From a virus: a stretch of DNA of 56,131 bases. Positions 1 through 56,131 of this stretch are shown one piece after another. Both the position numbers and the translations under genes were made by a program. A model generated the notes under the pieces. That model was not told the DNA's origin, searched no databases, and saw nothing but the letters and a program-made list of their open reading frames with translations. Position 1 is the stretch's first letter; each line of letters starts with the position of its first letter. Location: the IMG/VR virus record IMGVR_UViG_3300002143_000137, one strand, 5' to 3'.

Positions 1-166
1 ACCGCTAGGTACATAAGCATCATCGACGGCTCGGTCGAGAGCCCGGTGAGCCCTAACCAGATCAAGCGGCATAAAGAGCGGATCATATAGGTCAGCCAAC
101 GTCGATTCATGGTGGACTGATCTAGTGTCGATGACTGCTTGAGCCGCTTTTTCAATTGCAGCTCTA
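1..166. repeat. Terminal overlap copy 1 (identical to 55966-56131)
   Basis: Base-for-base identity read directly. It lies inside a coding frame. Confidence 0.95.
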
Positions 167-2649
167 TGCTGGTCGGTGGCATCAATAGGCCAGGGATAGT
201 TGTTGTAAACAATTCCTGTGGAATATCGGTACCTACTCTCCAGTCTCCCGCCAACAATTCGCACCCAAGCCATATGCATCGTGCTCGTTAGCACACCGAA
301 GTCGAATGAAGTTGCGTTCGGCACGATATAAGCTTGATTTGATGCAATTACATCTGGTGGTAGATAAGCCATCGGAATGAAGTTGCGGCGCTCTGATGAT
401 GCAGTGGGGATCGCAACGTACTGGGTTGTTGGTTGCCGTATCTCAGCAAAAAGAGCCGGCGTGACGGCTAGTTTCTTTGTAGCGGCGCGATTACTCGACT
501 CTCTCCATAGCCGGACCGCCTCAACTCGTCTCTTGATTGCAGGTAGTTTGTTGATTTTTTGGGGGGGAACGCCAGAAAGCCAGAGGCAATATCGATTGAT
601 TGAATAGAGCAGCTCATTTCCTCCCACGAACGGCTTCAGAAATTCCTGTGCCTCAGGGCACTCGGCAAGAATCTCAGTACGAGTGCCCTCGTCTATAGTG
701 TAATTTCCATCGTCGAGTGCAAAACTTCCGTAATTCATAGCTGCGGCAGATGGCGATAACGGCTTTGTTCGTTTAGGAATGACGATGTTAGGTCCGTCAA
801 TTAGATACGGATTAATAGACTTAGCGGAAACTCGATGCGGTTCTCCTGCTACGTCATCATAATCAAAGATCACTGGCGCAGATGATGGAAACCGCGCGAA
901 TCCAATAATTATGCAATGGACTGCGGCGACACCTTTAGCCTCGTTACGCCACCTAAAGGTGCGGTGCGCAAAATGGATTTTTACGCCTTCTCCGATCATC
1001 CAGCCCCAAAGGGGAGCTACTTGCTCGCCTTGGCATATAGAGTTTGTGGAAACGAAAGCACAGCGAGTATGTTGCGTAGAGTATCTCACTGCCTTGATAT
1101 ACCACGCAGCCACGAAATCTAATACGGGTGCTCCTATAACCCCTTGTGTGGCTTCAAAGAAGGATGCTTTCTGCTCAGGCTTCTGCTCTTTTTTTCCAAG
1201 AAACGGTGGATTCCCAAACACGTAGGTGAGCTTCTCGGCCGGCACGACAGATCCCCAGTCCAATCTTAAAGCATCGCCATGCACAACATTAGCTGACTTT
1301 ACTAAGGGAATTCGGACGAGCGCCTGACCAAAAGCCTTACCTACCAGCAGATTCATTTGGTGATCAATCAACCACATAGCGACGCGAGTGATCTGGGCTG
1401 GCCACTCTTCGATTTCAATACCGTGAAACTGATCCACATCGACTTTTACATACTGGTCAACAGCATCCATTGAGAGCTGTTGCTGCCCCTTGCTGTAGAG
1501 GCGTTTAATCACTTCTAGCTCTAGTAAGCGTATCTCTCGGTAGCTGATAACGAGAAAGTTTCCGCAGCCGCAAGCAGGGTCAAAGAAGTTTAGCGACCCT
1601 AATTTTTGATGGAACTCCTGCAGCTTCTTCGGCTGCGTCTTAACTTTTTCAAATTCGTCACGCAGCTCATCCATGAATAATGGGCCAATGACTTTTAAGA
1701 TGTTTTTCTCACTGGTGTAATGCGCCCCAAGATTACGGCGCGCCTTTTCGTCCATAATGCCCTGGAAAAGCGAGCCAAAAATAGCTGGGCTAATCGCACC
1801 CCAGTCGAGTTCGCAACAATCTAGTAGTGTTTCGCGCATTGCGCGGTCAAAACTGGCCTGTGGCAAAAACTCTTCAAATAGCTTGCCGTTTACATATGGG
1901 AATGCGGCAATCTGCTCATCAAGGTTTTTAAGACGCTTTTCGGGTGCCGTGTTGAGTGTTTGAAAAATCTGATTGAGACGTGGAGCAAGATCTGAGCCAT
2001 CTTCGGCTGTACGAACCCGAATAAAGTCTTCAAAGGCGCTACGAGGCATAAAAATGCCGGTATCATCAGCAAACATACAAAATAAAATGCGGACAAGATA
2101 GACCTCAAGCTCATGCCCTTCATAGCCTATATCCTTAAGTGCATCGTGAAGCTGCGCCAATTTCTCTGCAGCCTTTGTATTTACCGGGTCTTGCTCCTTG
2201 TATTGCCGAGTTTCATAACCGGCAATAAAGCTAAAATGGGATAGCCTTTGGGGTAACTCACTCAATGGGAATTCGTAATTTTCGTCAGTATCAAGGTTGC
2301 GAATTCTGAATCGAGCAAAATCTGAAACTATGATGTATCGAGGTAGCTCTTTATCACTCAAGCCTGGGAAGTAGTCCGTCGCTTGGTCGTAGGCCGAGTC
2401 CAAATTCTTTCCTCTGGACTTGTGCTCAGCCAGCAACATTCCCGGCCAAAAAAGGTCGATAAAACCATCTTTACCGTTAGCTTTTTTAATGTGCTTTTCA
2501 AATGCAGCGAGTCGACGCCTACTTACTCCAAAAACATTAAAAAACTCATCCCAGAAAGTTTTGGCTTCTGCGTGCTCGGAGGATTCATTTTCCCACTCGC
2601 GCACAAAGGCAACAGAGCGATCTCTGATTTCATTCCATGAAAGTGGCAT
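1..2649 (-). CDS. MmeI-family Type IIL restriction-modification enzyme, codons 1-883 (ORF leaves the left edge and is completed by 55846-55965)
   Basis: My own reverse translation from the ATG at 2649 stays open to base 1: MPLSWNEIRDRSVAFVREWENE... Motifs: D-x9-ExK nuclease (GFIDLFWPGMLLAEHKSRG), SAM motif I (FFDPACGCGNFL), motif IV (FGNPPFLG). Absent from the ORF track because it has no in-window stop. Confidence 0.85.
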   Translation of the reverse strand, partial: MPLSWNEIRDRSVAFVREWENESSEHAEAKTFWDEFFNVFGVSRRRLAAFEKHIKKANGKDGFIDLFWPGMLLAEHKSRGKNLDSAYDQATDYFPGLSDKELPRYIIVSDFARFRIRNLDTDENYEFPLSELPQRLSHFSFIAGYETRQYKEQDPVNTKAAEKLAQLHDALKDIGYEGHELEVYLVRILFCMFADDTGIFMPRSAFEDFIRVRTAEDGSDLAPRLNQIFQTLNTAPEKRLKNLDEQIAAFPYVNGKLFEEFLPQASFDRAMRETLLDCCELDWGAISPAIFGSLFQGIMDEKARRNLGAHYTSEKNILKVIGPLFMDELRDEFEKVKTQPKKLQEFHQKLGSLNFFDPACGCGNFLVISYREIRLLELEVIKRLYSKGQQQLSMDAVDQYVKVDVDQFHGIEIEEWPAQITRVAMWLIDHQMNLLVGKAFGQALVRIPLVKSANVVHGDALRLDWGSVVPAEKLTYVFGNPPFLGKKEQKPEQKASFFEATQGVIGAPVLDFVAAWYIKAVRYSTQHTRCAFVSTNSICQGEQVAPLWGWMIGEGVKIHFAHRTFRWRNEAKGVAAVHCIIIGFARFPSSAPVIFDYDDVAGEPHRVSAKSINPYLIDGPNIVIPKRTKPLSPSAAAMNYGSFALDDGNYTIDEGTRTEILAECPEAQEFLKPFVGGNELLYSINRYCLWLSGVPPQKINKLPAIKRRVEAVRLWRESSNRAATKKLAVTPALFAEIRQPTTQYVAIPTASSERRNFIPMAYLPPDVIASNQAYIVPNATSFDFGVLTSTMHMAWVRIVGGRLESRYRYSTGIVYNNYPWPIDATDQHRAAIEKAAQAVIDTRSVHHESTLADLYDPLFMPLDLVRAHRALDRAVDDAYVPSG

Positions 2650-2778
2650 TTAGCTTTTACTCTAATTATTAATAAAATTACCGTTAGCGTAATCTGTCTA
2701 CTGCGCATTTGAATGTACTCACTCCCACAACAATGAGCGGAAAATCCCATTCTGCGCGCACTTCAAAAATCAGTGATT

Positions 2779-2821
2779 TTAACCCACCACTTACCCACAC
2801 TTTATCCACAGAAGACCCACA
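2779..2821 (+). promoter_or_regulatory. Four 11-bp-phased DnaA-box-like repeats, including a perfect TTATCCACA
   Basis: CCCAC at 2783, CCCAC at 2794, TCCAC at 2805, CCCAC at 2816. TTATCCACA at 2802-2810 and TTACCCACA at 2791-2799. Confidence 0.45.
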
Positions 2822-3234
2822 ACATCTTGTGCTTGCGAAATCATGCAAATCTTATCAAGCTACAGAAGTGCTCTTAAATAAAGAGCCAATTAGAGGAAAA
2901 TGCTTAGCGGATAAATTTAAACAGATGGCCCCTTACTCGAAGGGGCACAGGTTCTTGGGGCTCGCCGCAAAACTAGGCCCAAGGTGTCACAACCGAATCT
3001 TAGCTAATCAAAATACAGTTGGCTAGTATAGATTCAAATTAAAAGGAATTGCCCTGTGATTACATTAATCATAGTACAGGTGATCGTAGACTGCATGGCG
3101 CAATTAATTGCTGCTTTACTACCATGCGTGTGTGAAAGCCTTGCTTGGACTTGCTTAATCTTTATCTAACCGCAAGGATGAAGCCTTAGTGCTAAATTTG
3201 CGCAAAGGCTTCAGCTTACTTTTGAGTGATCATT

Positions 3235-3450
3235 ATGAGCTTACTGCTTGTAATCTTGGCTACTATCGCATCCATCGCCGCCCTCGGTGTCCATGGCCTT
3301 TGGGTCTTTTTAATTGGCTTAGGCTTATTGTCAGCCATAGAAAAAAAACACCCAGGGACGAACTTTGTCGAGGGTGCCGTTTCGATCATTGGCATTTTGA
3401 TTGTCGTAATGATGGCGGCGGAGATCCTTCTCCGCACCCTTCAAGGTTAA
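3235..3450 (+). CDS. Small hydrophobic membrane protein (71 aa, 2-3 predicted TM segments)
   Basis: MSLLLVILATIASIAALGVHGLWVFLIGLGLLSAIEKK...IIGILIVVMMAAEILL. No competing gene on the other strand. Stop overlaps the stop of the giant gene (TTAA). A hairpin at 3180-3212 lies upstream. Confidence 0.5.
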   Translation: MSLLLVILATIASIAALGVHGLWVFLIGLGLLSAIEKKHPGTNFVEGAVSIIGILIVVMMAAEILLRTLQG

Positions 3451-6400
3451 GCGCTAACCCTGTCGACCGCCCGCTTCTGGATCTCATTCATTATTTGCTG
3501 AATTTTGTTTAGCCGCTCGCGCTTCTGCTCTGAAGTTAGCTGTGAATCACGGTAAACGGCATCTTGTTGCTTTCGCAGCATAGACAGTCGCATGTTCGCC
3601 CCGACCAGCATTTTCCGCGCTTTCAGCTCAGTGCCATAGTCTTCGATAATTTCCGCCCGCCGCTCAGCGTCCGTGTTTGGGTCGCGAATGGTGCTGTATG
3701 CCTGGTTCGCTCGGCTCACTAAACGGTAGAAATCGTCAGAATACTTCGTGCCTACCGGGTCATCGCCACGAGCAAACCAACCAATTACAGGGTAATCACG
3801 CCGATTCATGGCCGGCGTTGTATTGCCCGACAGCATGTGGACCACAGCATCAGTGGCCGACAACAGCGATATACCCATTGAGCCGGTATAGCCTTTGATG
3901 ATGTGATCTATCCGCTTGGGGGATGCCATATCACCGGTTACCCCCAGGTCTTCGAGCATCGCGCCCATCCCCGTGGCTAGCGCAGAGGTATAGAGCGACT
4001 TCCGACTTCCAGGGAGATTGCCAAGATCAGATTGGTTGTCGATACTCCGGCCCCGGAAAAAATCATAGTTGAATGCCGCCTCTGTAATCGGCATTACCGC
4101 TTGCGGCATTGGGTTCATGCTTAGCGTTTCCAGCATATTCGAGCCAACCGACTTGAAAAACACGCGAGCGTCATCATCGCCATTAGCTAGCCGCGCAGCC
4201 CGCTCAGGGATGGTTGAGAACATAAGCCCCAGCTCGAACGGTTTTGGTATGCGTAAATGCTCGCCGTCTAGGAATATGTGCCAGTTGGCATCCTTGTCCC
4301 AGTCGCGTAATGCCTGGTAATCCTCGTCATCCTCATTAATCGCATAGAGCGCCAAGGTCGCTGCAGCTACCAACGCCCCTTTAAACGCCACCATTTGCGT
4401 TAATTCAGCCATATTTTTCTGATTGCCAACCACTCGGCCCAGCTTGTACAAGCCTTGGATACGCGCATTCATAAATGGCACTGTCTGGATAAGGAAGTGC
4501 ATAATCCCGGCGCGGCCATGTAGCGAGAAGTCCATGAGGTCTTTTGCTCGGTAAGCTGCATCAAAGTAACTATGGCCGGAGTCGAGGGCATCGCGGAACA
4601 TTTTTTGCCGCGCCATGTTTTCAAAGCGCTCGCCCTTCTCCCGGTACCACTCCCAGCTTTGCTTACTGCCATCAAACAGCGATGACATATAGCCATCCAC
4701 CGACTCTGTGCTCATGCCCTTCTTCCGCAATTGCTCGCGCAGTGCTTGAGCATTGCTTGTGGCATCATTGCTGTAGCGGTAGCCACCCATAAACGCAGAG
4801 CCCGCCATCATCATATCAATGGTGTCGTCGTCGATCTTGAGTGCATCGCGGAATTGTCCAAGCGCCTTGCTGGCTTGCCATTTCACGTCCTCGCTCTGCA
4901 TCCAGCTCGCGGTAATGTCTCGTATGGCGTTACGCAGCATAAATGTTGGCGTTGCGGTAACCCCGGCCGTGAGTAGCTGCTTTGGTATGCCCAAGAGGCG
5001 GGTGATCGCCGTAGACTGCATATCGTTCATGGCAGTCAGCGCGCCCAGCACACCAATATCATGCACCCGGTAATACTCGTTTTGGCCATCGCGGCGAACC
5101 CGAATCACGTTATTGCCCGAGCGGTTCCCCTCATGCGCAACCGATAGCACTGAGTTTTCCGAGCCGGTATCGACCTCATTAACAATGCGGAGCAGCGCGT
5201 TATTCTTAACGCTGGCGTCAATGGCGCGCGTGACATTCATCAGCATGTTTTTCAGCGGATCTTGTAGATTTGACGTGCCGCCCTTCAGCTTCTCAATGCC
5301 GTCTTTCTGGTGCGACAGTCCGCGCTTAGTGAATGACGCGACCACATCGACTTCGCCCGTCTCGTCGGTCACTTCGCGGTAAAACGGTATGTAGTAGGCA
5401 TCCTGCTTGAAGTGGTCGGCGCTTGCCTGAGTAATCAGATTACCGCCCGCCATTAGGTCCAACATGGCGCCGTTGTAAGCCTTCCATTCATCCGCCACCG
5501 ATTGATAGAGCGCCGCTGTTTCCGGGCTCACATCCAGCAGTGTCGCGATTTCTTGCTCGGTCAGTAGGTTTTCCCGGTCGCTGGCCATTAAGCCCTCGGC
5601 CCGCTTTGCGACCATCCAGCTAACCCAGCCGTTAACGTCACCTTCTATCGGCTTGAGTACATCCAGCAAACCCTTGCTGCCGCGCTTCGCTTTAAGAATG
5701 CCATCCTCGTGCCACTCCGGTGTCGCATGGCCCAGTGCTGCGGCTAATGCTGCCCCGGTGTTGGTGCTCATGCGCGCCCGCATGTAGGCCTCGGCGTTGA
5801 TCTTTTTCAGGTCGTAGAATTTATCGGCCACCGAGGGTATAAAGCCGTCCATGACTTCGCGCCACCAATCCTTCATGGAGTCTTTCGCCCTGGCGATTGG
5901 TGAGCGATTGTCTTGAGCCATGCCCAGCTTTGCGGCCATTATGGCTTCGCGGTCTGAGACTGGCTCGGCGATGCGAGAGTAGAGAATATTTGAGCTGCCG
6001 TCCTCTGCCGAATCAAACGCTGCATTGACCGAGCGTATGTTGGCGGGGTTAATTACTATAACTTGATCGACATCTCCAGTTTCCTCGTCTACTAAAACGG
6101 CAGAGTCATAGCCTTGCGCCTCAATCTCAAGCATATCCAGTCCACGATTAACAAACGACTCCCATTCTGGCGAGCCGTAAGACGCCGTGACCGTATATGA
6201 ATTTTCTAGTTTTGCGAACACGGGGTATATTGCGCCCGCAGCCCCAGAATCACCAAAAAGCTCGTTAGTGAAGCCCTCAGCGTATGTGGGGTCGGGTGTT
6301 AGGTATATGCCATCAGGGCTATGCTGCCGCGAGAACTCTTTAATATCTACGCCCGGACGGGTGCCGTGATATAAAACCGTATCGGTATCAAAGCCCATCG

Positions 6401-9400
6401 CCTTAGCCCGCCGCATTCTCGCATCCTTGGACATATCCAAGCCCTTAGCGTTAGCGGCATCCCACGCTAGTGAGCCTTTGCCGTTATCTTGGCCTAATTC
6501 ACGGCTGAACAAGTGCTGCTCACCTCGATCCCGGTTGTACTTATTGACAATATCATCTTTTGTAAGTATATTTTTTGGCAAGTCTTGACGCCGTTTAGGG
6601 GATTGTTCCCGTCCAGGCGCGGCTTTTGAAGCCCTGATTTCGATCAGGGCTTCTTCATTTCTGACATACAGCAAGCCCCCTCTTGAAATATCGCCCCACA
6701 AACGCTCCACTCCGCTAGAATTTTCGCCGTGGTGTTTCGGGGTAATCGTTTTTATCTCCCCTTCATTAATGCCAACCAGTATAGGCTCGCCCTCAGCAGT
6801 ACGAACCTCGATAACAACATTAACCTCCCCTTCCCCCTTTCCGGCACCTCGGGTATAAACGGCCTGCGGGTCAGCAAGCAATAGGGGCAAGTCTTCCAAA
6901 ACACTATAAGGCAAATCGCTGTGCTTATTCTGAATTGCCATGATACGTCGCTTGGTGATTTCTATCTTGCTGATTACTTTTAGCTCTCGAAGTATTAGCG
7001 GGGCTTTAACCGACAACACAAAATCCTGTTTATCAGCATTACGCATCAAGGATAATTTCTTACTCCACTGCGCCATCACTTTGTCGGCTTCGCTCGCTGC
7101 CTCACGATTGAAAACAGCATCGTCGAGATCGACACGACGGCGAGCCCGCTGCCCCTCTGCAAACGCATCTCCAATGCGGTACACCAAGTCTTTACCTTGA
7201 CGATGCGCCGACACATCGACATTAAAGCCAGCCCGTTTAAGTAAGCGCTGCAATGCCAAAACAATGCGATTCCACACTTTATCGGTAAAGGTAAGCTTCT
7301 CTTGGGCAATGCGCGCTAGGATTTCTTCGGCTTTTAGTTGGTCAGATCGGCCAGATTCTACGCGCTCAACTTCGTCCAAGACCGACGCAAGCTCGGGTGA
7401 ATCTTTGGCCGCATTACGTAGACTTGTAAGAAACTCGGCAGCGTGAACAGGATCAATAAAACCAATGCCTTTATGCACCAAGACCTCATGCTGCAAGGTT
7501 TCTTCGAGGTCGGCGAGGGAATCAAGTGCTTCGGTATAGACAAATAAGGTATCGGTTTTGGGGTCGTACCCTCCTTTGGTTCTGAATGGTGCTGGCGTTC
7601 CGTGCGCTTCTTCATGGGTGCGAAATACCTTTACGGTTACATCGTTGGCACCCTTATATTGCTTGAGGAATTTATTTATCGCAATCTTGGCCGCGCCCAG
7701 GCCTACACCTTTCGGCGTTGCGGCCCTCTTTAGCTCGGATGTGCGGCTGTAAAATATCCCCTCTTCTTTGTTCAGGCTGCCGCCTACCGCTGCATTCGAT
7801 TTACCACCGATAAACACATCCAGCACTCTCATGCCGATATTGTTTAGCGCCCTGGATGCGTTGATTGCCGCGTCAACTTCGTCGGCATCGATATTCAGGA
7901 TGGCGGTTTTGGCGCTGGCGTTATTCAGGGTTTCAAGAAGGCGCCGGTAACCGTCACCACGCAAGTCGGATAACTCTTCTGTCGTCATCGGCACAAACGC
8001 TGCTGGTGCATTTTGGGTATTCAGAAACAGGACGCCGCTCGGTAAATCCTTAACCGCCACGCGCGCAGTATCAGCTGATGTAATAGATGTTTGCTTGCTG
8101 CGGGCAAGGATTTTCGATTCAGTTACCGGCACCGTGCGCTTGCGCAGTAGCGGCTTAACCTTAATCGGGTTCCCGGTAGTGAGATCGTCAAAGAAGTAAG
8201 CGCCCGCGCCTTCACCCAGAATTACATGGCCCATCGTATCGATGCCGGATGGCTCCAGGGTACCGACGATTTTATCGGTAATCATGCGGTCAGCGTCGGA
8301 GGGCTTAGTCATTCCACTAGGGTGATTGTGGCCCAGGTAGATTTTGGCCGCGCCTGGAGTGGCCGCAACTGCGCCAGCTAACTCCTCAGGGTTAACGCTC
8401 GCGCTATCCATTGCGCCCTTGGTGTGACGAATAACCGATAGTGGCCGGTCGTCTTTATCCAAGACCAGGACAAGCATGTTTTCCTGGGCGTTTTTACGGA
8501 ATGATGAAAGGACGTGTGCCGCGTCCTGGGGAGATTTAACAAACTCGACGCCGGTTTTTACCGTGTCTACTTCTCGGAGTGCGGCTTTGGAATAAAACTC
8601 TGTGGCGGCAACTGATTTTTTGGCGAGCTGATTGAATAAGTCGCCCTGGGCTGGCTGCTGGTCAGCGGCCGGCTCGGTAATACGATTTGCACCACGTTGC
8701 CCGCGGCGTATGTCTTGGGTTTCTCGCTCATTGCTTGAGTATAGCGCTGATCCCGTATTTTCGGAAATAATCCCTTCGTCATTAACTTCAATGGTGTCAA
8801 TCAAGCCATCAAATGCCTTATTGATCGCCGCGCGCTCATCCCCTTGCGGGAACCATTTTGTAGCTGCCTCTCCATAAATGCCGTCTTCAGCGCCCAGATT
8901 CTTCCATGCCGCCGTAAGGTAGTCATTCCGCTTTTCATCCAGCCTTAACTTATCAAGCACATAGGTTTCAAATGCCCGCGCAAACATTTCGAGCCGCGTC
9001 GACCAATAGGGGTCTTTCTTCTTTCCGTCCATATCCCTTGCGTTGCGCCGGTACTCTGTCATGCCGCTTTGCTGGGGTTTGTGAGTTTCGGCAAACTTCT
9101 CAGCATCGACCGCGTACTCAATCATGCCCGCCGCGGTATCGGCATGAGTAAATTGATCCGCCGCAATCGCTCGCCCATATACCTCACTAGCAATCTCTCT
9201 GGCGGCGTTGATATTCTTGCCGACGAGCTGCTTAGTTTTGCCGAGGGCTACATAGTCGCCGCGATCACCCGCGCGCAGCTTATCAACAATGGCATTTAGC
9301 TTGTTTTGCTGGGCCTCGGTTGCGTTAGTCATCCATCGCTGCCAAGAGGCGACAATCCTATCAAGCGATTCCCGGCTGCTCGCCAGCGACGAAAGCCTGG

Positions 9401-12400
9401 CGGCCTCCATATCCTCGGCAGTCCTAATGACCTCAATCTTTTCCATGGCGCCAAGGATGGCTTTATAGGCCGCAACAATCTCTGGCCTGGCGTTGCTGCC
9501 CTTTAAGAGCCAATCCCTGTCTGCATGCTCACTAAGGAATGGCCCCTCCTGCCGAGCTAGGCCCGCAATTACACCGAAATGATGATCGACCGCATGGCCA
9601 AACTCATGGGCCAAGCTTCCTGCGCCCGCCGTTTTTGTAATATTGATTTCATTTAAACCGGGGACAAAGTGCGCCGCCGCGTGGCTGCCATGACCTTGAG
9701 CGCCAAAGGCAACGCCGAGCATTCCACCAAGCGACATTGACTCCGGTGGTACGCCCATCACCTCCGCCAAATCCAGGAAGGCATCATAAGCGGCGTTAGT
9801 GTGCTGCTGCCGGTCTGCTGCATTCATCCAGTTGCCAAAATTCACCCCCCGGAAACCAAACGTAGTCCGAAGCTGGTCGGCCGTTACATCGCTTTCTCTT
9901 CGCGCCTCACCAATTCGCTCGACGTGATCCATTGAAACGCTTGGCTCCTTGAAAGATGCCTCTCGTTCAACCTTCGCCAAGTCTCTCGCCGCCTGAATCG
10001 CCGCCTCCTGCGTGTCGTGCTCGCTTAATACGCTACGGAAGCGCTTTTTACTCACCCCCCATTTATCACCCTTTTGGGTGACCGTATATTGTTTCTCCCA
10101 CGCTTCACGCTTAGCGGGCCATCCCTCGGATATTTCCTTAACCGCTTTACGCAAATCAGCAGAGCCAATATCGGCGCGCTTTATAAACCTGTTGCCGCCA
10201 ATGGCGAGGATATTGCGATTACCCTCCGGGTTTTTCTTACCCCAGCGAGCGCCGTTATCGTTTTCAGGAAAGGCCGCCTCGTATATTTTGTGAGTTATCG
10301 CTTTTAATGAGTCTGCTACCGACTTGCTGGCTCGCTGCTGTGCCAGATAGTCAGACCCGGCAGACTGTATTACTTGCAAAGACTCGAGAATTTTTTGCGC
10401 ATATTCCCGCGACCCAGCGTAATCCATGACCACGTCGCGCACTTTGCTGGTTGTTTCAACGAATGCCCGGACACCCTCCTCGCTTTTGCTGTCGGGCTTC
10501 ACTGCCATAGAGTCATAAATGTGCTTCAAGGTGTACGCGGCCAGTGGGTTCATGCCATCATTAATCAGCGCCTCATAATCCGGCTTTGGCCAAATTTTCG
10601 CCTTTACGGCCATCTTCACTTGTTCGGCGTCATTCATTCCCTCGAAGTCACGCATTGTTAGGCCGGTTGATCTGCGACGATTAGCTCCCAGCTCCTCGCC
10701 ACTATCGGCTAATTTCTTTTGAGGCTCAGTCTTGGTTTCTTGATTGCCGGCGCTGGATTTTTCAGTTGATCGACTGGAGCCCTTGCTGCTCTTGGCTTTC
10801 AGCTCTTGATCGGCTTTTGATCCTTTCGCGCCCCGGTCAACATCAGCGCTCGGAAACTCCTTAACCTGCTCCAGCAGCTCAGTGATGGGCGCATCTAAAC
10901 GAATTACCCGCACTTCCTCGTTGTTGTCGCGCTTGGCCATCCATTGGTGGTGACCATCAAGCACATGGCCGTCGCCGGAAACGAGGATAGCGCGGTCGCC
11001 GCCAGTGAAGTCCTTGGCTTTGGCCACCTTAGCTTCGGAAAACTCTTTTTGTGTTGGCTTGAGCGAGCTGGCTGCCACCGTCTCTTCGGTACCGGCAATG
11101 CCGCGCGCCTTGAGGAAGTTTGCCAGGGCGCCGCGGTGCTCAGCCTTAACTTGCGGCATCTCGTCGCGAGGAATATTCAGGGTACCGGAGTCGGTAGAGA
11201 ATGCCGTCCACTCCTTGTCGATCTTGGCGCCGCGAATGTCTCGACCGCGCGCCAACTTCTGTATGTTGCGCAAGGCAACAATATTTGAGTTGTGATCGCC
11301 TCGGTACTGCTTGGCTAGCGCATTATATTCGTCGATTTCATCGGCGGATCGTATAAGCGCGTTCTCAAGCGCTTTTTTGGCGGAAAGCGGCTTAAATGTG
11401 TCGCTCGTTAAGCTTTTTGCCGCAGGCCCGTCAAACAAAGAGTTTTGGCCCCGAGAGTTGGCAATATCAGCCGGCGCGCTGGAGCCAGACAAAGTGAAGT
11501 CGTTAAGCTCTTTGTCGGCGTCGAGTTTTGCGGATATTGCGGCTTCTGCGGATTTTGCGGAGGCTTCGGCGTCAGCTTTCGCTTTCGCCTGGTCGACTAG
11601 CTCTTGCTCGGTGTACTGGTTGAGGCTGAAGTTGTCTTGGTTCCCAGTTTGCCCAAGGCCTTCAGCGCTCCCTTCGCCTCGGTTGGCAGGCTCTCCGTTG
11701 GCGTTCCGTTCATTAGCTCCGTCATTAGCGACTGCCCCGCCTTTGTTCCCAGCACCTTGCGCGTTAAATTGCTGCTCATTGTTAAATGCCTCTTCAGTTA
11801 AGGTAGCGGGCGATCTTTTTTCAACCGCGCCAAACATATCTTCTGCTGGTTTTACGGACTCATTGTATAGCGCGTCAGCTAGTGCTGTCAGCTTGTCGCC
11901 AATCGCTTTCGCTGACCGAATATTTTCAGAGAACATTTGCAGTATAGGCCATGTTTCCGGGGCCACTGTCATATCGGATTGCTGAATAAATTCTTGAAGG
12001 CTTCGGCCTTGCCGGCGCGCATTCACCGCTATGGCTGCCGCCTCAGACACAATCGCCCTTACGTCATAGTTACCCTGGCCCTTGAGGCGAGAAAGCGGCC
12101 CCGCTGCTGCCAATAAGCCAGACATAACCGTGCGCGCTTCGGGGTCGGTTGCTTGTGCCTGCAATCGAATCAGCTCGTCGTTATCAAAAGACGCAGCAAA
12201 TATTGCGTTTTCCATGCGCTCATAGGCGCGCTTGGACGGCAATTTTCCGTCACGCAGGCCGCCTCGCTCCGACTCCGGCATAGCGTTTATAAACTGTTCT
12301 GCCGCTTCTTGCGTTAGCTGCCCATCAGGGCCAATGATCGCGGTACCGGCCACATTGATCCGCCGCGCATCGTTACGCGCCTGCTCTACAGGGGATAGTT

Positions 12401-14927
12401 CAGAGACGCCGCTAATGTTTGACTCGTCACCAATATCATTCGTAATTTCAGAGCTGGGCATTACCCGCACCAGCACCGGGTTTTTCATGCGACGGATTAC
12501 ACCCGGGTCGATTCCGTGCGTATTGTCCCCGGCCATCTCTTGCTTGTATTGGCCGCCTTGGCCACTGCTGTGTGCGTGCTGCAGCCCGGTTACTCGGCCA
12601 TTACCAGCAATCGCGCGAGACTTGCCTTCCATGCCGGCATCGTAGCCTTTAACCGGCGAGCCGTTTATGTCATTGCTCGACAACAACTGGTCGGCCTCAA
12701 CAACGGCATATTGAACTGGTATTTTTCTGCCGCTACTGGAAGTGGCCACGTCTTTACGGCCTAAATTTTGGCGAGGAATATCCGCGCCCGCCTCAACCAC
12801 TGGCGCGCCGGCCGATAAGTCACGCGAAAAACTCAATCGAGAATAATCTGGATTACTCGCGATACTGCGCATTTGCGCGATACTTTCCGGCGTGGAGCGG
12901 TCGCGGTTTTGTAGTACCGGCTTGTCGGCTTGCGCGCTTACCTGGCTAGCTTCGCTATTGGTGGTTGCGCTCAAGTCGATTGATTCTGGCGCGGTCGGCA
13001 CTCTCTCGGTCCGAGTGCGGCCGCGTCCTGGCACGCCAGAATTTTGCGCGCCAATCTGCCCTTCATAAGCAGCAGTATTTTCGCGCTGCTTGCGCGCCCT
13101 TTCCTGCTCGGCGTCGTAGGTTTCCTGGGCATCGCCGCGCATATCATCATACCGGCGTTGGCGCACATCGTCGGGCTCGGTACCGAAAACGTCGCTCGTC
13201 TTGCCTAGCTTTAGTGTGCCGTCAAGATCCTGGCTAATGCCTGGCTGTTTGCCGGGCTTTGGCTCTGCCGGAATGTGCTCGCCATCCAGGATGTGTTGGC
13301 CGATTTGCAAAGGATCTTTAATGGCTTGACCATCATAAGTCTCACCTTGCGCGCTCGGGCTCCCGGCGACGGGCATCGTCGCACCGGGGATAAACTCGCC
13401 TTTCGTGGCGCTGACGGCTGGCAGGCCGCCATTACCGCCACCGTCATTACTGCCAGTGTTGTCATAGAAGCGAGCCAGAATGTCGTCGGCGTTTTGATAA
13501 AGCCGGCTTGCCATGCCCTCCTTACCTTCAGCCTGGAGTTTTTGCGCGCGGCGATAGAGGTTTCGTGCACCAGTTAAGACGGTTGCGCCTTCTGTGTCGC
13601 CAGCGCGCTCAAGAATAAGGATGTCGCCATCGAGGCCGGATAATCGGCTTTTACGGCTGTTGTTTGATTCCTTAACCGTTGCGCCTGGTGTCATTCCAGC
13701 CGTGCGCTGGTCGCTGCTCGCGGGCTTGCCGGAAAAGGCGCGCTCCACTTCGGCGGCATTCAGCCCGTCAAGCTCGGCTTGGCGCTGTCGCAGCATCTCC
13801 ATTTCTGCCGGGTCGGTAAAAATACGCGACCGGCGATTCTGCATGTCTACTGCTGCGGCGTCCGATCCCGCCAGCTCTTGCTCAAGCGCATCGCCACCGG
13901 CATCCGCTGCTTTTTTCCGGGCCTCGTCGACGCGACCGATAGCGCCCAATGGAGCGCCCACGCCAAAGCCGACTACAGCGCCGGTTAGCGCTTGCGGCAG
14001 TACGTTATCGTTGGTAATTGTCGGGTCAATATTGCGCGCGGCATTGTTAACAGAAAGTGCTGCCGAGCCTTCTTCGACAAACTCCTGAGCCATCTCCGTT
14101 GAGCCGACTAGCGCAGCGTTACCCAGGCGGGACTTGCCAAGAGTCCCTTTCAATAAGCCGTCAAATACCTTGCCCATTACGGCGTTCGATAAGAAATTGA
14201 CTGCGGCCAGTTCAGGATCGCGCATAACTTCGGACGCGGCAGTGTCAGCTAAATGCTTGCGAGCATTGGTGGCGTTTGTAATTTCGTCCTGGCTCTCGTC
14301 GTAAAAATCCGAGTTCCACAGATCCAGGAAAGCCTTGCTTTGATACAGGGTTTCGTCGGGGATATTCATCACGGTAGAGCGCGCATCTTCGCCCGCCATA
14401 CCTTGCGCCATGCCGCCACCGACAGCGCCAGATCCCATTGCTCCGGCTGCAGAAGCTAAGCCTCGCCCGGCGCCAAGCATTTTGGCACCCACGCCGACTG
14501 CACCACCACCAATAAGCGTTGGGATCGTGGTGCCCAAGCCCTGCGCGGTCATCATGGCTAAAGTTCTGGCATTCGCGCCTTCGCCAAGCTCCAGTCCGTT
14601 TTCGCCGTTTCGGAAAACTTCTTTCGTTAGCGCTTCCCGGCCTTCTGGGCTAATGGTTTCACGCTGGTCATCAGCCCAATTATTAAAGACCTCTGCGACG
14701 CCCTGGCCGTAGCCGGTAAATTCCTGAGCTAGCGAAAACAGGCCGCCGACACCCTGAAGCGCGCCGCGCTGAGTCATATCCACTAAATCGCCGGTAATGC
14801 CCTGACGGTCTTTGCTCAATGCTTCGGGAGATACTGCGCTGGACTGCGCAATATGCGTGTTCAGAAAATTGATTTTTTCTTCGTCGGAAAGGTCGTCAAA
14901 GCCGGGGATAAACGGATTATTGCTCAT
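3447..14927 (-). CDS. Giant multidomain polyvalent virion protein (3,826 aa)
   Basis: One uninterrupted ORF, the last gene of the late operon. Multiple enzyme motifs are listed as sub-features below. Confidence 0.95.
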   Translation of the reverse strand: MSNNPFIPGFDDLSDEEKINFLNTHIAQSSAVSPEALSKDRQGITGDLVDMTQRGALQGVGGLFSLAQEFTGYGQGVAEVFNNWADDQRETISPEGREALTKEVFRNGENGLELGEGANARTLAMMTAQGLGTTIPTLIGGGAVGVGAKMLGAGRGLASAAGAMGSGAVGGGMAQGMAGEDARSTVMNIPDETLYQSKAFLDLWNSDFYDESQDEITNATNARKHLADTAASEVMRDPELAAVNFLSNAVMGKVFDGLLKGTLGKSRLGNAALVGSTEMAQEFVEEGSAALSVNNAARNIDPTITNDNVLPQALTGAVVGFGVGAPLGAIGRVDEARKKAADAGGDALEQELAGSDAAAVDMQNRRSRIFTDPAEMEMLRQRQAELDGLNAAEVERAFSGKPASSDQRTAGMTPGATVKESNNSRKSRLSGLDGDILILERAGDTEGATVLTGARNLYRRAQKLQAEGKEGMASRLYQNADDILARFYDNTGSNDGGGNGGLPAVSATKGEFIPGATMPVAGSPSAQGETYDGQAIKDPLQIGQHILDGEHIPAEPKPGKQPGISQDLDGTLKLGKTSDVFGTEPDDVRQRRYDDMRGDAQETYDAEQERARKQRENTAAYEGQIGAQNSGVPGRGRTRTERVPTAPESIDLSATTNSEASQVSAQADKPVLQNRDRSTPESIAQMRSIASNPDYSRLSFSRDLSAGAPVVEAGADIPRQNLGRKDVATSSSGRKIPVQYAVVEADQLLSSNDINGSPVKGYDAGMEGKSRAIAGNGRVTGLQHAHSSGQGGQYKQEMAGDNTHGIDPGVIRRMKNPVLVRVMPSSEITNDIGDESNISGVSELSPVEQARNDARRINVAGTAIIGPDGQLTQEAAEQFINAMPESERGGLRDGKLPSKRAYERMENAIFAASFDNDELIRLQAQATDPEARTVMSGLLAAAGPLSRLKGQGNYDVRAIVSEAAAIAVNARRQGRSLQEFIQQSDMTVAPETWPILQMFSENIRSAKAIGDKLTALADALYNESVKPAEDMFGAVEKRSPATLTEEAFNNEQQFNAQGAGNKGGAVANDGANERNANGEPANRGEGSAEGLGQTGNQDNFSLNQYTEQELVDQAKAKADAEASAKSAEAAISAKLDADKELNDFTLSGSSAPADIANSRGQNSLFDGPAAKSLTSDTFKPLSAKKALENALIRSADEIDEYNALAKQYRGDHNSNIVALRNIQKLARGRDIRGAKIDKEWTAFSTDSGTLNIPRDEMPQVKAEHRGALANFLKARGIAGTEETVAASSLKPTQKEFSEAKVAKAKDFTGGDRAILVSGDGHVLDGHHQWMAKRDNNEEVRVIRLDAPITELLEQVKEFPSADVDRGAKGSKADQELKAKSSKGSSRSTEKSSAGNQETKTEPQKKLADSGEELGANRRRSTGLTMRDFEGMNDAEQVKMAVKAKIWPKPDYEALINDGMNPLAAYTLKHIYDSMAVKPDSKSEEGVRAFVETTSKVRDVVMDYAGSREYAQKILESLQVIQSAGSDYLAQQRASKSVADSLKAITHKIYEAAFPENDNGARWGKKNPEGNRNILAIGGNRFIKRADIGSADLRKAVKEISEGWPAKREAWEKQYTVTQKGDKWGVSKKRFRSVLSEHDTQEAAIQAARDLAKVEREASFKEPSVSMDHVERIGEARRESDVTADQLRTTFGFRGVNFGNWMNAADRQQHTNAAYDAFLDLAEVMGVPPESMSLGGMLGVAFGAQGHGSHAAAHFVPGLNEINITKTAGAGSLAHEFGHAVDHHFGVIAGLARQEGPFLSEHADRDWLLKGSNARPEIVAAYKAILGAMEKIEVIRTAEDMEAARLSSLASSRESLDRIVASWQRWMTNATEAQQNKLNAIVDKLRAGDRGDYVALGKTKQLVGKNINAAREIASEVYGRAIAADQFTHADTAAGMIEYAVDAEKFAETHKPQQSGMTEYRRNARDMDGKKKDPYWSTRLEMFARAFETYVLDKLRLDEKRNDYLTAAWKNLGAEDGIYGEAATKWFPQGDERAAINKAFDGLIDTIEVNDEGIISENTGSALYSSNERETQDIRRGQRGANRITEPAADQQPAQGDLFNQLAKKSVAATEFYSKAALREVDTVKTGVEFVKSPQDAAHVLSSFRKNAQENMLVLVLDKDDRPLSVIRHTKGAMDSASVNPEELAGAVAATPGAAKIYLGHNHPSGMTKPSDADRMITDKIVGTLEPSGIDTMGHVILGEGAGAYFFDDLTTGNPIKVKPLLRKRTVPVTESKILARSKQTSITSADTARVAVKDLPSGVLFLNTQNAPAAFVPMTTEELSDLRGDGYRRLLETLNNASAKTAILNIDADEVDAAINASRALNNIGMRVLDVFIGGKSNAAVGGSLNKEEGIFYSRTSELKRAATPKGVGLGAAKIAINKFLKQYKGANDVTVKVFRTHEEAHGTPAPFRTKGGYDPKTDTLFVYTEALDSLADLEETLQHEVLVHKGIGFIDPVHAAEFLTSLRNAAKDSPELASVLDEVERVESGRSDQLKAEEILARIAQEKLTFTDKVWNRIVLALQRLLKRAGFNVDVSAHRQGKDLVYRIGDAFAEGQRARRRVDLDDAVFNREAASEADKVMAQWSKKLSLMRNADKQDFVLSVKAPLILRELKVISKIEITKRRIMAIQNKHSDLPYSVLEDLPLLLADPQAVYTRGAGKGEGEVNVVIEVRTAEGEPILVGINEGEIKTITPKHHGENSSGVERLWGDISRGGLLYVRNEEALIEIRASKAAPGREQSPKRRQDLPKNILTKDDIVNKYNRDRGEQHLFSRELGQDNGKGSLAWDAANAKGLDMSKDARMRRAKAMGFDTDTVLYHGTRPGVDIKEFSRQHSPDGIYLTPDPTYAEGFTNELFGDSGAAGAIYPVFAKLENSYTVTASYGSPEWESFVNRGLDMLEIEAQGYDSAVLVDEETGDVDQVIVINPANIRSVNAAFDSAEDGSSNILYSRIAEPVSDREAIMAAKLGMAQDNRSPIARAKDSMKDWWREVMDGFIPSVADKFYDLKKINAEAYMRARMSTNTGAALAAALGHATPEWHEDGILKAKRGSKGLLDVLKPIEGDVNGWVSWMVAKRAEGLMASDRENLLTEQEIATLLDVSPETAALYQSVADEWKAYNGAMLDLMAGGNLITQASADHFKQDAYYIPFYREVTDETGEVDVVASFTKRGLSHQKDGIEKLKGGTSNLQDPLKNMLMNVTRAIDASVKNNALLRIVNEVDTGSENSVLSVAHEGNRSGNNVIRVRRDGQNEYYRVHDIGVLGALTAMNDMQSTAITRLLGIPKQLLTAGVTATPTFMLRNAIRDITASWMQSEDVKWQASKALGQFRDALKIDDDTIDMMMAGSAFMGGYRYSNDATSNAQALREQLRKKGMSTESVDGYMSSLFDGSKQSWEWYREKGERFENMARQKMFRDALDSGHSYFDAAYRAKDLMDFSLHGRAGIMHFLIQTVPFMNARIQGLYKLGRVVGNQKNMAELTQMVAFKGALVAAATLALYAINEDDEDYQALRDWDKDANWHIFLDGEHLRIPKPFELGLMFSTIPERAARLANGDDDARVFFKSVGSNMLETLSMNPMPQAVMPITEAAFNYDFFRGRSIDNQSDLGNLPGSRKSLYTSALATGMGAMLEDLGVTGDMASPKRIDHIIKGYTGSMGISLLSATDAVVHMLSGNTTPAMNRRDYPVIGWFARGDDPVGTKYSDDFYRLVSRANQAYSTIRDPNTDAERRAEIIEDYGTELKARKMLVGANMRLSMLRKQQDAVYRDSQLTSEQKRERLNKIQQIMNEIQKRAVDRVSA
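6020..6400 (-). other. ADP-ribosyltransferase-like module of the giant protein (about aa 2845-2970)
   Basis: VLYHGTRPGVDIKEF...DGIYLTPDPTYAEGF...VLVDEETGDVDQVIVINPANI. This is the H-Y-E type ART pattern seen in polyvalent proteins. Confidence 0.55.
7300..7640 (-). other. Second HExxH module of the giant protein (about aa 2430-2540)
   Basis: LEETLQHEVLVHKGIGF at nt 7471-7491. Confidence 0.35.
8190..8600 (-). other. RadC-like JAB/MPN module of the giant protein (about aa 2110-2245)
   Basis: KIYLGHNHPSGMTKPSDADRMITDKI. The HNHPSG motif is at nt 8313-8335. Confidence 0.75.
8940..9880 (-). other. Zincin-like metallopeptidase module (LPD1-type) of the giant protein (about aa 1685-1995)
   Basis: FGFRGVNFGNWMN...GAGSLAHEFGHAVDHH...EMFARAFETYV. 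Confidence 0.6.
10865..11180 (-). other. ParB/sulfiredoxin-like nuclease module of the giant protein (about aa 1250-1355)
   Basis: LKPTQKEF...AILVSGDGHVLDGHHQWMAK. Confidence 0.7.
12400..12910 (-). other. Possible additional ParB-superfamily module of the giant protein (about aa 675-840)
   Basis: IPVQYAVVEADQLLSSND...GKSRAIAGNGRVTGLQHA...NPVLVRVM. Confidence 0.4.
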
Positions 14928-14963
14928 AGGAGAATGGCGCCTGCTGGTTAGACAATCGCCATA

Positions 14964-14994
14964 ATCCTAGGTAAGTCGAGGTTTGCGCGGAATC
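14964..14994 (-). promoter_or_regulatory. Late promoter-like motif copy 1 (upstream of the giant gene)
   Basis: Minus strand reads AGATTCCGCGC, 17 nt, TAGGAT. Confidence 0.45.
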
Positions 14995-15735
14995 TTACCG
15001 CTGCATTAGACTTCCATTTTTTGCTTGTAGCTGCTCGTAGTCGGCGCGCTTTTGTTGCACCTTAGTCCTTAGCGATTCATTCCAGCCGCCCAGCGTGTCG
15101 CCTACCATGGAGAACAACCCCTGTTTCTCTGCGACCTGCTGCGAGCCCGGCTGAGTTCCGCGTGCAGGCGGCAAAGCACCACTGCTCGGCACTGCATCGC
15201 CACCAGTGCTAGAAGGTGGTGGTGGCGCAGCAGAAAGCCGGATTGCCTCTGACACCGCCGCACCTACAGGCTTACCCATATCAATTAGGGTTTTCGCTCG
15301 CTGGCCTACCGGCGTACTAAAGTCGATGAATTGATTGCCATCACTAACGCCGCTAACAGACTTGGTTCCGTACTCGTCCGAACTTTCGACCGGCTTCCAT
15401 TTATTTTCTTTATCGGCGCGACCATCCCCTTTTAAGCCCTTGTCCAAGTAGTAGTCGGTCAATTCCTTTTTGCCGCGCACCTCTTCATCGACTCGGAATT
15501 TTGCCATTTCTCGCTCGGCCGCTACGCGCTTGTCAGCTTCTCCGGAGGCGTATTCGTTCTGCATCCCCATCAGCTCTTTGTCGCGCGCAAATTTACCATC
15601 AGCCGCCTCGGCCGAAATTTTTGCTAAGCGTTCATCGCGCATTTGCTGAAAGTGGTCTGCCAGGGCCATTTGCCCAGCTTGCGCAATCCCCTGGCCTAGT
15701 CCGGCCAATAACCCATACTCAGCCCTGCCCGGCAT
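14995..15735 (-). CDS. Hypothetical virion/ejection-module protein (246 aa)
   Basis: ORF in the late operon. GGAGGT lies 5 nt before the ATG at 15735. No recognisable motif. Confidence 0.6.
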   Translation of the reverse strand: MPGRAEYGLLAGLGQGIAQAGQMALADHFQQMRDERLAKISAEAADGKFARDKELMGMQNEYASGEADKRVAAEREMAKFRVDEEVRGKKELTDYYLDKGLKGDGRADKENKWKPVESSDEYGTKSVSGVSDGNQFIDFSTPVGQRAKTLIDMGKPVGAAVSEAIRLSAAPPPPSSTGGDAVPSSGALPPARGTQPGSQQVAEKQGLFSMVGDTLGGWNESLRTKVQQKRADYEQLQAKNGSLMQR

Positions 15736-16228
15736 ACTTACCTCCAATACGGCTTATTTCAGGTGCCAACTGCTGATCCTGCGCGCCAGCCCGCAAATCG
15801 GCCGCATCTATGTCGTAGCTCTGCCCCAAATTCTTCGCCGCCTCCATGAGTGCGGCCTCAATAGTGTCATCGCTAGTTTCCAGTATGTCGGCAGCATCAG
15901 CCATTTCAATGAGCGACATCGTGACCGCCTCAGCCAACGGCAATAGGAAGTCGTCGGGCAAATCCATTTTTTGATCCACGACCTCAACAACCTGGCTTAC
16001 TGCCAGGCCTATGCCTACCGCGGGATCTGGTGCGCTGCCAATCATATCCAGTAGCGCCGCATTCGCCTCGTCAGACTTGTAAATCATATTCCCGACTTCG
16101 GCTAGCGCCTGATCCATCAGCGATTCCTCTTCCGGCGTCGCCGCTTGATTGCCGGGGCTGGATGTCGCGCTACCAATAGACATTTTTGGTTCAGGCGCCT
16201 CGGCCTGCTGTAGTAATCCTTTTGGCAT
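15719..16228 (-). CDS. Acidic hypothetical protein (169 aa)
   Basis: ORF coupled to both neighbours by overlapping stop and start codons. Confidence 0.6.
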   Translation of the reverse strand: MPKGLLQQAEAPEPKMSIGSATSSPGNQAATPEEESLMDQALAEVGNMIYKSDEANAALLDMIGSAPDPAVGIGLAVSQVVEVVDQKMDLPDDFLLPLAEAVTMSLIEMADAADILETSDDTIEAALMEAAKNLGQSYDIDAADLRAGAQDQQLAPEISRIGGKYAGQG

Positions 16229-17091
16229 TACACCGCCCCCTGTTTGAGCAATCCCTGCGTTGTGTACTGCTTGGAGAGATTGGTATTAACACGTAAATTT
16301 TCCGGCAAGAAAGCCTCGGTGCTGCCGCCTTCACTCTCGCCCGTCATAGGGTTGTATTGAAACCCGGCGAGGTTATCGAAATTAACGTCCGGTACACGAT
16401 TGCCGTCGATGTAGCGCTGGCGTGCTTTCTCTGCTTCTTTCTCTCCGTCCGCTGCCGCCTTACCTTGCATCGCACCAGAGATAGCGTTGCCGCCCGCCAT
16501 AACTGCGCCGTACTGCACCATTGGATTGCTAAGCAGTCCGCCAGCAGCAGCCCCGCCTCCCGCAAGCGCTGTACTGCCGCCCGCAGTAGCGCCGGTAGTT
16601 GCTGCAGCGCCATTTAAACCAATCCCCGTACCCGTAGTACCTAGCCCCGCCGATACGCCAGCAGCTTCCGCTGCGCCAACTGTTGTCATTCCGGGAATGG
16701 CCGCACCCGATGTCGTTGCAGTAACGCCGCCAGTCGTTGCCGCACCAGCAGTAGTCGCACCAGTAGCACCGGCACCAGTAGTGCCACTACCAATACCAAC
16801 CGCAGACCCCAGTTGCGCGCCAACGGCTGCCGGTTGCGAAAGCGCTGCAGCAAACGAAGTGGCGCCAGCACTGTTGTAAGCCAGCATTGCCGCGCCACCA
16901 ACATAAATTAGCGCGGCGGCAATCACAATTTTACCTAGGTCCGTCTTGGCAAAGCGCTTAATTTCCCGCCCAACACTACGGAGGCCATCAACAATCTTGC
17001 TCCCAATTTTCTGCACGCCACCAAACACTTTTTTAATGCCGCCAGTGATTTTTTTTACTGCCTTTGTGACGGACTTAAATGGATTTCCCAT
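16228..17091 (-). CDS. Gly/Ala/Thr-rich internal virion protein with one TM segment (287 aa)
   Basis: GAGGA lies before the ATG at 17091 (MGNPFKSVTKAVKK...). TM segment IVIAAALIYVGGAAMLAY, followed by a long G/A/T tract. Confidence 0.6.
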   Translation of the reverse strand: MGNPFKSVTKAVKKITGGIKKVFGGVQKIGSKIVDGLRSVGREIKRFAKTDLGKIVIAAALIYVGGAAMLAYNSAGATSFAAALSQPAAVGAQLGSAVGIGSGTTGAGATGATTAGAATTGGVTATTSGAAIPGMTTVGAAEAAGVSAGLGTTGTGIGLNGAAATTGATAGGSTALAGGGAAAGGLLSNPMVQYGAVMAGGNAISGAMQGKAAADGEKEAEKARQRYIDGNRVPDVNFDNLAGFQYNPMTGESEGGSTEAFLPENLRVNTNLSKQYTTQGLLKQGAV

Positions 17092-17470
17092 TAGTTCCTC
17101 GCTCCCAGATAAATACCGCACCAACACGCCGAAACCCAAACCGCGCAAGAATCTTTCCCAGCCGGGCATCCTCAAAAAGAGGTGTAACCGTTGCCAGCCT
17201 TATCGCCTTGCGCGACTTAATCCAGGTCATCCACTCTCGAAACATCACAACACCCTCACCGCTACCGATCCAAATCGTAAGCGCGCACTGCTTGCGCGTG
17301 CTAAATGGCAAATTATCGGTTTGCGCGGCAAGCACATTATTCCCGCGTTCACGATAAAAGTGCTGTGGCGAGCTTTTTAGCGACACCAAGCTTTGTCGCA
17401 ACACAACCTTATCCACCCTTAGCGAAGGAAAGGTCTGCTCAATTTTTGCGGCAATTAAATCTACAGCCAC
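17075..17470 (-). CDS. Hypothetical protein (131 aa, GTG start)
   Basis: ORF fills the gap and is coupled to the upstream stop. Confidence 0.45.
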   Translation of the reverse strand: MAVDLIAAKIEQTFPSLRVDKVVLRQSLVSLKSSPQHFYRERGNNVLAAQTDNLPFSTRKQCALTIWIGSGEGVVMFREWMTWIKSRKAIRLATVTPLFEDARLGKILARFGFRRVGAVFIWERGTNGKSI

Positions 17471-19218
17471 TAGAAGAAACGCCCCATTTGATTGAGTATC
17501 TGGGGCGCAGCAATGCTAAATTGCTCCGCCGAAATTTCTTGCTGCGACTTCGGTGGCGCTGCCGTCCCGGTCACGACCGAGCTAGTAGCCGGAGTCGGAG
17601 TCGCCGTAGCGAGCTTTCCCGCCTGCGCATTGAGCGCGTTCAGCTCGGCCTGCCTGCGCTCCATCTCTCCACGAATTTGTCGCTGAGCATTTGCGCTTGT
17701 CGTCGAGTAATACTGAATTTCAAGGTCTTTCAAGTTCGCAGCGACAAGCGATTGCCGCGCCTTAATGCCTTCAGGTGTATTTGCGGGCAGCTTGTTTGCC
17801 AGCTCGGTGAGGCGACTAGCTTCGTCTCTCAATGCCTGCAGATTACCCTTGTCATACTTCGACGCATCAAAACTCAATTGCTGATCTGCCGGCGTACTTG
17901 GCAGCGAAGGCGTAGCTGTCGCGGAGTCTTCTGGAGAAATTTCCACGCCATTAATACCTGCCGCTTTCATCAGCTCGGATTGAGTGGCAAGACTTTTATT
18001 GCTCAGCGCCATAAGCTGATTTATTGCCGCCGCCTTCTGCTCCGGGTTCATATCCGGGCTCGTGCTTATAGATGAAATCTGTTGTGCAAGATCCTGGAAA
18101 CGATTAGCCGCCGACTGCGATTGCTGCAATAGCATCGCGTGCTGTTGCTGCACGCCTAACAGCTCCATTCGCGAACTTTCATCCATCGACTGTAGCGTTT
18201 TCTGGAATTGGAATTGCTGCTCAGCCGCCTGGGAATTTTCAGCCGCACCCTGCGCCTGCAATGCCGACTGGTAACCGGCCTGGCTGGCTTGCAAGCCAGC
18301 TTGCTGCGTAGCCTCCTGCGCCGACAAGTTAGACGTAAGCTGGCCCTGCTGGTTTGCAAGCTCGCTGGTGCCTTGAAACTGCTGCTGAATTTCACCGGAG
18401 CGCTGCGTGGAGTCCTGTGCTGAAAGCTTACTGGTGTTCACTGCCTGCTGATCGGCAAGGGACGTGTTATTGAAGTAACCTTGCTTGGTCAGCTCGGATT
18501 GCGCATGAGTGCTCGCATCCTGCTGAGCAATTGGTAGTGCGGCATCAATCGCTGCCGCGGTGCCTGCGCCCGCCGCCATTGAGCTGTTTAACATTCCACG
18601 ACGGTTTGCTGCGACCGCAGCAGTTCCTTGAGCGCGCTTTAAGTAATCGCTATTGCCGCTCAGTAGCCCGGTTAGTCGATCCTCAACCATTGAGTCACTG
18701 GACATTTTGAAATCGGTTGCGCGCTGATCTAGCGATTTGTCCGCCTCAAATGCGTCATATTTGCGCGTCTCTGGCGCACTTACGGCCACGCCCACGTTGC
18801 GCGGTTCGTAGTTCGCCACACTCGGTATCGCCAATCTTTCTGGCGGCGCTGCTCTTGCTACTGTTGGCGTTGGCGTTGGCGCTGGTGCTGGGTTGCTTGT
18901 CGCGGCCTGCGAAAACATTCCACCACCCATTGATGTCGATTGCGCTGGTCGGCTCGGCGCCGACTGCTCCACTCGGCCCGTCGATGGGGGTTGATATGAC
19001 GGCGCAGAAGGAATCGCATTGCCACCACTATAATTAATTCCGGCACCGGTTGAGCCGGCACCTGTTGAGCCGGGAGTGGTTGCCGCTGAAGTAGAAGTCT
19101 TGGCGGTTGGCATAGCCATCGTAACGCCCGCCCCGGATGTCTGCGCCACGCTAACGCCGCCTATTTTCGGCTGACTATTTGCTCCAAGGCTTTTAAACGC
19201 GCTACTCAAAAATCCCAT
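17470..19218 (-). CDS. Ser/Thr/Ala/Gln-rich internal virion protein (582 aa)
   Basis: Long ORF with a low-complexity N-terminus and a Q-rich, coiled-coil-like centre. Preceded by late motif copy 2. Confidence 0.7.
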   Translation of the reverse strand: MGFLSSAFKSLGANSQPKIGGVSVAQTSGAGVTMAMPTAKTSTSAATTPGSTGAGSTGAGINYSGGNAIPSAPSYQPPSTGRVEQSAPSRPAQSTSMGGGMFSQAATSNPAPAPTPTPTVARAAPPERLAIPSVANYEPRNVGVAVSAPETRKYDAFEADKSLDQRATDFKMSSDSMVEDRLTGLLSGNSDYLKRAQGTAAVAANRRGMLNSSMAAGAGTAAAIDAALPIAQQDASTHAQSELTKQGYFNNTSLADQQAVNTSKLSAQDSTQRSGEIQQQFQGTSELANQQGQLTSNLSAQEATQQAGLQASQAGYQSALQAQGAAENSQAAEQQFQFQKTLQSMDESSRMELLGVQQQHAMLLQQSQSAANRFQDLAQQISSISTSPDMNPEQKAAAINQLMALSNKSLATQSELMKAAGINGVEISPEDSATATPSLPSTPADQQLSFDASKYDKGNLQALRDEASRLTELANKLPANTPEGIKARQSLVAANLKDLEIQYYSTTSANAQRQIRGEMERRQAELNALNAQAGKLATATPTPATSSVVTGTAAPPKSQQEISAEQFSIAAPQILNQMGRFF

Positions 19219-19241
19219 ACATCACCTCAATCAATCTCCCA

Positions 19242-19275
19242 GTATTAGGCCAATTTCCAGTGTTGCGCGGAATCT
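19242..19275 (-). promoter_or_regulatory. Late promoter-like motif copy 2
   Basis: Minus strand reads AGATTCCGCGC, then 18-20 nt, then CCTAATAC. Confidence 0.4.
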
Positions 19276-19525
19276 ATGCCCCGGTTCGGCGCCGATAAAG
19301 ATAGAGGCCAATGCTGGCCAGCAAGCACGCAATTACAACCTCTGGCGGCTGATCCTGGTCAATCAGCAGCACGCCACCAGCGCCAATACCTATCTTGGCA
19401 ATAGTGGTCGATACCGCTGCCGAGTTCTCCTTGCGTACCGCTTGGTCGGTAATGATTTTTTTAGACTCAGCCAGTGACGGCGCTAGCGCGGTAAAGAACG
19501 CCAAAAACTGCATTAAAATATTCAT
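19274..19525 (-). CDS. Small membrane protein in the lysis cassette (83 aa, holin or spanin candidate)
   Basis: Three hydrophobic segments. Lies directly after the endolysin gene. Confidence 0.5.
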   Translation of the reverse strand: MNILMQFLAFFTALAPSLAESKKIITDQAVRKENSAAVSTTIAKIGIGAGGVLLIDQDQPPEVVIACLLASIGLYLYRRRTGA

Positions 19526-19528
19526 AAA

Positions 19529-20029
19529 CTACCCCTTGGTGGATTTCAGAAATTGGATTGCATAATGGAATGACTCCATCACTCGACGCATCCAGCCGCG
19601 ACCAAAGCGATCAACAAGGTCGTCATTAAGCGAGGCGTAATAACACGCGCGCTCAGCCGAGAAGTTAATGCAAAGGTCTTCGGTGGAATACTTGGAGAGT
19701 GCCGCCTTGGATTTGGCGCCAAAGTGACCGTCCGGCGTTACTTTGAGCGTGATTTGCAGCACTTTAATGGCGCGACCAACACCGGCATTTACCGCGAAGT
19801 CAAACACCAGGTAATCTAGTGGTTCAGGCAAGGTCGGCAGCTTAACCCAGTAGTCGCGACGATAAAGGCGCTCAGCGTATTCGAGCGACATAGCCGCAAT
19901 GTCGACATCCGGGTATGCCCGCTTGCTAATGCCGTACTTTGTTTCGCCGCCTGGATCTTTAGGGTCGTTAACATACCCGCCTTCCGATTTAATGACGCGC
20001 TTCACAGCGAGGTCAAAACTCATATTCAC
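19529..20029 (-). CDS. Endolysin, glycoside hydrolase family 108 type
   Basis: EGGYVNDPKDPGGETKYGI signature near the N-terminus, with a PG-binding-like C-terminal half. Confidence 0.85.
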   Translation of the reverse strand: MNMSFDLAVKRVIKSEGGYVNDPKDPGGETKYGISKRAYPDVDIAAMSLEYAERLYRRDYWVKLPTLPEPLDYLVFDFAVNAGVGRAIKVLQITLKVTPDGHFGAKSKAALSKYSTEDLCINFSAERACYYASLNDDLVDRFGRGWMRRVMESFHYAIQFLKSTKG

Positions 20030-20045
20030 ATCCTCTTAAAATTCA

Positions 20046-20381
20046 TTAACCGCCCTGCGTTTTAACCAAGCTTACAAGCGCATTTATTGCCCACGCGCCA
20101 ATCAGACCAAGCCCCCCTATCACCCCTGCCACCATTAGTGCGCCAATAACCTGGTTGCGAAGTTTGCGCGCATCATCCTGGCGGCGCTCACGCGCATGGC
20201 GCTCATTGGAAACAAAGTTCAGCACGCCCGCCCATGCCTCCGCGTCTTTGCGCATTTGCCGAATTAATAAGTGGTCATGGTAGTGATCTTCTCTTGGGAC
20301 ATGGAACGGTCGCTCAGAATCGCACAGCTTTTCGGCAGTTAAGCTCGCAATTGCCTCTACGTCATCTTTACTTAACGCCAT
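20046..20381 (-). CDS. Membrane protein with a C-terminal TM segment (111 aa, holin candidate)
   Basis: VIGALMVAGVIGGLGLIGAWAINALV. Lies directly upstream of the endolysin. Confidence 0.5.
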   Translation of the reverse strand: MALSKDDVEAIASLTAEKLCDSERPFHVPREDHYHDHLLIRQMRKDAEAWAGVLNFVSNERHARERRQDDARKLRNQVIGALMVAGVIGGLGLIGAWAINALVSLVKTQGG

Positions 20382-20472
20382 GCTTTAAATTTTCCTGTGG
20401 TCATCTATCTGTCTTCAAAGTGTATCGACTTATAACCGGCCTTAATTCCTAGGCTTTTTCCTGTTTTAAAAG

Positions 20473-21684
20473 TTACGAAGGGGTGCTGGTTGGCGCTGGG
20501 AAAGCGTTGTCGTCGTAAGATGCCCTCGCAACCTGCGCTGGGGTAATCGCCGACGAGAACATAGCCAGGGTAACGAAGGGCAATTCGGGTGCACCAAACG
20601 TAACTGTCGCGGCCGTATTCCCAGAAGTGCCTATGATGGGGCTGGCGTCCAGCTCAAAAATAAAAGGCGTCTCCTGATCGGGCGTTGTAACAATTAATTG
20701 AGTGCCCACTCGATGTACGCTGTAAACGAACCAGTGAGCCTGGTTTACGTTCTCGTCTATCATAAACTCTTGGAAGCCCCCGGACTCTGTGGCTACCCCG
20801 AAATAAAGGGCTAGTTCCCTTTGGTATGGGCGTTCTGAGTCGTAGTCCTGCCGTATACGGAATGCGGGTTGGCCCCCAACAGTAACGCCCACATGGGTAC
20901 TGTCTGTAATTGCGAAAACGTCATCGTAGTCATACCATGCGCGGGCTTGGAAGATGACCGTGAAGTCTGTGCCGTTGCCAAATATTTCGCTGCAGGGAAT
21001 GCCTCCTGTGCTGGCTGTCGAAGCCAAAATCATCCCGCCAGTAGGACTTCCCGGTGTGTCGTAATAATCATGCGCCGGTTCAATTACAGGTGAGCCAGTT
21101 AAATTATAAGGGGCGCTGGCACCGAGCGTTCCGTGGTTGGTCGTGTCAGTCTCATAAATTGGGAATTGGTAGTAAAGCTGCGCGGTTTGTAGCAGAGGCG
21201 CCGAGTGAAGCAGTATCGACCACGAAAACAGCGTGCCGACGTCACCACCATATTGATCGTCAATATGCAGAGTCCAATCGCCAGCAGCATCTTCCCCTTC
21301 AAAATCTGTGACACCGAAAATCCCTTTTACAAAACCATCGTTGTAATCAGGCTCCTCCACAATCGTGGCAGTGACGCCACCTTTCTCCAGGGTAATAATC
21401 ATGTCCCCCGGCCAAGTGTGCTCGATGTGAAGGAACACCTCGACCAGACCAACGATACCGGCTTGAGTCACCGATATGGTATCGCTAACGATAGCCACAT
21501 CCTGGATAGCCAGGCTAGGGTAGGTAGCTTTTCCATAAGGCAAGCCTGGTGGTGGTGCTACGAGTGCCGGGGTACATAAACCCCAGAGCATTCCCCTCTC
21601 TGGCGCGCTTAGATGCCGAGCGAAGCCACTAAATTTTGAAAAACGTCCGCCCCTGTTACCGAGTACCGTGCGAAAAATAGGCAT
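20473..21684 (-). CDS. Tail fibre / receptor-binding protein with a proprotein-convertase P-domain (403 aa)
   Basis: VEVFLHIEHTWPGDMIITLEKGG...GEDAAGDWTLHIDDQYGGDVGTLFSWSILL. Confidence 0.6.
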   Translation of the reverse strand: MPIFRTVLGNRGGRFSKFSGFARHLSAPERGMLWGLCTPALVAPPPGLPYGKATYPSLAIQDVAIVSDTISVTQAGIVGLVEVFLHIEHTWPGDMIITLEKGGVTATIVEEPDYNDGFVKGIFGVTDFEGEDAAGDWTLHIDDQYGGDVGTLFSWSILLHSAPLLQTAQLYYQFPIYETDTTNHGTLGASAPYNLTGSPVIEPAHDYYDTPGSPTGGMILASTASTGGIPCSEIFGNGTDFTVIFQARAWYDYDDVFAITDSTHVGVTVGGQPAFRIRQDYDSERPYQRELALYFGVATESGGFQEFMIDENVNQAHWFVYSVHRVGTQLIVTTPDQETPFIFELDASPIIGTSGNTAATVTFGAPELPFVTLAMFSSAITPAQVARASYDDNAFPAPTSTPS

Positions 21685-21698
21685 AATATTTTCCCTTA

Positions 21699-23981
21699 TT
21701 AATTAGGCGGTGTTTTGCTGCTATAGATCGTGCCAAGCAGCACATTATCCATATACACCGAGGTAACCCACTTATTTATGCTGCCATCGAACTCCCCGAG
21801 GATGCAGAATAAGTGCGCCGTGGTATCAATACGCCAATCCCGCAAATCATCCAGGGCTTGCTCTACGCCGCCCGCCTGAAAGAGCAGTTTTCCGTCGGGT
21901 CCAACCCGCAAATAGCAGCGATTCGACTCGGAAGACCATATCGCTGGCGTGTAAAAATCAACGATCACGTACCCGTCAAGATTTATCTGAGAAGCTGCGA
22001 AACCAAACACATACGTAAACGTGTCATCCGCGGTAATTGCCACGTTTGTGGAATCAAACTCCGTCCTGAAATGCGCTGCCTCCGAGGTTTGAACCGACTT
22101 ACCCATACCCAATATACCGGGCAGATCTACGCCTAGAGGGGGCTCGCCATAATTGCTAAAGCTGCCATTGGAATTAGGGGCAGTACCCAAGTTCAGCATG
22201 GGGTCAGTGGCGTTAGTGACATTTACGGGGTAATGCACATCCGCGCCTAAGTGGTAGATCGCCATATCATAGGGATCAAACACCGGAACCTTCGCAACAC
22301 CCGTAATACCGACTTGCTTGACCCAGCCCCGCTCTTTGGGAGTCCGCTCATACTTGTAGACCGCGACATTATCCAGGATGCCGTCGAAGCCTTTATTGCT
22401 AGTGGCCCCTGTTAATGGGAAAAAATGCTGCCCACTTACCGGGTCATAGCTCGTCCCTAGCATTGCCCCTACTGCGCTGTTGTGAGCACTTAGACCCACA
22501 GCACTTTCGGAAGCGACCTGTACCCCGCCCACAAATAATTTGAGAGTGTCTTCAGTGACATTCACCAAGCCACTAATTAAGTGCTTGCCTGTTGTGTCGA
22601 GGGTTGAAGTGCTGAAATTTGCGCGCTTAATAACGCCGTTTTGCGCAACACCCACCGAGAGGTATTGCCCAACAATACCAAATGCCCAGCCGTTCGTATT
22701 ATCCCCTTCGCGATAGATAACTTGGTCGGCCACCAGATCATTAAACTTGGCCCAAACTTCAATCTCTTTAACAGGAAGCGCGTCCGACTCCAGCAAAGGC
22801 GCGGCAGGGGTAGCAAGCGTGATTCCCTTGCTGCCATTAAAGCCTTTTGCGTACTCGGTTGAAGGGTCGAACGCATCCAAGAACTCAATGATCGCTTGAT
22901 TAAACGCCCCGGTGACATCGTAGTTAGTGCTATTTTCAAACCGCAAAGACCACATGCCTTGCGATGAGCTGCCGTTGAATACCGTAAGACCTGCTACAGT
23001 GCGGTCGCCACCAAGCTGCGCATCACTGACATAAACTAGGCGTAAGTTTTCCTCGTCCTCGTAGATGTAATTATGGAGCGGTACCACAGTTGCCCCGCGC
23101 ACCAGAGATACCTTTAATTCGTCCAATTGGTAAGGGTAATACAGGTCGAGGTACACCCGGATTCCCGCAATATTTATGTCCTCGCCAACAAGGAAGCTAT
23201 AGCTGTAATCCAAGGGCGAATTACGGTATAGGCTGACGTTCGGCGTCTCATTTTTCACTACGATTTGACGGGTATGTGCTTCGTCATTATGAGTGAGTGG
23301 CAGCACCACATCAGGTGTGTCCATCAACGGCTGCACTTGCAAATTTGCGGCAGCCGTTGCGTCATACAGAACAACAGACCAGCTTTTCAGCACTGCGCCG
23401 TTGCCATAAATATCCTTAACGTAAAGCTGCATATTGCCCGCAGGGGAAATCCCTATGATGTTGTAATCGAAGTGACCTACATGGATTTCATCAGGCTTGT
23501 CTTTGCTTATATGGCTTGTAAACCATTGCGTTAACTCTGGCGCGCCAATGGATTTTTCATTGAATAAAATAGAAAACCCATCACCGCCCCCATCGAATTC
23601 AATGTTTAAAATAGAACTCTGCGTGTCCTCCATTTCAACATGGACGCGAATTGCCGCCACCGTAAACCCCGTATTGGCCGCGAGGGTGTAGGTCATCAGC
23701 GTGTTGTATGGAATCGAAGAGTTGGGCGTTTGCGTATAGGTTACTTGCTGCCCGCCATTCGCTGGCAGACTATAAACAACATCATAGCTGCCGTTGCGAC
23801 CATAGCCGGATAAATCCACCAGCACTTGCTTTGTCGCCACACTGGTGTCGTTGCCAACCGCAGATTCATCCAGGGGCCAATATGCCCATGCGCCGAGCCT
23901 TGCCATTAAACCTTTATAATTAAGATCTACTGCGGCCTCGCTGAGTGACACGAATAAGCCATGGATTAGCGGGAACATCAT
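21699..23981 (-). CDS. Large tail fibre protein with two P-domain-like and LamG-like modules (760 aa)
   Basis: GNMQLYVKDIYGNGAVLKSWSVVL and GIRVYLDLYYPYQLDELKVSLV...GMWSLRFENS. The C-terminal halves have concanavalin/LamG-like segments. Confidence 0.6.
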   Translation of the reverse strand: MMFPLIHGLFVSLSEAAVDLNYKGLMARLGAWAYWPLDESAVGNDTSVATKQVLVDLSGYGRNGSYDVVYSLPANGGQQVTYTQTPNSSIPYNTLMTYTLAANTGFTVAAIRVHVEMEDTQSSILNIEFDGGGDGFSILFNEKSIGAPELTQWFTSHISKDKPDEIHVGHFDYNIIGISPAGNMQLYVKDIYGNGAVLKSWSVVLYDATAAANLQVQPLMDTPDVVLPLTHNDEAHTRQIVVKNETPNVSLYRNSPLDYSYSFLVGEDINIAGIRVYLDLYYPYQLDELKVSLVRGATVVPLHNYIYEDEENLRLVYVSDAQLGGDRTVAGLTVFNGSSSQGMWSLRFENSTNYDVTGAFNQAIIEFLDAFDPSTEYAKGFNGSKGITLATPAAPLLESDALPVKEIEVWAKFNDLVADQVIYREGDNTNGWAFGIVGQYLSVGVAQNGVIKRANFSTSTLDTTGKHLISGLVNVTEDTLKLFVGGVQVASESAVGLSAHNSAVGAMLGTSYDPVSGQHFFPLTGATSNKGFDGILDNVAVYKYERTPKERGWVKQVGITGVAKVPVFDPYDMAIYHLGADVHYPVNVTNATDPMLNLGTAPNSNGSFSNYGEPPLGVDLPGILGMGKSVQTSEAAHFRTEFDSTNVAITADDTFTYVFGFAASQINLDGYVIVDFYTPAIWSSESNRCYLRVGPDGKLLFQAGGVEQALDDLRDWRIDTTAHLFCILGEFDGSINKWVTSVYMDNVLLGTIYSSKTPPN

Positions 23982-24712
23982 GCGCGCTCACCCCCAAGCC
24001 ACCAGCCCGCCTCTGCAAAACGGAAGAACGAAACGGGTGCATATTTTTGCGCAGTGGAAAACAGGTCGCCAGACGAAACAATAACCGCTCCGCCGCTACC
24101 AGCAAAAGTCACTGCGCCATCGCCTGCCTGAATAGCGATGCCTTGTAGGTAATTTTCAAACGGCAATGCGGCACCAGGGAAAGTCACGGTAACCGGCGAG
24201 TCACTGGTGAGCCATAATATTTTGCCGTTATCCTCTGCCTCAAAGGTGTAGGCCGAAGCACTAATAACCTTTATTTTTGCAAAGGGATCAATTGAGTCTC
24301 GAAGATCATCCACCTCTTCCCCTAGCCCGTTGACCGCATCAACTACCGATTGTGTTGTGGTGCTTAACGCATCAATCGCGCCGACCAACGGGGAAACTGC
24401 ATCGCCAAGGTCGTCAAGCTGCTGTTGAATACTGGAGCTAAGATCGTCAAGATCGGCCTGCAATTCATCGGCGGTTACGTAATCCCCCCCGACTGCCTCA
24501 TTTAGCTGCTCAATGGTTGCTGCATGGCTCGGCTCAGTCCCCGCAGGAATAGATATGGGCTCGCTAAACCCTTTTTTTGCGTCATTGCGCGGCGCAGGTA
24601 GCTTCTCAAACCCAGCATTGATCGCGTCGACTTTCTCATTCACATCAGCCGCCCTGGCGGTCGTGCCAGGCAATAGATTGGGTGTCGGGGTAACGTAATC
24701 TTGCGCAGCCAT
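23978..24712 (-). CDS. Tail fibre/adaptor-type structural protein (244 aa)
   Basis: The N-terminus TPTPNLLPGTTARAADVNEKVDAINAGFEKLP resembles fibre N-termini. Position supports the call. Confidence 0.5.
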   Translation of the reverse strand: MAAQDYVTPTPNLLPGTTARAADVNEKVDAINAGFEKLPAPRNDAKKGFSEPISIPAGTEPSHAATIEQLNEAVGGDYVTADELQADLDDLSSSIQQQLDDLGDAVSPLVGAIDALSTTTQSVVDAVNGLGEEVDDLRDSIDPFAKIKVISASAYTFEAEDNGKILWLTSDSPVTVTFPGAALPFENYLQGIAIQAGDGAVTFAGSGGAVIVSSGDLFSTAQKYAPVSFFRFAEAGWWLGGERA

Positions 24713-26451
24713 TATCTCTCCAATCGCCTCATGCTGTAGTGAATTGCAGCGCCATATATCGTGTGTGAGCCATCTTCGATTCCTTCTGAGGCGAATGTCA
24801 GCGACATATTCCTTGCAAGCCCCATCAAGCCTACTGGCTGCACCGAGTTAACTGGCGCAGCCCACTCAAACGCATCCCACTCCGATAAATCCCAAATGCC
24901 GCCGCCCGAGTGCTCGGTAACAATCTCAACGTAGGGCGTAATCGGCACTTCACTGTTTCCAAAGTCGTAGTCTGGTTTAACAAGAATATGCGCGGAATCT
25001 CCTTCTGTTTTGATATCGAACATCGCTTTGCGTAGTTGCTTTATGGAGGTCGGTGCTCGCATAAAATTAAATGCGATGGTGAAATGCGCAAGTATTGGCA
25101 AGCCCGCATATTTGTAGGAGCGATTTGAGCGAAATACTTTGCCATCGCTGCTGCCGAAGAAAAGCACCTCTTTCCCTTGCGCATCTTCGCCCGCTGCAGT
25201 CGTCAGCACTGGGTCGGCGTAGCGAACTGGCGTTATCCCTGCCAACTGATTCCCGGCGTAAGTGAAGTAATAGCCATCCTGGCCAAAGAACAATCGGTAT
25301 TGCGACTTTTCTTTTGACACGAACGAACCTGTCGGCAATAGGTCGGTGCGCAGATTTAGTAGAAGCGGGTTTATTAGGCGAGACTGCGATACCGCCTCGA
25401 AATCCCCGAAAGCTTGCGTGGTTTGTAGGTTTTGCACTCCACGGTTATCGAGAACTAATGAGTTGCCGCCCACTTCGCCAAACGAAAATGGCTTCATGCC
25501 GTGCTGGCCAAAAGGCTGCAATTCCCAGCTTAGGTAATCATTGCCGTACAGCATTTGAATGGAGTCATCGCAACCAACAGCAAGCACGCCACCAGGCACC
25601 CGATTAAGCCCATGAATGGTGTCGCCTACCGCAATTTCAGAGGCTCCCAAAATAGCGTCAAATATTAATGGCTCGCCCGGCGCGGAAATCATTAAGCTTC
25701 CGCTTCTGTAGGCGAGGAATAAGTGTTTTTTGTGGATTGCGATGTATTTCGGGTACTGACTGCTGATCGCCGATTTGATTGTCGCAAAGACAACACCATC
25801 AAACTCAAAAGCATCGCCTTCACCAGAAACTCCGTACATCCGCTCAAGGCCGTCTTGGCCAAAAAAGTTGCCGTTATCGAAGCTGTATCGACCGCCTTTC
25901 GGTAAGCTATTTGCGAATTGACTGCCATCCGCCTTCGCAATGACATCAGGTCCAATTTTCAAGTCCTCGCCGTCGATAAACGTACCGACAATGTTTGATA
26001 GCGCTAGCCTGCCGAAGCTATCACCCACACCATTAGAGCCACCAGCAAAAACAACACGCTCAATCTTTGCGCTGGCACCGGCTCCAGTGACCGTCGCGCC
26101 CTCAATAAAATCTTGAACGCCAAAATTAAAATCGAGCGAATAACCCAGGTCTATCGCCACCCAGCCGGCGCCAGACTCGCGAAACAATCCGCCTTCCGTT
26201 GCTTGATCCCGTATCGCGTGCAACTGCCCCCTAAATACGGTAACGCCACGGATTTCACCCTCACCCGGTACCGGGTGCGGTGAAATGGAGCCGTCATACA
26301 GCACATAGCCATCTATCCGGCGATACCCGCCTTCAGGAAGGCACTCGTAATTGAGACACTGGATCATTCGCCCCGCTGGCATCTTAAAATAAGGCGTGAC
26401 AACATCAAGACCGCCTTCCATTGCGAAATATTCAAAGGACACAGGCATCAT
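24712..26451 (-). CDS. Tail structural protein (579 aa, tubular-B-like by position)
   Basis: Position and size only. Confidence 0.45.
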   Translation of the reverse strand: MMPVSFEYFAMEGGLDVVTPYFKMPAGRMIQCLNYECLPEGGYRRIDGYVLYDGSISPHPVPGEGEIRGVTVFRGQLHAIRDQATEGGLFRESGAGWVAIDLGYSLDFNFGVQDFIEGATVTGAGASAKIERVVFAGGSNGVGDSFGRLALSNIVGTFIDGEDLKIGPDVIAKADGSQFANSLPKGGRYSFDNGNFFGQDGLERMYGVSGEGDAFEFDGVVFATIKSAISSQYPKYIAIHKKHLFLAYRSGSLMISAPGEPLIFDAILGASEIAVGDTIHGLNRVPGGVLAVGCDDSIQMLYGNDYLSWELQPFGQHGMKPFSFGEVGGNSLVLDNRGVQNLQTTQAFGDFEAVSQSRLINPLLLNLRTDLLPTGSFVSKEKSQYRLFFGQDGYYFTYAGNQLAGITPVRYADPVLTTAAGEDAQGKEVLFFGSSDGKVFRSNRSYKYAGLPILAHFTIAFNFMRAPTSIKQLRKAMFDIKTEGDSAHILVKPDYDFGNSEVPITPYVEIVTEHSGGGIWDLSEWDAFEWAAPVNSVQPVGLMGLARNMSLTFASEGIEDGSHTIYGAAIHYSMRRLER

Positions 26452-27134
26452 TCAGCCCTTATGACAATATCAACACCTTGGGATCGTCCGTGCATTTGCT
26501 GCGCACTCGGCAAATACCTGGCCTCAAGATTTGATAGCGCCAGCTCGTAGTTGTAGGCTGCCTTTTGGTACTCGGCCTCAGCCTCGTTAAAGCCCGCCCA
26601 CAGCATTACCGCGCGCCAAATAATCGCGTCATCGTAAGCCGGATCAAACTTGGGAATACTGGTGTTGGCAGAGAGTGACTCAGCCGTTTCCCAATACTCA
26701 AAATCAAGCACGAAGCTGTCATTTGGTGCAGGCAATAGGCGCAGCGTTTCGTTTGGCATCAGAGTGAAGTACGCCGGGACGCCGGGAAGCGCAAAAGCAT
26801 GTTTATCCCGTCGATAATCGTCGTATTCCAAAAAATTAAGCGGGTAATTGGAAAGGCCGCCATCACCACCGGATAAATACACACTATCTTCATTCACCTG
26901 ACGACAATTGGTCGGCAGCGCGTAATCGCTCTGCCCAGGCGTTAGCGTAATTACACCCTCAGCCCATAAGAAATTCCAGTCAGCCCACTTATTGCAAATA
27001 TCGAGATAGGCTTGATTCGTCCAGCTAACAAGCTGGGCAAGCTGCCCTTGTTGGTTGGTGATGGTAACCGGCCCAGTTCCCGCGGTGCCGGTTTCCTGTC
27101 TGACGCGCTGCACCAACTGGAGAAACTGAGCCAT
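26448..27134 (-). CDS. Virion structural protein (228 aa, adaptor or tubular-A-like by position)
   Basis: Position and size only. Confidence 0.45.
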   Translation of the reverse strand: MAQFLQLVQRVRQETGTAGTGPVTITNQQGQLAQLVSWTNQAYLDICNKWADWNFLWAEGVITLTPGQSDYALPTNCRQVNEDSVYLSGGDGGLSNYPLNFLEYDDYRRDKHAFALPGVPAYFTLMPNETLRLLPAPNDSFVLDFEYWETAESLSANTSIPKFDPAYDDAIIWRAVMLWAGFNEAEAEYQKAAYNYELALSNLEARYLPSAQQMHGRSQGVDIVIRAE

Positions 27135-27138
27135 GATT

Positions 27139-27435
27139 TTACGCCCCTGCAGTAGCTTCGCTATTGGTAGCGTCGGCGGCGCCGTCAGTCACGGCGACTG
27201 CATTTGTCACCGATCCCGATTCTGGCTTTTTCTTGCGAGGCTTTGGCGCGACTGGCGCGACTGGCGCGACTGGCGCGATGGTGTCGTCATTGGTGTCACC
27301 ATCAAACCTTGCTACATTGCCATCGCCAGAAAAGTACGTGCCATCTTGGACATAGCGCACGCCCACAAAGCCATCGACTTCGCCATCGCCGCGAACTTCG
27401 CCGTAAGGCCGAGATTTATCTAATTTTTTGGTCAT
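27139..27435 (-). CDS. Hypothetical protein with an (APV)n linker (98 aa)
   Basis: GGAGG lies before the ATG at 27435. The longer 138-aa reading in the track has no SD. Confidence 0.5.
   Translation of the reverse strand: MTKKLDKSRPYGEVRGDGEVDGFVGVRYVQDGTYFSGDGNVARFDGDTNDDTIAPVAPVAPVAPKPRKKKPESGSVTNAVAVTDGAADATNSEATAGA
27245..27278. repeat. 9-bp tandem repeat GGCGCGACT x about 3.7 (coding)
   Basis: Read directly. Encodes APVAPVAPVAP. Confidence 0.9.
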
Positions 27436-27452
27436 AGCCTTGCGGCCTCCGA

Positions 27453-27659
27453 TTAGTAGTAGGACGGTTCCGCCCAGCTGGTTTGCACTACTGCGTCGTG
27501 ATCTGCTTGGCCGGATTTTGAAACAGAGCGCTCCAGGCGCTCTTTTGACCGCCAATGGTCATCGTCGCAACAGTCCATTGTTTGGTGCGCGGTTACGCCT
27601 TCGGTAAGGCTGGAGCCTTTTTCGGTGGTGTCCGGCGCATACGGTAATTTGTGTCGCAT
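27453..27659 (-). CDS. Small protein, paralogue of 27711-27905 (68 aa)
   Basis: Shares YAPD..T..KGSSLTEGVTA with its neighbour. Confidence 0.5.
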   Translation of the reverse strand: MRHKLPYAPDTTEKGSSLTEGVTAHQTMDCCDDDHWRSKERLERSVSKSGQADHDAVVQTSWAEPSYY

Positions 27660-27672
27660 TGTGATTCCCCAG

Positions 27673-27695
27673 AAAAAACGGGGGATTTCTCCCCC
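27673..27695 (-). terminator. Rho-independent terminator after the capsid gene block
   Basis: Minus strand reads GGGGGA-GAAA-TCCCCC followed by GTTTTTT. Confidence 0.8.
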
Positions 27696-27710
27696 TAAGC
27701 GCTGCTGAAA

Positions 27711-27905
27711 TTAAATGCGGTCGTGGCCTTTCGGCATACGATTGGTACCTTCATTGGGCGCGTACATATCTTTTACAGAAATGCTTTCGCGCGCCGATAC
27801 ACCCTCGGTCAGATTGCTACCGGAGCCCCAGTCTTCACCTTTTTTGCCCGCTTTGTCGCTGATTTTCATAGACTGCGCAGCGGTTGCTACTTTGCCGTTC
27901 TTCAT
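27711..27905 (-). CDS. Small protein following the major capsid gene (64 aa)
   Basis: AAGGGAG lies before the ATG at 27905. Sequence: MKNGKVATAAQ...GSGSNLTEGVSA...MYAPNEGTNRMPKG. Confidence 0.6.
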   Translation of the reverse strand: MKNGKVATAAQSMKISDKAGKKGEDWGSGSNLTEGVSARESISVKDMYAPNEGTNRMPKGHDRI

Positions 27906-27957
27906 TAGGATTACTCCCTTGTTCGATAAACACATAAAGGGGCTTGCGCCCCTTCAA

Positions 27958-28896
27958 TTAGGCGGCTGAGCCCCAGCGCAGAATGCGGCTGTGCTCGGCT
28001 GCGGTGTGGCAGATACCAAAGCCGCCCAAGTAATACCAGGCAACACCCTTCGAGCGACCGAAGTCGGAGGGGATCTTGCCGCGGATTTCCTCGGGAATAA
28101 CGATACCTTCCGCTACGGTGTCAGCACCGAAGAAGAAAGCCTCGTCCGACTTGCCGTTAGTCCACGCCTTGCTAGCGATACCTGTCTGCTCGGTAAAGCG
28201 GATGCTTTCATAGCGGCCGATTTCACCGTTCAGAATCATGCCAAAGCCTTCAGCGACGTACTTGTGGATGTCCTCAAGTTCGTTTTTGAAGGGACGGAAG
28301 GTTGACGGACGGCCGCACGCGGCATAATTCTCGCCGTCATACGGAGTGATTGAGCGCTCTTTCATCTCGTCAGAAATTGCTTTGACGTGACTTTTACTCA
28401 ATGGCGTGTCGTTGGTCGCGGTAGGTGTGCCGGTTGTCTCTACCACAATATTGGTGGTAGATGTGCCGGCAACCGGGGTTACGGTCAGTTTGGTTTTAGC
28501 AAACTCATCGTAAGCGGCTTTTTCCAAAGTATTACGCGCGTCGTTCTTGAGGACTTTATGAATCACCTCAATAACTGAGTGCTTGCTCAAGTCATCCAGT
28601 TTTTTGCTGTACGGGATTGAGTTGCCGTACTCTTCCACGGTCAAGCTTTCTTGACGAATGGTGTAGTTGGTTTCAGGCATCGCGACGTTTTCGGTCAGCT
28701 TGGCGCCCTGGGTCTGTACATTGCTGTACACGTTCCAGTAGAGCTTATCGCCTTTAGATTCACCCTTGCCTTCCTTGATGTCACAGAACTGACGGAAGCG
28801 CGCCATCGGTTGAAGCGACGTGCGCAGGATGTCGGAAAGCTCGTCGCTATACATATAGCCGCCGAGCGTATTACTGCCCCATAATTGTCCAGCCAT
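27958..28896 (-). CDS. Major capsid protein (312 aa)
   Basis: Follows a scaffold-like gene. Size fits HK97-fold coat proteins. A strong terminator lies shortly downstream. Confidence 0.75.
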   Translation of the reverse strand: MAGQLWGSNTLGGYMYSDELSDILRTSLQPMARFRQFCDIKEGKGESKGDKLYWNVYSNVQTQGAKLTENVAMPETNYTIRQESLTVEEYGNSIPYSKKLDDLSKHSVIEVIHKVLKNDARNTLEKAAYDEFAKTKLTVTPVAGTSTTNIVVETTGTPTATNDTPLSKSHVKAISDEMKERSITPYDGENYAACGRPSTFRPFKNELEDIHKYVAEGFGMILNGEIGRYESIRFTEQTGIASKAWTNGKSDEAFFFGADTVAEGIVIPEEIRGKIPSDFGRSKGVAWYYLGGFGICHTAAEHSRILRWGSAA

Positions 28897-28920
28897 AGCT
28901 AGATCCTCTCTCTCAAATCA

Positions 28921-29940
28921 TTAATAAGTCTGGCCACGTCGACGCTTCATATCCCCGATAACATCGGTGCGCGTCTTCGGTGGCGGTTCGTCGTGTCCCA
29001 GTGTCATGGCTGCATTTGCGCCACTCACTGCCACCATCGCTTGCCGCTTTCTCTGCGAACGATCTGACAAACCGGCGTTGCCGCTCTTGGCTTTAAGCCA
29101 ATTGCGTACTCTGTTGCCCGCCTCTTGCATGATTTGGTAGGGCTCTAACTCCGGGTTTTCATTCGCTATTTCTAGCGTGAATCTGTCAGCCATTCCGAAT
29201 AGTTCCGGGTCGCTGGCAACATCGTTAAATTCAGCTTTAAACTTGCTTGCGGCACTTTGCAGTGCGCTTACTCGTTCACGCTGTTCAATTGCAGCATTTG
29301 CCGCTTGCTGCGCGCGCTGGTCGATTTCATCGTGACTTATCGCGTTATGGGTAGGCTGCTGCCGCCCGGCTGCAAATAATTTCGCCAGTGCTTTTTTGGC
29401 TGTTTCGTCATCGCCTGAATAAATTGCTTCCAGTGCGGTGCCTACTTCAGCTTCAACGTCATCGCTCGCGCCCGGTGTACCGGGTGGCTTGCTTTGCTGC
29501 TGCGCTTGTTGAGAGCGCAGCAAAAATTCCTGTTCTCGTTGCCGTAATTCCAAGTCCCTTCGTTCTAGCTCCCGCTCCATCTGGGATGCTGCCGCCAAGC
29601 GTTTATCGCCTGCCAAATACTTCTGAGCGTTGGCCACCATCTTAGATTTTGGTAGGTCTATTTTCTGACCATCGACAATCAAGTGGTAAACATCGTCTTC
29701 GTCATCCGGCTGCTCGCGCTTCGGTTCCAGCTCGGCAGTAGTGGTACCTTCACCATCGCCATCGCCCCCCTCTGCTCGCTCCTCGCGACGGCGGCGAACC
29801 AGGTCTTGCATTGCCGCGCTACGAGGATCTATGCCCGCGTTAACTTCCGCTTCAGCGCTTCCATTCTCGCTTGAAGTATTTGCCTCCATTTCATTGCGCG
29901 GAATGTCCCCATCTATATTTTTTGTGCTGTCTCTCGACAT
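28921..29940 (-). CDS. Scaffolding protein (339 aa)
   Basis: Acidic, E/Q/A/R-rich and coiled-coil-like. Lies between the portal and capsid genes. AGGAG SD present. Confidence 0.7.
   Translation of the reverse strand: MSRDSTKNIDGDIPRNEMEANTSSENGSAEAEVNAGIDPRSAAMQDLVRRRREERAEGGDGDGEGTTTAELEPKREQPDDEDDVYHLIVDGQKIDLPKSKMVANAQKYLAGDKRLAAASQMERELERRDLELRQREQEFLLRSQQAQQQSKPPGTPGASDDVEAEVGTALEAIYSGDDETAKKALAKLFAAGRQQPTHNAISHDEIDQRAQQAANAAIEQRERVSALQSAASKFKAEFNDVASDPELFGMADRFTLEIANENPELEPYQIMQEAGNRVRNWLKAKSGNAGLSDRSQRKRQAMVAVSGANAAMTLGHDEPPPKTRTDVIGDMKRRRGQTY
29875..29909 (-). promoter_or_regulatory. Late promoter-like motif copy 3 (inside the scaffold gene 5' end)
   Basis: Minus strand reads GGACATTCCGCGC, 17 nt, AATACT. 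Confidence 0.3.
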
Positions 29941-29984
29941 GACATACTCCTGTGCCGCCCTTTACGGGTGGGCTTTGGTTGCGG

Positions 29985-30317
29985 CTAGGCCAAGGGGCCG
30001 TCGCCAAAAGAATCCTCGTGATCGCGCTCCTCAAGTGCTAACTGGGCCTGCTCACCGTTTGATACGGCTTCACTAATAAACCGCATCGCCATCTGCGCCC
30101 CGCGCGCCTCTGCGTGACGCTTAATAAACTCGTCCGTGCCTGGCGTAGCAGACTTCAGCACCCACGAATTAAACTCCCCGACCACGACGCGACAGCGGCC
30201 AAGCAAATACCGGCCGGGTGTTGTGCGCAGGAAGTTTTCCATCTCAATGCCGACTTGCGCTTCCGCAAAAAGAAATTCATCGCTTACCGTTTCGAGGTCG
30301 ATAACGTCAGATTCCAC
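29985..30317 (-). CDS. Acidic hypothetical protein (110 aa, GTG start)
   Basis: ORF lies between the portal and scaffold genes. Confidence 0.5.
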   Translation of the reverse strand: MESDVIDLETVSDEFLFAEAQVGIEMENFLRTTPGRYLLGRCRVVVGEFNSWVLKSATPGTDEFIKRHAEARGAQMAMRFISEAVSNGEQAQLALEERDHEDSFGDGPLA

Positions 30318-32460
30318 TACCCATCTCCTGTTTCAACATCATTTCGTTAGTGCGGTTGCGCTCAGCCAATGCCACGGTGTCGCGCTTGGTTTTGTCTTTC
30401 TGAAATTCCAAGGCTTCGCGTCGATCTTCGCGCTCGCGCTCAAAATCAAGGCGGGCATACAGTTGGCTTAACGAGATATTTTCGCGTGCGGCAATATCCG
30501 CCATGCGCAGCTCGCGTTCCTGCTCAAGTCGCCGGTTTTCTAGGTCGAATTTCTGCTTAATCTCCTGCTCTTTAAGCTGGTATTGCAGCATTTCGGGGGA
30601 TGGTGGCGGCTGTTGTTGTTCCTGGCCTTCTGGTGGTGTAAAGAAGCGCTTGCCGTTTTTGTAGCCCAGGGCGCCAAAAACTTCGGTAATGACTTCCTCG
30701 ACGTTCACCTTTTCCATTGCGCCCGGCAGGCCGGCCACGGTACTGATACCGTAGGCTAGGCGCTCGACTTTTTGCTGTGGATTGGTGGCGCCCATGCCGA
30801 CGTTGACCGTCAGTGATAGCTCTTTCATTAGCAGCTCGTCAGTCACTTCGGAGACGCCAAACTTTTCCAGTTTTGCAGTTTCGGAGGCGAGCGCTAATAC
30901 CACTGCGTCATTTTCGTAATGCTGTTCGAGCAAGAGTAGTTGGCGCAAAACCGGCTCCACCCACGTCTCAACGAAACAGCGAATGGTGTACTCGCTCACT
31001 GCCGAGGCAGACGAGTTCATAATATTCATGCCGCCCACGGTTTCGTTTAAATTGCGATTACTGCTGACCGAGGACTGACTGAGCGAGCCCATCATTTCGT
31101 CAATCTGCACATCAAAACGATCTTGCTCGTTGTAGCTTGAGCTGGTGACATCGGATGTTTCCAATACCCGCACATCCTTTTCGGGGTCTTGGGTAACCAC
31201 GGCGCCACCTGGCACATTGCGCATCAGCGCGGAGGTGTCGATATTCTGGCCGCGCTTGAGTAGGTAGCGCTTATTCAGCACCAGTGCGACGTTATCGCTA
31301 CGCTGGTTCTGGACATCGTTCGTGCCTTCCTGAAGGCCTTCGATCATTTGCGTGTGCGCGGCAGGAATGGCTTTGTGCGCCTCGATGTTAGAGATACCGA
31401 TAACGATCGGTCGCTTGCCATGGAAATACACTTCATCCAGTGGCGCCGGGTCGCTCAGTAATCGGTCGCTACCAAGCGTCCAGAACACATACTCCTCACC
31501 ATTCACCCGCACAAAGTTTTCGTGGCAATCGATTAGCGAGTAAATACCTTGGTCCACATCGGCACTATCGCTTCGGCCGGCCTCGCGCGCGCTGCGAGTG
31601 CTGTCGTGATCGCTAACTTTGTGCGACAAAAGCGTGGCCAGTGAGTAGCTTTTCCAGGCTTGCTGCCCAGGACGCGACTGCTGCATTCGCTCAAGCACGT
31701 CGCAAGCAAACAGCGGCGCCATGCGAATAAAGTACGGACTTGAATTTACCGGCTCGCGCCAATCGGCGGCTGGATGAAAGCGCATGTTTTCCGGCATAAG
31801 CAGATCAATATTGGGGCAATCTCTCACTAGCTTAGTTTTTTTGTGGGTTACGTACTCGCCGTCATCACCGACAATCGGCTGACCACTGGAATCGTAAACA
31901 ATACTTTCCACCTCGCGCTCAAGGTAATCCCAGTATTGATAACTGCCACAAATACCGTAGTTTTGCGTGTCCTGGAATGCGCCAACGGTCGTTAGGAACC
32001 ACGGTATTGTGTGCTGCAAGCGATATTCGAGCAGTGCATGGCCAATGGCGGCAGACGCCTTTGATTCTTGCCGCTCGTCGTTTTGAGGCGTTACTGACAC
32101 CAGGTCATTGGTAGAGAACATCGCCGCGGCAATCGCCGCTTCATTCTGCCGCACCGAGGCGCGCGTCTTCGGCCTAAATATGCGTGATCGTTTTTGGTAT
32201 GCCGGCGAATTGTATTTGGAGCCAGGTGCAAAGCGGCTATTGAAGTGCGCTAAGTTTTTCTCCCACTGTCTGCGCAGCGACATATCAAGCCAGGATGTCG
32301 ACTGACGAAACGCATTGGCCGACAAATCGATCCAAAATTGATCCTGCTTGGTTTGCAGTTCGTCGCCAGTCAACTCTTCTATGCCAGACATATCCTCGGC
32401 GGCCATGTTTTCCACGCTACCAAGCTGCTCTACACTTTTACTGCTGTTATTTTGCGCCAT
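30307..32460 (-). CDS. Portal protein (717 aa from the ATG at 32460)
   Basis: Size, and position immediately after the terminase block and before scaffold/capsid. Confidence 0.7.
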   Translation of the reverse strand: MAQNNSSKSVEQLGSVENMAAEDMSGIEELTGDELQTKQDQFWIDLSANAFRQSTSWLDMSLRRQWEKNLAHFNSRFAPGSKYNSPAYQKRSRIFRPKTRASVRQNEAAIAAAMFSTNDLVSVTPQNDERQESKASAAIGHALLEYRLQHTIPWFLTTVGAFQDTQNYGICGSYQYWDYLEREVESIVYDSSGQPIVGDDGEYVTHKKTKLVRDCPNIDLLMPENMRFHPAADWREPVNSSPYFIRMAPLFACDVLERMQQSRPGQQAWKSYSLATLLSHKVSDHDSTRSAREAGRSDSADVDQGIYSLIDCHENFVRVNGEEYVFWTLGSDRLLSDPAPLDEVYFHGKRPIVIGISNIEAHKAIPAAHTQMIEGLQEGTNDVQNQRSDNVALVLNKRYLLKRGQNIDTSALMRNVPGGAVVTQDPEKDVRVLETSDVTSSSYNEQDRFDVQIDEMMGSLSQSSVSSNRNLNETVGGMNIMNSSASAVSEYTIRCFVETWVEPVLRQLLLLEQHYENDAVVLALASETAKLEKFGVSEVTDELLMKELSLTVNVGMGATNPQQKVERLAYGISTVAGLPGAMEKVNVEEVITEVFGALGYKNGKRFFTPPEGQEQQQPPPSPEMLQYQLKEQEIKQKFDLENRRLEQERELRMADIAARENISLSQLYARLDFEREREDRREALEFQKDKTKRDTVALAERNRTNEMMLKQEMGSGI

Positions 32461-32800
32461 CGAATACCGGCCTTTTTGCAAAATCCCGCTTTAAGTCTAG
32501 GATTGCATCCGCGCTTACTTCGCCGCGCTGCATCTTAAACCGCTCTAAAATTTCACCACCCGCCCGCATGACTTTGGATTTAAAGTCGTCCTCGCTGCGC
32601 AGCTTATCGAGGTGCAAGTAGTAGCCATGCGACCCGCTTAACGCCAAATTGCGCACGGTCGCCACGGTCTTTTGCACATGCACGGCCCATAAGTGTCCGG
32701 GGTAATGCTTGTGTAAATTCTCAGCAATACGCCAAGCGACGTACTCTTCCGCAGGTGTCGGCCTATCTGGCGCGTCATTCTTCAGGCTGGCTTGGCTCAT
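32447..32800 (-). CDS. Hypothetical protein (117 aa)
   Basis: ORF lies between the terminase and portal genes. Confidence 0.5.
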   Translation of the reverse strand: MSQASLKNDAPDRPTPAEEYVAWRIAENLHKHYPGHLWAVHVQKTVATVRNLALSGSHGYYLHLDKLRSEDDFKSKVMRAGGEILERFKMQRGEVSADAILDLKRDFAKRPVFDGAK

Positions 32801-32942
32801 CTAGCTCAATATCCTTAAATGGGTTGTGGTCTTCGCGCTCGACTTTCGTCACGCGGTTGCCGAAGTGATAGGCCGGCACAAATCGGGCTCTACGCCCTTC
32901 CGCTTGCTCTACCAGTGCTTTTGCATCAAATACTTTCGCCAT
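32775..32942 (-). CDS. Possible small ORF (55 aa) coupled to the terL stop
   Basis: ATGA overlap with the terL stop. Sequence MAKVFDAKALVEQAEGRRARFVPAYHFGNRV... Below the ORF-track cutoff. Confidence 0.35.
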   Translation of the reverse strand: MAKVFDAKALVEQAEGRRARFVPAYHFGNRVTKVEREDHNPFKDIELDEPSQPEE

Positions 32943-34501
32943 CACGCATACTCAGGTTCGTAATACTCGCCGCCATATAACGCGCTATCGTCGCCAGGCT
33001 CGTAGCTCATTGCTGAATCACCAATTGGCACCGGCTCTGCAAAGGTCAACGCCACCGCATCGCCCTCGTCCGGAGAGCGCAGGAGACGCTTTTTCATCTC
33101 CTCTTTTTTCTCAAGCTGCCAGCGGCCATTGCTGTCAAACTTGTACTGCACGGCGCCAATGTCGCTCGCCAGGCTGTCGGTGTCCGGGATCTTTACCGGC
33201 GCATCCTTGAGCCATTCCCGAAACTCGCCCCACATTTCAGTGCGCTTGTTAAAGTAGTGCTTGTCGTCAATCGCTCGCTCGGAGCTATTCACCGCTACTA
33301 CAATGTCACCAAGACCTAGCTCGCGAAGCCGGTCGACAACACCAGCACCCACACCAATCACATCGACAAATATCCGTTTAAAGCGGTACTGGCGATGCAG
33401 CACCATGACCTCGCCTACCGTGTCCATCGTGCTGTACTTGAGCTTGCGCTTGACCCAGTGAACAACGCGGCCCTCGCGAAACGCGAAAGTAGTCGCGTCA
33501 TCACCAAAGCGTGCTACGTCGACACCCAGCACCGGAGCGCCAAACGGGTCGGCGCTCGCCTTCCTTGCGCGCTCAATCAAACTTGCCACTATGAAAGCAG
33601 CGTCCGCACTTGCGCGGAATGCTTCTTGTGGCGTGAAGGGGTACTCTTGCTTGAATAATTCAGGGCCAAGCTCGGCAATTTTGTCGCGGCGCCACGCCAT
33701 TTGCTCAAGGTCTAAACCGTAAAGCCTGGCGATTTCTTCCTCGTCATCATCTAGCTTTATCGGCTTATCAAGGCGGTAGCCGTCATCCCAGTGCCACGGC
33801 ACAAACACCGCTTCAAAGTCGCTATCCCCTTTCTCGGCCTTCACCCACTGCTCGTGGAAGTAGTTACCGATACCGTTCGCCGTCGACTCCAAGAATATTT
33901 CCGTGCCTCGAGCTTCCCGGCCCATTGGAATCGCCTGCATCAAGCCCGCAGCATGCTCCTCGGCGTGCGGCCAGAACGCCACCTCCGAGCCATGCAAAAA
34001 TTGCAGCGTTGAAGATCGGCCAGCGCCTTTATTCCCCGCGGTACCGACTTTAAAAGCACTATTGAGCCCGTCGAATACCAATTCCTTAGCGTTACTTGCA
34101 CCAAGCTGTGGCTTGACCATTGACGGCAAGTGCTCGTAATACCGCTCGGTCATCTCGAATAAGTTATCGGTCGCCGCTTGTTCGTGCGTAAGAATGTAGG
34201 AGCGCACACCGCGGCGGCGCGTGACCTTCCAAATTGCGCGCCCTTCGATATACGTCGACGCCCCTTGCTGCCGACCCTTGAGCAAGATCATTCGCACATA
34301 GCCGCGCGCTTTAAGCTGAGCTTCGGCTTTGTCGTGGATGTAGAGCTGCGCCCGGTTGAGCGTTAACGGCTTTATCTCGCCGGCTTTAGGTCGAATGCGC
34401 AGGCATTGCTCGGCGTAGAATTGAAAATCCTGGTCAAACGCCTGGTTTAAACGCTTCTGGCGCTCAATCAGCTCGGGGTCAAGGTCAATGCGCCTTCCCA
34501 T
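32942..34501 (-). CDS. terL: Terminase large subunit
   Basis: Walker-A-like LLKGRQQGAST plus a nuclease-like C-terminal half. Overlaps the terS stop. Confidence 0.85.
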   Translation of the reverse strand: MGRRIDLDPELIERQKRLNQAFDQDFQFYAEQCLRIRPKAGEIKPLTLNRAQLYIHDKAEAQLKARGYVRMILLKGRQQGASTYIEGRAIWKVTRRRGVRSYILTHEQAATDNLFEMTERYYEHLPSMVKPQLGASNAKELVFDGLNSAFKVGTAGNKGAGRSSTLQFLHGSEVAFWPHAEEHAAGLMQAIPMGREARGTEIFLESTANGIGNYFHEQWVKAEKGDSDFEAVFVPWHWDDGYRLDKPIKLDDDEEEIARLYGLDLEQMAWRRDKIAELGPELFKQEYPFTPQEAFRASADAAFIVASLIERARKASADPFGAPVLGVDVARFGDDATTFAFREGRVVHWVKRKLKYSTMDTVGEVMVLHRQYRFKRIFVDVIGVGAGVVDRLRELGLGDIVVAVNSSERAIDDKHYFNKRTEMWGEFREWLKDAPVKIPDTDSLASDIGAVQYKFDSNGRWQLEKKEEMKKRLLRSPDEGDAVALTFAEPVPIGDSAMSYEPGDDSALYGGEYYEPEYA

Positions 34502-35159
34502 GGCGGCCCTCCATTGCCTTTTCCATCTGCGTTACCCACTGCTCCATCGTGATCCCTTCGCTTATCTCCAGCACATCCTTGAACATGCCGAAATGGCGGC
34601 CGATATTTTCTAACGCCTTAGTTGCGCCAGCAGGATTGAATGTCAGTTGGAAAACGGCCTCGCCATTTTCGTCGAGCTTGATTATAGGAACGTGGCCAAG
34701 GCACTTTTCAGCGACTTCGTGGAGCGATGCGAGCACATACGACTCGTCAATTAAGACGTGCTTGCGGATTTCGATCTGCAGCTTTTCCACCTCAGCGACG
34801 ATCCTGGGGTGGCGCATAATGACGTGGCCGTGAGAGTTAATGCTGGTGTCGGCATAGCCACCAGCGCGCAGCGCCTCAACCGGGTTTCGGTCAATCACAA
34901 AGCGCTCAGCAATCGTCCTGGCCTTGTCTGCGCTTGGGTTAAACCAGGTAAACACTTTTTCTACGTAGGATTTCGTGGCGGATTTCGCCGGATTGCGCGT
35001 GCTAGGCCCGCTCTTAACTGGACGCTTTTTGGCGGGGGCTTTGGGCTTTGCTTTGGGTTTTGCTGCGGCCTTTGCTGCCAGTTTTTTAGTGGCGGCGGCC
35101 TTGGGTAGTGCTTTTGGTAGCGCTTTGGGCGCAGTTGGTGCGGTCTTCTTAGCGGTCAT
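34485..35159 (-). CDS. terS: Terminase small subunit (Terminase_2-like) with a Lys/Ala/Pro-rich N-terminal tail
   Basis: RFVIDRNPVEALRAGGYADTSINSHGHVIMRHPRIVAEVEKL. The N-terminus reads KALPKALPKAAATKKLAAKAAAKPKAKPKAPAKKRP. Confidence 0.8.
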   Translation of the reverse strand: MTAKKTAPTAPKALPKALPKAAATKKLAAKAAAKPKAKPKAPAKKRPVKSGPSTRNPAKSATKSYVEKVFTWFNPSADKARTIAERFVIDRNPVEALRAGGYADTSINSHGHVIMRHPRIVAEVEKLQIEIRKHVLIDESYVLASLHEVAEKCLGHVPIIKLDENGEAVFQLTFNPAGATKALENIGRHFGMFKDVLEISEGITMEQWVTQMEKAMEGRHGKAH

Positions 35160-35228
35160 GCTCTTTCCATCTAGGTGGACAGGTCTGTTTCACAACAGTC
35201 CGTGTCGCCATCGCGGCGAGGAGTGGCT

Positions 35229-35264
35229 AATCTACTTGGTAAAAATTTTGCGCGGAATGTCCTA
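35229..35264 (-). promoter_or_regulatory. Late promoter-like motif copy 4 (upstream of terS)
   Basis: Minus strand reads AGGACATTCCGCGC, 17 nt, TAGATT. Confidence 0.45.
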
Positions 35265-35450
35265 TTCTTCGTCAACCAAGTACAAAAAGACGTTAGGTAA
35301 TGCCACCTCGATTTGCCCTAGCAACGATTCATTAATGCCCTGTGCAATTTCATTTATCACGGCAATCAGCAAATTCACTTTGCTTTCTAGCTCAGCTATC
35401 CGATCCTCAGCCTCAGTGTTGACTGGGGGTAGTTGAAGTCTTTTGGCCAT
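35262..35450 (-). CDS. Small coiled-coil protein (62 aa, fibre assembly candidate)
   Basis: Start is coupled to the stop of the tail-collar protein. Confidence 0.45.
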   Translation of the reverse strand: MAKRLQLPPVNTEAEDRIAELESKVNLLIAVINEIAQGINESLLGQIEVALPNVFLYLVDEE

Positions 35451-36052
35451 TACTGCGCTCCCGCGTAAATAATCCAGTTGCCGGCTAAGGATGGTGGCCG
35501 GTTGTCGATAGTTCCCAAGTTGGAAGATATGGTGTGATTATGATTCGCAGGAGCAGCCGTCTCGCCAGGAAGGAGGCCACTTACCGCGACTGACCCCGCA
35601 TTGCCCGTATTTCCGCCGTGGTTGTGCGCTAAATTGTGAGACGCAGCGCCAATGGATGAGCCAAGTGAAATACTGCCACCAGACCCGGTAAATGCCAGAC
35701 CGTTTAGATTTGGCAGCCGAAATGTTGTGGAGCCATCGCCAGCACCAAACAAATGAGTGGCCCCAGTAATAAGGCTGTTTGTGTTGGCCCACTCGAAAAG
35801 CCATTGGTATGTGCTGCGACTTACCGTGCCGCCAATGCAAAGCAGCCACCCTTTCGGTGCCGCGCCAGTCATCCAGGCCGATAGCGCGCCAACAGGAGTG
35901 CCTATAACAGCCTCGCCGCCGCCGAAAAACGTAGCGATCAGTTGACCTCGCCGCATAGCAACATGAGCAAACGCCCCGGAGTCGGGTTGTCGTGTTTCAC
36001 CAGTTGTTGCCAGCGAGTGTGGCAATTGTATGCCGCTCGAAAATCTATCCAT
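35450..36052 (-). CDS. Tail-collar-domain fibre protein (200 aa from the ATG at 36052)
   Basis: PKGWLLCIGGTVSRSTYQWLFEW...GDGSTTFRLPNLNGLAFTG matches the phage tail collar pattern. Confidence 0.75.
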   Translation of the reverse strand: MDRFSSGIQLPHSLATTGETRQPDSGAFAHVAMRRGQLIATFFGGGEAVIGTPVGALSAWMTGAAPKGWLLCIGGTVSRSTYQWLFEWANTNSLITGATHLFGAGDGSTTFRLPNLNGLAFTGSGGSISLGSSIGAASHNLAHNHGGNTGNAGSVAVSGLLPGETAAPANHNHTISSNLGTIDNRPPSLAGNWIIYAGAQ

Positions 36053-36263
36053 GCGGTAAAAATCTCCCCCGCTCGTCCCTGGTCGGTTTAGTTTGCTTTT
36101 CCAATCGTGCAATGCGCTTTTCTAACGCATCAAATTGCGGCCAAACTATTTCCAGCATGGCGCGCACATCCCGAGCCCTTTCAGCCCGGTAGTGCATAAT
36201 CCCCATGCTGGTCATAGTGGCAAGATTTGCGACGAACCAGGCTTGAAATTGTTCGTCGCTCAT
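36045..36263 (-). CDS. Hypothetical protein (72 aa)
   Basis: ORF within the fibre cassette. Confidence 0.4.
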   Translation of the reverse strand: MSDEQFQAWFVANLATMTSMGIMHYRAERARDVRAMLEIVWPQFDALEKRIARLEKQTKPTRDERGRFLPHG

Positions 36264-36265
36264 CT

Positions 36266-37087
36266 TTACGCGGTTGCTTCGGCGCCGAGTACGGTTACAC
36301 GCACACCCGTTAACGCGATCAACGAAGTCAGCGTTAAGCTGTTCGCATCAACCGAGTCAATATCAACGCTGATCTGGCTGTTACCCAGCATACAGTTCAC
36401 GACAAACGCATCGCGATCTTGTAGCGCCAGGTTGTGAGTCACCGTCGCAGGCGTGGCCGCCGTCAAGTTGAGTGACTGAGTATATTGGCGTGCGAGATTG
36501 CGGTTTTTAATTGACTGCTCAAGCTTTTCGGACGTAATGACCTTGGTGCCGCCAGAGCCATCATCAGCCTCAGTTTGGCTAGCCAGGCGCACATTACCCA
36601 GTACCGCCTCGGTGGCCTCGGCATCATTACGCTGAATAGCGTAGGCTTGGGTGGTGCTGGTGAAAAGGATCTGATCGCCCACTTCCAGTGATTGACTGCC
36701 AACCAGTGTGACACCACTCGACCCAGCATCAAATGTGCCAGCCGTCGTGACGACATACTGATACCCGGCTTTCGCTTCGACTACTTGAGACTGGCCGCCA
36801 TCATCAATCGCAAGACTGGCATCTACTGTACCCCTGAAAATCACGTCACCATCGACATTCAATGCTTGGGCGACAAACGCGGTGCCATTCCATATTTTGA
36901 AAACGCCCGCAGCGGACGCGCCGGCCAACTGATCCTCGGTGTTGAAGATCATAAGGCCTTTATTGGCTACGCCAAGCGAGCCCTCTAGGGTAGTTTGCCC
37001 AGTATTGTCGACGTTATGAATGCGGGTATTAGTGATCTGGCCAACGCTGACCAAATCAATATCGTGGTAAAACTGTTTAGCTGTCAT
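36266..37087 (-). CDS. Tail fibre-like structural protein (273 aa)
   Basis: GNVRLASQTEADDGSGGTKVITSEKL is a fibre-type repeat motif. Confidence 0.55.
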   Translation of the reverse strand: MTAKQFYHDIDLVSVGQITNTRIHNVDNTGQTTLEGSLGVANKGLMIFNTEDQLAGASAAGVFKIWNGTAFVAQALNVDGDVIFRGTVDASLAIDDGGQSQVVEAKAGYQYVVTTAGTFDAGSSGVTLVGSQSLEVGDQILFTSTTQAYAIQRNDAEATEAVLGNVRLASQTEADDGSGGTKVITSEKLEQSIKNRNLARQYTQSLNLTAATPATVTHNLALQDRDAFVVNCMLGNSQISVDIDSVDANSLTLTSLIALTGVRVTVLGAEATA

Positions 37088-37097
37088 GGTTAATGCC

Positions 37098-37727
37098 TCA
37101 ATGTAAGACGGCTGTATGCCCGTCTAATGCAATGTTGGAGTTAATTGTTACTGTCACTGTGGTGATATTCACCACCACGCCCACCTCGTCACCAGCTCCG
37201 TTTAAAACCGCCACACTCGGGTATGCAATCCCCGATTCAGTGGTAGGTATCGACGCCGAAAACCCTGTTAACGCCTTTAGATAAACCTTGCGCGGATGAC
37301 GCTCGACGTCAATGAGGATTGTGTCTGCACTAACCGCATGACCGACTTCTGCTAAATACCCGGTGATTGGTCGCGTCTGGGTTAGCGCGCCATTCATGCC
37401 CGCATAAATTACTTGACCTGCAATCCAGCTCCACGCCGGGTTCGATAGCGTGCCTCGATACACCACTTCAAAGAGCGCGCCCGGTAAGACAGACTGCGCC
37501 GAGATTCCTAGTATTTCCCTAGTATTGGGATTGTTAGCGCTTGCTCGGTAGGCGGACTTATTGGCTTGCTGATAGACGATTTCGCCTAGCCCAATCGCTT
37601 CGCCAGCCGCTAGCCTTAGGGTTGATCCTGGCAGTAAGCCATCGACAGCCGAAGACGATCCCCGCTCACTTGCGTGTGAGCGGACGACGTTCGAGAATCT
37701 TGAGCCAGAGGATCGTGTCATGGACAC
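37098..37727 (-). CDS. Hypothetical structural protein (209 aa)
   Basis: First long ORF of the cassette upstream of the terminase genes. Confidence 0.5.
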   Translation of the reverse strand: MSMTRSSGSRFSNVVRSHASERGSSSAVDGLLPGSTLRLAAGEAIGLGEIVYQQANKSAYRASANNPNTREILGISAQSVLPGALFEVVYRGTLSNPAWSWIAGQVIYAGMNGALTQTRPITGYLAEVGHAVSADTILIDVERHPRKVYLKALTGFSASIPTTESGIAYPSVAVLNGAGDEVGVVVNITTVTVTINSNIALDGHTAVLH

Positions 37728-37729
37728 GA

Positions 37730-37765
37730 ATATTGCTAGGAATTATTGTGGCGCGGAATGTCCTG
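37730..37765 (-). promoter_or_regulatory. Late promoter-like motif copy 5
   Basis: Minus strand reads AGGACATTCCGCGC, 17 nt, CAATAT. Confidence 0.35.
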
Positions 37766-37909
37766 GCTACGCGGTGAGCCATCAACAGTGATGGTTTTTT
37801 CCGAGATGATTTTTAAGACGACCTCGCCAGCACCACTGTCTACGACAGTAATGATAGTGTCGTCGTCAATGCGTAGGGACTGGCCGATACCGCGCGTGAG
37901 AGATAGCAT
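37736..37909 (-). CDS. Divergent CsrA-like small protein (57 aa, below the ORF-track cutoff)
   Basis: GGAGGA lies 6 nt before the ATG. MLSLTRGIGQSLRIDDDTIITVVDSGAGEVVLKIISEKTITVDG aligns without gaps to the phage CsrA, with 16 identities over 44 positions. Confidence 0.6.
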   Translation of the reverse strand: MLSLTRGIGQSLRIDDDTIITVVDSGAGEVVLKIISEKTITVDGSPRSQDIPRHNNS

Positions 37910-37988
37910 GATTGATCCTCCATGATCATTTGCCGAATTACTGTATATTGATTAAAGCAAATGATCTGGCAAGCATCAATGTTGCAGT

Positions 37989-38037
37989 AAAAATAACCCA
38001 TCGTTGCGCGGGACAGAGCCCGCGAACTGGGTGGGTT
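37989..38037 (-). terminator. Rho-independent terminator separating the nin-like region from the late region
   Basis: Minus strand reads AACCCA..CGCGGG-CTCTGT-CCCGCG..TGGGTT followed by ATTTTT. Confidence 0.7.
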
Positions 38038-38043
38038 ATGCCG

Positions 38044-38253
38044 CTAGCAAGGCTCCATGCCTTTTTTGAATATGCGCCACTTTTGGTCAGAGCTGTGCAT
38101 TGGTGTTTTCCGTTGCACATATTCGCCGGAATCGGTCAGGCTCCTTATCATCATATCGCCAGCAGGCTCGTAATCGTCCCGAATGTGAGCGGTTAATACC
38201 CCTTCCCTCCCGCTGCTATCAATTCGATTTTTAAGTTGGTCAATTTCACTCAT
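38044..38253 (-). CDS. Hypothetical protein (69 aa)
   Basis: ORF only. Confidence 0.4.
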   Translation of the reverse strand: MSEIDQLKNRIDSSGREGVLTAHIRDDYEPAGDMMIRSLTDSGEYVQRKTPMHSSDQKWRIFKKGMEPC

Positions 38254-38599
38254 TAAATTTCAACCCTTCTACAGTTAACACACCATCGACCACTCTTGCC
38301 TTAACCGTGCAATCTTTGTCCTTGCCAGCAGGGTCTACACCAATAAATACGCGGCCCTCATTAGAATACTTGCTGTACCCACCCCGAATAATCTCAATGG
38401 TTTTGGGGTGCGCGTAAATTGCACCATATAGCTCAACAACTGGGCGCGTATAAATAAAGCCAAACCGCTTATCCCACTTCTTTTGAATACGCGCATGGTA
38501 AGATTTGCGCATCCATTTGCGGCGACGATGCACTCTAGCCGACTTGCTATCAATCTCATTAAGGTAAGGATTTTCTATTAGCTTTACGCCGCCTATCAC
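38246..38599 (-). CDS. Hypothetical protein (117 aa)
   Basis: ORF only. Confidence 0.45.
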   Translation of the reverse strand: MIGGVKLIENPYLNEIDSKSARVHRRRKWMRKSYHARIQKKWDKRFGFIYTRPVVELYGAIYAHPKTIEIIRGGYSKYSNEGRVFIGVDPAGKDKDCTVKARVVDGVLTVEGLKFNE

Positions 38600-38967
38600 C
38601 GCCAGCCCTCCACAATAATGCCACCCGGCACTAACTGCTGAAGCACCGCAGCCCGCTCGTATATTGTCGGTTGCCGGAGCCAGTTAGCCCCATAAATACT
38701 CTTCGCCTTAATTTCACAAACACTACTGATTTCAATCCATTCACCCCTCGCAGCAATGAGCACTCTCGCCAGCGGAGGATTATTAGGCAGAATGCCCTCC
38801 CCATATTCCCTTACGCGCCACCCCCACCAAGTCTTTTGCACTCCGCATGACTTATCGCCACTTGCATAACGCCGCTTCACAGCGTCGTGGGTGAATTTAT
38901 ACGAAAAATGCTCTAATAGCATTAGTGCTGCGGCTATTACTGCAAGCAGCGCCATAAATTCAGCCAT
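38596..38967 (-). CDS. Hypothetical protein with an N-terminal TM segment (123 aa)
   Basis: MAEFMALLAVIAAALMLL. Confidence 0.45.
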   Translation of the reverse strand: MAEFMALLAVIAAALMLLEHFSYKFTHDAVKRRYASGDKSCGVQKTWWGWRVREYGEGILPNNPPLARVLIAARGEWIEISSVCEIKAKSIYGANWLRQPTIYERAAVLQQLVPGGIIVEGWR

Positions 38968-39229
38968 GCTCTTGCCTCTCCTGCCTCTTTCGCCGCTTAC
39001 TCAGGTTTATCGGGCCAAGCACACTAAGTACCCCTCTCTGCAAACATCCGCAACTTTGGGTTCTCCCTGAGCGCAACATCGAGCCAATCTTTATGGTTTC
39101 CTCGCCGCAGTCGCACTTGCATAACCATTGTGCTTTTCTGTGCTTATTGGATGCCGCTCTCTCAATAACAACTAATCGGCCAAATCGCTTTCCGCTTATA
39201 CTCATTACCCGCCTCTCGTCGGTTTCCAC
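38960..39229 (-). CDS. Cys-rich zinc-finger-like protein (89 aa)
   Basis: WLCKCDCGEE...SCGC. Confidence 0.5.
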   Translation of the reverse strand: METDERRVMSISGKRFGRLVVIERAASNKHRKAQWLCKCDCGEETIKIGSMLRSGRTQSCGCLQRGVLSVLGPINLSKRRKRQERQEHG

Positions 39230-39660
39230 GCCAATATCGCAGCCTTAGCCGCAACCCCACTTTGCTTTACCCGCTTAACACCTAAATCAGCCAAGCGAAC
39301 ATGCTGCTTATCGTCGCTTAACGCGACCAAACCCAATGACTCAAGATCGACCAAGGTGTCGCGCAAAATCTTGGGCGCCACTGGCACCTTATGCGCCAAA
39401 TTACTAATGGCCGACCACTTGTATTCACTCTCACTAATATTTATCAGCGTTTGGTCCACAAAGTAATCAGTCGGAAAAGCGAGCGGCGGGTAGTAACGAT
39501 CTGCAATCACACGCACAAAACCTAGCGAGGCGTGAAACTGCGCAATCCTTGCCACCGTTCGCCGTTTTACCCTGGGGCGACGAGCACAAATTTCACAGAC
39601 TGAAATACCGGCATCACCAGACTGCATAATTAGCTCTCTTGTAATTGCGGCTGTGCTCAA
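39205..39660 (-). CDS. Winged-helix-like hypothetical protein (151 aa, start uncertain)
   Basis: ORF. The wHTH call rests on weak pattern only. Confidence 0.4.
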   Translation of the reverse strand: MSTAAITRELIMQSGDAGISVCEICARRPRVKRRTVARIAQFHASLGFVRVIADRYYPPLAFPTDYFVDQTLINISESEYKWSAISNLAHKVPVAPKILRDTLVDLESLGLVALSDDKQHVRLADLGVKRVKQSGVAAKAAILAWKPTRGG

Positions 39661-39685
39661 ATACTCGCCCTCCGGCCAAGGATGG

Positions 39686-39949
39686 TTAATGTTTAGTCTC
39701 GCCAGTTTTGATTATCGTGCCTTGCCTTGCCGCAATCCCCAGCAAGGTCTTGCCGGTCATAATTTCCAGTTTTTTCTGTAATTTCTCAAAGCGCAACATA
39801 TCAGCCTCCATTTGGGGGTCTGGGTTGTCGTTATTATCATCATCTTCTTTAGTTGCGCGCGCGGTCATCGCAATAATCGTTACCGCTGAAACAATGTCCT
39901 CCAGCTCATATTCATCAATTTCAATCACGCCTCTTGCTTCGTGTTGCAT
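39686..39949 (-). CDS. Acidic hypothetical protein (87 aa)
   Basis: ORF only. Confidence 0.4.
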   Translation of the reverse strand: MQHEARGVIEIDEYELEDIVSAVTIIAMTARATKEDDDNNDNPDPQMEADMLRFEKLQKKLEIMTGKTLLGIAARQGTIIKTGETKH

Positions 39950-39965
39950 TGTTATCCCCTATTAA

Positions 39966-40352
39966 TTATTGCGGACCTTTTAACACATGCTCTTTTGGTG
40001 TGAGCGGTAATGCCATATAGCTTTTGATTGTGCTTTGCGCTGCTGCGTAGCCTTTCGCCCAGGTAGCAAACCACCCTTCCTCAGCAAAGCTATCTAACCA
40101 ATCAAACTGGTCGGCGGTCGGCTTTGGTCCTTTATCCGCTTTTAGCTCAATCGCCAACCCGGTAAAACCGCCCCGGCGTTGCACTAATATCAAGTCTGAA
40201 AATCCGCTACTCACGCCCATTTTCTTTTGCTTAACGCGGTACTGCACTTTGTGCTGCCCCTCGTTTGGGCTGTGGTGTAGCTTCTTTGCCGCCTTCGGGT
40301 ATTGCAGTTGAAACCACTCAACTAGGGCGATCTGAATTTGCTCCTCCGTCAT
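39966..40352 (-). CDS. VRR-NUC domain nuclease
   Basis: PD-(D/E)xK pattern: GVSSGFSDLILV...GLAIELKADKGPKPTADQFDWL. Confidence 0.75.
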   Translation of the reverse strand: MTEEQIQIALVEWFQLQYPKAAKKLHHSPNEGQHKVQYRVKQKKMGVSSGFSDLILVQRRGGFTGLAIELKADKGPKPTADQFDWLDSFAEEGWFATWAKGYAAAQSTIKSYMALPLTPKEHVLKGPQ

Positions 40353-40355
40353 CGT

Positions 40356-40568
40356 TTACGCCGCCTCTTTGTGCTTGTCGGCCAGCTCTTGGTCATAACG
40401 GCCAAGGTGAATCACGCCAATGATCGCCGCTGCTCGCGCCTCAATATTTTCAATGTGGTCCAGCCGTACACGCCGCCTAAACTCATAATTTTTTGCGCTG
40501 TTACGCGATTCAGTCATTTCCAGTGCTACCAGCGACTGCTTTGCTAAAGCCTTACTTGCCACCAACAT
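40356..40568 (-). CDS. Hypothetical protein (70 aa)
   Basis: ORF only. Confidence 0.4.
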   Translation of the reverse strand: MLVASKALAKQSLVALEMTESRNSAKNYEFRRRVRLDHIENIEARAAAIIGVIHLGRYDQELADKHKEAA

Positions 40569-40577
40569 ATCTAAACC

Positions 40578-40910
40578 TCACATTTCTGAAATTAACTGGT
40601 TAACATCAATAACCAAATCACGACACTTACTCAAAAGCGCCAGCTCAGTGCCGTACTCACGCGCAAACGCCTTGCGGCCATTGCCGTGCAAACTGATCCA
40701 TAGCGGGTTTGAAAAGGTACTAGGGATGCGGTGATGGTTGCAGCACAGTGGTATTGTCTTAAAGTGGCAGCCCGGTTTGCGGCTACCATCAATGTGGTGG
40801 ATTTCAGGCGGCGTAAATACCGATAAGTGCAGCCTGCAAACAATGCAGCCTAAATTTGCAATGGCATTCAGCCAGATTTTCTCGTCTTTTGTGGGGGTTC
40901 TACCGTTCAT
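40578..40910 (-). CDS. Ref-like HNH nuclease (recombination enhancement family)
   Basis: GCIVCRLH...EIHHIDG...IPLCCNHHR...FAREYGTE. Confidence 0.65.
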   Translation of the reverse strand: MNGRTPTKDEKIWLNAIANLGCIVCRLHLSVFTPPEIHHIDGSRKPGCHFKTIPLCCNHHRIPSTFSNPLWISLHGNGRKAFAREYGTELALLSKCRDLVIDVNQLISEM

Positions 40911-41451
40911 TAATGGCAGCCTCAGCAGGCATGTAGCCAAGGTTCCGCATTAAGAACCGCGACATTTCTTTGGCTATATGTGTTTTAGCGTCGGGCAAAT
41001 AACGCAGCGACATATCGTCTATTGCATAGCCAACATTTTGCTCTTGGTACTCAATGCGAAAATGTACGCGCTTGCGTAACTCGTCAACGATGTGGCCGCC
41101 ATGAATAATCGGCAGCACTTGCTCTAAGAATGCTGTGGCAGGCAGCTCGTTTTGAAGCACCCCCATAGGCGGTCTGTGCCGTCTTTCTACGGCTCTGCGC
41201 CACCCCCTATTTAGCGAATCTAGGTGCTTAATTTCTACTGCCGATGGAGGCAGCGTCACAAAGTGATTGCCCAGTACTGCCGCAGTCTCCTCAACTATTT
41301 CCGCGTTCCGGCGACCCAAAAATTCAAGCGTCTGCATTGCTTCCTCAAGCTCAGTAATGCGCTTTAAGGCCGCTCTCTTCTGATTCCGCCCATACCGCTT
41401 ACTCACTACCTCACCCCCGCTATTCTTGAAATAAAAAACGCCATGCCGCAT
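40900..41451 (-). CDS. Hypothetical protein (about 183 aa, start uncertain)
   Basis: ORF. A 51-aa hydrophobic ORF (41409-41564), coupled by ATGA to the ninB stop, may occupy the 5' part. Confidence 0.45.
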   Translation of the reverse strand: MRHGVFYFKNSGGEVVSKRYGRNQKRAALKRITELEEAMQTLEFLGRRNAEIVEETAAVLGNHFVTLPPSAVEIKHLDSLNRGWRRAVERRHRPPMGVLQNELPATAFLEQVLPIIHGGHIVDELRKRVHFRIEYQEQNVGYAIDDMSLRYLPDAKTHIAKEMSRFLMRNLGYMPAEAAINER

Positions 41452-41560
41452 ATCGCTAAACAAAAATCGAAACCCGCCGTGGAAAATGGTGGCGCACCGT
41501 CTTGCAGGTCAAAGTGCCTTGCTAGTGCGACTAAAGTGCATATCAGTAAACCGAGTACGT

Positions 41561-42016
41561 TCATGCCGCAGCCCGCCATAATTCCTCTGCCGCCTTTGGT
41601 GGCTCACTCCAGCGCACACCCTTTTCCGCACCAAAGGCGTAAATCAGCTCGACCAAATCACAAAACTTCTTTTTGCTTAGCGACCGCGTACTTAAGCCCA
41701 GCATGACCATGCGGCCATCAAGGCCCATCGCCATGCGCGCTTCCTGTTGCAGTGACGCGGTAAACACATCCTTCCAATCTTCCTTGCTTGCCCAAACCGG
41801 CCAGCCATTGATGTGCATTTGCACCTGTTTGGCCACGTCATTAAGCATCGGCCAGAGTTTTTTGTTTTGATCTATAGTGCGACGAGGACGGCAAATAATT
41901 AACTGCACTGCGCCAGCCGGTAATCCCGCTAGCATCCAATGGCGAGCCCACTGCAAGCCTTTCCCTATCTCGTCGTTGTTATTAACGACTAGGACGAGTT
42001 CTTTGCGCTTGGTCAC
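41561..42016 (-). CDS. ninB: NinB-like recombination protein
   Basis: RRTIDQNKKLWPMLNDVAKQV...SKEDWKDVFTASL. Confidence 0.75.
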   Translation of the reverse strand: MTKRKELVLVVNNNDEIGKGLQWARHWMLAGLPAGAVQLIICRPRRTIDQNKKLWPMLNDVAKQVQMHINGWPVWASKEDWKDVFTASLQQEARMAMGLDGRMVMLGLSTRSLSKKKFCDLVELIYAFGAEKGVRWSEPPKAAEELWRAAA

Positions 42017-42351
42017 CCCGGCGACTCCGGCTTAATTTCAGGGCTTTTCACGGTTAAGGGATTAACACTCAAGGCGTACTTGTAAAGCCCTCGACCAAAG
42101 TGCTGTTTAGTGACTGTATGGCCGCCAAAGCGAGGTTTACGCAAGTGCCGAAGCTGTGCACTCACGCTGCTTTCTGGGTCGCCAGTGCTGACGCTAATCT
42201 CAGTAAGCGACCGGGGCTTACCATCGCGCATGAGCGCAAAAATACGACTCGTTTGGCTGGTTAAGCGAATATTGTCTCGCGCACTATCGTAGTCCGGGCC
42301 GTTAAACCGCGCAGTTTTATGGTCGATGTCGAGTGCTGCGTGCTGATTCAT
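42013..42351 (-). CDS. wHTH protein in the replication module (112 aa)
   Basis: RIFALMRDGKPRSLTEISVSTGDPESSVSAQLRHLRK. Confidence 0.5.
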   Translation of the reverse strand: MNQHAALDIDHKTARFNGPDYDSARDNIRLTSQTSRIFALMRDGKPRSLTEISVSTGDPESSVSAQLRHLRKPRFGGHTVTKQHFGRGLYKYALSVNPLTVKSPEIKPESPG

Positions 42352-43151
42352 AGTCCGTCCGCCCATGATCTATCGGTGTGCTTGCTCACGAAGCCGGCGC
42401 TATCCGGTGCCTTCACTGGCGGCGCCAACCACTCTGCTCCGTAGCGCTTCCACTGCTGCGGACAGCGCTGAAGAAACGAGGCGTCCCAAGAAGTCTTTGG
42501 CGCCCCACGATCACGCCAATAGGTTTTAAACTCGGCAAGCTGCTCGATGATGAATTGTTCGGGAATCTTGTGGATGACTTGCAAAAACTCCATCGTTGCC
42601 TCGGCCGGCAACCACTCGTCGATAACACTTTGGAAATTTTCAATCTTTCGCGCTGGCGGCGGTGCGTCAGCACCAATGTTGTAAATAGGTGAAGGTGAAG
42701 GTGAAGGTGAAGGTGAAGGTGAAGGTGAAGGGCATTCCTCATGCACTGCTTGAGGAATGCTTGGAGCATTACTTGAGGAGGTCTTTACAGGCTCACCCTC
42801 TTTATTTTTGTCTTTCCCCCACCTAGCCGCTGCTGCGCGCTCCGCTTTTTCCTTCGCGACACGCTTTTTCGCATACGCCGAACTCAATTCTTGTTCTATG
42901 CGCTTATGCTTCCAGCATCCTTGATCTATGCTAAAGAAATGCTCCAAGCATCCTCTAGCATTGCTCCAAGCATTCAATGACATGCGGGTAATAGACGCCA
43001 AGGTTTGATCGTTATCCGGTAACGGGCCATTCATCCAATAGTCCATTATCAGCAGCATGTAAGCACCGTGCATTTCGGTCGTTAGGCGCGACGTACCTGC
43101 TAGGTAGTCGCCGATATACAGCGGCATAAAGACATCAGGCTTATCCATCAC
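42348..43151 (-). CDS. DUF1376 (YdaU-like) replication-module protein with an (SP)7 linker
   Basis: FMPLYIGDYLAGTSRLTTEMHGAYMLLIMDYWMNGPLP. Confidence 0.7.
   Translation of the reverse strand: MMDKPDVFMPLYIGDYLAGTSRLTTEMHGAYMLLIMDYWMNGPLPDNDQTLASITRMSLNAWSNARGCLEHFFSIDQGCWKHKRIEQELSSAYAKKRVAKEKAERAAAARWGKDKNKEGEPVKTSSSNAPSIPQAVHEECPSPSPSPSPSPSPSPIYNIGADAPPPARKIENFQSVIDEWLPAEATMEFLQVIHKIPEQFIIEQLAEFKTYWRDRGAPKTSWDASFLQRCPQQWKRYGAEWLAPPVKAPDSAGFVSKHTDRSWADGL
42688..42729. repeat. Hexanucleotide microsatellite GGTGAA x7 (coding)
   Basis: Read directly. Encodes SPSPSPSPSPSPSP on the minus strand. Confidence 0.95.
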
Positions 43152-43438
43152 TCTTCTCCACGGTACTCAAGTGATTCGGCGCCCTTGATTGAAGCCATAT
43201 GCTGTTTGGCGATCAGAATGTAGGGCTCAATATCTTCCGGCCGGTAGCACTTGGTGTCGACTGGCACGACCTTTAATTCAAGCGTCTCTAAAAGAATTGC
43301 AATCTTTGGTAGCTGTTCGCTCTGGAGTCGACTAACGGTCGACTCAGATACATCCATCGCTGTCGCGCAGGCTGACTGTCCGACCTTTGCAAGTCGCTGC
43401 AAAATTAGCGATTCATACTTGCGGGCGTTTTCATGCAT
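43148..43438 (-). CDS. cII: CII-like transcriptional activator
   Basis: ESLILQRLAKVGQSACATAMDVSESTVSRLQSEQLPKIAILLETLEL aligns with the lambda CII HTH region. Confidence 0.65.
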   Translation of the reverse strand: MHENARKYESLILQRLAKVGQSACATAMDVSESTVSRLQSEQLPKIAILLETLELKVVPVDTKCYRPEDIEPYILIAKQHMASIKGAESLEYRGEE

Positions 43439-43462
43439 AACAGCGCACCTTTCTAGTTAGAG

Positions 43463-43702
43463 TTAACAGTTGTTGCTGGTAGTTTGCAGAGGAGCTTCAA
43501 TGTCATATCTTTCGGGGTAAAGAATTTCCAGCTCGCTCATTTCCCCATTTGAAGCCGCTGCCAATCGCTCAGCGAGTTTTTTCCCGCAAGAGCCCTTGGC
43601 TATTGCGATAAGCTTAAAATTATCGAAATTAGTACCGGCACTACTGCAGACGGCGCTTACACGGTCGCGATCATAGGTTTTGTAAAACTGTCGTGGAGTC
43701 AT
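43463..43702 (-). CDS. Cro-like early regulator (79 aa)
   Basis: First gene transcribed from the PR-like promoter, divergent from cI. GGAGGGA SD present. Confidence 0.55.
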   Translation of the reverse strand: MTPRQFYKTYDRDRVSAVCSSAGTNFDNFKLIAIAKGSCGKKLAERLAAASNGEMSELEILYPERYDIEAPLQTTSNNC

Positions 43703-43732
43703 GCTTCCCTCCAGGGTGATAAATTTGAGGCA

Positions 43733-43804
43733 ATATTAGTGTTTTAGTAACATTTGGTCAATATTACTTTACTACTAACTATTAGTGTTTTACTCCAATA
43801 CAAT
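43733..43804. promoter_or_regulatory. OR-like operator cluster with divergent PR-like and PRM-like promoters
   Basis: 21-bp sites at 43733, 43761 and 43779 (ATATTA-N9-TAATAT family). PR on the minus strand: TTGACC, 17 nt, TAATAT. PRM -10 TACAAT at 43799-43804, 7 nt before the cI ATG. Confidence 0.65.
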
Positions 43805-43810
43805 ACGATT

Positions 43811-44176
43811 ATGGAAATCACTGAAGTACGACGAGAAAACTTCCGCTACCTAGCCGACAAAATAGGCAGGAGCGCGCTCGCCCAAAAAATGGGTTACAAC
43901 GATGTGGGGTACATTAATGGCTTGCACGCAGGTCACGGCAGTTTTGGAGGGAGAACGGCGCGGAAAGTAGAAAAATCGCTAGGCCTTGAAAACGGGTGGA
44001 TGGATGTCGCTCACCCCGAAATTACATCTCTAGGAACGGATTCGGGTCAAATACCTGTCGAAGAATTGATAAGAATTTCTGGGCGTCTAAAGGATTTAGC
44101 CCCGGAAAACATTGCAGCGTTAGAGGCATTTCTTGACAGCTTGATTGCTCGAACAAATCAACAGCCTGGGAAATAA
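43811..44176 (+). CDS. cI: CI-like repressor, HTH only, no S24 peptidase domain (121 aa)
   Basis: MEITEVRRENFRYLADKIGRSALAQKMGYNDVGYINGL...RTARKVEKSLGLENGWMD. No SD upstream, so probably leaderless. Confidence 0.7.
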   Translation: MEITEVRRENFRYLADKIGRSALAQKMGYNDVGYINGLHAGHGSFGGRTARKVEKSLGLENGWMDVAHPEITSLGTDSGQIPVEELIRISGRLKDLAPENIAALEAFLDSLIARTNQQPGK

Positions 44177-44433
44177 ACACCTCAAATCGAGCCCGCTCCG
44201 GCTCCATTAAGCCAGATAAAACAACATTCAATACTTCTAGGGTTAAGTTAGTCATGGCAACTCCTTTGGCATGCGCAGTAGATTCATATCTGATTATAAA
44301 AATAGAACTCTTAATACTTGAGTGCTGGCACTGACACTAACAGCTGGCGCAGCAGCGGCGGCCAAAATGCATTAATTGAAATAAAATTACCAGAAAATTT
44401 TAAAACCTATGTGGTCCGTATAAAGGTGCTTCC

Positions 44434-44619
44434 ATGACAAATAAATCCGCTTTTGTGATCGCCATTGCAATTATTATTCACGCAATCCTCTACGCGGGAT
44501 CGCATCGTTATCTGGCAGTGCCGTCTCCACTAGCAAATATAATCATTACAAAAGACACATGGACTGGCACGGTTAAGGTCTGCAATTACAACAACTGCCA
44601 ATCCAGCCAGTCAAAATAG
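44434..44619 (+). CDS. Small membrane-anchored protein in the immunity region (61 aa)
   Basis: FVIAIAIIIHAILYAG is a TM segment. Lies between cI and OL/PL and is followed by a terminator. Confidence 0.55.
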   Translation: MTNKSAFVIAIAIIIHAILYAGSHRYLAVPSPLANIIITKDTWTGTVKVCNYNNCQSSQSK

Positions 44620-44645
44620 CTCCCCCCCTTAAATAATTGTTTCTC

Positions 44646-44671
44646 AAAACCGCCCAACAGCGGTTTTTTTT
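44646..44671 (+). terminator. Rho-independent terminator
   Basis: AAAACCGC-CCAACA-GCGGTTTT followed by a T-run. Confidence 0.8.
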
Positions 44672-44685
44672 CATCCCAAGAATTT

Positions 44686-44741
44686 ATATTACTGTTTTAC
44701 TAATATTTACCCTTGACTGAATATTTGTATTTTACTAATAT
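44686..44741 (+). promoter_or_regulatory. OL/PL-like element: two 21-bp operators around a near-consensus promoter
   Basis: ATATTACTGTTTTACTAATAT (44686) and ATATTTGTATTTTACTAATAT (44721). TTGACT at 44713, 17 nt, TAATAT at 44736. Confidence 0.7.
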
Positions 44742-44885
44742 TTATTCATACCGAACACCCCCCACGTCCGAGTACGGGCCGCGACAAGGGATAAGGAGTT
44801 GACCCGCTCCGGTGTTGCTAAAGGCTTACCGAAAGGCGCTAGCGGCAGGTAATTAACCTAACCCAAATTGCAAAAGGAAATTGAA

Positions 44886-45257
44886 ATGTCGAAAGAAGCT
44901 ATCGCAGAAATCATTGAGAGCGCCCTAAGAAAATCGGCGCAAGCTCGCGATGAAAAGCCAACCGCGCTACAGAATGAAGCTGCTGGCGAACAGCTCAAAG
45001 AGTGGTTTTCGGTCTACGGTGAGAAGCACACTTTTCATCCTGGCCAGCTTTTAACCATAAAGCCAGGCATCCCCTCGCCCTACAAGCTCATTGAGCACGG
45101 TACGCCTGTTGTTTACGTTCGGGCGGTCACTAACGAAGACAGATCGAGCCGCGATCACGGCGATAATTTTTTAAGCGAAGACTTTATAGGCGGCAAACAC
45201 ATTCACGGCAAATTTGTGATGTTTACTTTCGACGCCGGATTTTTCCAACCACTCTAA
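44886..45257 (+). CDS. Hypothetical first gene of the early-left operon (123 aa)
   Basis: AAGGAA lies before the ATG at 44886. Confidence 0.55.
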   Translation: MSKEAIAEIIESALRKSAQARDEKPTALQNEAAGEQLKEWFSVYGEKHTFHPGQLLTIKPGIPSPYKLIEHGTPVVYVRAVTNEDRSSRDHGDNFLSEDFIGGKHIHGKFVMFTFDAGFFQPL

Positions 45258-45272
45258 TCACCTGGGACTTTG

Positions 45273-45297
45273 CCCCTCTCTGCGGAGGGGATTTTTT
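45273..45297 (+). terminator. Rho-independent terminator / attenuator
   Basis: CCCCTC-TCTGCG-GAGGGG followed by ATTTTTT. Confidence 0.7.
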
Positions 45298-45319
45298 AGC
45301 CAATAAAGGGAGTTAACCC

Positions 45320-45628
45320 ATGAATCTAAGCAACTATCCAGACAATATTCGCAGCTTCGACCATTGTCCAGGTAGCCCGTTTTATAGCGGCCCTATTATG
45401 ACTGACAGCGAAATGCTTGAAGTTGAGTTGGATGGCATTCTTGAGAATGAAATGGATGATCTTTTTGGCGAGTCCATTACCGAAAGCCCTGAATTTAAAG
45501 CCATTGTCGCTGCCGCCAATCTCGGCAAAGCAAAGGAACTACTGCTCCTTATTCAAACTGCGCGCGCCCGGTACGCGCAAGAGGTCGCGATAGCGCGCGT
45601 TAAAAACGGCGCCTGTCTCTGGGTGTAA
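45320..45628 (+). CDS. Acidic hypothetical protein (102 aa)
   Basis: ORF with an SD (AAAGGGAG). Confidence 0.5.
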   Translation: MNLSNYPDNIRSFDHCPGSPFYSGPIMTDSEMLEVELDGILENEMDDLFGESITESPEFKAIVAAANLGKAKELLLLIQTARARYAQEVAIARVKNGACLWV

Positions 45629-45801
45629 CTATGAAGCGCCTTGATCCCAGCCTTACTCAACAAGACCTTATTCGCATGTTTGGACTGCGGTTTCGTCTGC
45701 GCTGGAGGCGAGAATGAAAGCACTGCTGATTTTAATTTTAGCCTTACTTGCACACAGCTGCGCAGTAAATGAAGACACACGGCACACGGAGAGCGTGAAC
45801 A

Positions 45802-46752
45802 ATGAACACTCAAGAGCAACAAGTCTACACCCCGGCCACTAACCATCCAGTGGCATCAATCAACAACGACCAAGAATTGCAAAATCTGCTGTTTAATCAT
45901 CAGGCAATGGCGCAGCTTCATGCGCTGGCCACCACGATGGCAAGCAGCAAAATAAGCGTGCCAGCGCACTTTCGCGGCAACGTCGGCGATTGCATGGCGG
46001 TCTGTATGCAAGCCGCTCAGTGGCGAATGAACCCCTACGCCGTGGCGCAAAAAATGTTTATCGCCCAGGGCGGGCAGCTAGCTTATGAGGCGCAACTGGT
46101 GAATGCCGTTGTAACTTCAAATGCGCCAATTAAGTCACGCCTGGACTACGAGTTTTTGGGCAACTGGGAAAAGATCCTTGGCAAAGTCGTTGAGCGCGAA
46201 GGCAAAGGCGGCGGCAAATACTTCGCGGCCGCTTGGAATCAAAACGACGAAGAAGGCCTTGGCGTTCGTGTTTACGCAACACTGAAAGGCGAAGACACGC
46301 CACGCGAACTGCATCTACTACTCAAGCAGTGCTACCCGCGATTTTCGACTCAGTGGGCTACAGATCCACAGCAGCAAATCACTTACTTGGCCGTCAAGAA
46401 ATGGGCGCGCCGCTTTTGCCCGGATGTGATTCTCGGTGTTTACACGCCGGATGAACTGCAAGATTACGCGCCAGCCGAGCGCGACATCACGCCGCGTGCC
46501 GCGAGCATTAGCACTGAGGCTTTTCTTTCTGCAGAGCAAGTAGCCACGATCAAAAGCCAGCTGGCCGACATTGGCTACACCGAGCAAAAGTTAGCTGAGG
46601 TCGCAGGGGGATTTAAGTCGCTACAACAGATTCCCGCGTCCGGCTATACCCGCGTAATCCAGTACATCGACCGCGTAAAAGAAAAGCGCGCAGCGATTCA
46701 GAGCCAAGCCCAAGAAGCTAGCGAAGCGGAGGGTTACGACTATGCGAATTAA
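45802..46752 (+). CDS. recT: RecT/Bet-family single-strand annealing protein
   Basis: WATDPQQQITYLAVKKWARRFCPDVILGVYTPDE parallels the Bet/RecT C-terminal core. Adjacent to an exonuclease gene. Confidence 0.75.
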   Translation: MNTQEQQVYTPATNHPVASINNDQELQNLLFNHQAMAQLHALATTMASSKISVPAHFRGNVGDCMAVCMQAAQWRMNPYAVAQKMFIAQGGQLAYEAQLVNAVVTSNAPIKSRLDYEFLGNWEKILGKVVEREGKGGGKYFAAAWNQNDEEGLGVRVYATLKGEDTPRELHLLLKQCYPRFSTQWATDPQQQITYLAVKKWARRFCPDVILGVYTPDELQDYAPAERDITPRAASISTEAFLSAEQVATIKSQLADIGYTEQKLAEVAGGFKSLQQIPASGYTRVIQYIDRVKEKRAAIQSQAQEASEAEGYDYAN

Positions 46753-47494
46753 GCCCCCAGCAATCGAGTGGTGTACTAACCCCCAGGGCTCCAATGGCTG
46801 GCACGACGACCGCGCAGGCGTCATTAGCGCCAGCAAATTCCACCTGTTCATGGAGAAACTGAAAACCGGCCCTAATGCTGGTGGCTATAAAGCCGAAGCC
46901 GTTAAGTACGCCTATGAGCTGGCTTTAGAGCGCATTATTGGCGGCTGCCTTGACGACACCAAGTACAGGACTGAGCACGCCAGCCGCGGTAACGAGTTGG
47001 AGCCCGAGGCGCGCGCCGCTCACGAAGATATGGCCGGCTGCATTGTTTACGAAGTCGGCTTTATTCGCACCCTGGACCGCAAGTTTGGCGCAAGCCTAGA
47101 TGGCGTTATTCGTCCAGGCGGCACCGCTGAGTACAAGGCGTTTACTGACCCGGTAAAAGTCATGGACGCATTGGTTCGCGGCATGGATGACGAGGTAAAA
47201 GCGCAGGCTCAAGGTGGTTTGTGGTTGTCTGACAGCGATTGGTGCCACTACGGCCTCTATCTCCCTGGGCTTAAAAAAATTGCTCGCGACATCAGCATTA
47301 TTGAGATTGAGCGCGACGAGGAATATATCGAGCGACTAGACCACGAGGCGCGCTTGTTCGACAACCTCGTTGTTGAGTTTATGAACCAAGTTTTAGAGAG
47401 CCGTCAGGCGCCGCTGAAGTACCCGGCCAGGACTGCAGTAAAAAAGCCACAACAACAGCCAGAACCCGAGCTAGAGCTGCATTTTAATTTTTAA
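46742..47494 (+). CDS. YqaJ-type (lambda-Exo-like) recombination exonuclease
   Basis: DRAGVISASKFHLFM...; PD-(D/E)xK-like core. Coupled to recT. Confidence 0.7.
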   Translation: MRIKPPAIEWCTNPQGSNGWHDDRAGVISASKFHLFMEKLKTGPNAGGYKAEAVKYAYELALERIIGGCLDDTKYRTEHASRGNELEPEARAAHEDMAGCIVYEVGFIRTLDRKFGASLDGVIRPGGTAEYKAFTDPVKVMDALVRGMDDEVKAQAQGGLWLSDSDWCHYGLYLPGLKKIARDISIIEIERDEEYIERLDHEARLFDNLVVEFMNQVLESRQAPLKYPARTAVKKPQQQPEPELELHFNF

Positions 47495-47504
47495 GGAGAA
47501 CGCC

Positions 47505-48485
47505 ATGACCGCACTACAAATTATCCATACACCAGGGTTTGTAAGAGCAAACCTTGCCGAGCTTGAGGAGCGCGTAATTGCCCGCCTGGCGAGCTATAAA
47601 GGCTTGGTGTTAACTAATGAGCAAATCCCCGAAAGCAAAAAAGAAGCGGCCAATTTACGTAAGGAGAAAAAAGAATTATCGGTGGCGCGCATAAAACTAA
47701 CCAAAGACAACGATGCCGCTATTGCAGACGTTATTGGTACGCTTAAAAGGCTTGAATCACTTTACGAAGAAGCTGCCGATGATTTAACCGCGCAAGCTAG
47801 AGAGAGCGAAAGCATCCGTAAGACCGAAGCGCGCGACACTCTGCTGGCATCATTGATTGCAGCCTGGGACGCCAGCGATGTTAACCAGGAGCACCGCACC
47901 GCGACTATCAATGACCTAGTGACGCTCACAGCCGTTACTATCAAAGGAAACCCGACCGCCAAAGTCAGTGCAGAAATTAAATGTCGCGCCGCCGCTGACC
48001 GCGCCAATCAAGACCGCACCAAAATGCGTTTACTTGAGCTTGCCAATCAAAGCTACGAGGCCGGGCTGGATGCACCTCTTACGCGCGGCCATGTAGAAAT
48101 GTTCCTTTTTGCTGATGACGAGACTTACCGCAGCGGCATAGAGCGCATTATTACCACCGAAATCGAGCGCCAAAAAGTTACTGAGGCGCGCGTAGAGCAG
48201 CGCCAGCAGCAAGAGGCCGAAGCCGAGCAGCGCCGTCAAGCCATTGCGCCACCGCCTGAAGTAGCGCCCGCGCCTGCGGCTGAAGCAGCACCCGCCGCCA
48301 CACCTGTTGCGCCGCAAGCGAATACCCGCACTGTAACCATTGTTTGCACATTCCAGACAGGCGTGCCAGCCGGAGCCTCAGAAGCACAAGTAGAGAATTC
48401 AATCAAAAAACAACTAGAGGCCAAAGGCTTCACAAGCCTGTCCTCAGTTAAAGCCACTTTCGACCCACAACAAACCGCAGCATAA
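47505..48485 (+). CDS. DUF1351-like protein (326 aa)
   Basis: N-terminal pattern NLAELEERVIARLASYKGLVLTNEQIPESKKEAANLRKEKKEL. Proline/alanine-rich linker. Confidence 0.45.
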   Translation: MTALQIIHTPGFVRANLAELEERVIARLASYKGLVLTNEQIPESKKEAANLRKEKKELSVARIKLTKDNDAAIADVIGTLKRLESLYEEAADDLTAQARESESIRKTEARDTLLASLIAAWDASDVNQEHRTATINDLVTLTAVTIKGNPTAKVSAEIKCRAAADRANQDRTKMRLLELANQSYEAGLDAPLTRGHVEMFLFADDETYRSGIERIITTEIERQKVTEARVEQRQQQEAEAEQRRQAIAPPPEVAPAPAAEAAPAATPVAPQANTRTVTIVCTFQTGVPAGASEAQVENSIKKQLEAKGFTSLSSVKATFDPQQTAA

Positions 48486-48494
48486 GGAAATAAC

Positions 48495-49076
48495 ATGAGC
48501 CCAATACTGTTTTTCGACACCGAAACCACTGGCATACCTGCTTGGAAAGACCCTAGCGATTCCGAGCACCAGCCACACATCGTCCAGCTCGCCGCCATCG
48601 TGTGTGATGAAGACACCGGCAAGGTGCTTAGTATCATGGACGTGATTGTGCGGCCTACTGACGACTGGGAGATACCCGCAGAAACCACAGCGATTCATGG
48701 GATTACCCCGGAGATTGCTGAGACGTATGGCGTGCCGGAGCATCTTGCCCTGGATATGTTTTTAAACCTATGGCGCGGAAGCGTGTGTGTCGCGCACAAC
48801 TCCCCGTTTGACCAGCGCATCATTCGTATTGCAATGAGCCGGTTCAATAAAAACGAGGCAATGAAAGCCGCATGGAAATCGAGCGACGGCCACTTATGCA
48901 CAATGAGCCAAGCGCGGCGAATCATGGGCGGCAGCAAGCCGCCGAAGCTTAGCGAAGCCTACGAGCACTTTACTGGCAAGGTGCTTGAAGGCGCGCACTC
49001 AGCAATAGCAGACGCCAGAGCTTGCATGGAAATTTACTTTGAAATGAAAGGAAAAGGAGCAGCAATAGCATGTTGA
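48495..49076 (+). CDS. DnaQ-like 3'-5' exonuclease
   Basis: [10 protein letters not shown] (ExoI), [10 protein letters not shown] (ExoII), HSAIADARA (ExoIII). Confidence 0.85.
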
Positions 49077-49252
49077 TACTGACGCGCCGTATTGGCGAAA
49101 CCATGATGATCGGTGATGACGTAACCGTCACCGTTCTGGGCGTTAAAGGTAACCAGGTTCGCCTTGGCGTGACTGCGCCAAAGGAAGTGAGCGTGCATCG
49201 CGAAGAGATTTACGAGCGCATTCAAAACGAGAAAGAGGCACAGCCAGCATGA
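49070..49252 (+). CDS. csrA: Carbon storage regulator CsrA/RsmA homologue (60 aa)
   Basis: [55 protein letters not shown]. Confidence 0.95.
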
Positions 49253-49611
49253 CCACTGATTCAAATGAATTTCTAACAGACCTGGACGGCGGCAATTTTG
49301 ACGCCGACCTAATGCGGGCCTTGGGAGTCACCGCGCTATCTGCCATTGAGCAAGAGCGCGTCTCCAAAATCTCCATCCAATTCAAGCTAACCCCTATTGG
49401 CGGCGGCCATCAGGTAATGGTTGATCACACCATTTCCTATGAGCGCCCTACCAATAAGGGTGAGATGAAGGAAAAGCAGTCGGGCAGAACACCGATGTAT
49501 GTCGGAACGCACGGCCGCTTAACATTCTTCCCTGAGAATCAGGGGACTATGTTCGATAAGCAAGGCGGTATTACCACCAACACATTCCCAACCAAATCTA
49601 AGGAGCAATAA
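49249..49611 (+). CDS. Hypothetical protein (120 aa)
   Basis: ORF coupled (ATGA) to the csrA stop. Confidence 0.55.
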
Positions 49612-49616
49612 GCATT

Positions 49617-50456
49617 ATGATCGACCAATCAGCTATCCAAGAGCTTCAACAGAACCCTACCACCATTGAAGCAAACAAAATACTTGCCGGTCTAGGCTTG
49701 CAAGTGCCGTCCATCGCACTGCCGAAAGACTTTAATATTACAAATCTTGAGGGGCGCCTACCGGCGCCAGTGCGCAAGCGCGGAACAATGAGCACCAACA
49801 GTATCGCGAGTTTCGTTAGCTACGTTAGTAGTGAAAGCACCGACCATAGCGTCTGCTTTGTTCTTTCCGACAAGATGACTGCTACCGCAATTCTGAATCA
49901 CGGCAACGCAGAAAAACCACAGCACGGCGATTACCGGGCGAAAGCGACTCTGGAAAAGCTACCGGATTACGAGGCCATGCTGCGCATAGATGGTGTCAAG
50001 CTATCGCAACAGTCAATCGCTGAATGGCTTGAAGAGTATCGCCACTGCATTACCTTCCTTGACAGCCAGGGCAGCACCATTCCGGCGGTAAAAGCCATTT
50101 CCGCCGTTAGAAATGTGAAAACCAAAAAAGAGAGCGTCGTCGATAACAAGGTCGACACCTTTCATGCTTCGCGTGGCGCTTTTGAAAGCGCCGAGATTAA
50201 GGGCGACGGCCTGCCAAGCTTTATTCGGTTTACATGCCAGCCTTATGACCCGCTTAGCGAGCGCGAGTTTGATTTTCGGTTATGGGCAACCACTGACACT
50301 AATCCCGTCTTTGGGCTGAAGTCGATGAACCTTGCCAAAACCCAACTGTATATCGCGGAAGAGTTTGCAGAGCTAATCGTGAACGAGCTTCGCGACGAAG
50401 CTGTGCCGGTTTATATCGGTAGCTTTGGTAATGGCAGCCGCTACGAAGACGCTTAA
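49617..50456 (+). CDS. DUF2303 (YfdQ-like) protein
   Basis: ALPKDFNITNLEGRLPAPVRKRGTMSTNSIASFVSY...HGDYRAKATL...QQSIAEWLEEY. Confidence 0.55.
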   Translation: MIDQSAIQELQQNPTTIEANKILAGLGLQVPSIALPKDFNITNLEGRLPAPVRKRGTMSTNSIASFVSYVSSESTDHSVCFVLSDKMTATAILNHGNAEKPQHGDYRAKATLEKLPDYEAMLRIDGVKLSQQSIAEWLEEYRHCITFLDSQGSTIPAVKAISAVRNVKTKKESVVDNKVDTFHASRGAFESAEIKGDGLPSFIRFTCQPYDPLSEREFDFRLWATTDTNPVFGLKSMNLAKTQLYIAEEFAELIVNELRDEAVPVYIGSFGNGSRYEDA

Positions 50457-50520
50457 AAACTGCATGGCGGCGGCGTTAACGCGCCGCCACTACTAAACGA
50501 TAAAGAATTAAGGAGCCGTC

Positions 50521-51108
50521 ATGGCCAGAGGCATAAACAAAGTAATCATCGTGGGCAACTTGGGCCAAGACCCTGAGACGGCATACATGCCAAGCGGCGG
50601 CGCGGTAACAAAAATATCTGTCGCCACCAGTGAGCAATGGAAAGACAAAAATACTGGCCAGCCCGTCGAAAAAACCGAGTGGCACCGCATTATATTTTTT
50701 AACCGCCTAGCGGAAGTCGCGGGCGAGTACCTGAAGAAAGGCAGCAAGGTCTATGTTGAGGGCTCGCTGCGCACCCGCAAGTGGACCGACCAAGCCGGCG
50801 TGGAGCGCTTCACGACCGAGATAGTGGCTAGTGAAATGCAAATGCTGGACGGTCGCAGCGACAACCGTCAAACGGGAAACGGCCATTCCCCTGCGCAGAA
50901 TGCTCCTGCCCAGGGCCAGCCGAGGACCACTGCCCCATCACAGGGTCATGGTTCTGCCCCGACGACGAATAACCAACGCGGCGCACCCGGCGCACCGCAG
51001 CATGGCTACCAAAACCAGCAAGAGCCGGCGCCTCAGTACGGTGGCGGCTGGGATGCTATGGACGATGATATTCCGTTCGCCGAGATCGGCCCAGAGGGCA
51101 TGTTTTGA
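50521..51108 (+). CDS. ssb: Single-stranded DNA-binding protein
   Basis: [19 protein letters not shown]...[11 protein letters not shown] fold, Gly/Gln/Pro tail, and a DDDIPF acidic tip. Confidence 0.95.
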
Positions 51109-51287
51109 TGAACCGAATAACCGCCCTAGTTACGTCAATGTTCGCGTTTGCGGGCGTTGACTTACCCAAGCGGCGCAGCCTACCAAAAAAGCTGTGCCTC
51201 GAGTGCAATAAACCGCACCCCCATAGCAACGCATGGTGTAGCGCTCAATGCTGCAAAGACTACCGCGACGCGAGAAAAGCAAAATGA
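51108..51287 (+). CDS. Small Cys-rich protein (59 aa)
   Basis: CLECNKPHPHSNAWCSAQCC. Confidence 0.45.
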   Translation: MNRITALVTSMFAFAGVDLPKRRSLPKKLCLECNKPHPHSNAWCSAQCCKDYRDARKAK

Positions 51288-51424
51288 GCGACCAACCTAA
51301 GCGCGAAGACTTTGAAAGCGAAGAGGCTTACGACGATGCGGTGGATGAATATCTTGAAGAGCAAGCGTTAAGTAATCCGAAGTTTGGCGGGGCATTTGCT
51401 GAGATTCTTGGAGGTGCGAAGTGA
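51284..51424 (+). CDS. Small acidic ORF (46 aa, below the track cutoff)
   Basis: ATGA coupling to the previous stop. Sequence MSDQPKREDFESEEAYDDAVDEYLEEQ... Confidence 0.35.
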   Translation: MSDQPKREDFESEEAYDDAVDEYLEEQALSNPKFGGAFAEILGGAK

Positions 51425-51473
51425 ACTACTGCAACTCATTACATTACCGAGCCAGGCGCGTATAGGAGGCATA

Positions 51474-51674
51474 ATGTTTCTCTCGCCAGAAGAAATACAC
51501 CAACTTACCGGATACGAACCAAATCAACGTGTGCGAATCGCTCGATGGCTAACAGTAAACGGCTATCCCTATACTACTAATCGCCTTGGCGACCCAGTAG
51601 TAAGGCGCTCTGACGTTGAAAGCAGCATTATTCCATCAACAGAACCCAATTTAGAATGGCTTAAATCAGCATGA
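51474..51674 (+). CDS. DUF4224-type excisionase-like protein (66 aa)
   Basis: TAGGAGG SD. MFLSPEEIHQLTGYEPNQRVRIARWLTVNGYPY. Overlaps the int start. Confidence 0.65.
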   Translation: MFLSPEEIHQLTGYEPNQRVRIARWLTVNGYPYTTNRLGDPVVRRSDVESSIIPSTEPNLEWLKSA

Positions 51675-52654
51675 GTCCTAAGCGATCAAGAACAAATAAA
51701 GGCCCAGAGCGCACCACCTTTAAAAACGGAGCCTGGTATTACCTTAAGCCGATTATAAAAGCGGGTAAAAACACCACCCAATGGATCCGGCTTGGCAAAA
51801 CCGAAAAGGAGATGTACCAACAACTTGCTGAACTGAAGTCAGAAGGTGCTGGCTTAATGGCCGCTATTATTGAGCGATACCGCAAGGAAATCATCGTTAA
51901 GAAAGCAGTCAACACCCAGAACGCACAGGGCAAGCAGCTAGACCGTCTTAAGAGAGCCTTTGGCCATATGCGCCCTAGCGACTTAAGACCTTCTCACATC
52001 GCAAAATATCACGATTTAGTGGGCGATAAAGCTCCATTCCAAGCGAACCGCGAATTGGCTCTGATGACGCACGTCTGCAAATACGCGGTCCGCTGGGGCC
52101 ATATCGACGACAACCCATGCCGCGAAGTTCAACGGTTCCCCGAGCAAGCCCGAGAACGCTACATAAGCGATGCCGAATACACCGCCGCCCGTGATATTGC
52201 GCCACTGTGGGTACAAATCATCATGGACCTAGCATACGTGACCGGCCAACGTAGAATCGACCTACTAAGCCTCACACGCAACCAAATCACCGACCAAGGC
52301 ATACTCATAAAACAGAGCAAGACCGGCGCCAACCTACTCATAGAATGGACGCCAGACCTTGAAAGCATCATCACCAGGGCACAAACCGAACTATTACCGG
52401 CCGGTACGGCATCTATCTACATTATCTGCGACAGTAGCGGTCAAAAAAGAAGAGACGCCGCATTCACAACCGCATGGACACGCTTAATGAACAAAGCCAT
52501 CAAGGCCGACGTAATTACGGAAAAATTCCAATTCAGGGATATTCGAGCCAAGGCAGGATCAGACAGTAGCGGTGAACAGCTGGGGCATAAATCAGCGACA
52601 ATACTCAATAAGCACTATAAGCGCCTACCAAAAAGAGTTAAGCCGACTCAATAA
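51671..52654 (+). CDS. int: Tyrosine integrase
   Basis: GQRRIDLLSL (Arg box) and LGHKSATILNKHYKR (H-x-x-R...Y region). Confidence 0.9.
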   Translation: MSPKRSRTNKGPERTTFKNGAWYYLKPIIKAGKNTTQWIRLGKTEKEMYQQLAELKSEGAGLMAAIIERYRKEIIVKKAVNTQNAQGKQLDRLKRAFGHMRPSDLRPSHIAKYHDLVGDKAPFQANRELALMTHVCKYAVRWGHIDDNPCREVQRFPEQARERYISDAEYTAARDIAPLWVQIIMDLAYVTGQRRIDLLSLTRNQITDQGILIKQSKTGANLLIEWTPDLESIITRAQTELLPAGTASIYIICDSSGQKRRDAAFTTAWTRLMNKAIKADVITEKFQFRDIRAKAGSDSSGEQLGHKSATILNKHYKRLPKRVKPTQ

Positions 52655-52874
52655 GCTAAAAGAAAGACAGCCACACCATAAGTTTCTCTCGCGAAACACA
52701 TGTCACAGCCCTCGCGCAGCCCTTTTGCTATTTCTATTTCGTAAGCTATTGATATAACAGCATAGGTTTCAGGAAATTACAGGAGGGATACTCAAAATCA
52801 CAATTTAAATTCTCCAACTCCATTTTAATAATTTCGCGTTTCCCTCGCCTAAACCTTTTTTTGTAATCATTTGC

Positions 52875-52911
52875 TTGCCGGAAGGAAAATATACTGTTAA
52901 AGTGTACAGTA
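52875..52911 (+). promoter_or_regulatory. LexA (SOS) box overlapping a sigma70-like promoter
   Basis: TACTGTTAAAGTGTACAGTA at 52892-52911 (CTGT-N8-ACAG). TTGCCG at 52875, 17 nt, TAAAGT at 52898. Confidence 0.7.
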
Positions 52912-53016
52912 ATTAAAAAGGCTGCAACTCGTGGGGAGTGGCAGCCTTCGTTAGAACCCAGCTATTAAGCCTTTTTCATTGTTAATAAGGCACTGGCATC
53001 GTTTTTGGTAAGCGAA

Positions 53017-53595
53017 ATGATAGAGAAACATATTGAATTAGTCAAGAATCAGATCAGTTTTCACGAATATCGTGCAGGCTCCTCCAAAAGCGAGCATGCG
53101 CGCAAGAAGCAAGAAACACTCGTAGCTGGATTCACCGACCTCTTAAAAGACCTCGTTGAACTAAACGGTCATCCGGTCGCAAACGGGTGCAGCAGCATAC
53201 CCGACTTTCTCAAAGCAGTATTAACCGCAGCAGACCCACGCAAACCAACTTCTGACCCAGTACAACTATTAGGCGACCTCTCGCCTAACGATTTAGAGGG
53301 CCTCCCAGACGACGTCCTCGCCAAACTAGGCCTACGCCCCTCAGACAAGCAAGATTTCCTTATTGTCGACATCATCAAAGAGCTTGGTGGCGCGGCTATC
53401 ATTACTAAAATCCTCATTAGAATATATCAGCGCACTGGTGAAGCACCAGAGCGAAATACGCTCGGCGCTAAGCTATACCGAATGACTGCCAAAGGCCTAA
53501 TCAAAAGCTCAAATTTAGGAAAAGGTTGGTACTGCCTGCCTGAGCACGAAAGCGCCAGCGACAAAAATGATGATGAGGACTCAAGCGAGGACTAA
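53017..53595 (+). CDS. SOS-box-controlled protein with a C-terminal wHTH-like domain (192 aa; antirepressor candidate)
   Basis: First ORF downstream of the LexA box. DFLIVDIIKELGGAAIITKILIRIYQRTGEAPERNTLGAKLYRMTAKGLI. Acidic tail. Confidence 0.6.
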   Translation: MIEKHIELVKNQISFHEYRAGSSKSEHARKKQETLVAGFTDLLKDLVELNGHPVANGCSSIPDFLKAVLTAADPRKPTSDPVQLLGDLSPNDLEGLPDDVLAKLGLRPSDKQDFLIVDIIKELGGAAIITKILIRIYQRTGEAPERNTLGAKLYRMTAKGLIKSSNLGKGWYCLPEHESASDKNDDEDSSED

Positions 53596-53813
53596 ATGAG
53601 AAGAAATTAAGGCTGGCTCAGGCGGCCGAGAAGTAACGGAGGAATGGTTTAGTTGGACGCTGCACCCTCCCCCGCTAATCCTGAGTTCATGCTGTGGTGT
53701 CGAGGCTAGCCACGGCAGCCGTCAGCAATAAACGATCAACATCGAAATTATTGCACATATTGATGGTTTTCGCCAATTCGGTCTCTAACACTTTTAGAAT
53801 TGAGGTGTTAGGA

Positions 53814-53924
53814 ATGAAGCATTGTACTTATCCTATGCCGGTATTCGTGCATGCATATACTCGCCGCCGCCTAGGCCGCTGGGAAAATGTATCCGCACAT
53901 TGCCGTAGTAATCCCCGCACATAA
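53814..53924 (+). CDS. Small basic ORF (36 aa, below the track cutoff)
   Basis: GAGGTG SD. MKHCTYPMPVFVHAYTRRRLGRWENVSAHCRSNPRT. An intrinsic terminator follows immediately. Confidence 0.4.
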   Translation: MKHCTYPMPVFVHAYTRRRLGRWENVSAHCRSNPRT

Positions 53925-53932
53925 GTGCGCTC

Positions 53933-53958
53933 AAGGGGCGATCTTCGCCCCCTTTTTT
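53933..53958 (+). terminator. Rho-independent terminator
   Basis: GGGGCG-ATCTT-CGCCCC followed by CTTTTTT. Confidence 0.75.
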
Positions 53959-54073
53959 ATGCCGGAAACTGTCTAATAGTGCAACTAAGCCCCAATAGAA
54001 TCAATCACTTATAAACCGACCCCATTAGACAAAAACACCGCAAGCAATTGATTTTTATACAATGTCGCAGAAA

Positions 54074-54118
54074 CTGTTAATCATTGGGTCGCTGGTTCGA
54101 GCCCAGCAGGCGGAGCCA
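54074..54118 (+). other. attP core: 3' half of a tRNA-Asn(GTT), from the anticodon loop to CCA; not a complete tRNA
   Basis: CTGTTAA loop, TCATT, GGGTC variable loop, GCTGG-TTCGAGC-CCAGC T-arm, AGGCGGA acceptor strand, G, CCA. There is no matching 5' acceptor, D-arm or anticodon stem upstream. Confidence 0.75.
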
Positions 54119-54127
54119 AACAAATCA

Positions 54128-54160
54128 AAGGGTTGCATCGAAAGATGTAACCCTTTTTTA
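54128..54160 (+). terminator. Hairpin terminator directly after the tRNA fragment
   Basis: AAGGGTTGCATC-GAAA-GATGTAACCCTT followed by TTTT. Confidence 0.75.
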
Positions 54161-54202
54161 TTGGTTGTCTAATAGGTGTCTAATAAAAAATGTAGGCATA
54201 AC

Positions 54203-55018
54203 TCAATCGTTGCTCGCTGATCGCTCCTCTATCTTCGCAATTGCAGCATCAAAGGCTTCCGTTGCGACACTAGGCCTATTCCAGAAATATGTGCGCCGCT
54301 TAAGAATTGAAAGCAGTTCAGAATCGGCCACCGGATCAAATACCAATGGCTCATTTTCTCGGGCATAAGGATATAGCCGCTCACATTTTGCGTGGACCAT
54401 CGCTACATTAAGTATTTCGGAGACAACATCACTCCTCCCATAGCCGGCACTTCGCTCATTAAGCCCGCCAACCCTAGAGTGGATAATTTGCAACTTTGAA
54501 AGTATTGACGCCATAAACTCCGCAACATTCGGCGGAGCATGGACAATGCAGTCGCGAAATACAGCTTGATAAGATGCCGGAAGTTTAGGCAATTCAAGTA
54601 CAAGCGTATCCGGGTCGTTCTCATCAAAATAGCCCTCCCTTGGCAAAGACTGATAAAGGCCCGAAAAAATGACATTCACATCATCAAAGTAGCCATGCAA
54701 CTCTGACAAAGACGCGGTTAAAAAAACCTTAGCAGCTACAAACTCTCTGCGACGCTGCTCCTCGACGAGTTCCTTTTGCTGAGCGACTTGCCTTCGAGCC
54801 GCCCACAAGGCTATAAAACTTGCTCCGAGGGCAATCATCGCAGCATTGAATGTCTGCCAGCGCCCCCAAACTTCTTGAACATAGCCCCAATCCCATCCGC
54901 TAATAGCAAACGGCCAAACAACCATCGCGATGAAGTACAAGGCAAACGGCAGAATCACAAAAAAAAGGAATATCCAAGCAGCTGGCTTCTTTAAGATCCC
55001 GTTCAATTCCTGCACCAC
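54203..55018 (-). CDS. Membrane protein: 2 N-terminal TM segments plus about 190 aa of helical cytoplasmic domain, no recognisable family
   Basis: AAWIFLFFVILPFALYFIAMVVWPFAI and FNAAMIALGASFIALWAA. The start overlaps the nuclease gene by 16 nt. Confidence 0.7.
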   Translation of the reverse strand: MVQELNGILKKPAAWIFLFFVILPFALYFIAMVVWPFAISGWDWGYVQEVWGRWQTFNAAMIALGASFIALWAARRQVAQQKELVEEQRRREFVAAKVFLTASLSELHGYFDDVNVIFSGLYQSLPREGYFDENDPDTLVLELPKLPASYQAVFRDCIVHAPPNVAEFMASILSKLQIIHSRVGGLNERSAGYGRSDVVSEILNVAMVHAKCERLYPYARENEPLVFDPVADSELLSILKRRTYFWNRPSVATEAFDAAIAKIEERSASND

Positions 55019-55452
55019 GCTGGTTTTTTCCCTCCATCATACGGAACTGCATGTCCAGACCTGATCAGGCTTTCACCCAAACTAACGCCATCTATCCAGA
55101 CCTCGGCCAACAACCTGAAATATTTGTCTCGTTCCAATGCCCGCAACTCAACCGATTTCCCAGCCCGGAGCATAGACACGGCATATTGTTTCGCCGCCCT
55201 GGCCGCGTACTTTTCTGCGTGGCATTTACCTCGTAGCTCTGGGGTATCAACCCCTTTAACGCGAACAGAAATACTCTCCCCCACTATTGCAGGCCAATTA
55301 TTAATATCGACTTTGAACGAATCCCCGTCGTAAATAGTGCGGATCGCCGAGACAGTGACAGCGCCGTATCCTTCTGCATATACTAATTGAGGCGCTAACA
55401 ACGTCAAATATAGGGAAAGCCATCGAGCGATAACATTACGACGCCGACTCAC
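55003..55452 (-). CDS. Secreted staphylococcal-nuclease (thermonuclease) homologue
   Basis: Signal peptide MSRRRNVIARWLSLYLTLLAPQLVYA. Catalytic pattern DGDSF...VRVKGVDTPE...DKYFRLLAEV. GTGA overlap with the upstream stop. Confidence 0.8.
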   Translation of the reverse strand: MSRRRNVIARWLSLYLTLLAPQLVYAEGYGAVTVSAIRTIYDGDSFKVDINNWPAIVGESISVRVKGVDTPELRGKCHAEKYAARAAKQYAVSMLRAGKSVELRALERDKYFRLLAEVWIDGVSLGESLIRSGHAVPYDGGKKPAWCRN

Positions 55453-55691
55453 TTAATGACGCTCATGCATCGCACTTGAACCGACGGGCTTTGGCTCGGC
55501 AAGTTCGGTTTGATGCCCTGACTCTGCCTTGCGTCCCCCACCATATCAATCAAAGTTCCCGCCGCGGTCACTGCTGCACTATCACAGGCCTGCTTAGTCG
55601 AGAAACCGTCAATCATACTTAAAGAAGGATCTCTTATTGTCCCTTGTTCAGAAGAAATCGTAAGCACTACAACCAGTACCCATTCAACCAT
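55449..55691 (-). CDS. Small exported or membrane-anchored protein (80 aa from the ATG at 55691)
   Basis: GAGGGAG SD. MVEWVLVVVLTISS hydrophobic N-terminus. Confidence 0.55.
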   Translation of the reverse strand: MVEWVLVVVLTISSEQGTIRDPSLSMIDGFSTKQACDSAAVTAAGTLIDMVGDARQSQGIKPNLPSQSPSVQVRCMSVIK

Positions 55692-55845
55692 TTGGAGCTC
55701 CCTCTCATAAAAAATGATAAATTGATTATCTCTGGAATTGAGCCTACCACTGAGCCCGCTTCCACAGATCACTCTACAATTTCAAAGACTGCAGTCACAC
55801 CCCCAATGAATTCCTAAAAAGCCAGTCGCAAAGCATCTATGCCGC

Positions 55846-56131
55846 TCACACCGGCTTTTTCCGTTTAGCTTTGGGCCTATCTACAGGAAGCAATGATGTG
55901 ACCTTCTCGTAAAGCTCGAAAAGGAACGCCACCCTCTCTGCCTCGGTGGCCCAGCTTTTCTTGCCACCGCTAGGTACATAAGCATCATCGACGGCTCGGT
56001 CGAGAGCCCGGTGAGCCCTAACCAGATCAAGCGGCATAAAGAGCGGATCATATAGGTCAGCCAACGTCGATTCATGGTGGACTGATCTAGTGTCGATGAC
56101 TGCTTGAGCCGCTTTTTCAATTGCAGCTCTA
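55846..56131 (-). CDS. C-terminal end of the MmeI-family enzyme (55966-56131 duplicates 1-166)
   Basis: The frame continues ...DDAYVPSG then GKKSWATEAERVAFLFELYEKVTSLLPVDRPKAKRKKPV, with the stop at 55846-55848. Confidence 0.85.
   Translation of the reverse strand, partial: RAAIEKAAQAVIDTRSVHHESTLADLYDPLFMPLDLVRAHRALDRAVDDAYVPSGGKKSWATEAERVAFLFELYEKVTSLLPVDRPKAKRKKPV
55966..56131. repeat. Terminal overlap copy 2 (identical to 1-166)
   Basis: Read directly. Confidence 0.95.

What the first reader, a model, noticed from the sequence alone, without database searches (positions are those of the whole stretch)
54203..55691. Translationally coupled trio next to attP: exported small protein, secreted SNase-like nuclease and an orphan 2-TM protein
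Three minus-strand genes overlap end to start (a GTGA overlap and a 16-nt overlap). They lie 73 bp downstream of the MmeI-like gene, on the phage side that ends up adjacent to the tRNA after integration, which is classic lysogenic-conversion cargo.

The middle protein has an RRR-containing signal peptide (cleavage-like VYA/EG) and intact staphylococcal-nuclease catalytic residues (DGD, RVKGVDTPE, DKYFRLLA).

The 80-aa upstream protein also has a hydrophobic N-terminus. It could be an inhibitor or partner of the nuclease.

The 271-aa downstream protein has two TM helices and a helical cytoplasmic domain with no family I recognise.

An envelope-located nuclease coupled to membrane partners and co-oriented with an RM enzyme looks like a candidate superinfection-exclusion or defence module. 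I cannot match it to any named system.
Basis: inference. Interest (0 to 1): 0.75.

Follow-up and report, generated by a model that had tools for sequence, protein, structure and literature searches.

The report
Prophage cargo: exported nuclease, membrane protein
Three real, overlapping genes sit beside the integration site of a temperate phage, but they are loosely joined cargo (an orphan small protein, an ordinary exported DNA-cutting enzyme and a member of a large unnamed membrane-protein family of mobile elements), not a recurring three-part defence system.

Summary
Three minus-strand genes (80, 149 and 271 aa) overlap by 4 and 16 nt. All three are under purifying selection. They lie between an MmeI-family restriction gene and the attP core, a 3' fragment of tRNA-Asn.

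- The small protein is probably soluble, not exported.
- The RRR in the nuclease signal peptide is not conserved, so export is Sec-type, not Tat.
- The 73-bp gap refers to a non-coding ORF extension; the real gap is 154 nt.
- The 271-aa protein is not an orphan. It belongs to a family of at least 1,577 sequence clusters with no Pfam, NCBIfam, PHROG or PADLOC model and no fold match in PDB or BFVD.

The trio recurs only in one sister phage. None of 53 other viral SNase loci carries the membrane gene.

The membrane family occurs in phages, plasmids, integron-like arrays and defence islands. It is often alone. Elsewhere it abuts changing upstream genes: GIY-YIG-like, M78 peptidase, RelA/SpoT and a coiled-coil membrane protein. 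These partners differ even among near-identical copies.

Best reading: packed lysogenic-conversion cargo. The nuclease is a standard exported thermonuclease. The membrane protein is an uncharacterised candidate exclusion or abortive-infection factor. A fixed three-gene module is not supported. A constant membrane module with swappable effectors remains possible.

The parts
55449..55691 (-). Small ORFan gene, 80 aa. Starts at ATG 55691 with RBS GAGAGGGAG about 8 nt upstream. Its stop TGA overlaps the GTG of the next gene.
   Evidence: ORF and sequence. Only one homologue among 5.8 billion proteins, the L001 copy at 98% identity. 18 synonymous against 2 non-synonymous codon changes, dN/dS 0.025. 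No Pfam, PADLOC or NCBIfam hit. AF2 single-sequence pLDDT 74, beta-beta-alpha-beta fold. No fold match.
55003..55452 (-). Exported SNase/thermonuclease-family nuclease, 149 aa. Residues 1-26 form a signal-peptide-like leader (VYA/EG). The SNase core spans about residues 30-140.
   Evidence: Pfam SNase 8.3e-10, 39.5 bits. phrog_452 endonuclease 1.7e-17. PDB staphylococcal nuclease alignment with catalytic residues. Hydropathy and two conserved Cys. dN/dS 0.145. Nearest annotated phage relative is the Sulfurimonas phage SNW-1 thermonuclease at 47%, which also has a leader.
54203..55018 (-). 271-aa inner-membrane protein of a large unannotated family. Layout: N-in, TM1 about 14-38, Trp-rich outer turn 39-56, TM2 about 57-74, then a cytoplasmic all-alpha domain of about 190 aa. 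The GTG start overlaps the nuclease gene by 16 nt.
   Evidence: 1,577 cluster representatives. Conserved columns. AF2 pLDDT 92.3, pTM 0.81, all helices. Hydropathy and charge distribution. No Pfam, PADLOC, PHROG, NCBIfam or PDB-sequence hit. No fold hit in PDB or BFVD.
55692..55751 (-). Conserved leader upstream of the small gene. It includes the inverted repeat GATAATCAATTTATC (55716-55730) and the RBS. It may be a regulatory site.
   Evidence: Window/L001 alignment: this block is nearly invariant, whereas the sequence further upstream diverges and carries indels. No consensus sigma-70 promoter was found here.
54127..54156 (.). Terminator-like hairpin of 13 pairs, 47 nt after the stop of the 271-aa gene. 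It closes the operon before attP.
   Evidence: The hairpin is kept in L001. A sub-threshold Rfam BjrC68 hit coincides with it.
54074..54118 (+). tRNA-Asn (anticodon GTT, read by eye) 3' fragment, taken as the attP core.
   Evidence: Exact match located. 48 bp are identical to the end of Phage CBW1004C-Prop1. No whole tRNA is present in the window. L001 ends inside this fragment.
55846..56131 (-). 3' end of the MmeI-family type IIL restriction-modification gene. The gene continues at window 1-2649, and 55966-56131 duplicates 1-166.
   Evidence: 166-bp terminal repeat. (an independent contig runs through the junction). Precomputed Pfam domains MmeI_N, MmeI_hel, MmeI_Mtase, MmeI_TRD and MmeI_C on the identical 922-aa product.
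1..2649 (-). 5' part of the same MmeI-family gene (922 aa in all).
51671..52654 (+). Tyrosine integrase, on the other side of attP.
   Evidence: Pfam Phage_integrase 1.2e-6, 28.9 bits against cut-off 27.1.

Best explanation
The region is a compact accessory ('moron') operon at the attP-proximal end of a complete, circular temperate phage genome of about 55,965 bp. It lies downstream of an MmeI-family RM gene. The three genes are joined by compaction or translational coupling, but they are separable units, not a named or recurrent three-component system.

Gene 2 is a standard Ca2+-dependent SNase-family nuclease made with a Sec-type leader. In a lysogen it would act outside the cytoplasm, in the periplasm or medium, on DNA there: transforming or other incoming DNA, or extracellular DNA. 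This step is inferred.

Gene 3 is one member of a large family of inner-membrane proteins that has no model in the four libraries searched. Each has an N-in 2-TM hairpin with a highly conserved Trp-rich outer turn and a helical cytoplasmic domain. Phages, plasmids, integron-like arrays and defence islands carry it as a self-contained gene. Its most likely role is an autonomous membrane-level exclusion or abortive-infection factor. This is inferred from context only.

Gene 1 is a lineage-specific, strongly constrained and probably soluble small protein. Its tight coupling to the nuclease gene makes a nuclease-directed role possible, for example an intracellular inhibitor or chaperone before export. 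That is speculative.
For: - Real genes with conserved overlaps.
- Circular phage with integrase and attP.
- SNase membership and intact active site.
- The leader is kept in hydrophobicity and V-x-A site in both copies, with two conserved Cys.
- Small SNase genes annotated 'thermonuclease family protein' are common MGE cargo: 209 plasmid records (108 predicted conjugative) and 29 phage records, several alignments reaching back to query residues 8-15. 10 of 51 viral relatives have a hydrophobic N-terminus.
- The trio is restricted to two sister phages. 0 of 53 viral SNase loci carry the 2-TM gene.
- The 2-TM family is large and unannotated.
- Stand-alone or unrelated contexts: an integron-like array; a lone opposite-strand gene among phage tail genes; next to the integrase of P2-like Vibrio phage ValB1MD-2; relaxase plasmids; Vibrio plasmids.
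- Proteins 88-93% identical have different upstream genes, and L010 keeps an intact 2-TM gene beside a truncated RelA/SpoT remnant.
- Defence genes in the neighbourhood.
- One family member is fused to a putAbiC module.
- The MmeI gene has dS 1.8 against 0.2-0.5 for the trio, so the blocks have separate histories.
- Precedent for MGE-encoded periplasmic DNases that destroy incoming DNA: IdeA, SxnA and Dns (PMC12378983).
Against: - No experiment and no expression data are available.
- Export of the nuclease rests on manual criteria only; no signal-peptide predictor was available.
- Five separate lineages of the 2-TM family abut an upstream gene closely: four overlap it by 4-22 nt and one (RelA/SpoT) leaves an 18-nt gap. 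Four of those partners are effector-like enzymes: SNase, GIY-YIG-like, M78 peptidase and RelA/SpoT. That pattern could mean functional pairing rather than packing.
- The 16-nt and 4-nt overlaps in the window are conserved.
- The defence context is qualitative, not a statistical enrichment.
Confidence: 0.6

Rival explanations
1. Constant membrane module plus swappable effector. The 2-TM protein is a membrane sensor or regulator, for example of phage DNA entry or envelope stress. It licenses whichever effector is encoded just upstream: SNase here, and elsewhere a GIY-YIG-like nuclease, an M78 peptidase, a RelA/SpoT-type enzyme or a membrane protein.
For: Close abutment (overlaps of 4-22 nt, or an 18-nt gap) to a different upstream gene in five lineages; four of those genes have domains typical of defence effectors and the fifth is an unclassified coiled-coil membrane protein. 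Partners are swapped among 88-93% identical 2-TM proteins. The outer turn is highly conserved, as expected for a sensing surface. Defence-island settings.
Against: Many lineages have no abutting partner. L010 keeps the 2-TM gene with only a remnant of the partner. bSEFIR and GIY-YIG proteins of the PD-T4-3 type are listed in PADLOC under single-protein model names. The SNase would be periplasmic while the other partners are cytoplasmic, so there is no common compartment. The GIY-YIG assignment is weak (Pfam E=0.064; PADLOC PD-T4-3 E=0.007).
Confidence: 0.17
2. Integrated envelope nuclease module. The small protein, the periplasmic nuclease and the 2-TM protein form one complex that cuts incoming DNA at the envelope. 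It would be a split, periplasmic counterpart of a membrane-bound nuclease such as SNIPE.
For: The overlaps are conserved in two phages. The trio is more conserved than the adjacent MmeI gene. SNIPE shows that a membrane-anchored nuclease can cut phage DNA during injection (PMC13190303).
Against: The triplet recurs only in one sister phage. 0 of 53 viral SNase loci carry the 2-TM gene. The small protein is probably cytoplasmic. The 2-TM protein exposes only about 18 residues outside. There is no DUF4041 or SNIPE-like architecture.
Confidence: 0.1
3. Toxin-immunity or addiction pairs. The 2-TM protein, or the small protein, neutralises the adjacent enzyme. The 2-TM protein would be a promiscuous immunity partner of diverse toxic enzymes.
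For: The partner enzymes are potentially toxic (nucleases, a RelA/SpoT-type enzyme, a peptidase) and closely abutting. TA genes lie nearby in some loci. The small protein is under extreme constraint, as expected of a tight binder.
Against: 2-TM genes stand alone in many elements. An exported, Ca2+-dependent SNase should need no membrane antitoxin (established knowledge of the family). There is no similarity to any antitoxin family in Pfam or NCBIfam.
Confidence: 0.07
4. Lytic-cycle functions. The nuclease degrades host DNA for nucleotide supply and the 2-TM protein is a holin-like lysis protein.
For: Most viral SNase relatives lack a leader and occur in lytic phages. There is a weak Phage_holin_3_6 hit (E=0.1, 13.1 bits).
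Against: The leader implies export. The holin hit is far below its cut-off of 28.4 bits. At 271 aa with a large cytoplasmic domain, the protein is unlike a holin. The family also occurs on plasmids and in integron-like arrays. The att-proximal position next to an RM gene is typical of lysogeny-expressed cargo (inference).
Confidence: 0.04

Closest known systems
Staphylococcal nuclease / thermonuclease family (Pfam PF00565); the small 'thermonuclease family protein' genes of plasmids and phages, e.g. Sulfurimonas phage SNW-1 WAK43917.1
   Same: Same fold family, with the Ca2+-binding and catalytic residues intact, about 140-150 aa, an N-terminal leader, and carriage on a mobile element.
   Different: At most 47% identity to any annotated phage or plasmid copy. 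Here it is translationally coupled on both sides to genes not found next to other SNase genes.
MGE-encoded periplasmic or secreted DNases that destroy incoming DNA: IdeA (ICE VchInd5), SxnA (SXT), Dns (C. jejuni prophage CJIE1)
   Same: A nuclease carried by an integrative element and acting outside the cytoplasm, whose shown effect is to block DNA uptake (PMC12378983). This is the likeliest way gene 2 works.
   Different: No sequence comparison was made here. Dns is described there as carrying an endonuclease domain typical of secreted or periplasmic endonucleases, not an SNase domain. No phenotype is known for the window gene.
SNIPE, a membrane-bound GIY-YIG nuclease that cuts phage DNA during injection (PMC13190303)
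   Same: It shares the idea of a nuclease positioned at the inner membrane. Some 2-TM family members are coupled to a GIY-YIG-like gene.
   Different: SNIPE is one polypeptide (TM + DUF4041 + GIY-YIG) with a cytoplasmic nuclease. Here there is no DUF4041, the genes are separate, and the SNase is predicted to be exported.
Membrane abortive-infection or superinfection-exclusion proteins of phages and plasmids (e.g. AbiC-like, Pfam putAbiC PF16872)
   Same: An MGE-borne gene, frequently stand-alone, for an N-terminal 2-TM protein with a helical cytoplasmic part, set among defence genes. One family member is fused to a putAbiC module.
   Different: No detectable homology (hhalign probability 0.2). 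No function has been tested. There is no Pfam, PADLOC or PHROG model for this family.

Membership tests
SNase / thermonuclease (PF00565) | Profile match above the curated cut-off | tested here: met
   39.5 bits against cut-off 21, E 8.3e-10. 157 PDB SNase sequences at E<=1e-3.
SNase / thermonuclease (PF00565) | Ca2+-binding and catalytic residues (SNase D21, R35, D40, T41, E43, R87) | tested here: met
   The alignment covers R-x4-D-T-P-E and DKY-x-R. DGDS was read directly in the sequence. All are kept in L001.
SNase / thermonuclease (PF00565) | Ca2+-dependent nuclease activity | not testable with these tools
   Needs an enzyme assay.
Sec-exported protein | n-h-c leader with small residues at -3/-1, kept in relatives | tested here: inconclusive
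   Manual reading only: hydrophobic core at 11-24, with VYA/EG in the window and VNA/AV in L001. The nearest phage relative also has a leader. No signal-peptide predictor was available.
Tat-exported protein | Conserved twin-arginine motif | tested here: not met
   RRR in the window is SGCRN in the 85%-identical L001 copy.
Any named anti-phage system in PADLOC-DB 2.0 | Profile hits to the system's component proteins | tested here: not met
   Small protein and 2-TM protein: no hit at E<=1. SNase: only a domain-level hit to the candidate model C3a212 'SNc+LTD'. 88 family members: no consistent hit.
   Only the window phage (also L101) and sister contig L001 carry it. 0 of 53 viral SNase loci have the 2-TM gene. 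About 18 lineages of the 2-TM gene have other neighbours.
DUF4760 (the UniRef label on the Crenobacter homologue) | Pfam DUF4760 profile match | tested here: not met
   No DUF4760 hit for P0159 at E<=5, nor for 88 members at E<=0.01.
Holin (Phage_holin_3_6, PF07332) | Profile match above the cut-off | tested here: not met
   13.1 bits against cut-off 28.4, E 0.1.
SNIPE | A single protein with TM + DUF4041 + GIY-YIG | tested here: not met
   No DUF4041 or GIY-YIG in any trio protein. Architecture taken from PMC13190303.
putAbiC (PF16872) | Homology of the 2-TM family to the AbiC-like module | tested here: not met
   hhalign probability 0.2, E 0.32. There is only a fusion or adjacency in P0147.
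MmeI family (neighbouring gene) | The five MmeI domains in order | tested here: met
   Precomputed Pfam hits MmeI_N, MmeI_hel, MmeI_Mtase, MmeI_TRD and MmeI_C on the 922-aa product.

The most novel reading that the evidence does not exclude
The 271-aa protein represents a new, widespread family of inner-membrane immune modules carried by mobile elements. It either blocks phage or plasmid DNA entry on its own, or senses envelope events through its conserved Trp-rich outer turn and controls a swappable effector encoded just upstream (SNase, GIY-YIG-like, M78 peptidase, RelA/SpoT). That would be a modular 'constant membrane sensor + variable effector' defence architecture not represented in Pfam, NCBIfam, PHROGs or PADLOC-DB.
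Probability: 0.2. Interest if true: 0.8.

Novelty: new variant of a known kind. Interest (0 to 1): 0.45.

Why it matters
The nuclease itself is ordinary. The value lies in the third gene.

It gives an entry point to a large protein family: at least 1,577 clusters at 50% identity, 209 of them at E<=1e-30. The family has a confident predicted structure but no fold neighbour in PDB or BFVD and no annotation in the four libraries searched. It sits in the cargo and defence hotspots of phages, plasmids and genomic islands.

If the family excludes phages or plasmids, or gates adjacent effectors, it would add a new membrane-level immune component. It would also help to annotate many 'hypothetical' genes in defence islands.

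The exported nuclease next to attP is a testable case of a prophage limiting DNA uptake by its host.

Tried and rejected
- Pfam, PADLOC, PHROGs and NCBIfam gave nothing for the small and 2-TM proteins. The same held for 88 family members in Pfam and PADLOC and 8 members in PHROGs.
- A profile search of PDB sequences found nothing.
- Foldseek of the pLDDT-92 model against PDB and BFVD gave no hit at E<=0.001. The small-protein model against PDB also gave none.
- The DUF4760 label from UniRef could not be reproduced.
- The weak holin hit was rejected as far below its cut-off.
- Homology to putAbiC was rejected by hhalign.
- The Tat signal was rejected because the RR is not conserved.
- The longer 107-aa reading of the small ORF was rejected because of frame-breaking indels relative to L001.
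- Relatives of the small protein in viral contigs: none.
- No related phage was found by DNA search: megablast of 24 kb found no match, and blastn of the region matched only the 48-bp tRNA fragment.
- An apparent loss of the M78 partner in L085 came from my own crude ORF picking. blastn shows the gene region is present.
- The first genome scan, with the 88-sequence alignment, failed for lack of a conserved word.
- The literature search found no paper on family members.
Full report
**What is in the sequence**

The window is a complete, circularly permuted phage genome. Its first and last 166 bases are identical. An independent metagenomic contig, L101, reads straight through the junction.

On the minus strand there are three ORFs:
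- 55449-55691, 80 aa, starting at ATG;
- 55003-55452, 149 aa, starting at GTG;
- 54203-55018, 271 aa, starting at GTG.

The first stop (TGA) overlaps the second start (GTG). The second and third genes overlap by 16 nt.

Upstream lies a 922-aa MmeI-family RM gene that wraps round the window ends (55846-56131 plus 1-2649). Downstream are a 13-pair terminator-like hairpin (54127-54156) and a 45-nt 3' fragment of a tRNA on the + strand (54074-54118). I read the anticodon as GTT, i.e. Asn. No whole tRNA is present. A tyrosine integrase sits on the other side (51671-52654).

Because the fragment is tRNA-sense on the + strand, integration would rebuild the tRNA next to the trio. This is inferred from orientation.

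**Are the genes real?**

A sister contig, L001, carries the same order: giant ORF, MmeI gene, 80-aa, 149-aa and 271-aa genes, hairpin and tRNA fragment. It has the same two overlaps. Nei-Gojobori estimates between the two copies are:

| Gene | dN/dS | dS |
|---|---|---|
| Small protein | 0.025 | 0.43 |
| Nuclease | 0.145 | 0.53 |
| 2-TM protein | 0.33 | 0.23 |
| MmeI gene | 0.175 | 1.82 |

All three genes are under purifying selection. The MmeI gene is far more diverged, so the trio and the RM gene have different histories.

The stretch between the GTG at 55772 and the ATG at 55691 carries 4-, 2- and 3-nt indels relative to L001. By contrast, the last ~60 nt before the ATG are almost invariant and contain the inverted repeat GATAATCAATTTATC. 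The ATG is therefore the true start, and the gap to the MmeI stop is 154 nt, not 73.

**The nuclease**

It passes the Pfam SNase cut-off (39.5 against 21 bits) and matches phrog_452 'endonuclease'. It aligns to staphylococcal nuclease across R35, D40, T41, E43 and R87. The DGD motif is visible upstream.

Residues 1-26 form a leader with a hydrophobic core and V-x-A before the predicted cut. Both features are kept in L001, but RRR is replaced there by SGCRN. The leader is therefore Sec-type and not Tat. This rests on manual criteria only. Two Cys are conserved in the mature part.

Such genes are common cargo:
- 209 plasmid records match, 108 of them predicted conjugative, mostly annotated 'thermonuclease family protein'.
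- 29 phage records match. The best is Sulfurimonas phage SNW-1 at 47%, which has a classic leader.
- Among 51 viral relatives only 10 have a hydrophobic N-terminus. The window gene therefore belongs to the exported minority.

Periplasmic DNases encoded by integrative elements (IdeA, SxnA, Dns) are known to destroy incoming transforming DNA (PMC12378983). That is the most likely mode of action here. It is inferred, not shown.

**The small protein**

It has one homologue in 5.8 billion proteins, the L001 copy. There is none in viral contigs and no family hit.

Its hydrophobic start (VEWVLVVVLTISS) lacks a charged n-region and a cleavage motif. A single-sequence AF2 model (pLDDT 74) makes it the first strand of a beta-beta-alpha-beta fold. 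That model has no fold neighbour. 'Exported' is therefore not supported.

Its extreme constraint and its GTGA coupling to the nuclease gene make a nuclease-directed role conceivable, for example an intracellular inhibitor before export. Nothing tests this.

**The 271-aa protein**

It is not an orphan. Word-indexed search found only five relatives. A full HMMER profile search found 1,577 cluster representatives at E<=1e-3, 632 at E<=1e-10 and 209 at E<=1e-30, mostly 240-270 aa.

The family has no Pfam, NCBIfam, PHROG or PADLOC model and no relative in PDB by sequence. The AF2 model is confident (pLDDT 92.3, pTM 0.81) and all-helical. It has no fold neighbour in PDB or BFVD.

Hydropathy and charge give this layout:
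- N-in;
- TM1 at about 14-38;
- an 18-residue outer turn;
- TM2 at about 57-74;
- a basic stretch;
- a ~190-aa cytoplasmic helical domain.

The outer turn and the start of TM2 (W-x-Y-V-Q-x-V-W-x-x-W-Q-x-x-N) are the most conserved part of the family. A UniRef label 'DUF4760' on one homologue could not be reproduced.

**Where the family lives**

Stand-alone, or without an abutting partner:
- an integron-like array of small same-strand genes beside an integrase (L014-17);
- a lone opposite-strand gene among phage tail genes (L076);
- the gene next to the integrase of P2-like Vibrio phage ValB1MD-2 (L078);
- relaxase plasmids (L072, L073);
- Vibrio plasmids, one near a DUF4238 gene (L079, L080);
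- several metagenomic lineages (L090-96, L098).

Abutting a different upstream gene, by overlap or a short gap:

| Upstream gene | Loci | Junction | Support |
|---|---|---|---|
| SNase | window, L001 | 16-nt overlap | Pfam above cut-off |
| GIY-YIG-like, 317-327 aa | L002-8, L086 | 4-nt overlap | motif by eye; weak HMM support |
| Peptidase_M78 | L018, L081-88 | 4- or 22-nt overlap | E 2e-19 |
| RelA_SpoT | L087 | 18-nt gap | E 4e-16 |
| 418-aa coiled-coil membrane protein | L089 | 4-nt overlap | no family |

Crucially, 2-TM proteins that are 88-93% identical (L002, L010, L086, L087, L089) have three different upstream genes. L010 keeps an intact 2-TM gene beside only the last ~135 nt of the RelA/SpoT gene.

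Neighbours include Septu (PtuAB), bSEFIR, PDC-S37/Hhe helicases, HEPN_AbiV and TA genes. One family member is fused to a putAbiC module, without homology between the two halves.

From the nuclease side, none of 53 viral SNase loci contains a family member.

**Interpretation**

The trio is real and tightly packed, but it is not a recurrent three-part system. The triplet exists in one phage lineage only, and each part has its own distribution.

The best-supported reading (confidence about 0.6) is att-proximal cargo made of separable units:
- an RM gene;
- an ORFan;
- an ordinary exported thermonuclease;
- a member of an uncharacterised membrane-protein family of mobile elements, whose setting points to exclusion or abortive infection.

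The main rival (about 0.17) is that the 2-TM protein is a constant membrane module that works with whichever effector lies upstream. Repeated close abutment to effector-like enzymes, and partner swapping within one lineage, fit this. The many partner-less copies and the different compartments of the partners count against it.

It shares none of SNIPE's defining architecture, and it would require the small protein to be exported, which the model does not support. Toxin-immunity and lytic-cycle readings are less likely.

**Novelty and score**

The nuclease is a new member of a well-known kind. The operon as a whole is a variant of known prophage cargo. The membrane family is unannotated in every library searched and has no fold neighbour in PDB or BFVD, but its function is unknown, so I do not call it categorically new.

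Interest is 0.45. The proposed module is not upheld, yet the finding exposes a large, well-defined candidate family that is cheap to test.

Noticed in passing
window 1-166 and 55966-56131: Exact 166-bp terminal repeat. An independent contig (L101) runs through the junction, so the window is a complete circular temperate phage genome of about 55,965 bp.
   Followed up: yes
window 3447-14927 (-): A 3,826-aa ORF whose only PDB-sequence match is a RadC-like stretch at residues 2145-2243 (E 9e-7). It may be a giant polyvalent or injected protein. L001 has the same gene upstream of its MmeI gene.
   Followed up: partly
window 53005-53595 (+): A 196-aa ORF between the integrase and attP with no significant family. 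Only sub-threshold hits appeared, to PaaX and to a retron St85 effector model.
   Followed up: partly
window 55692-55751, repeat at 55716-55730: The leader upstream of the small gene is almost invariant between the two phages and holds the inverted repeat GATAATCAATTTATC. The rest of the intergenic region has diverged. No consensus sigma-70 promoter is present. It may be an operator.
   Followed up: partly
window 55846-56131 + 1-2649 vs L001:6396-9164: The MmeI-family gene is much more diverged between the two phages (dS 1.82, dN 0.32) than the adjacent trio (dS 0.23-0.53). This suggests allele replacement or fast diversification of the RM gene.
   Followed up: partly
window 54074-54121: 48 bp of the tRNA fragment are identical to the end of Phage CBW1004C-Prop1 (MZ188970), an otherwise unrelated record. 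The two share an integration target.
   Followed up: partly
window 54116-54163: A sub-threshold Rfam hit to sRNA BjrC68 (25.4 bits against gathering score 39) coincides with the terminator hairpin. It is probably structural chance.
   Followed up: no
L002:8338-10780, L005:1046-3563, L086, L087, L089, L010: In one lineage of the 2-TM family (88-93% identical proteins) the upstream gene is swapped: GIY-YIG-like (itself preceded by an HNH protein or by bSEFIR), RelA_SpoT, or a 418-aa membrane protein. L010 keeps only a remnant of the RelA_SpoT gene and has gained a DUF559-like gene downstream.
   Followed up: partly
protein P0147 (627 aa): A 2-TM family domain (residues 38-266) is fused to a second membrane module with a putAbiC domain (494-590, E 3.8e-12). 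The two halves show no homology.
   Followed up: partly
L078 (Vibrio phage ValB1MD-2, NC_055862.1: 33732-34520): A cultured P2-like phage carries a family member (gp43, hypothetical) as a lone gene beside its integrase. This offers a ready experimental system.
   Followed up: no
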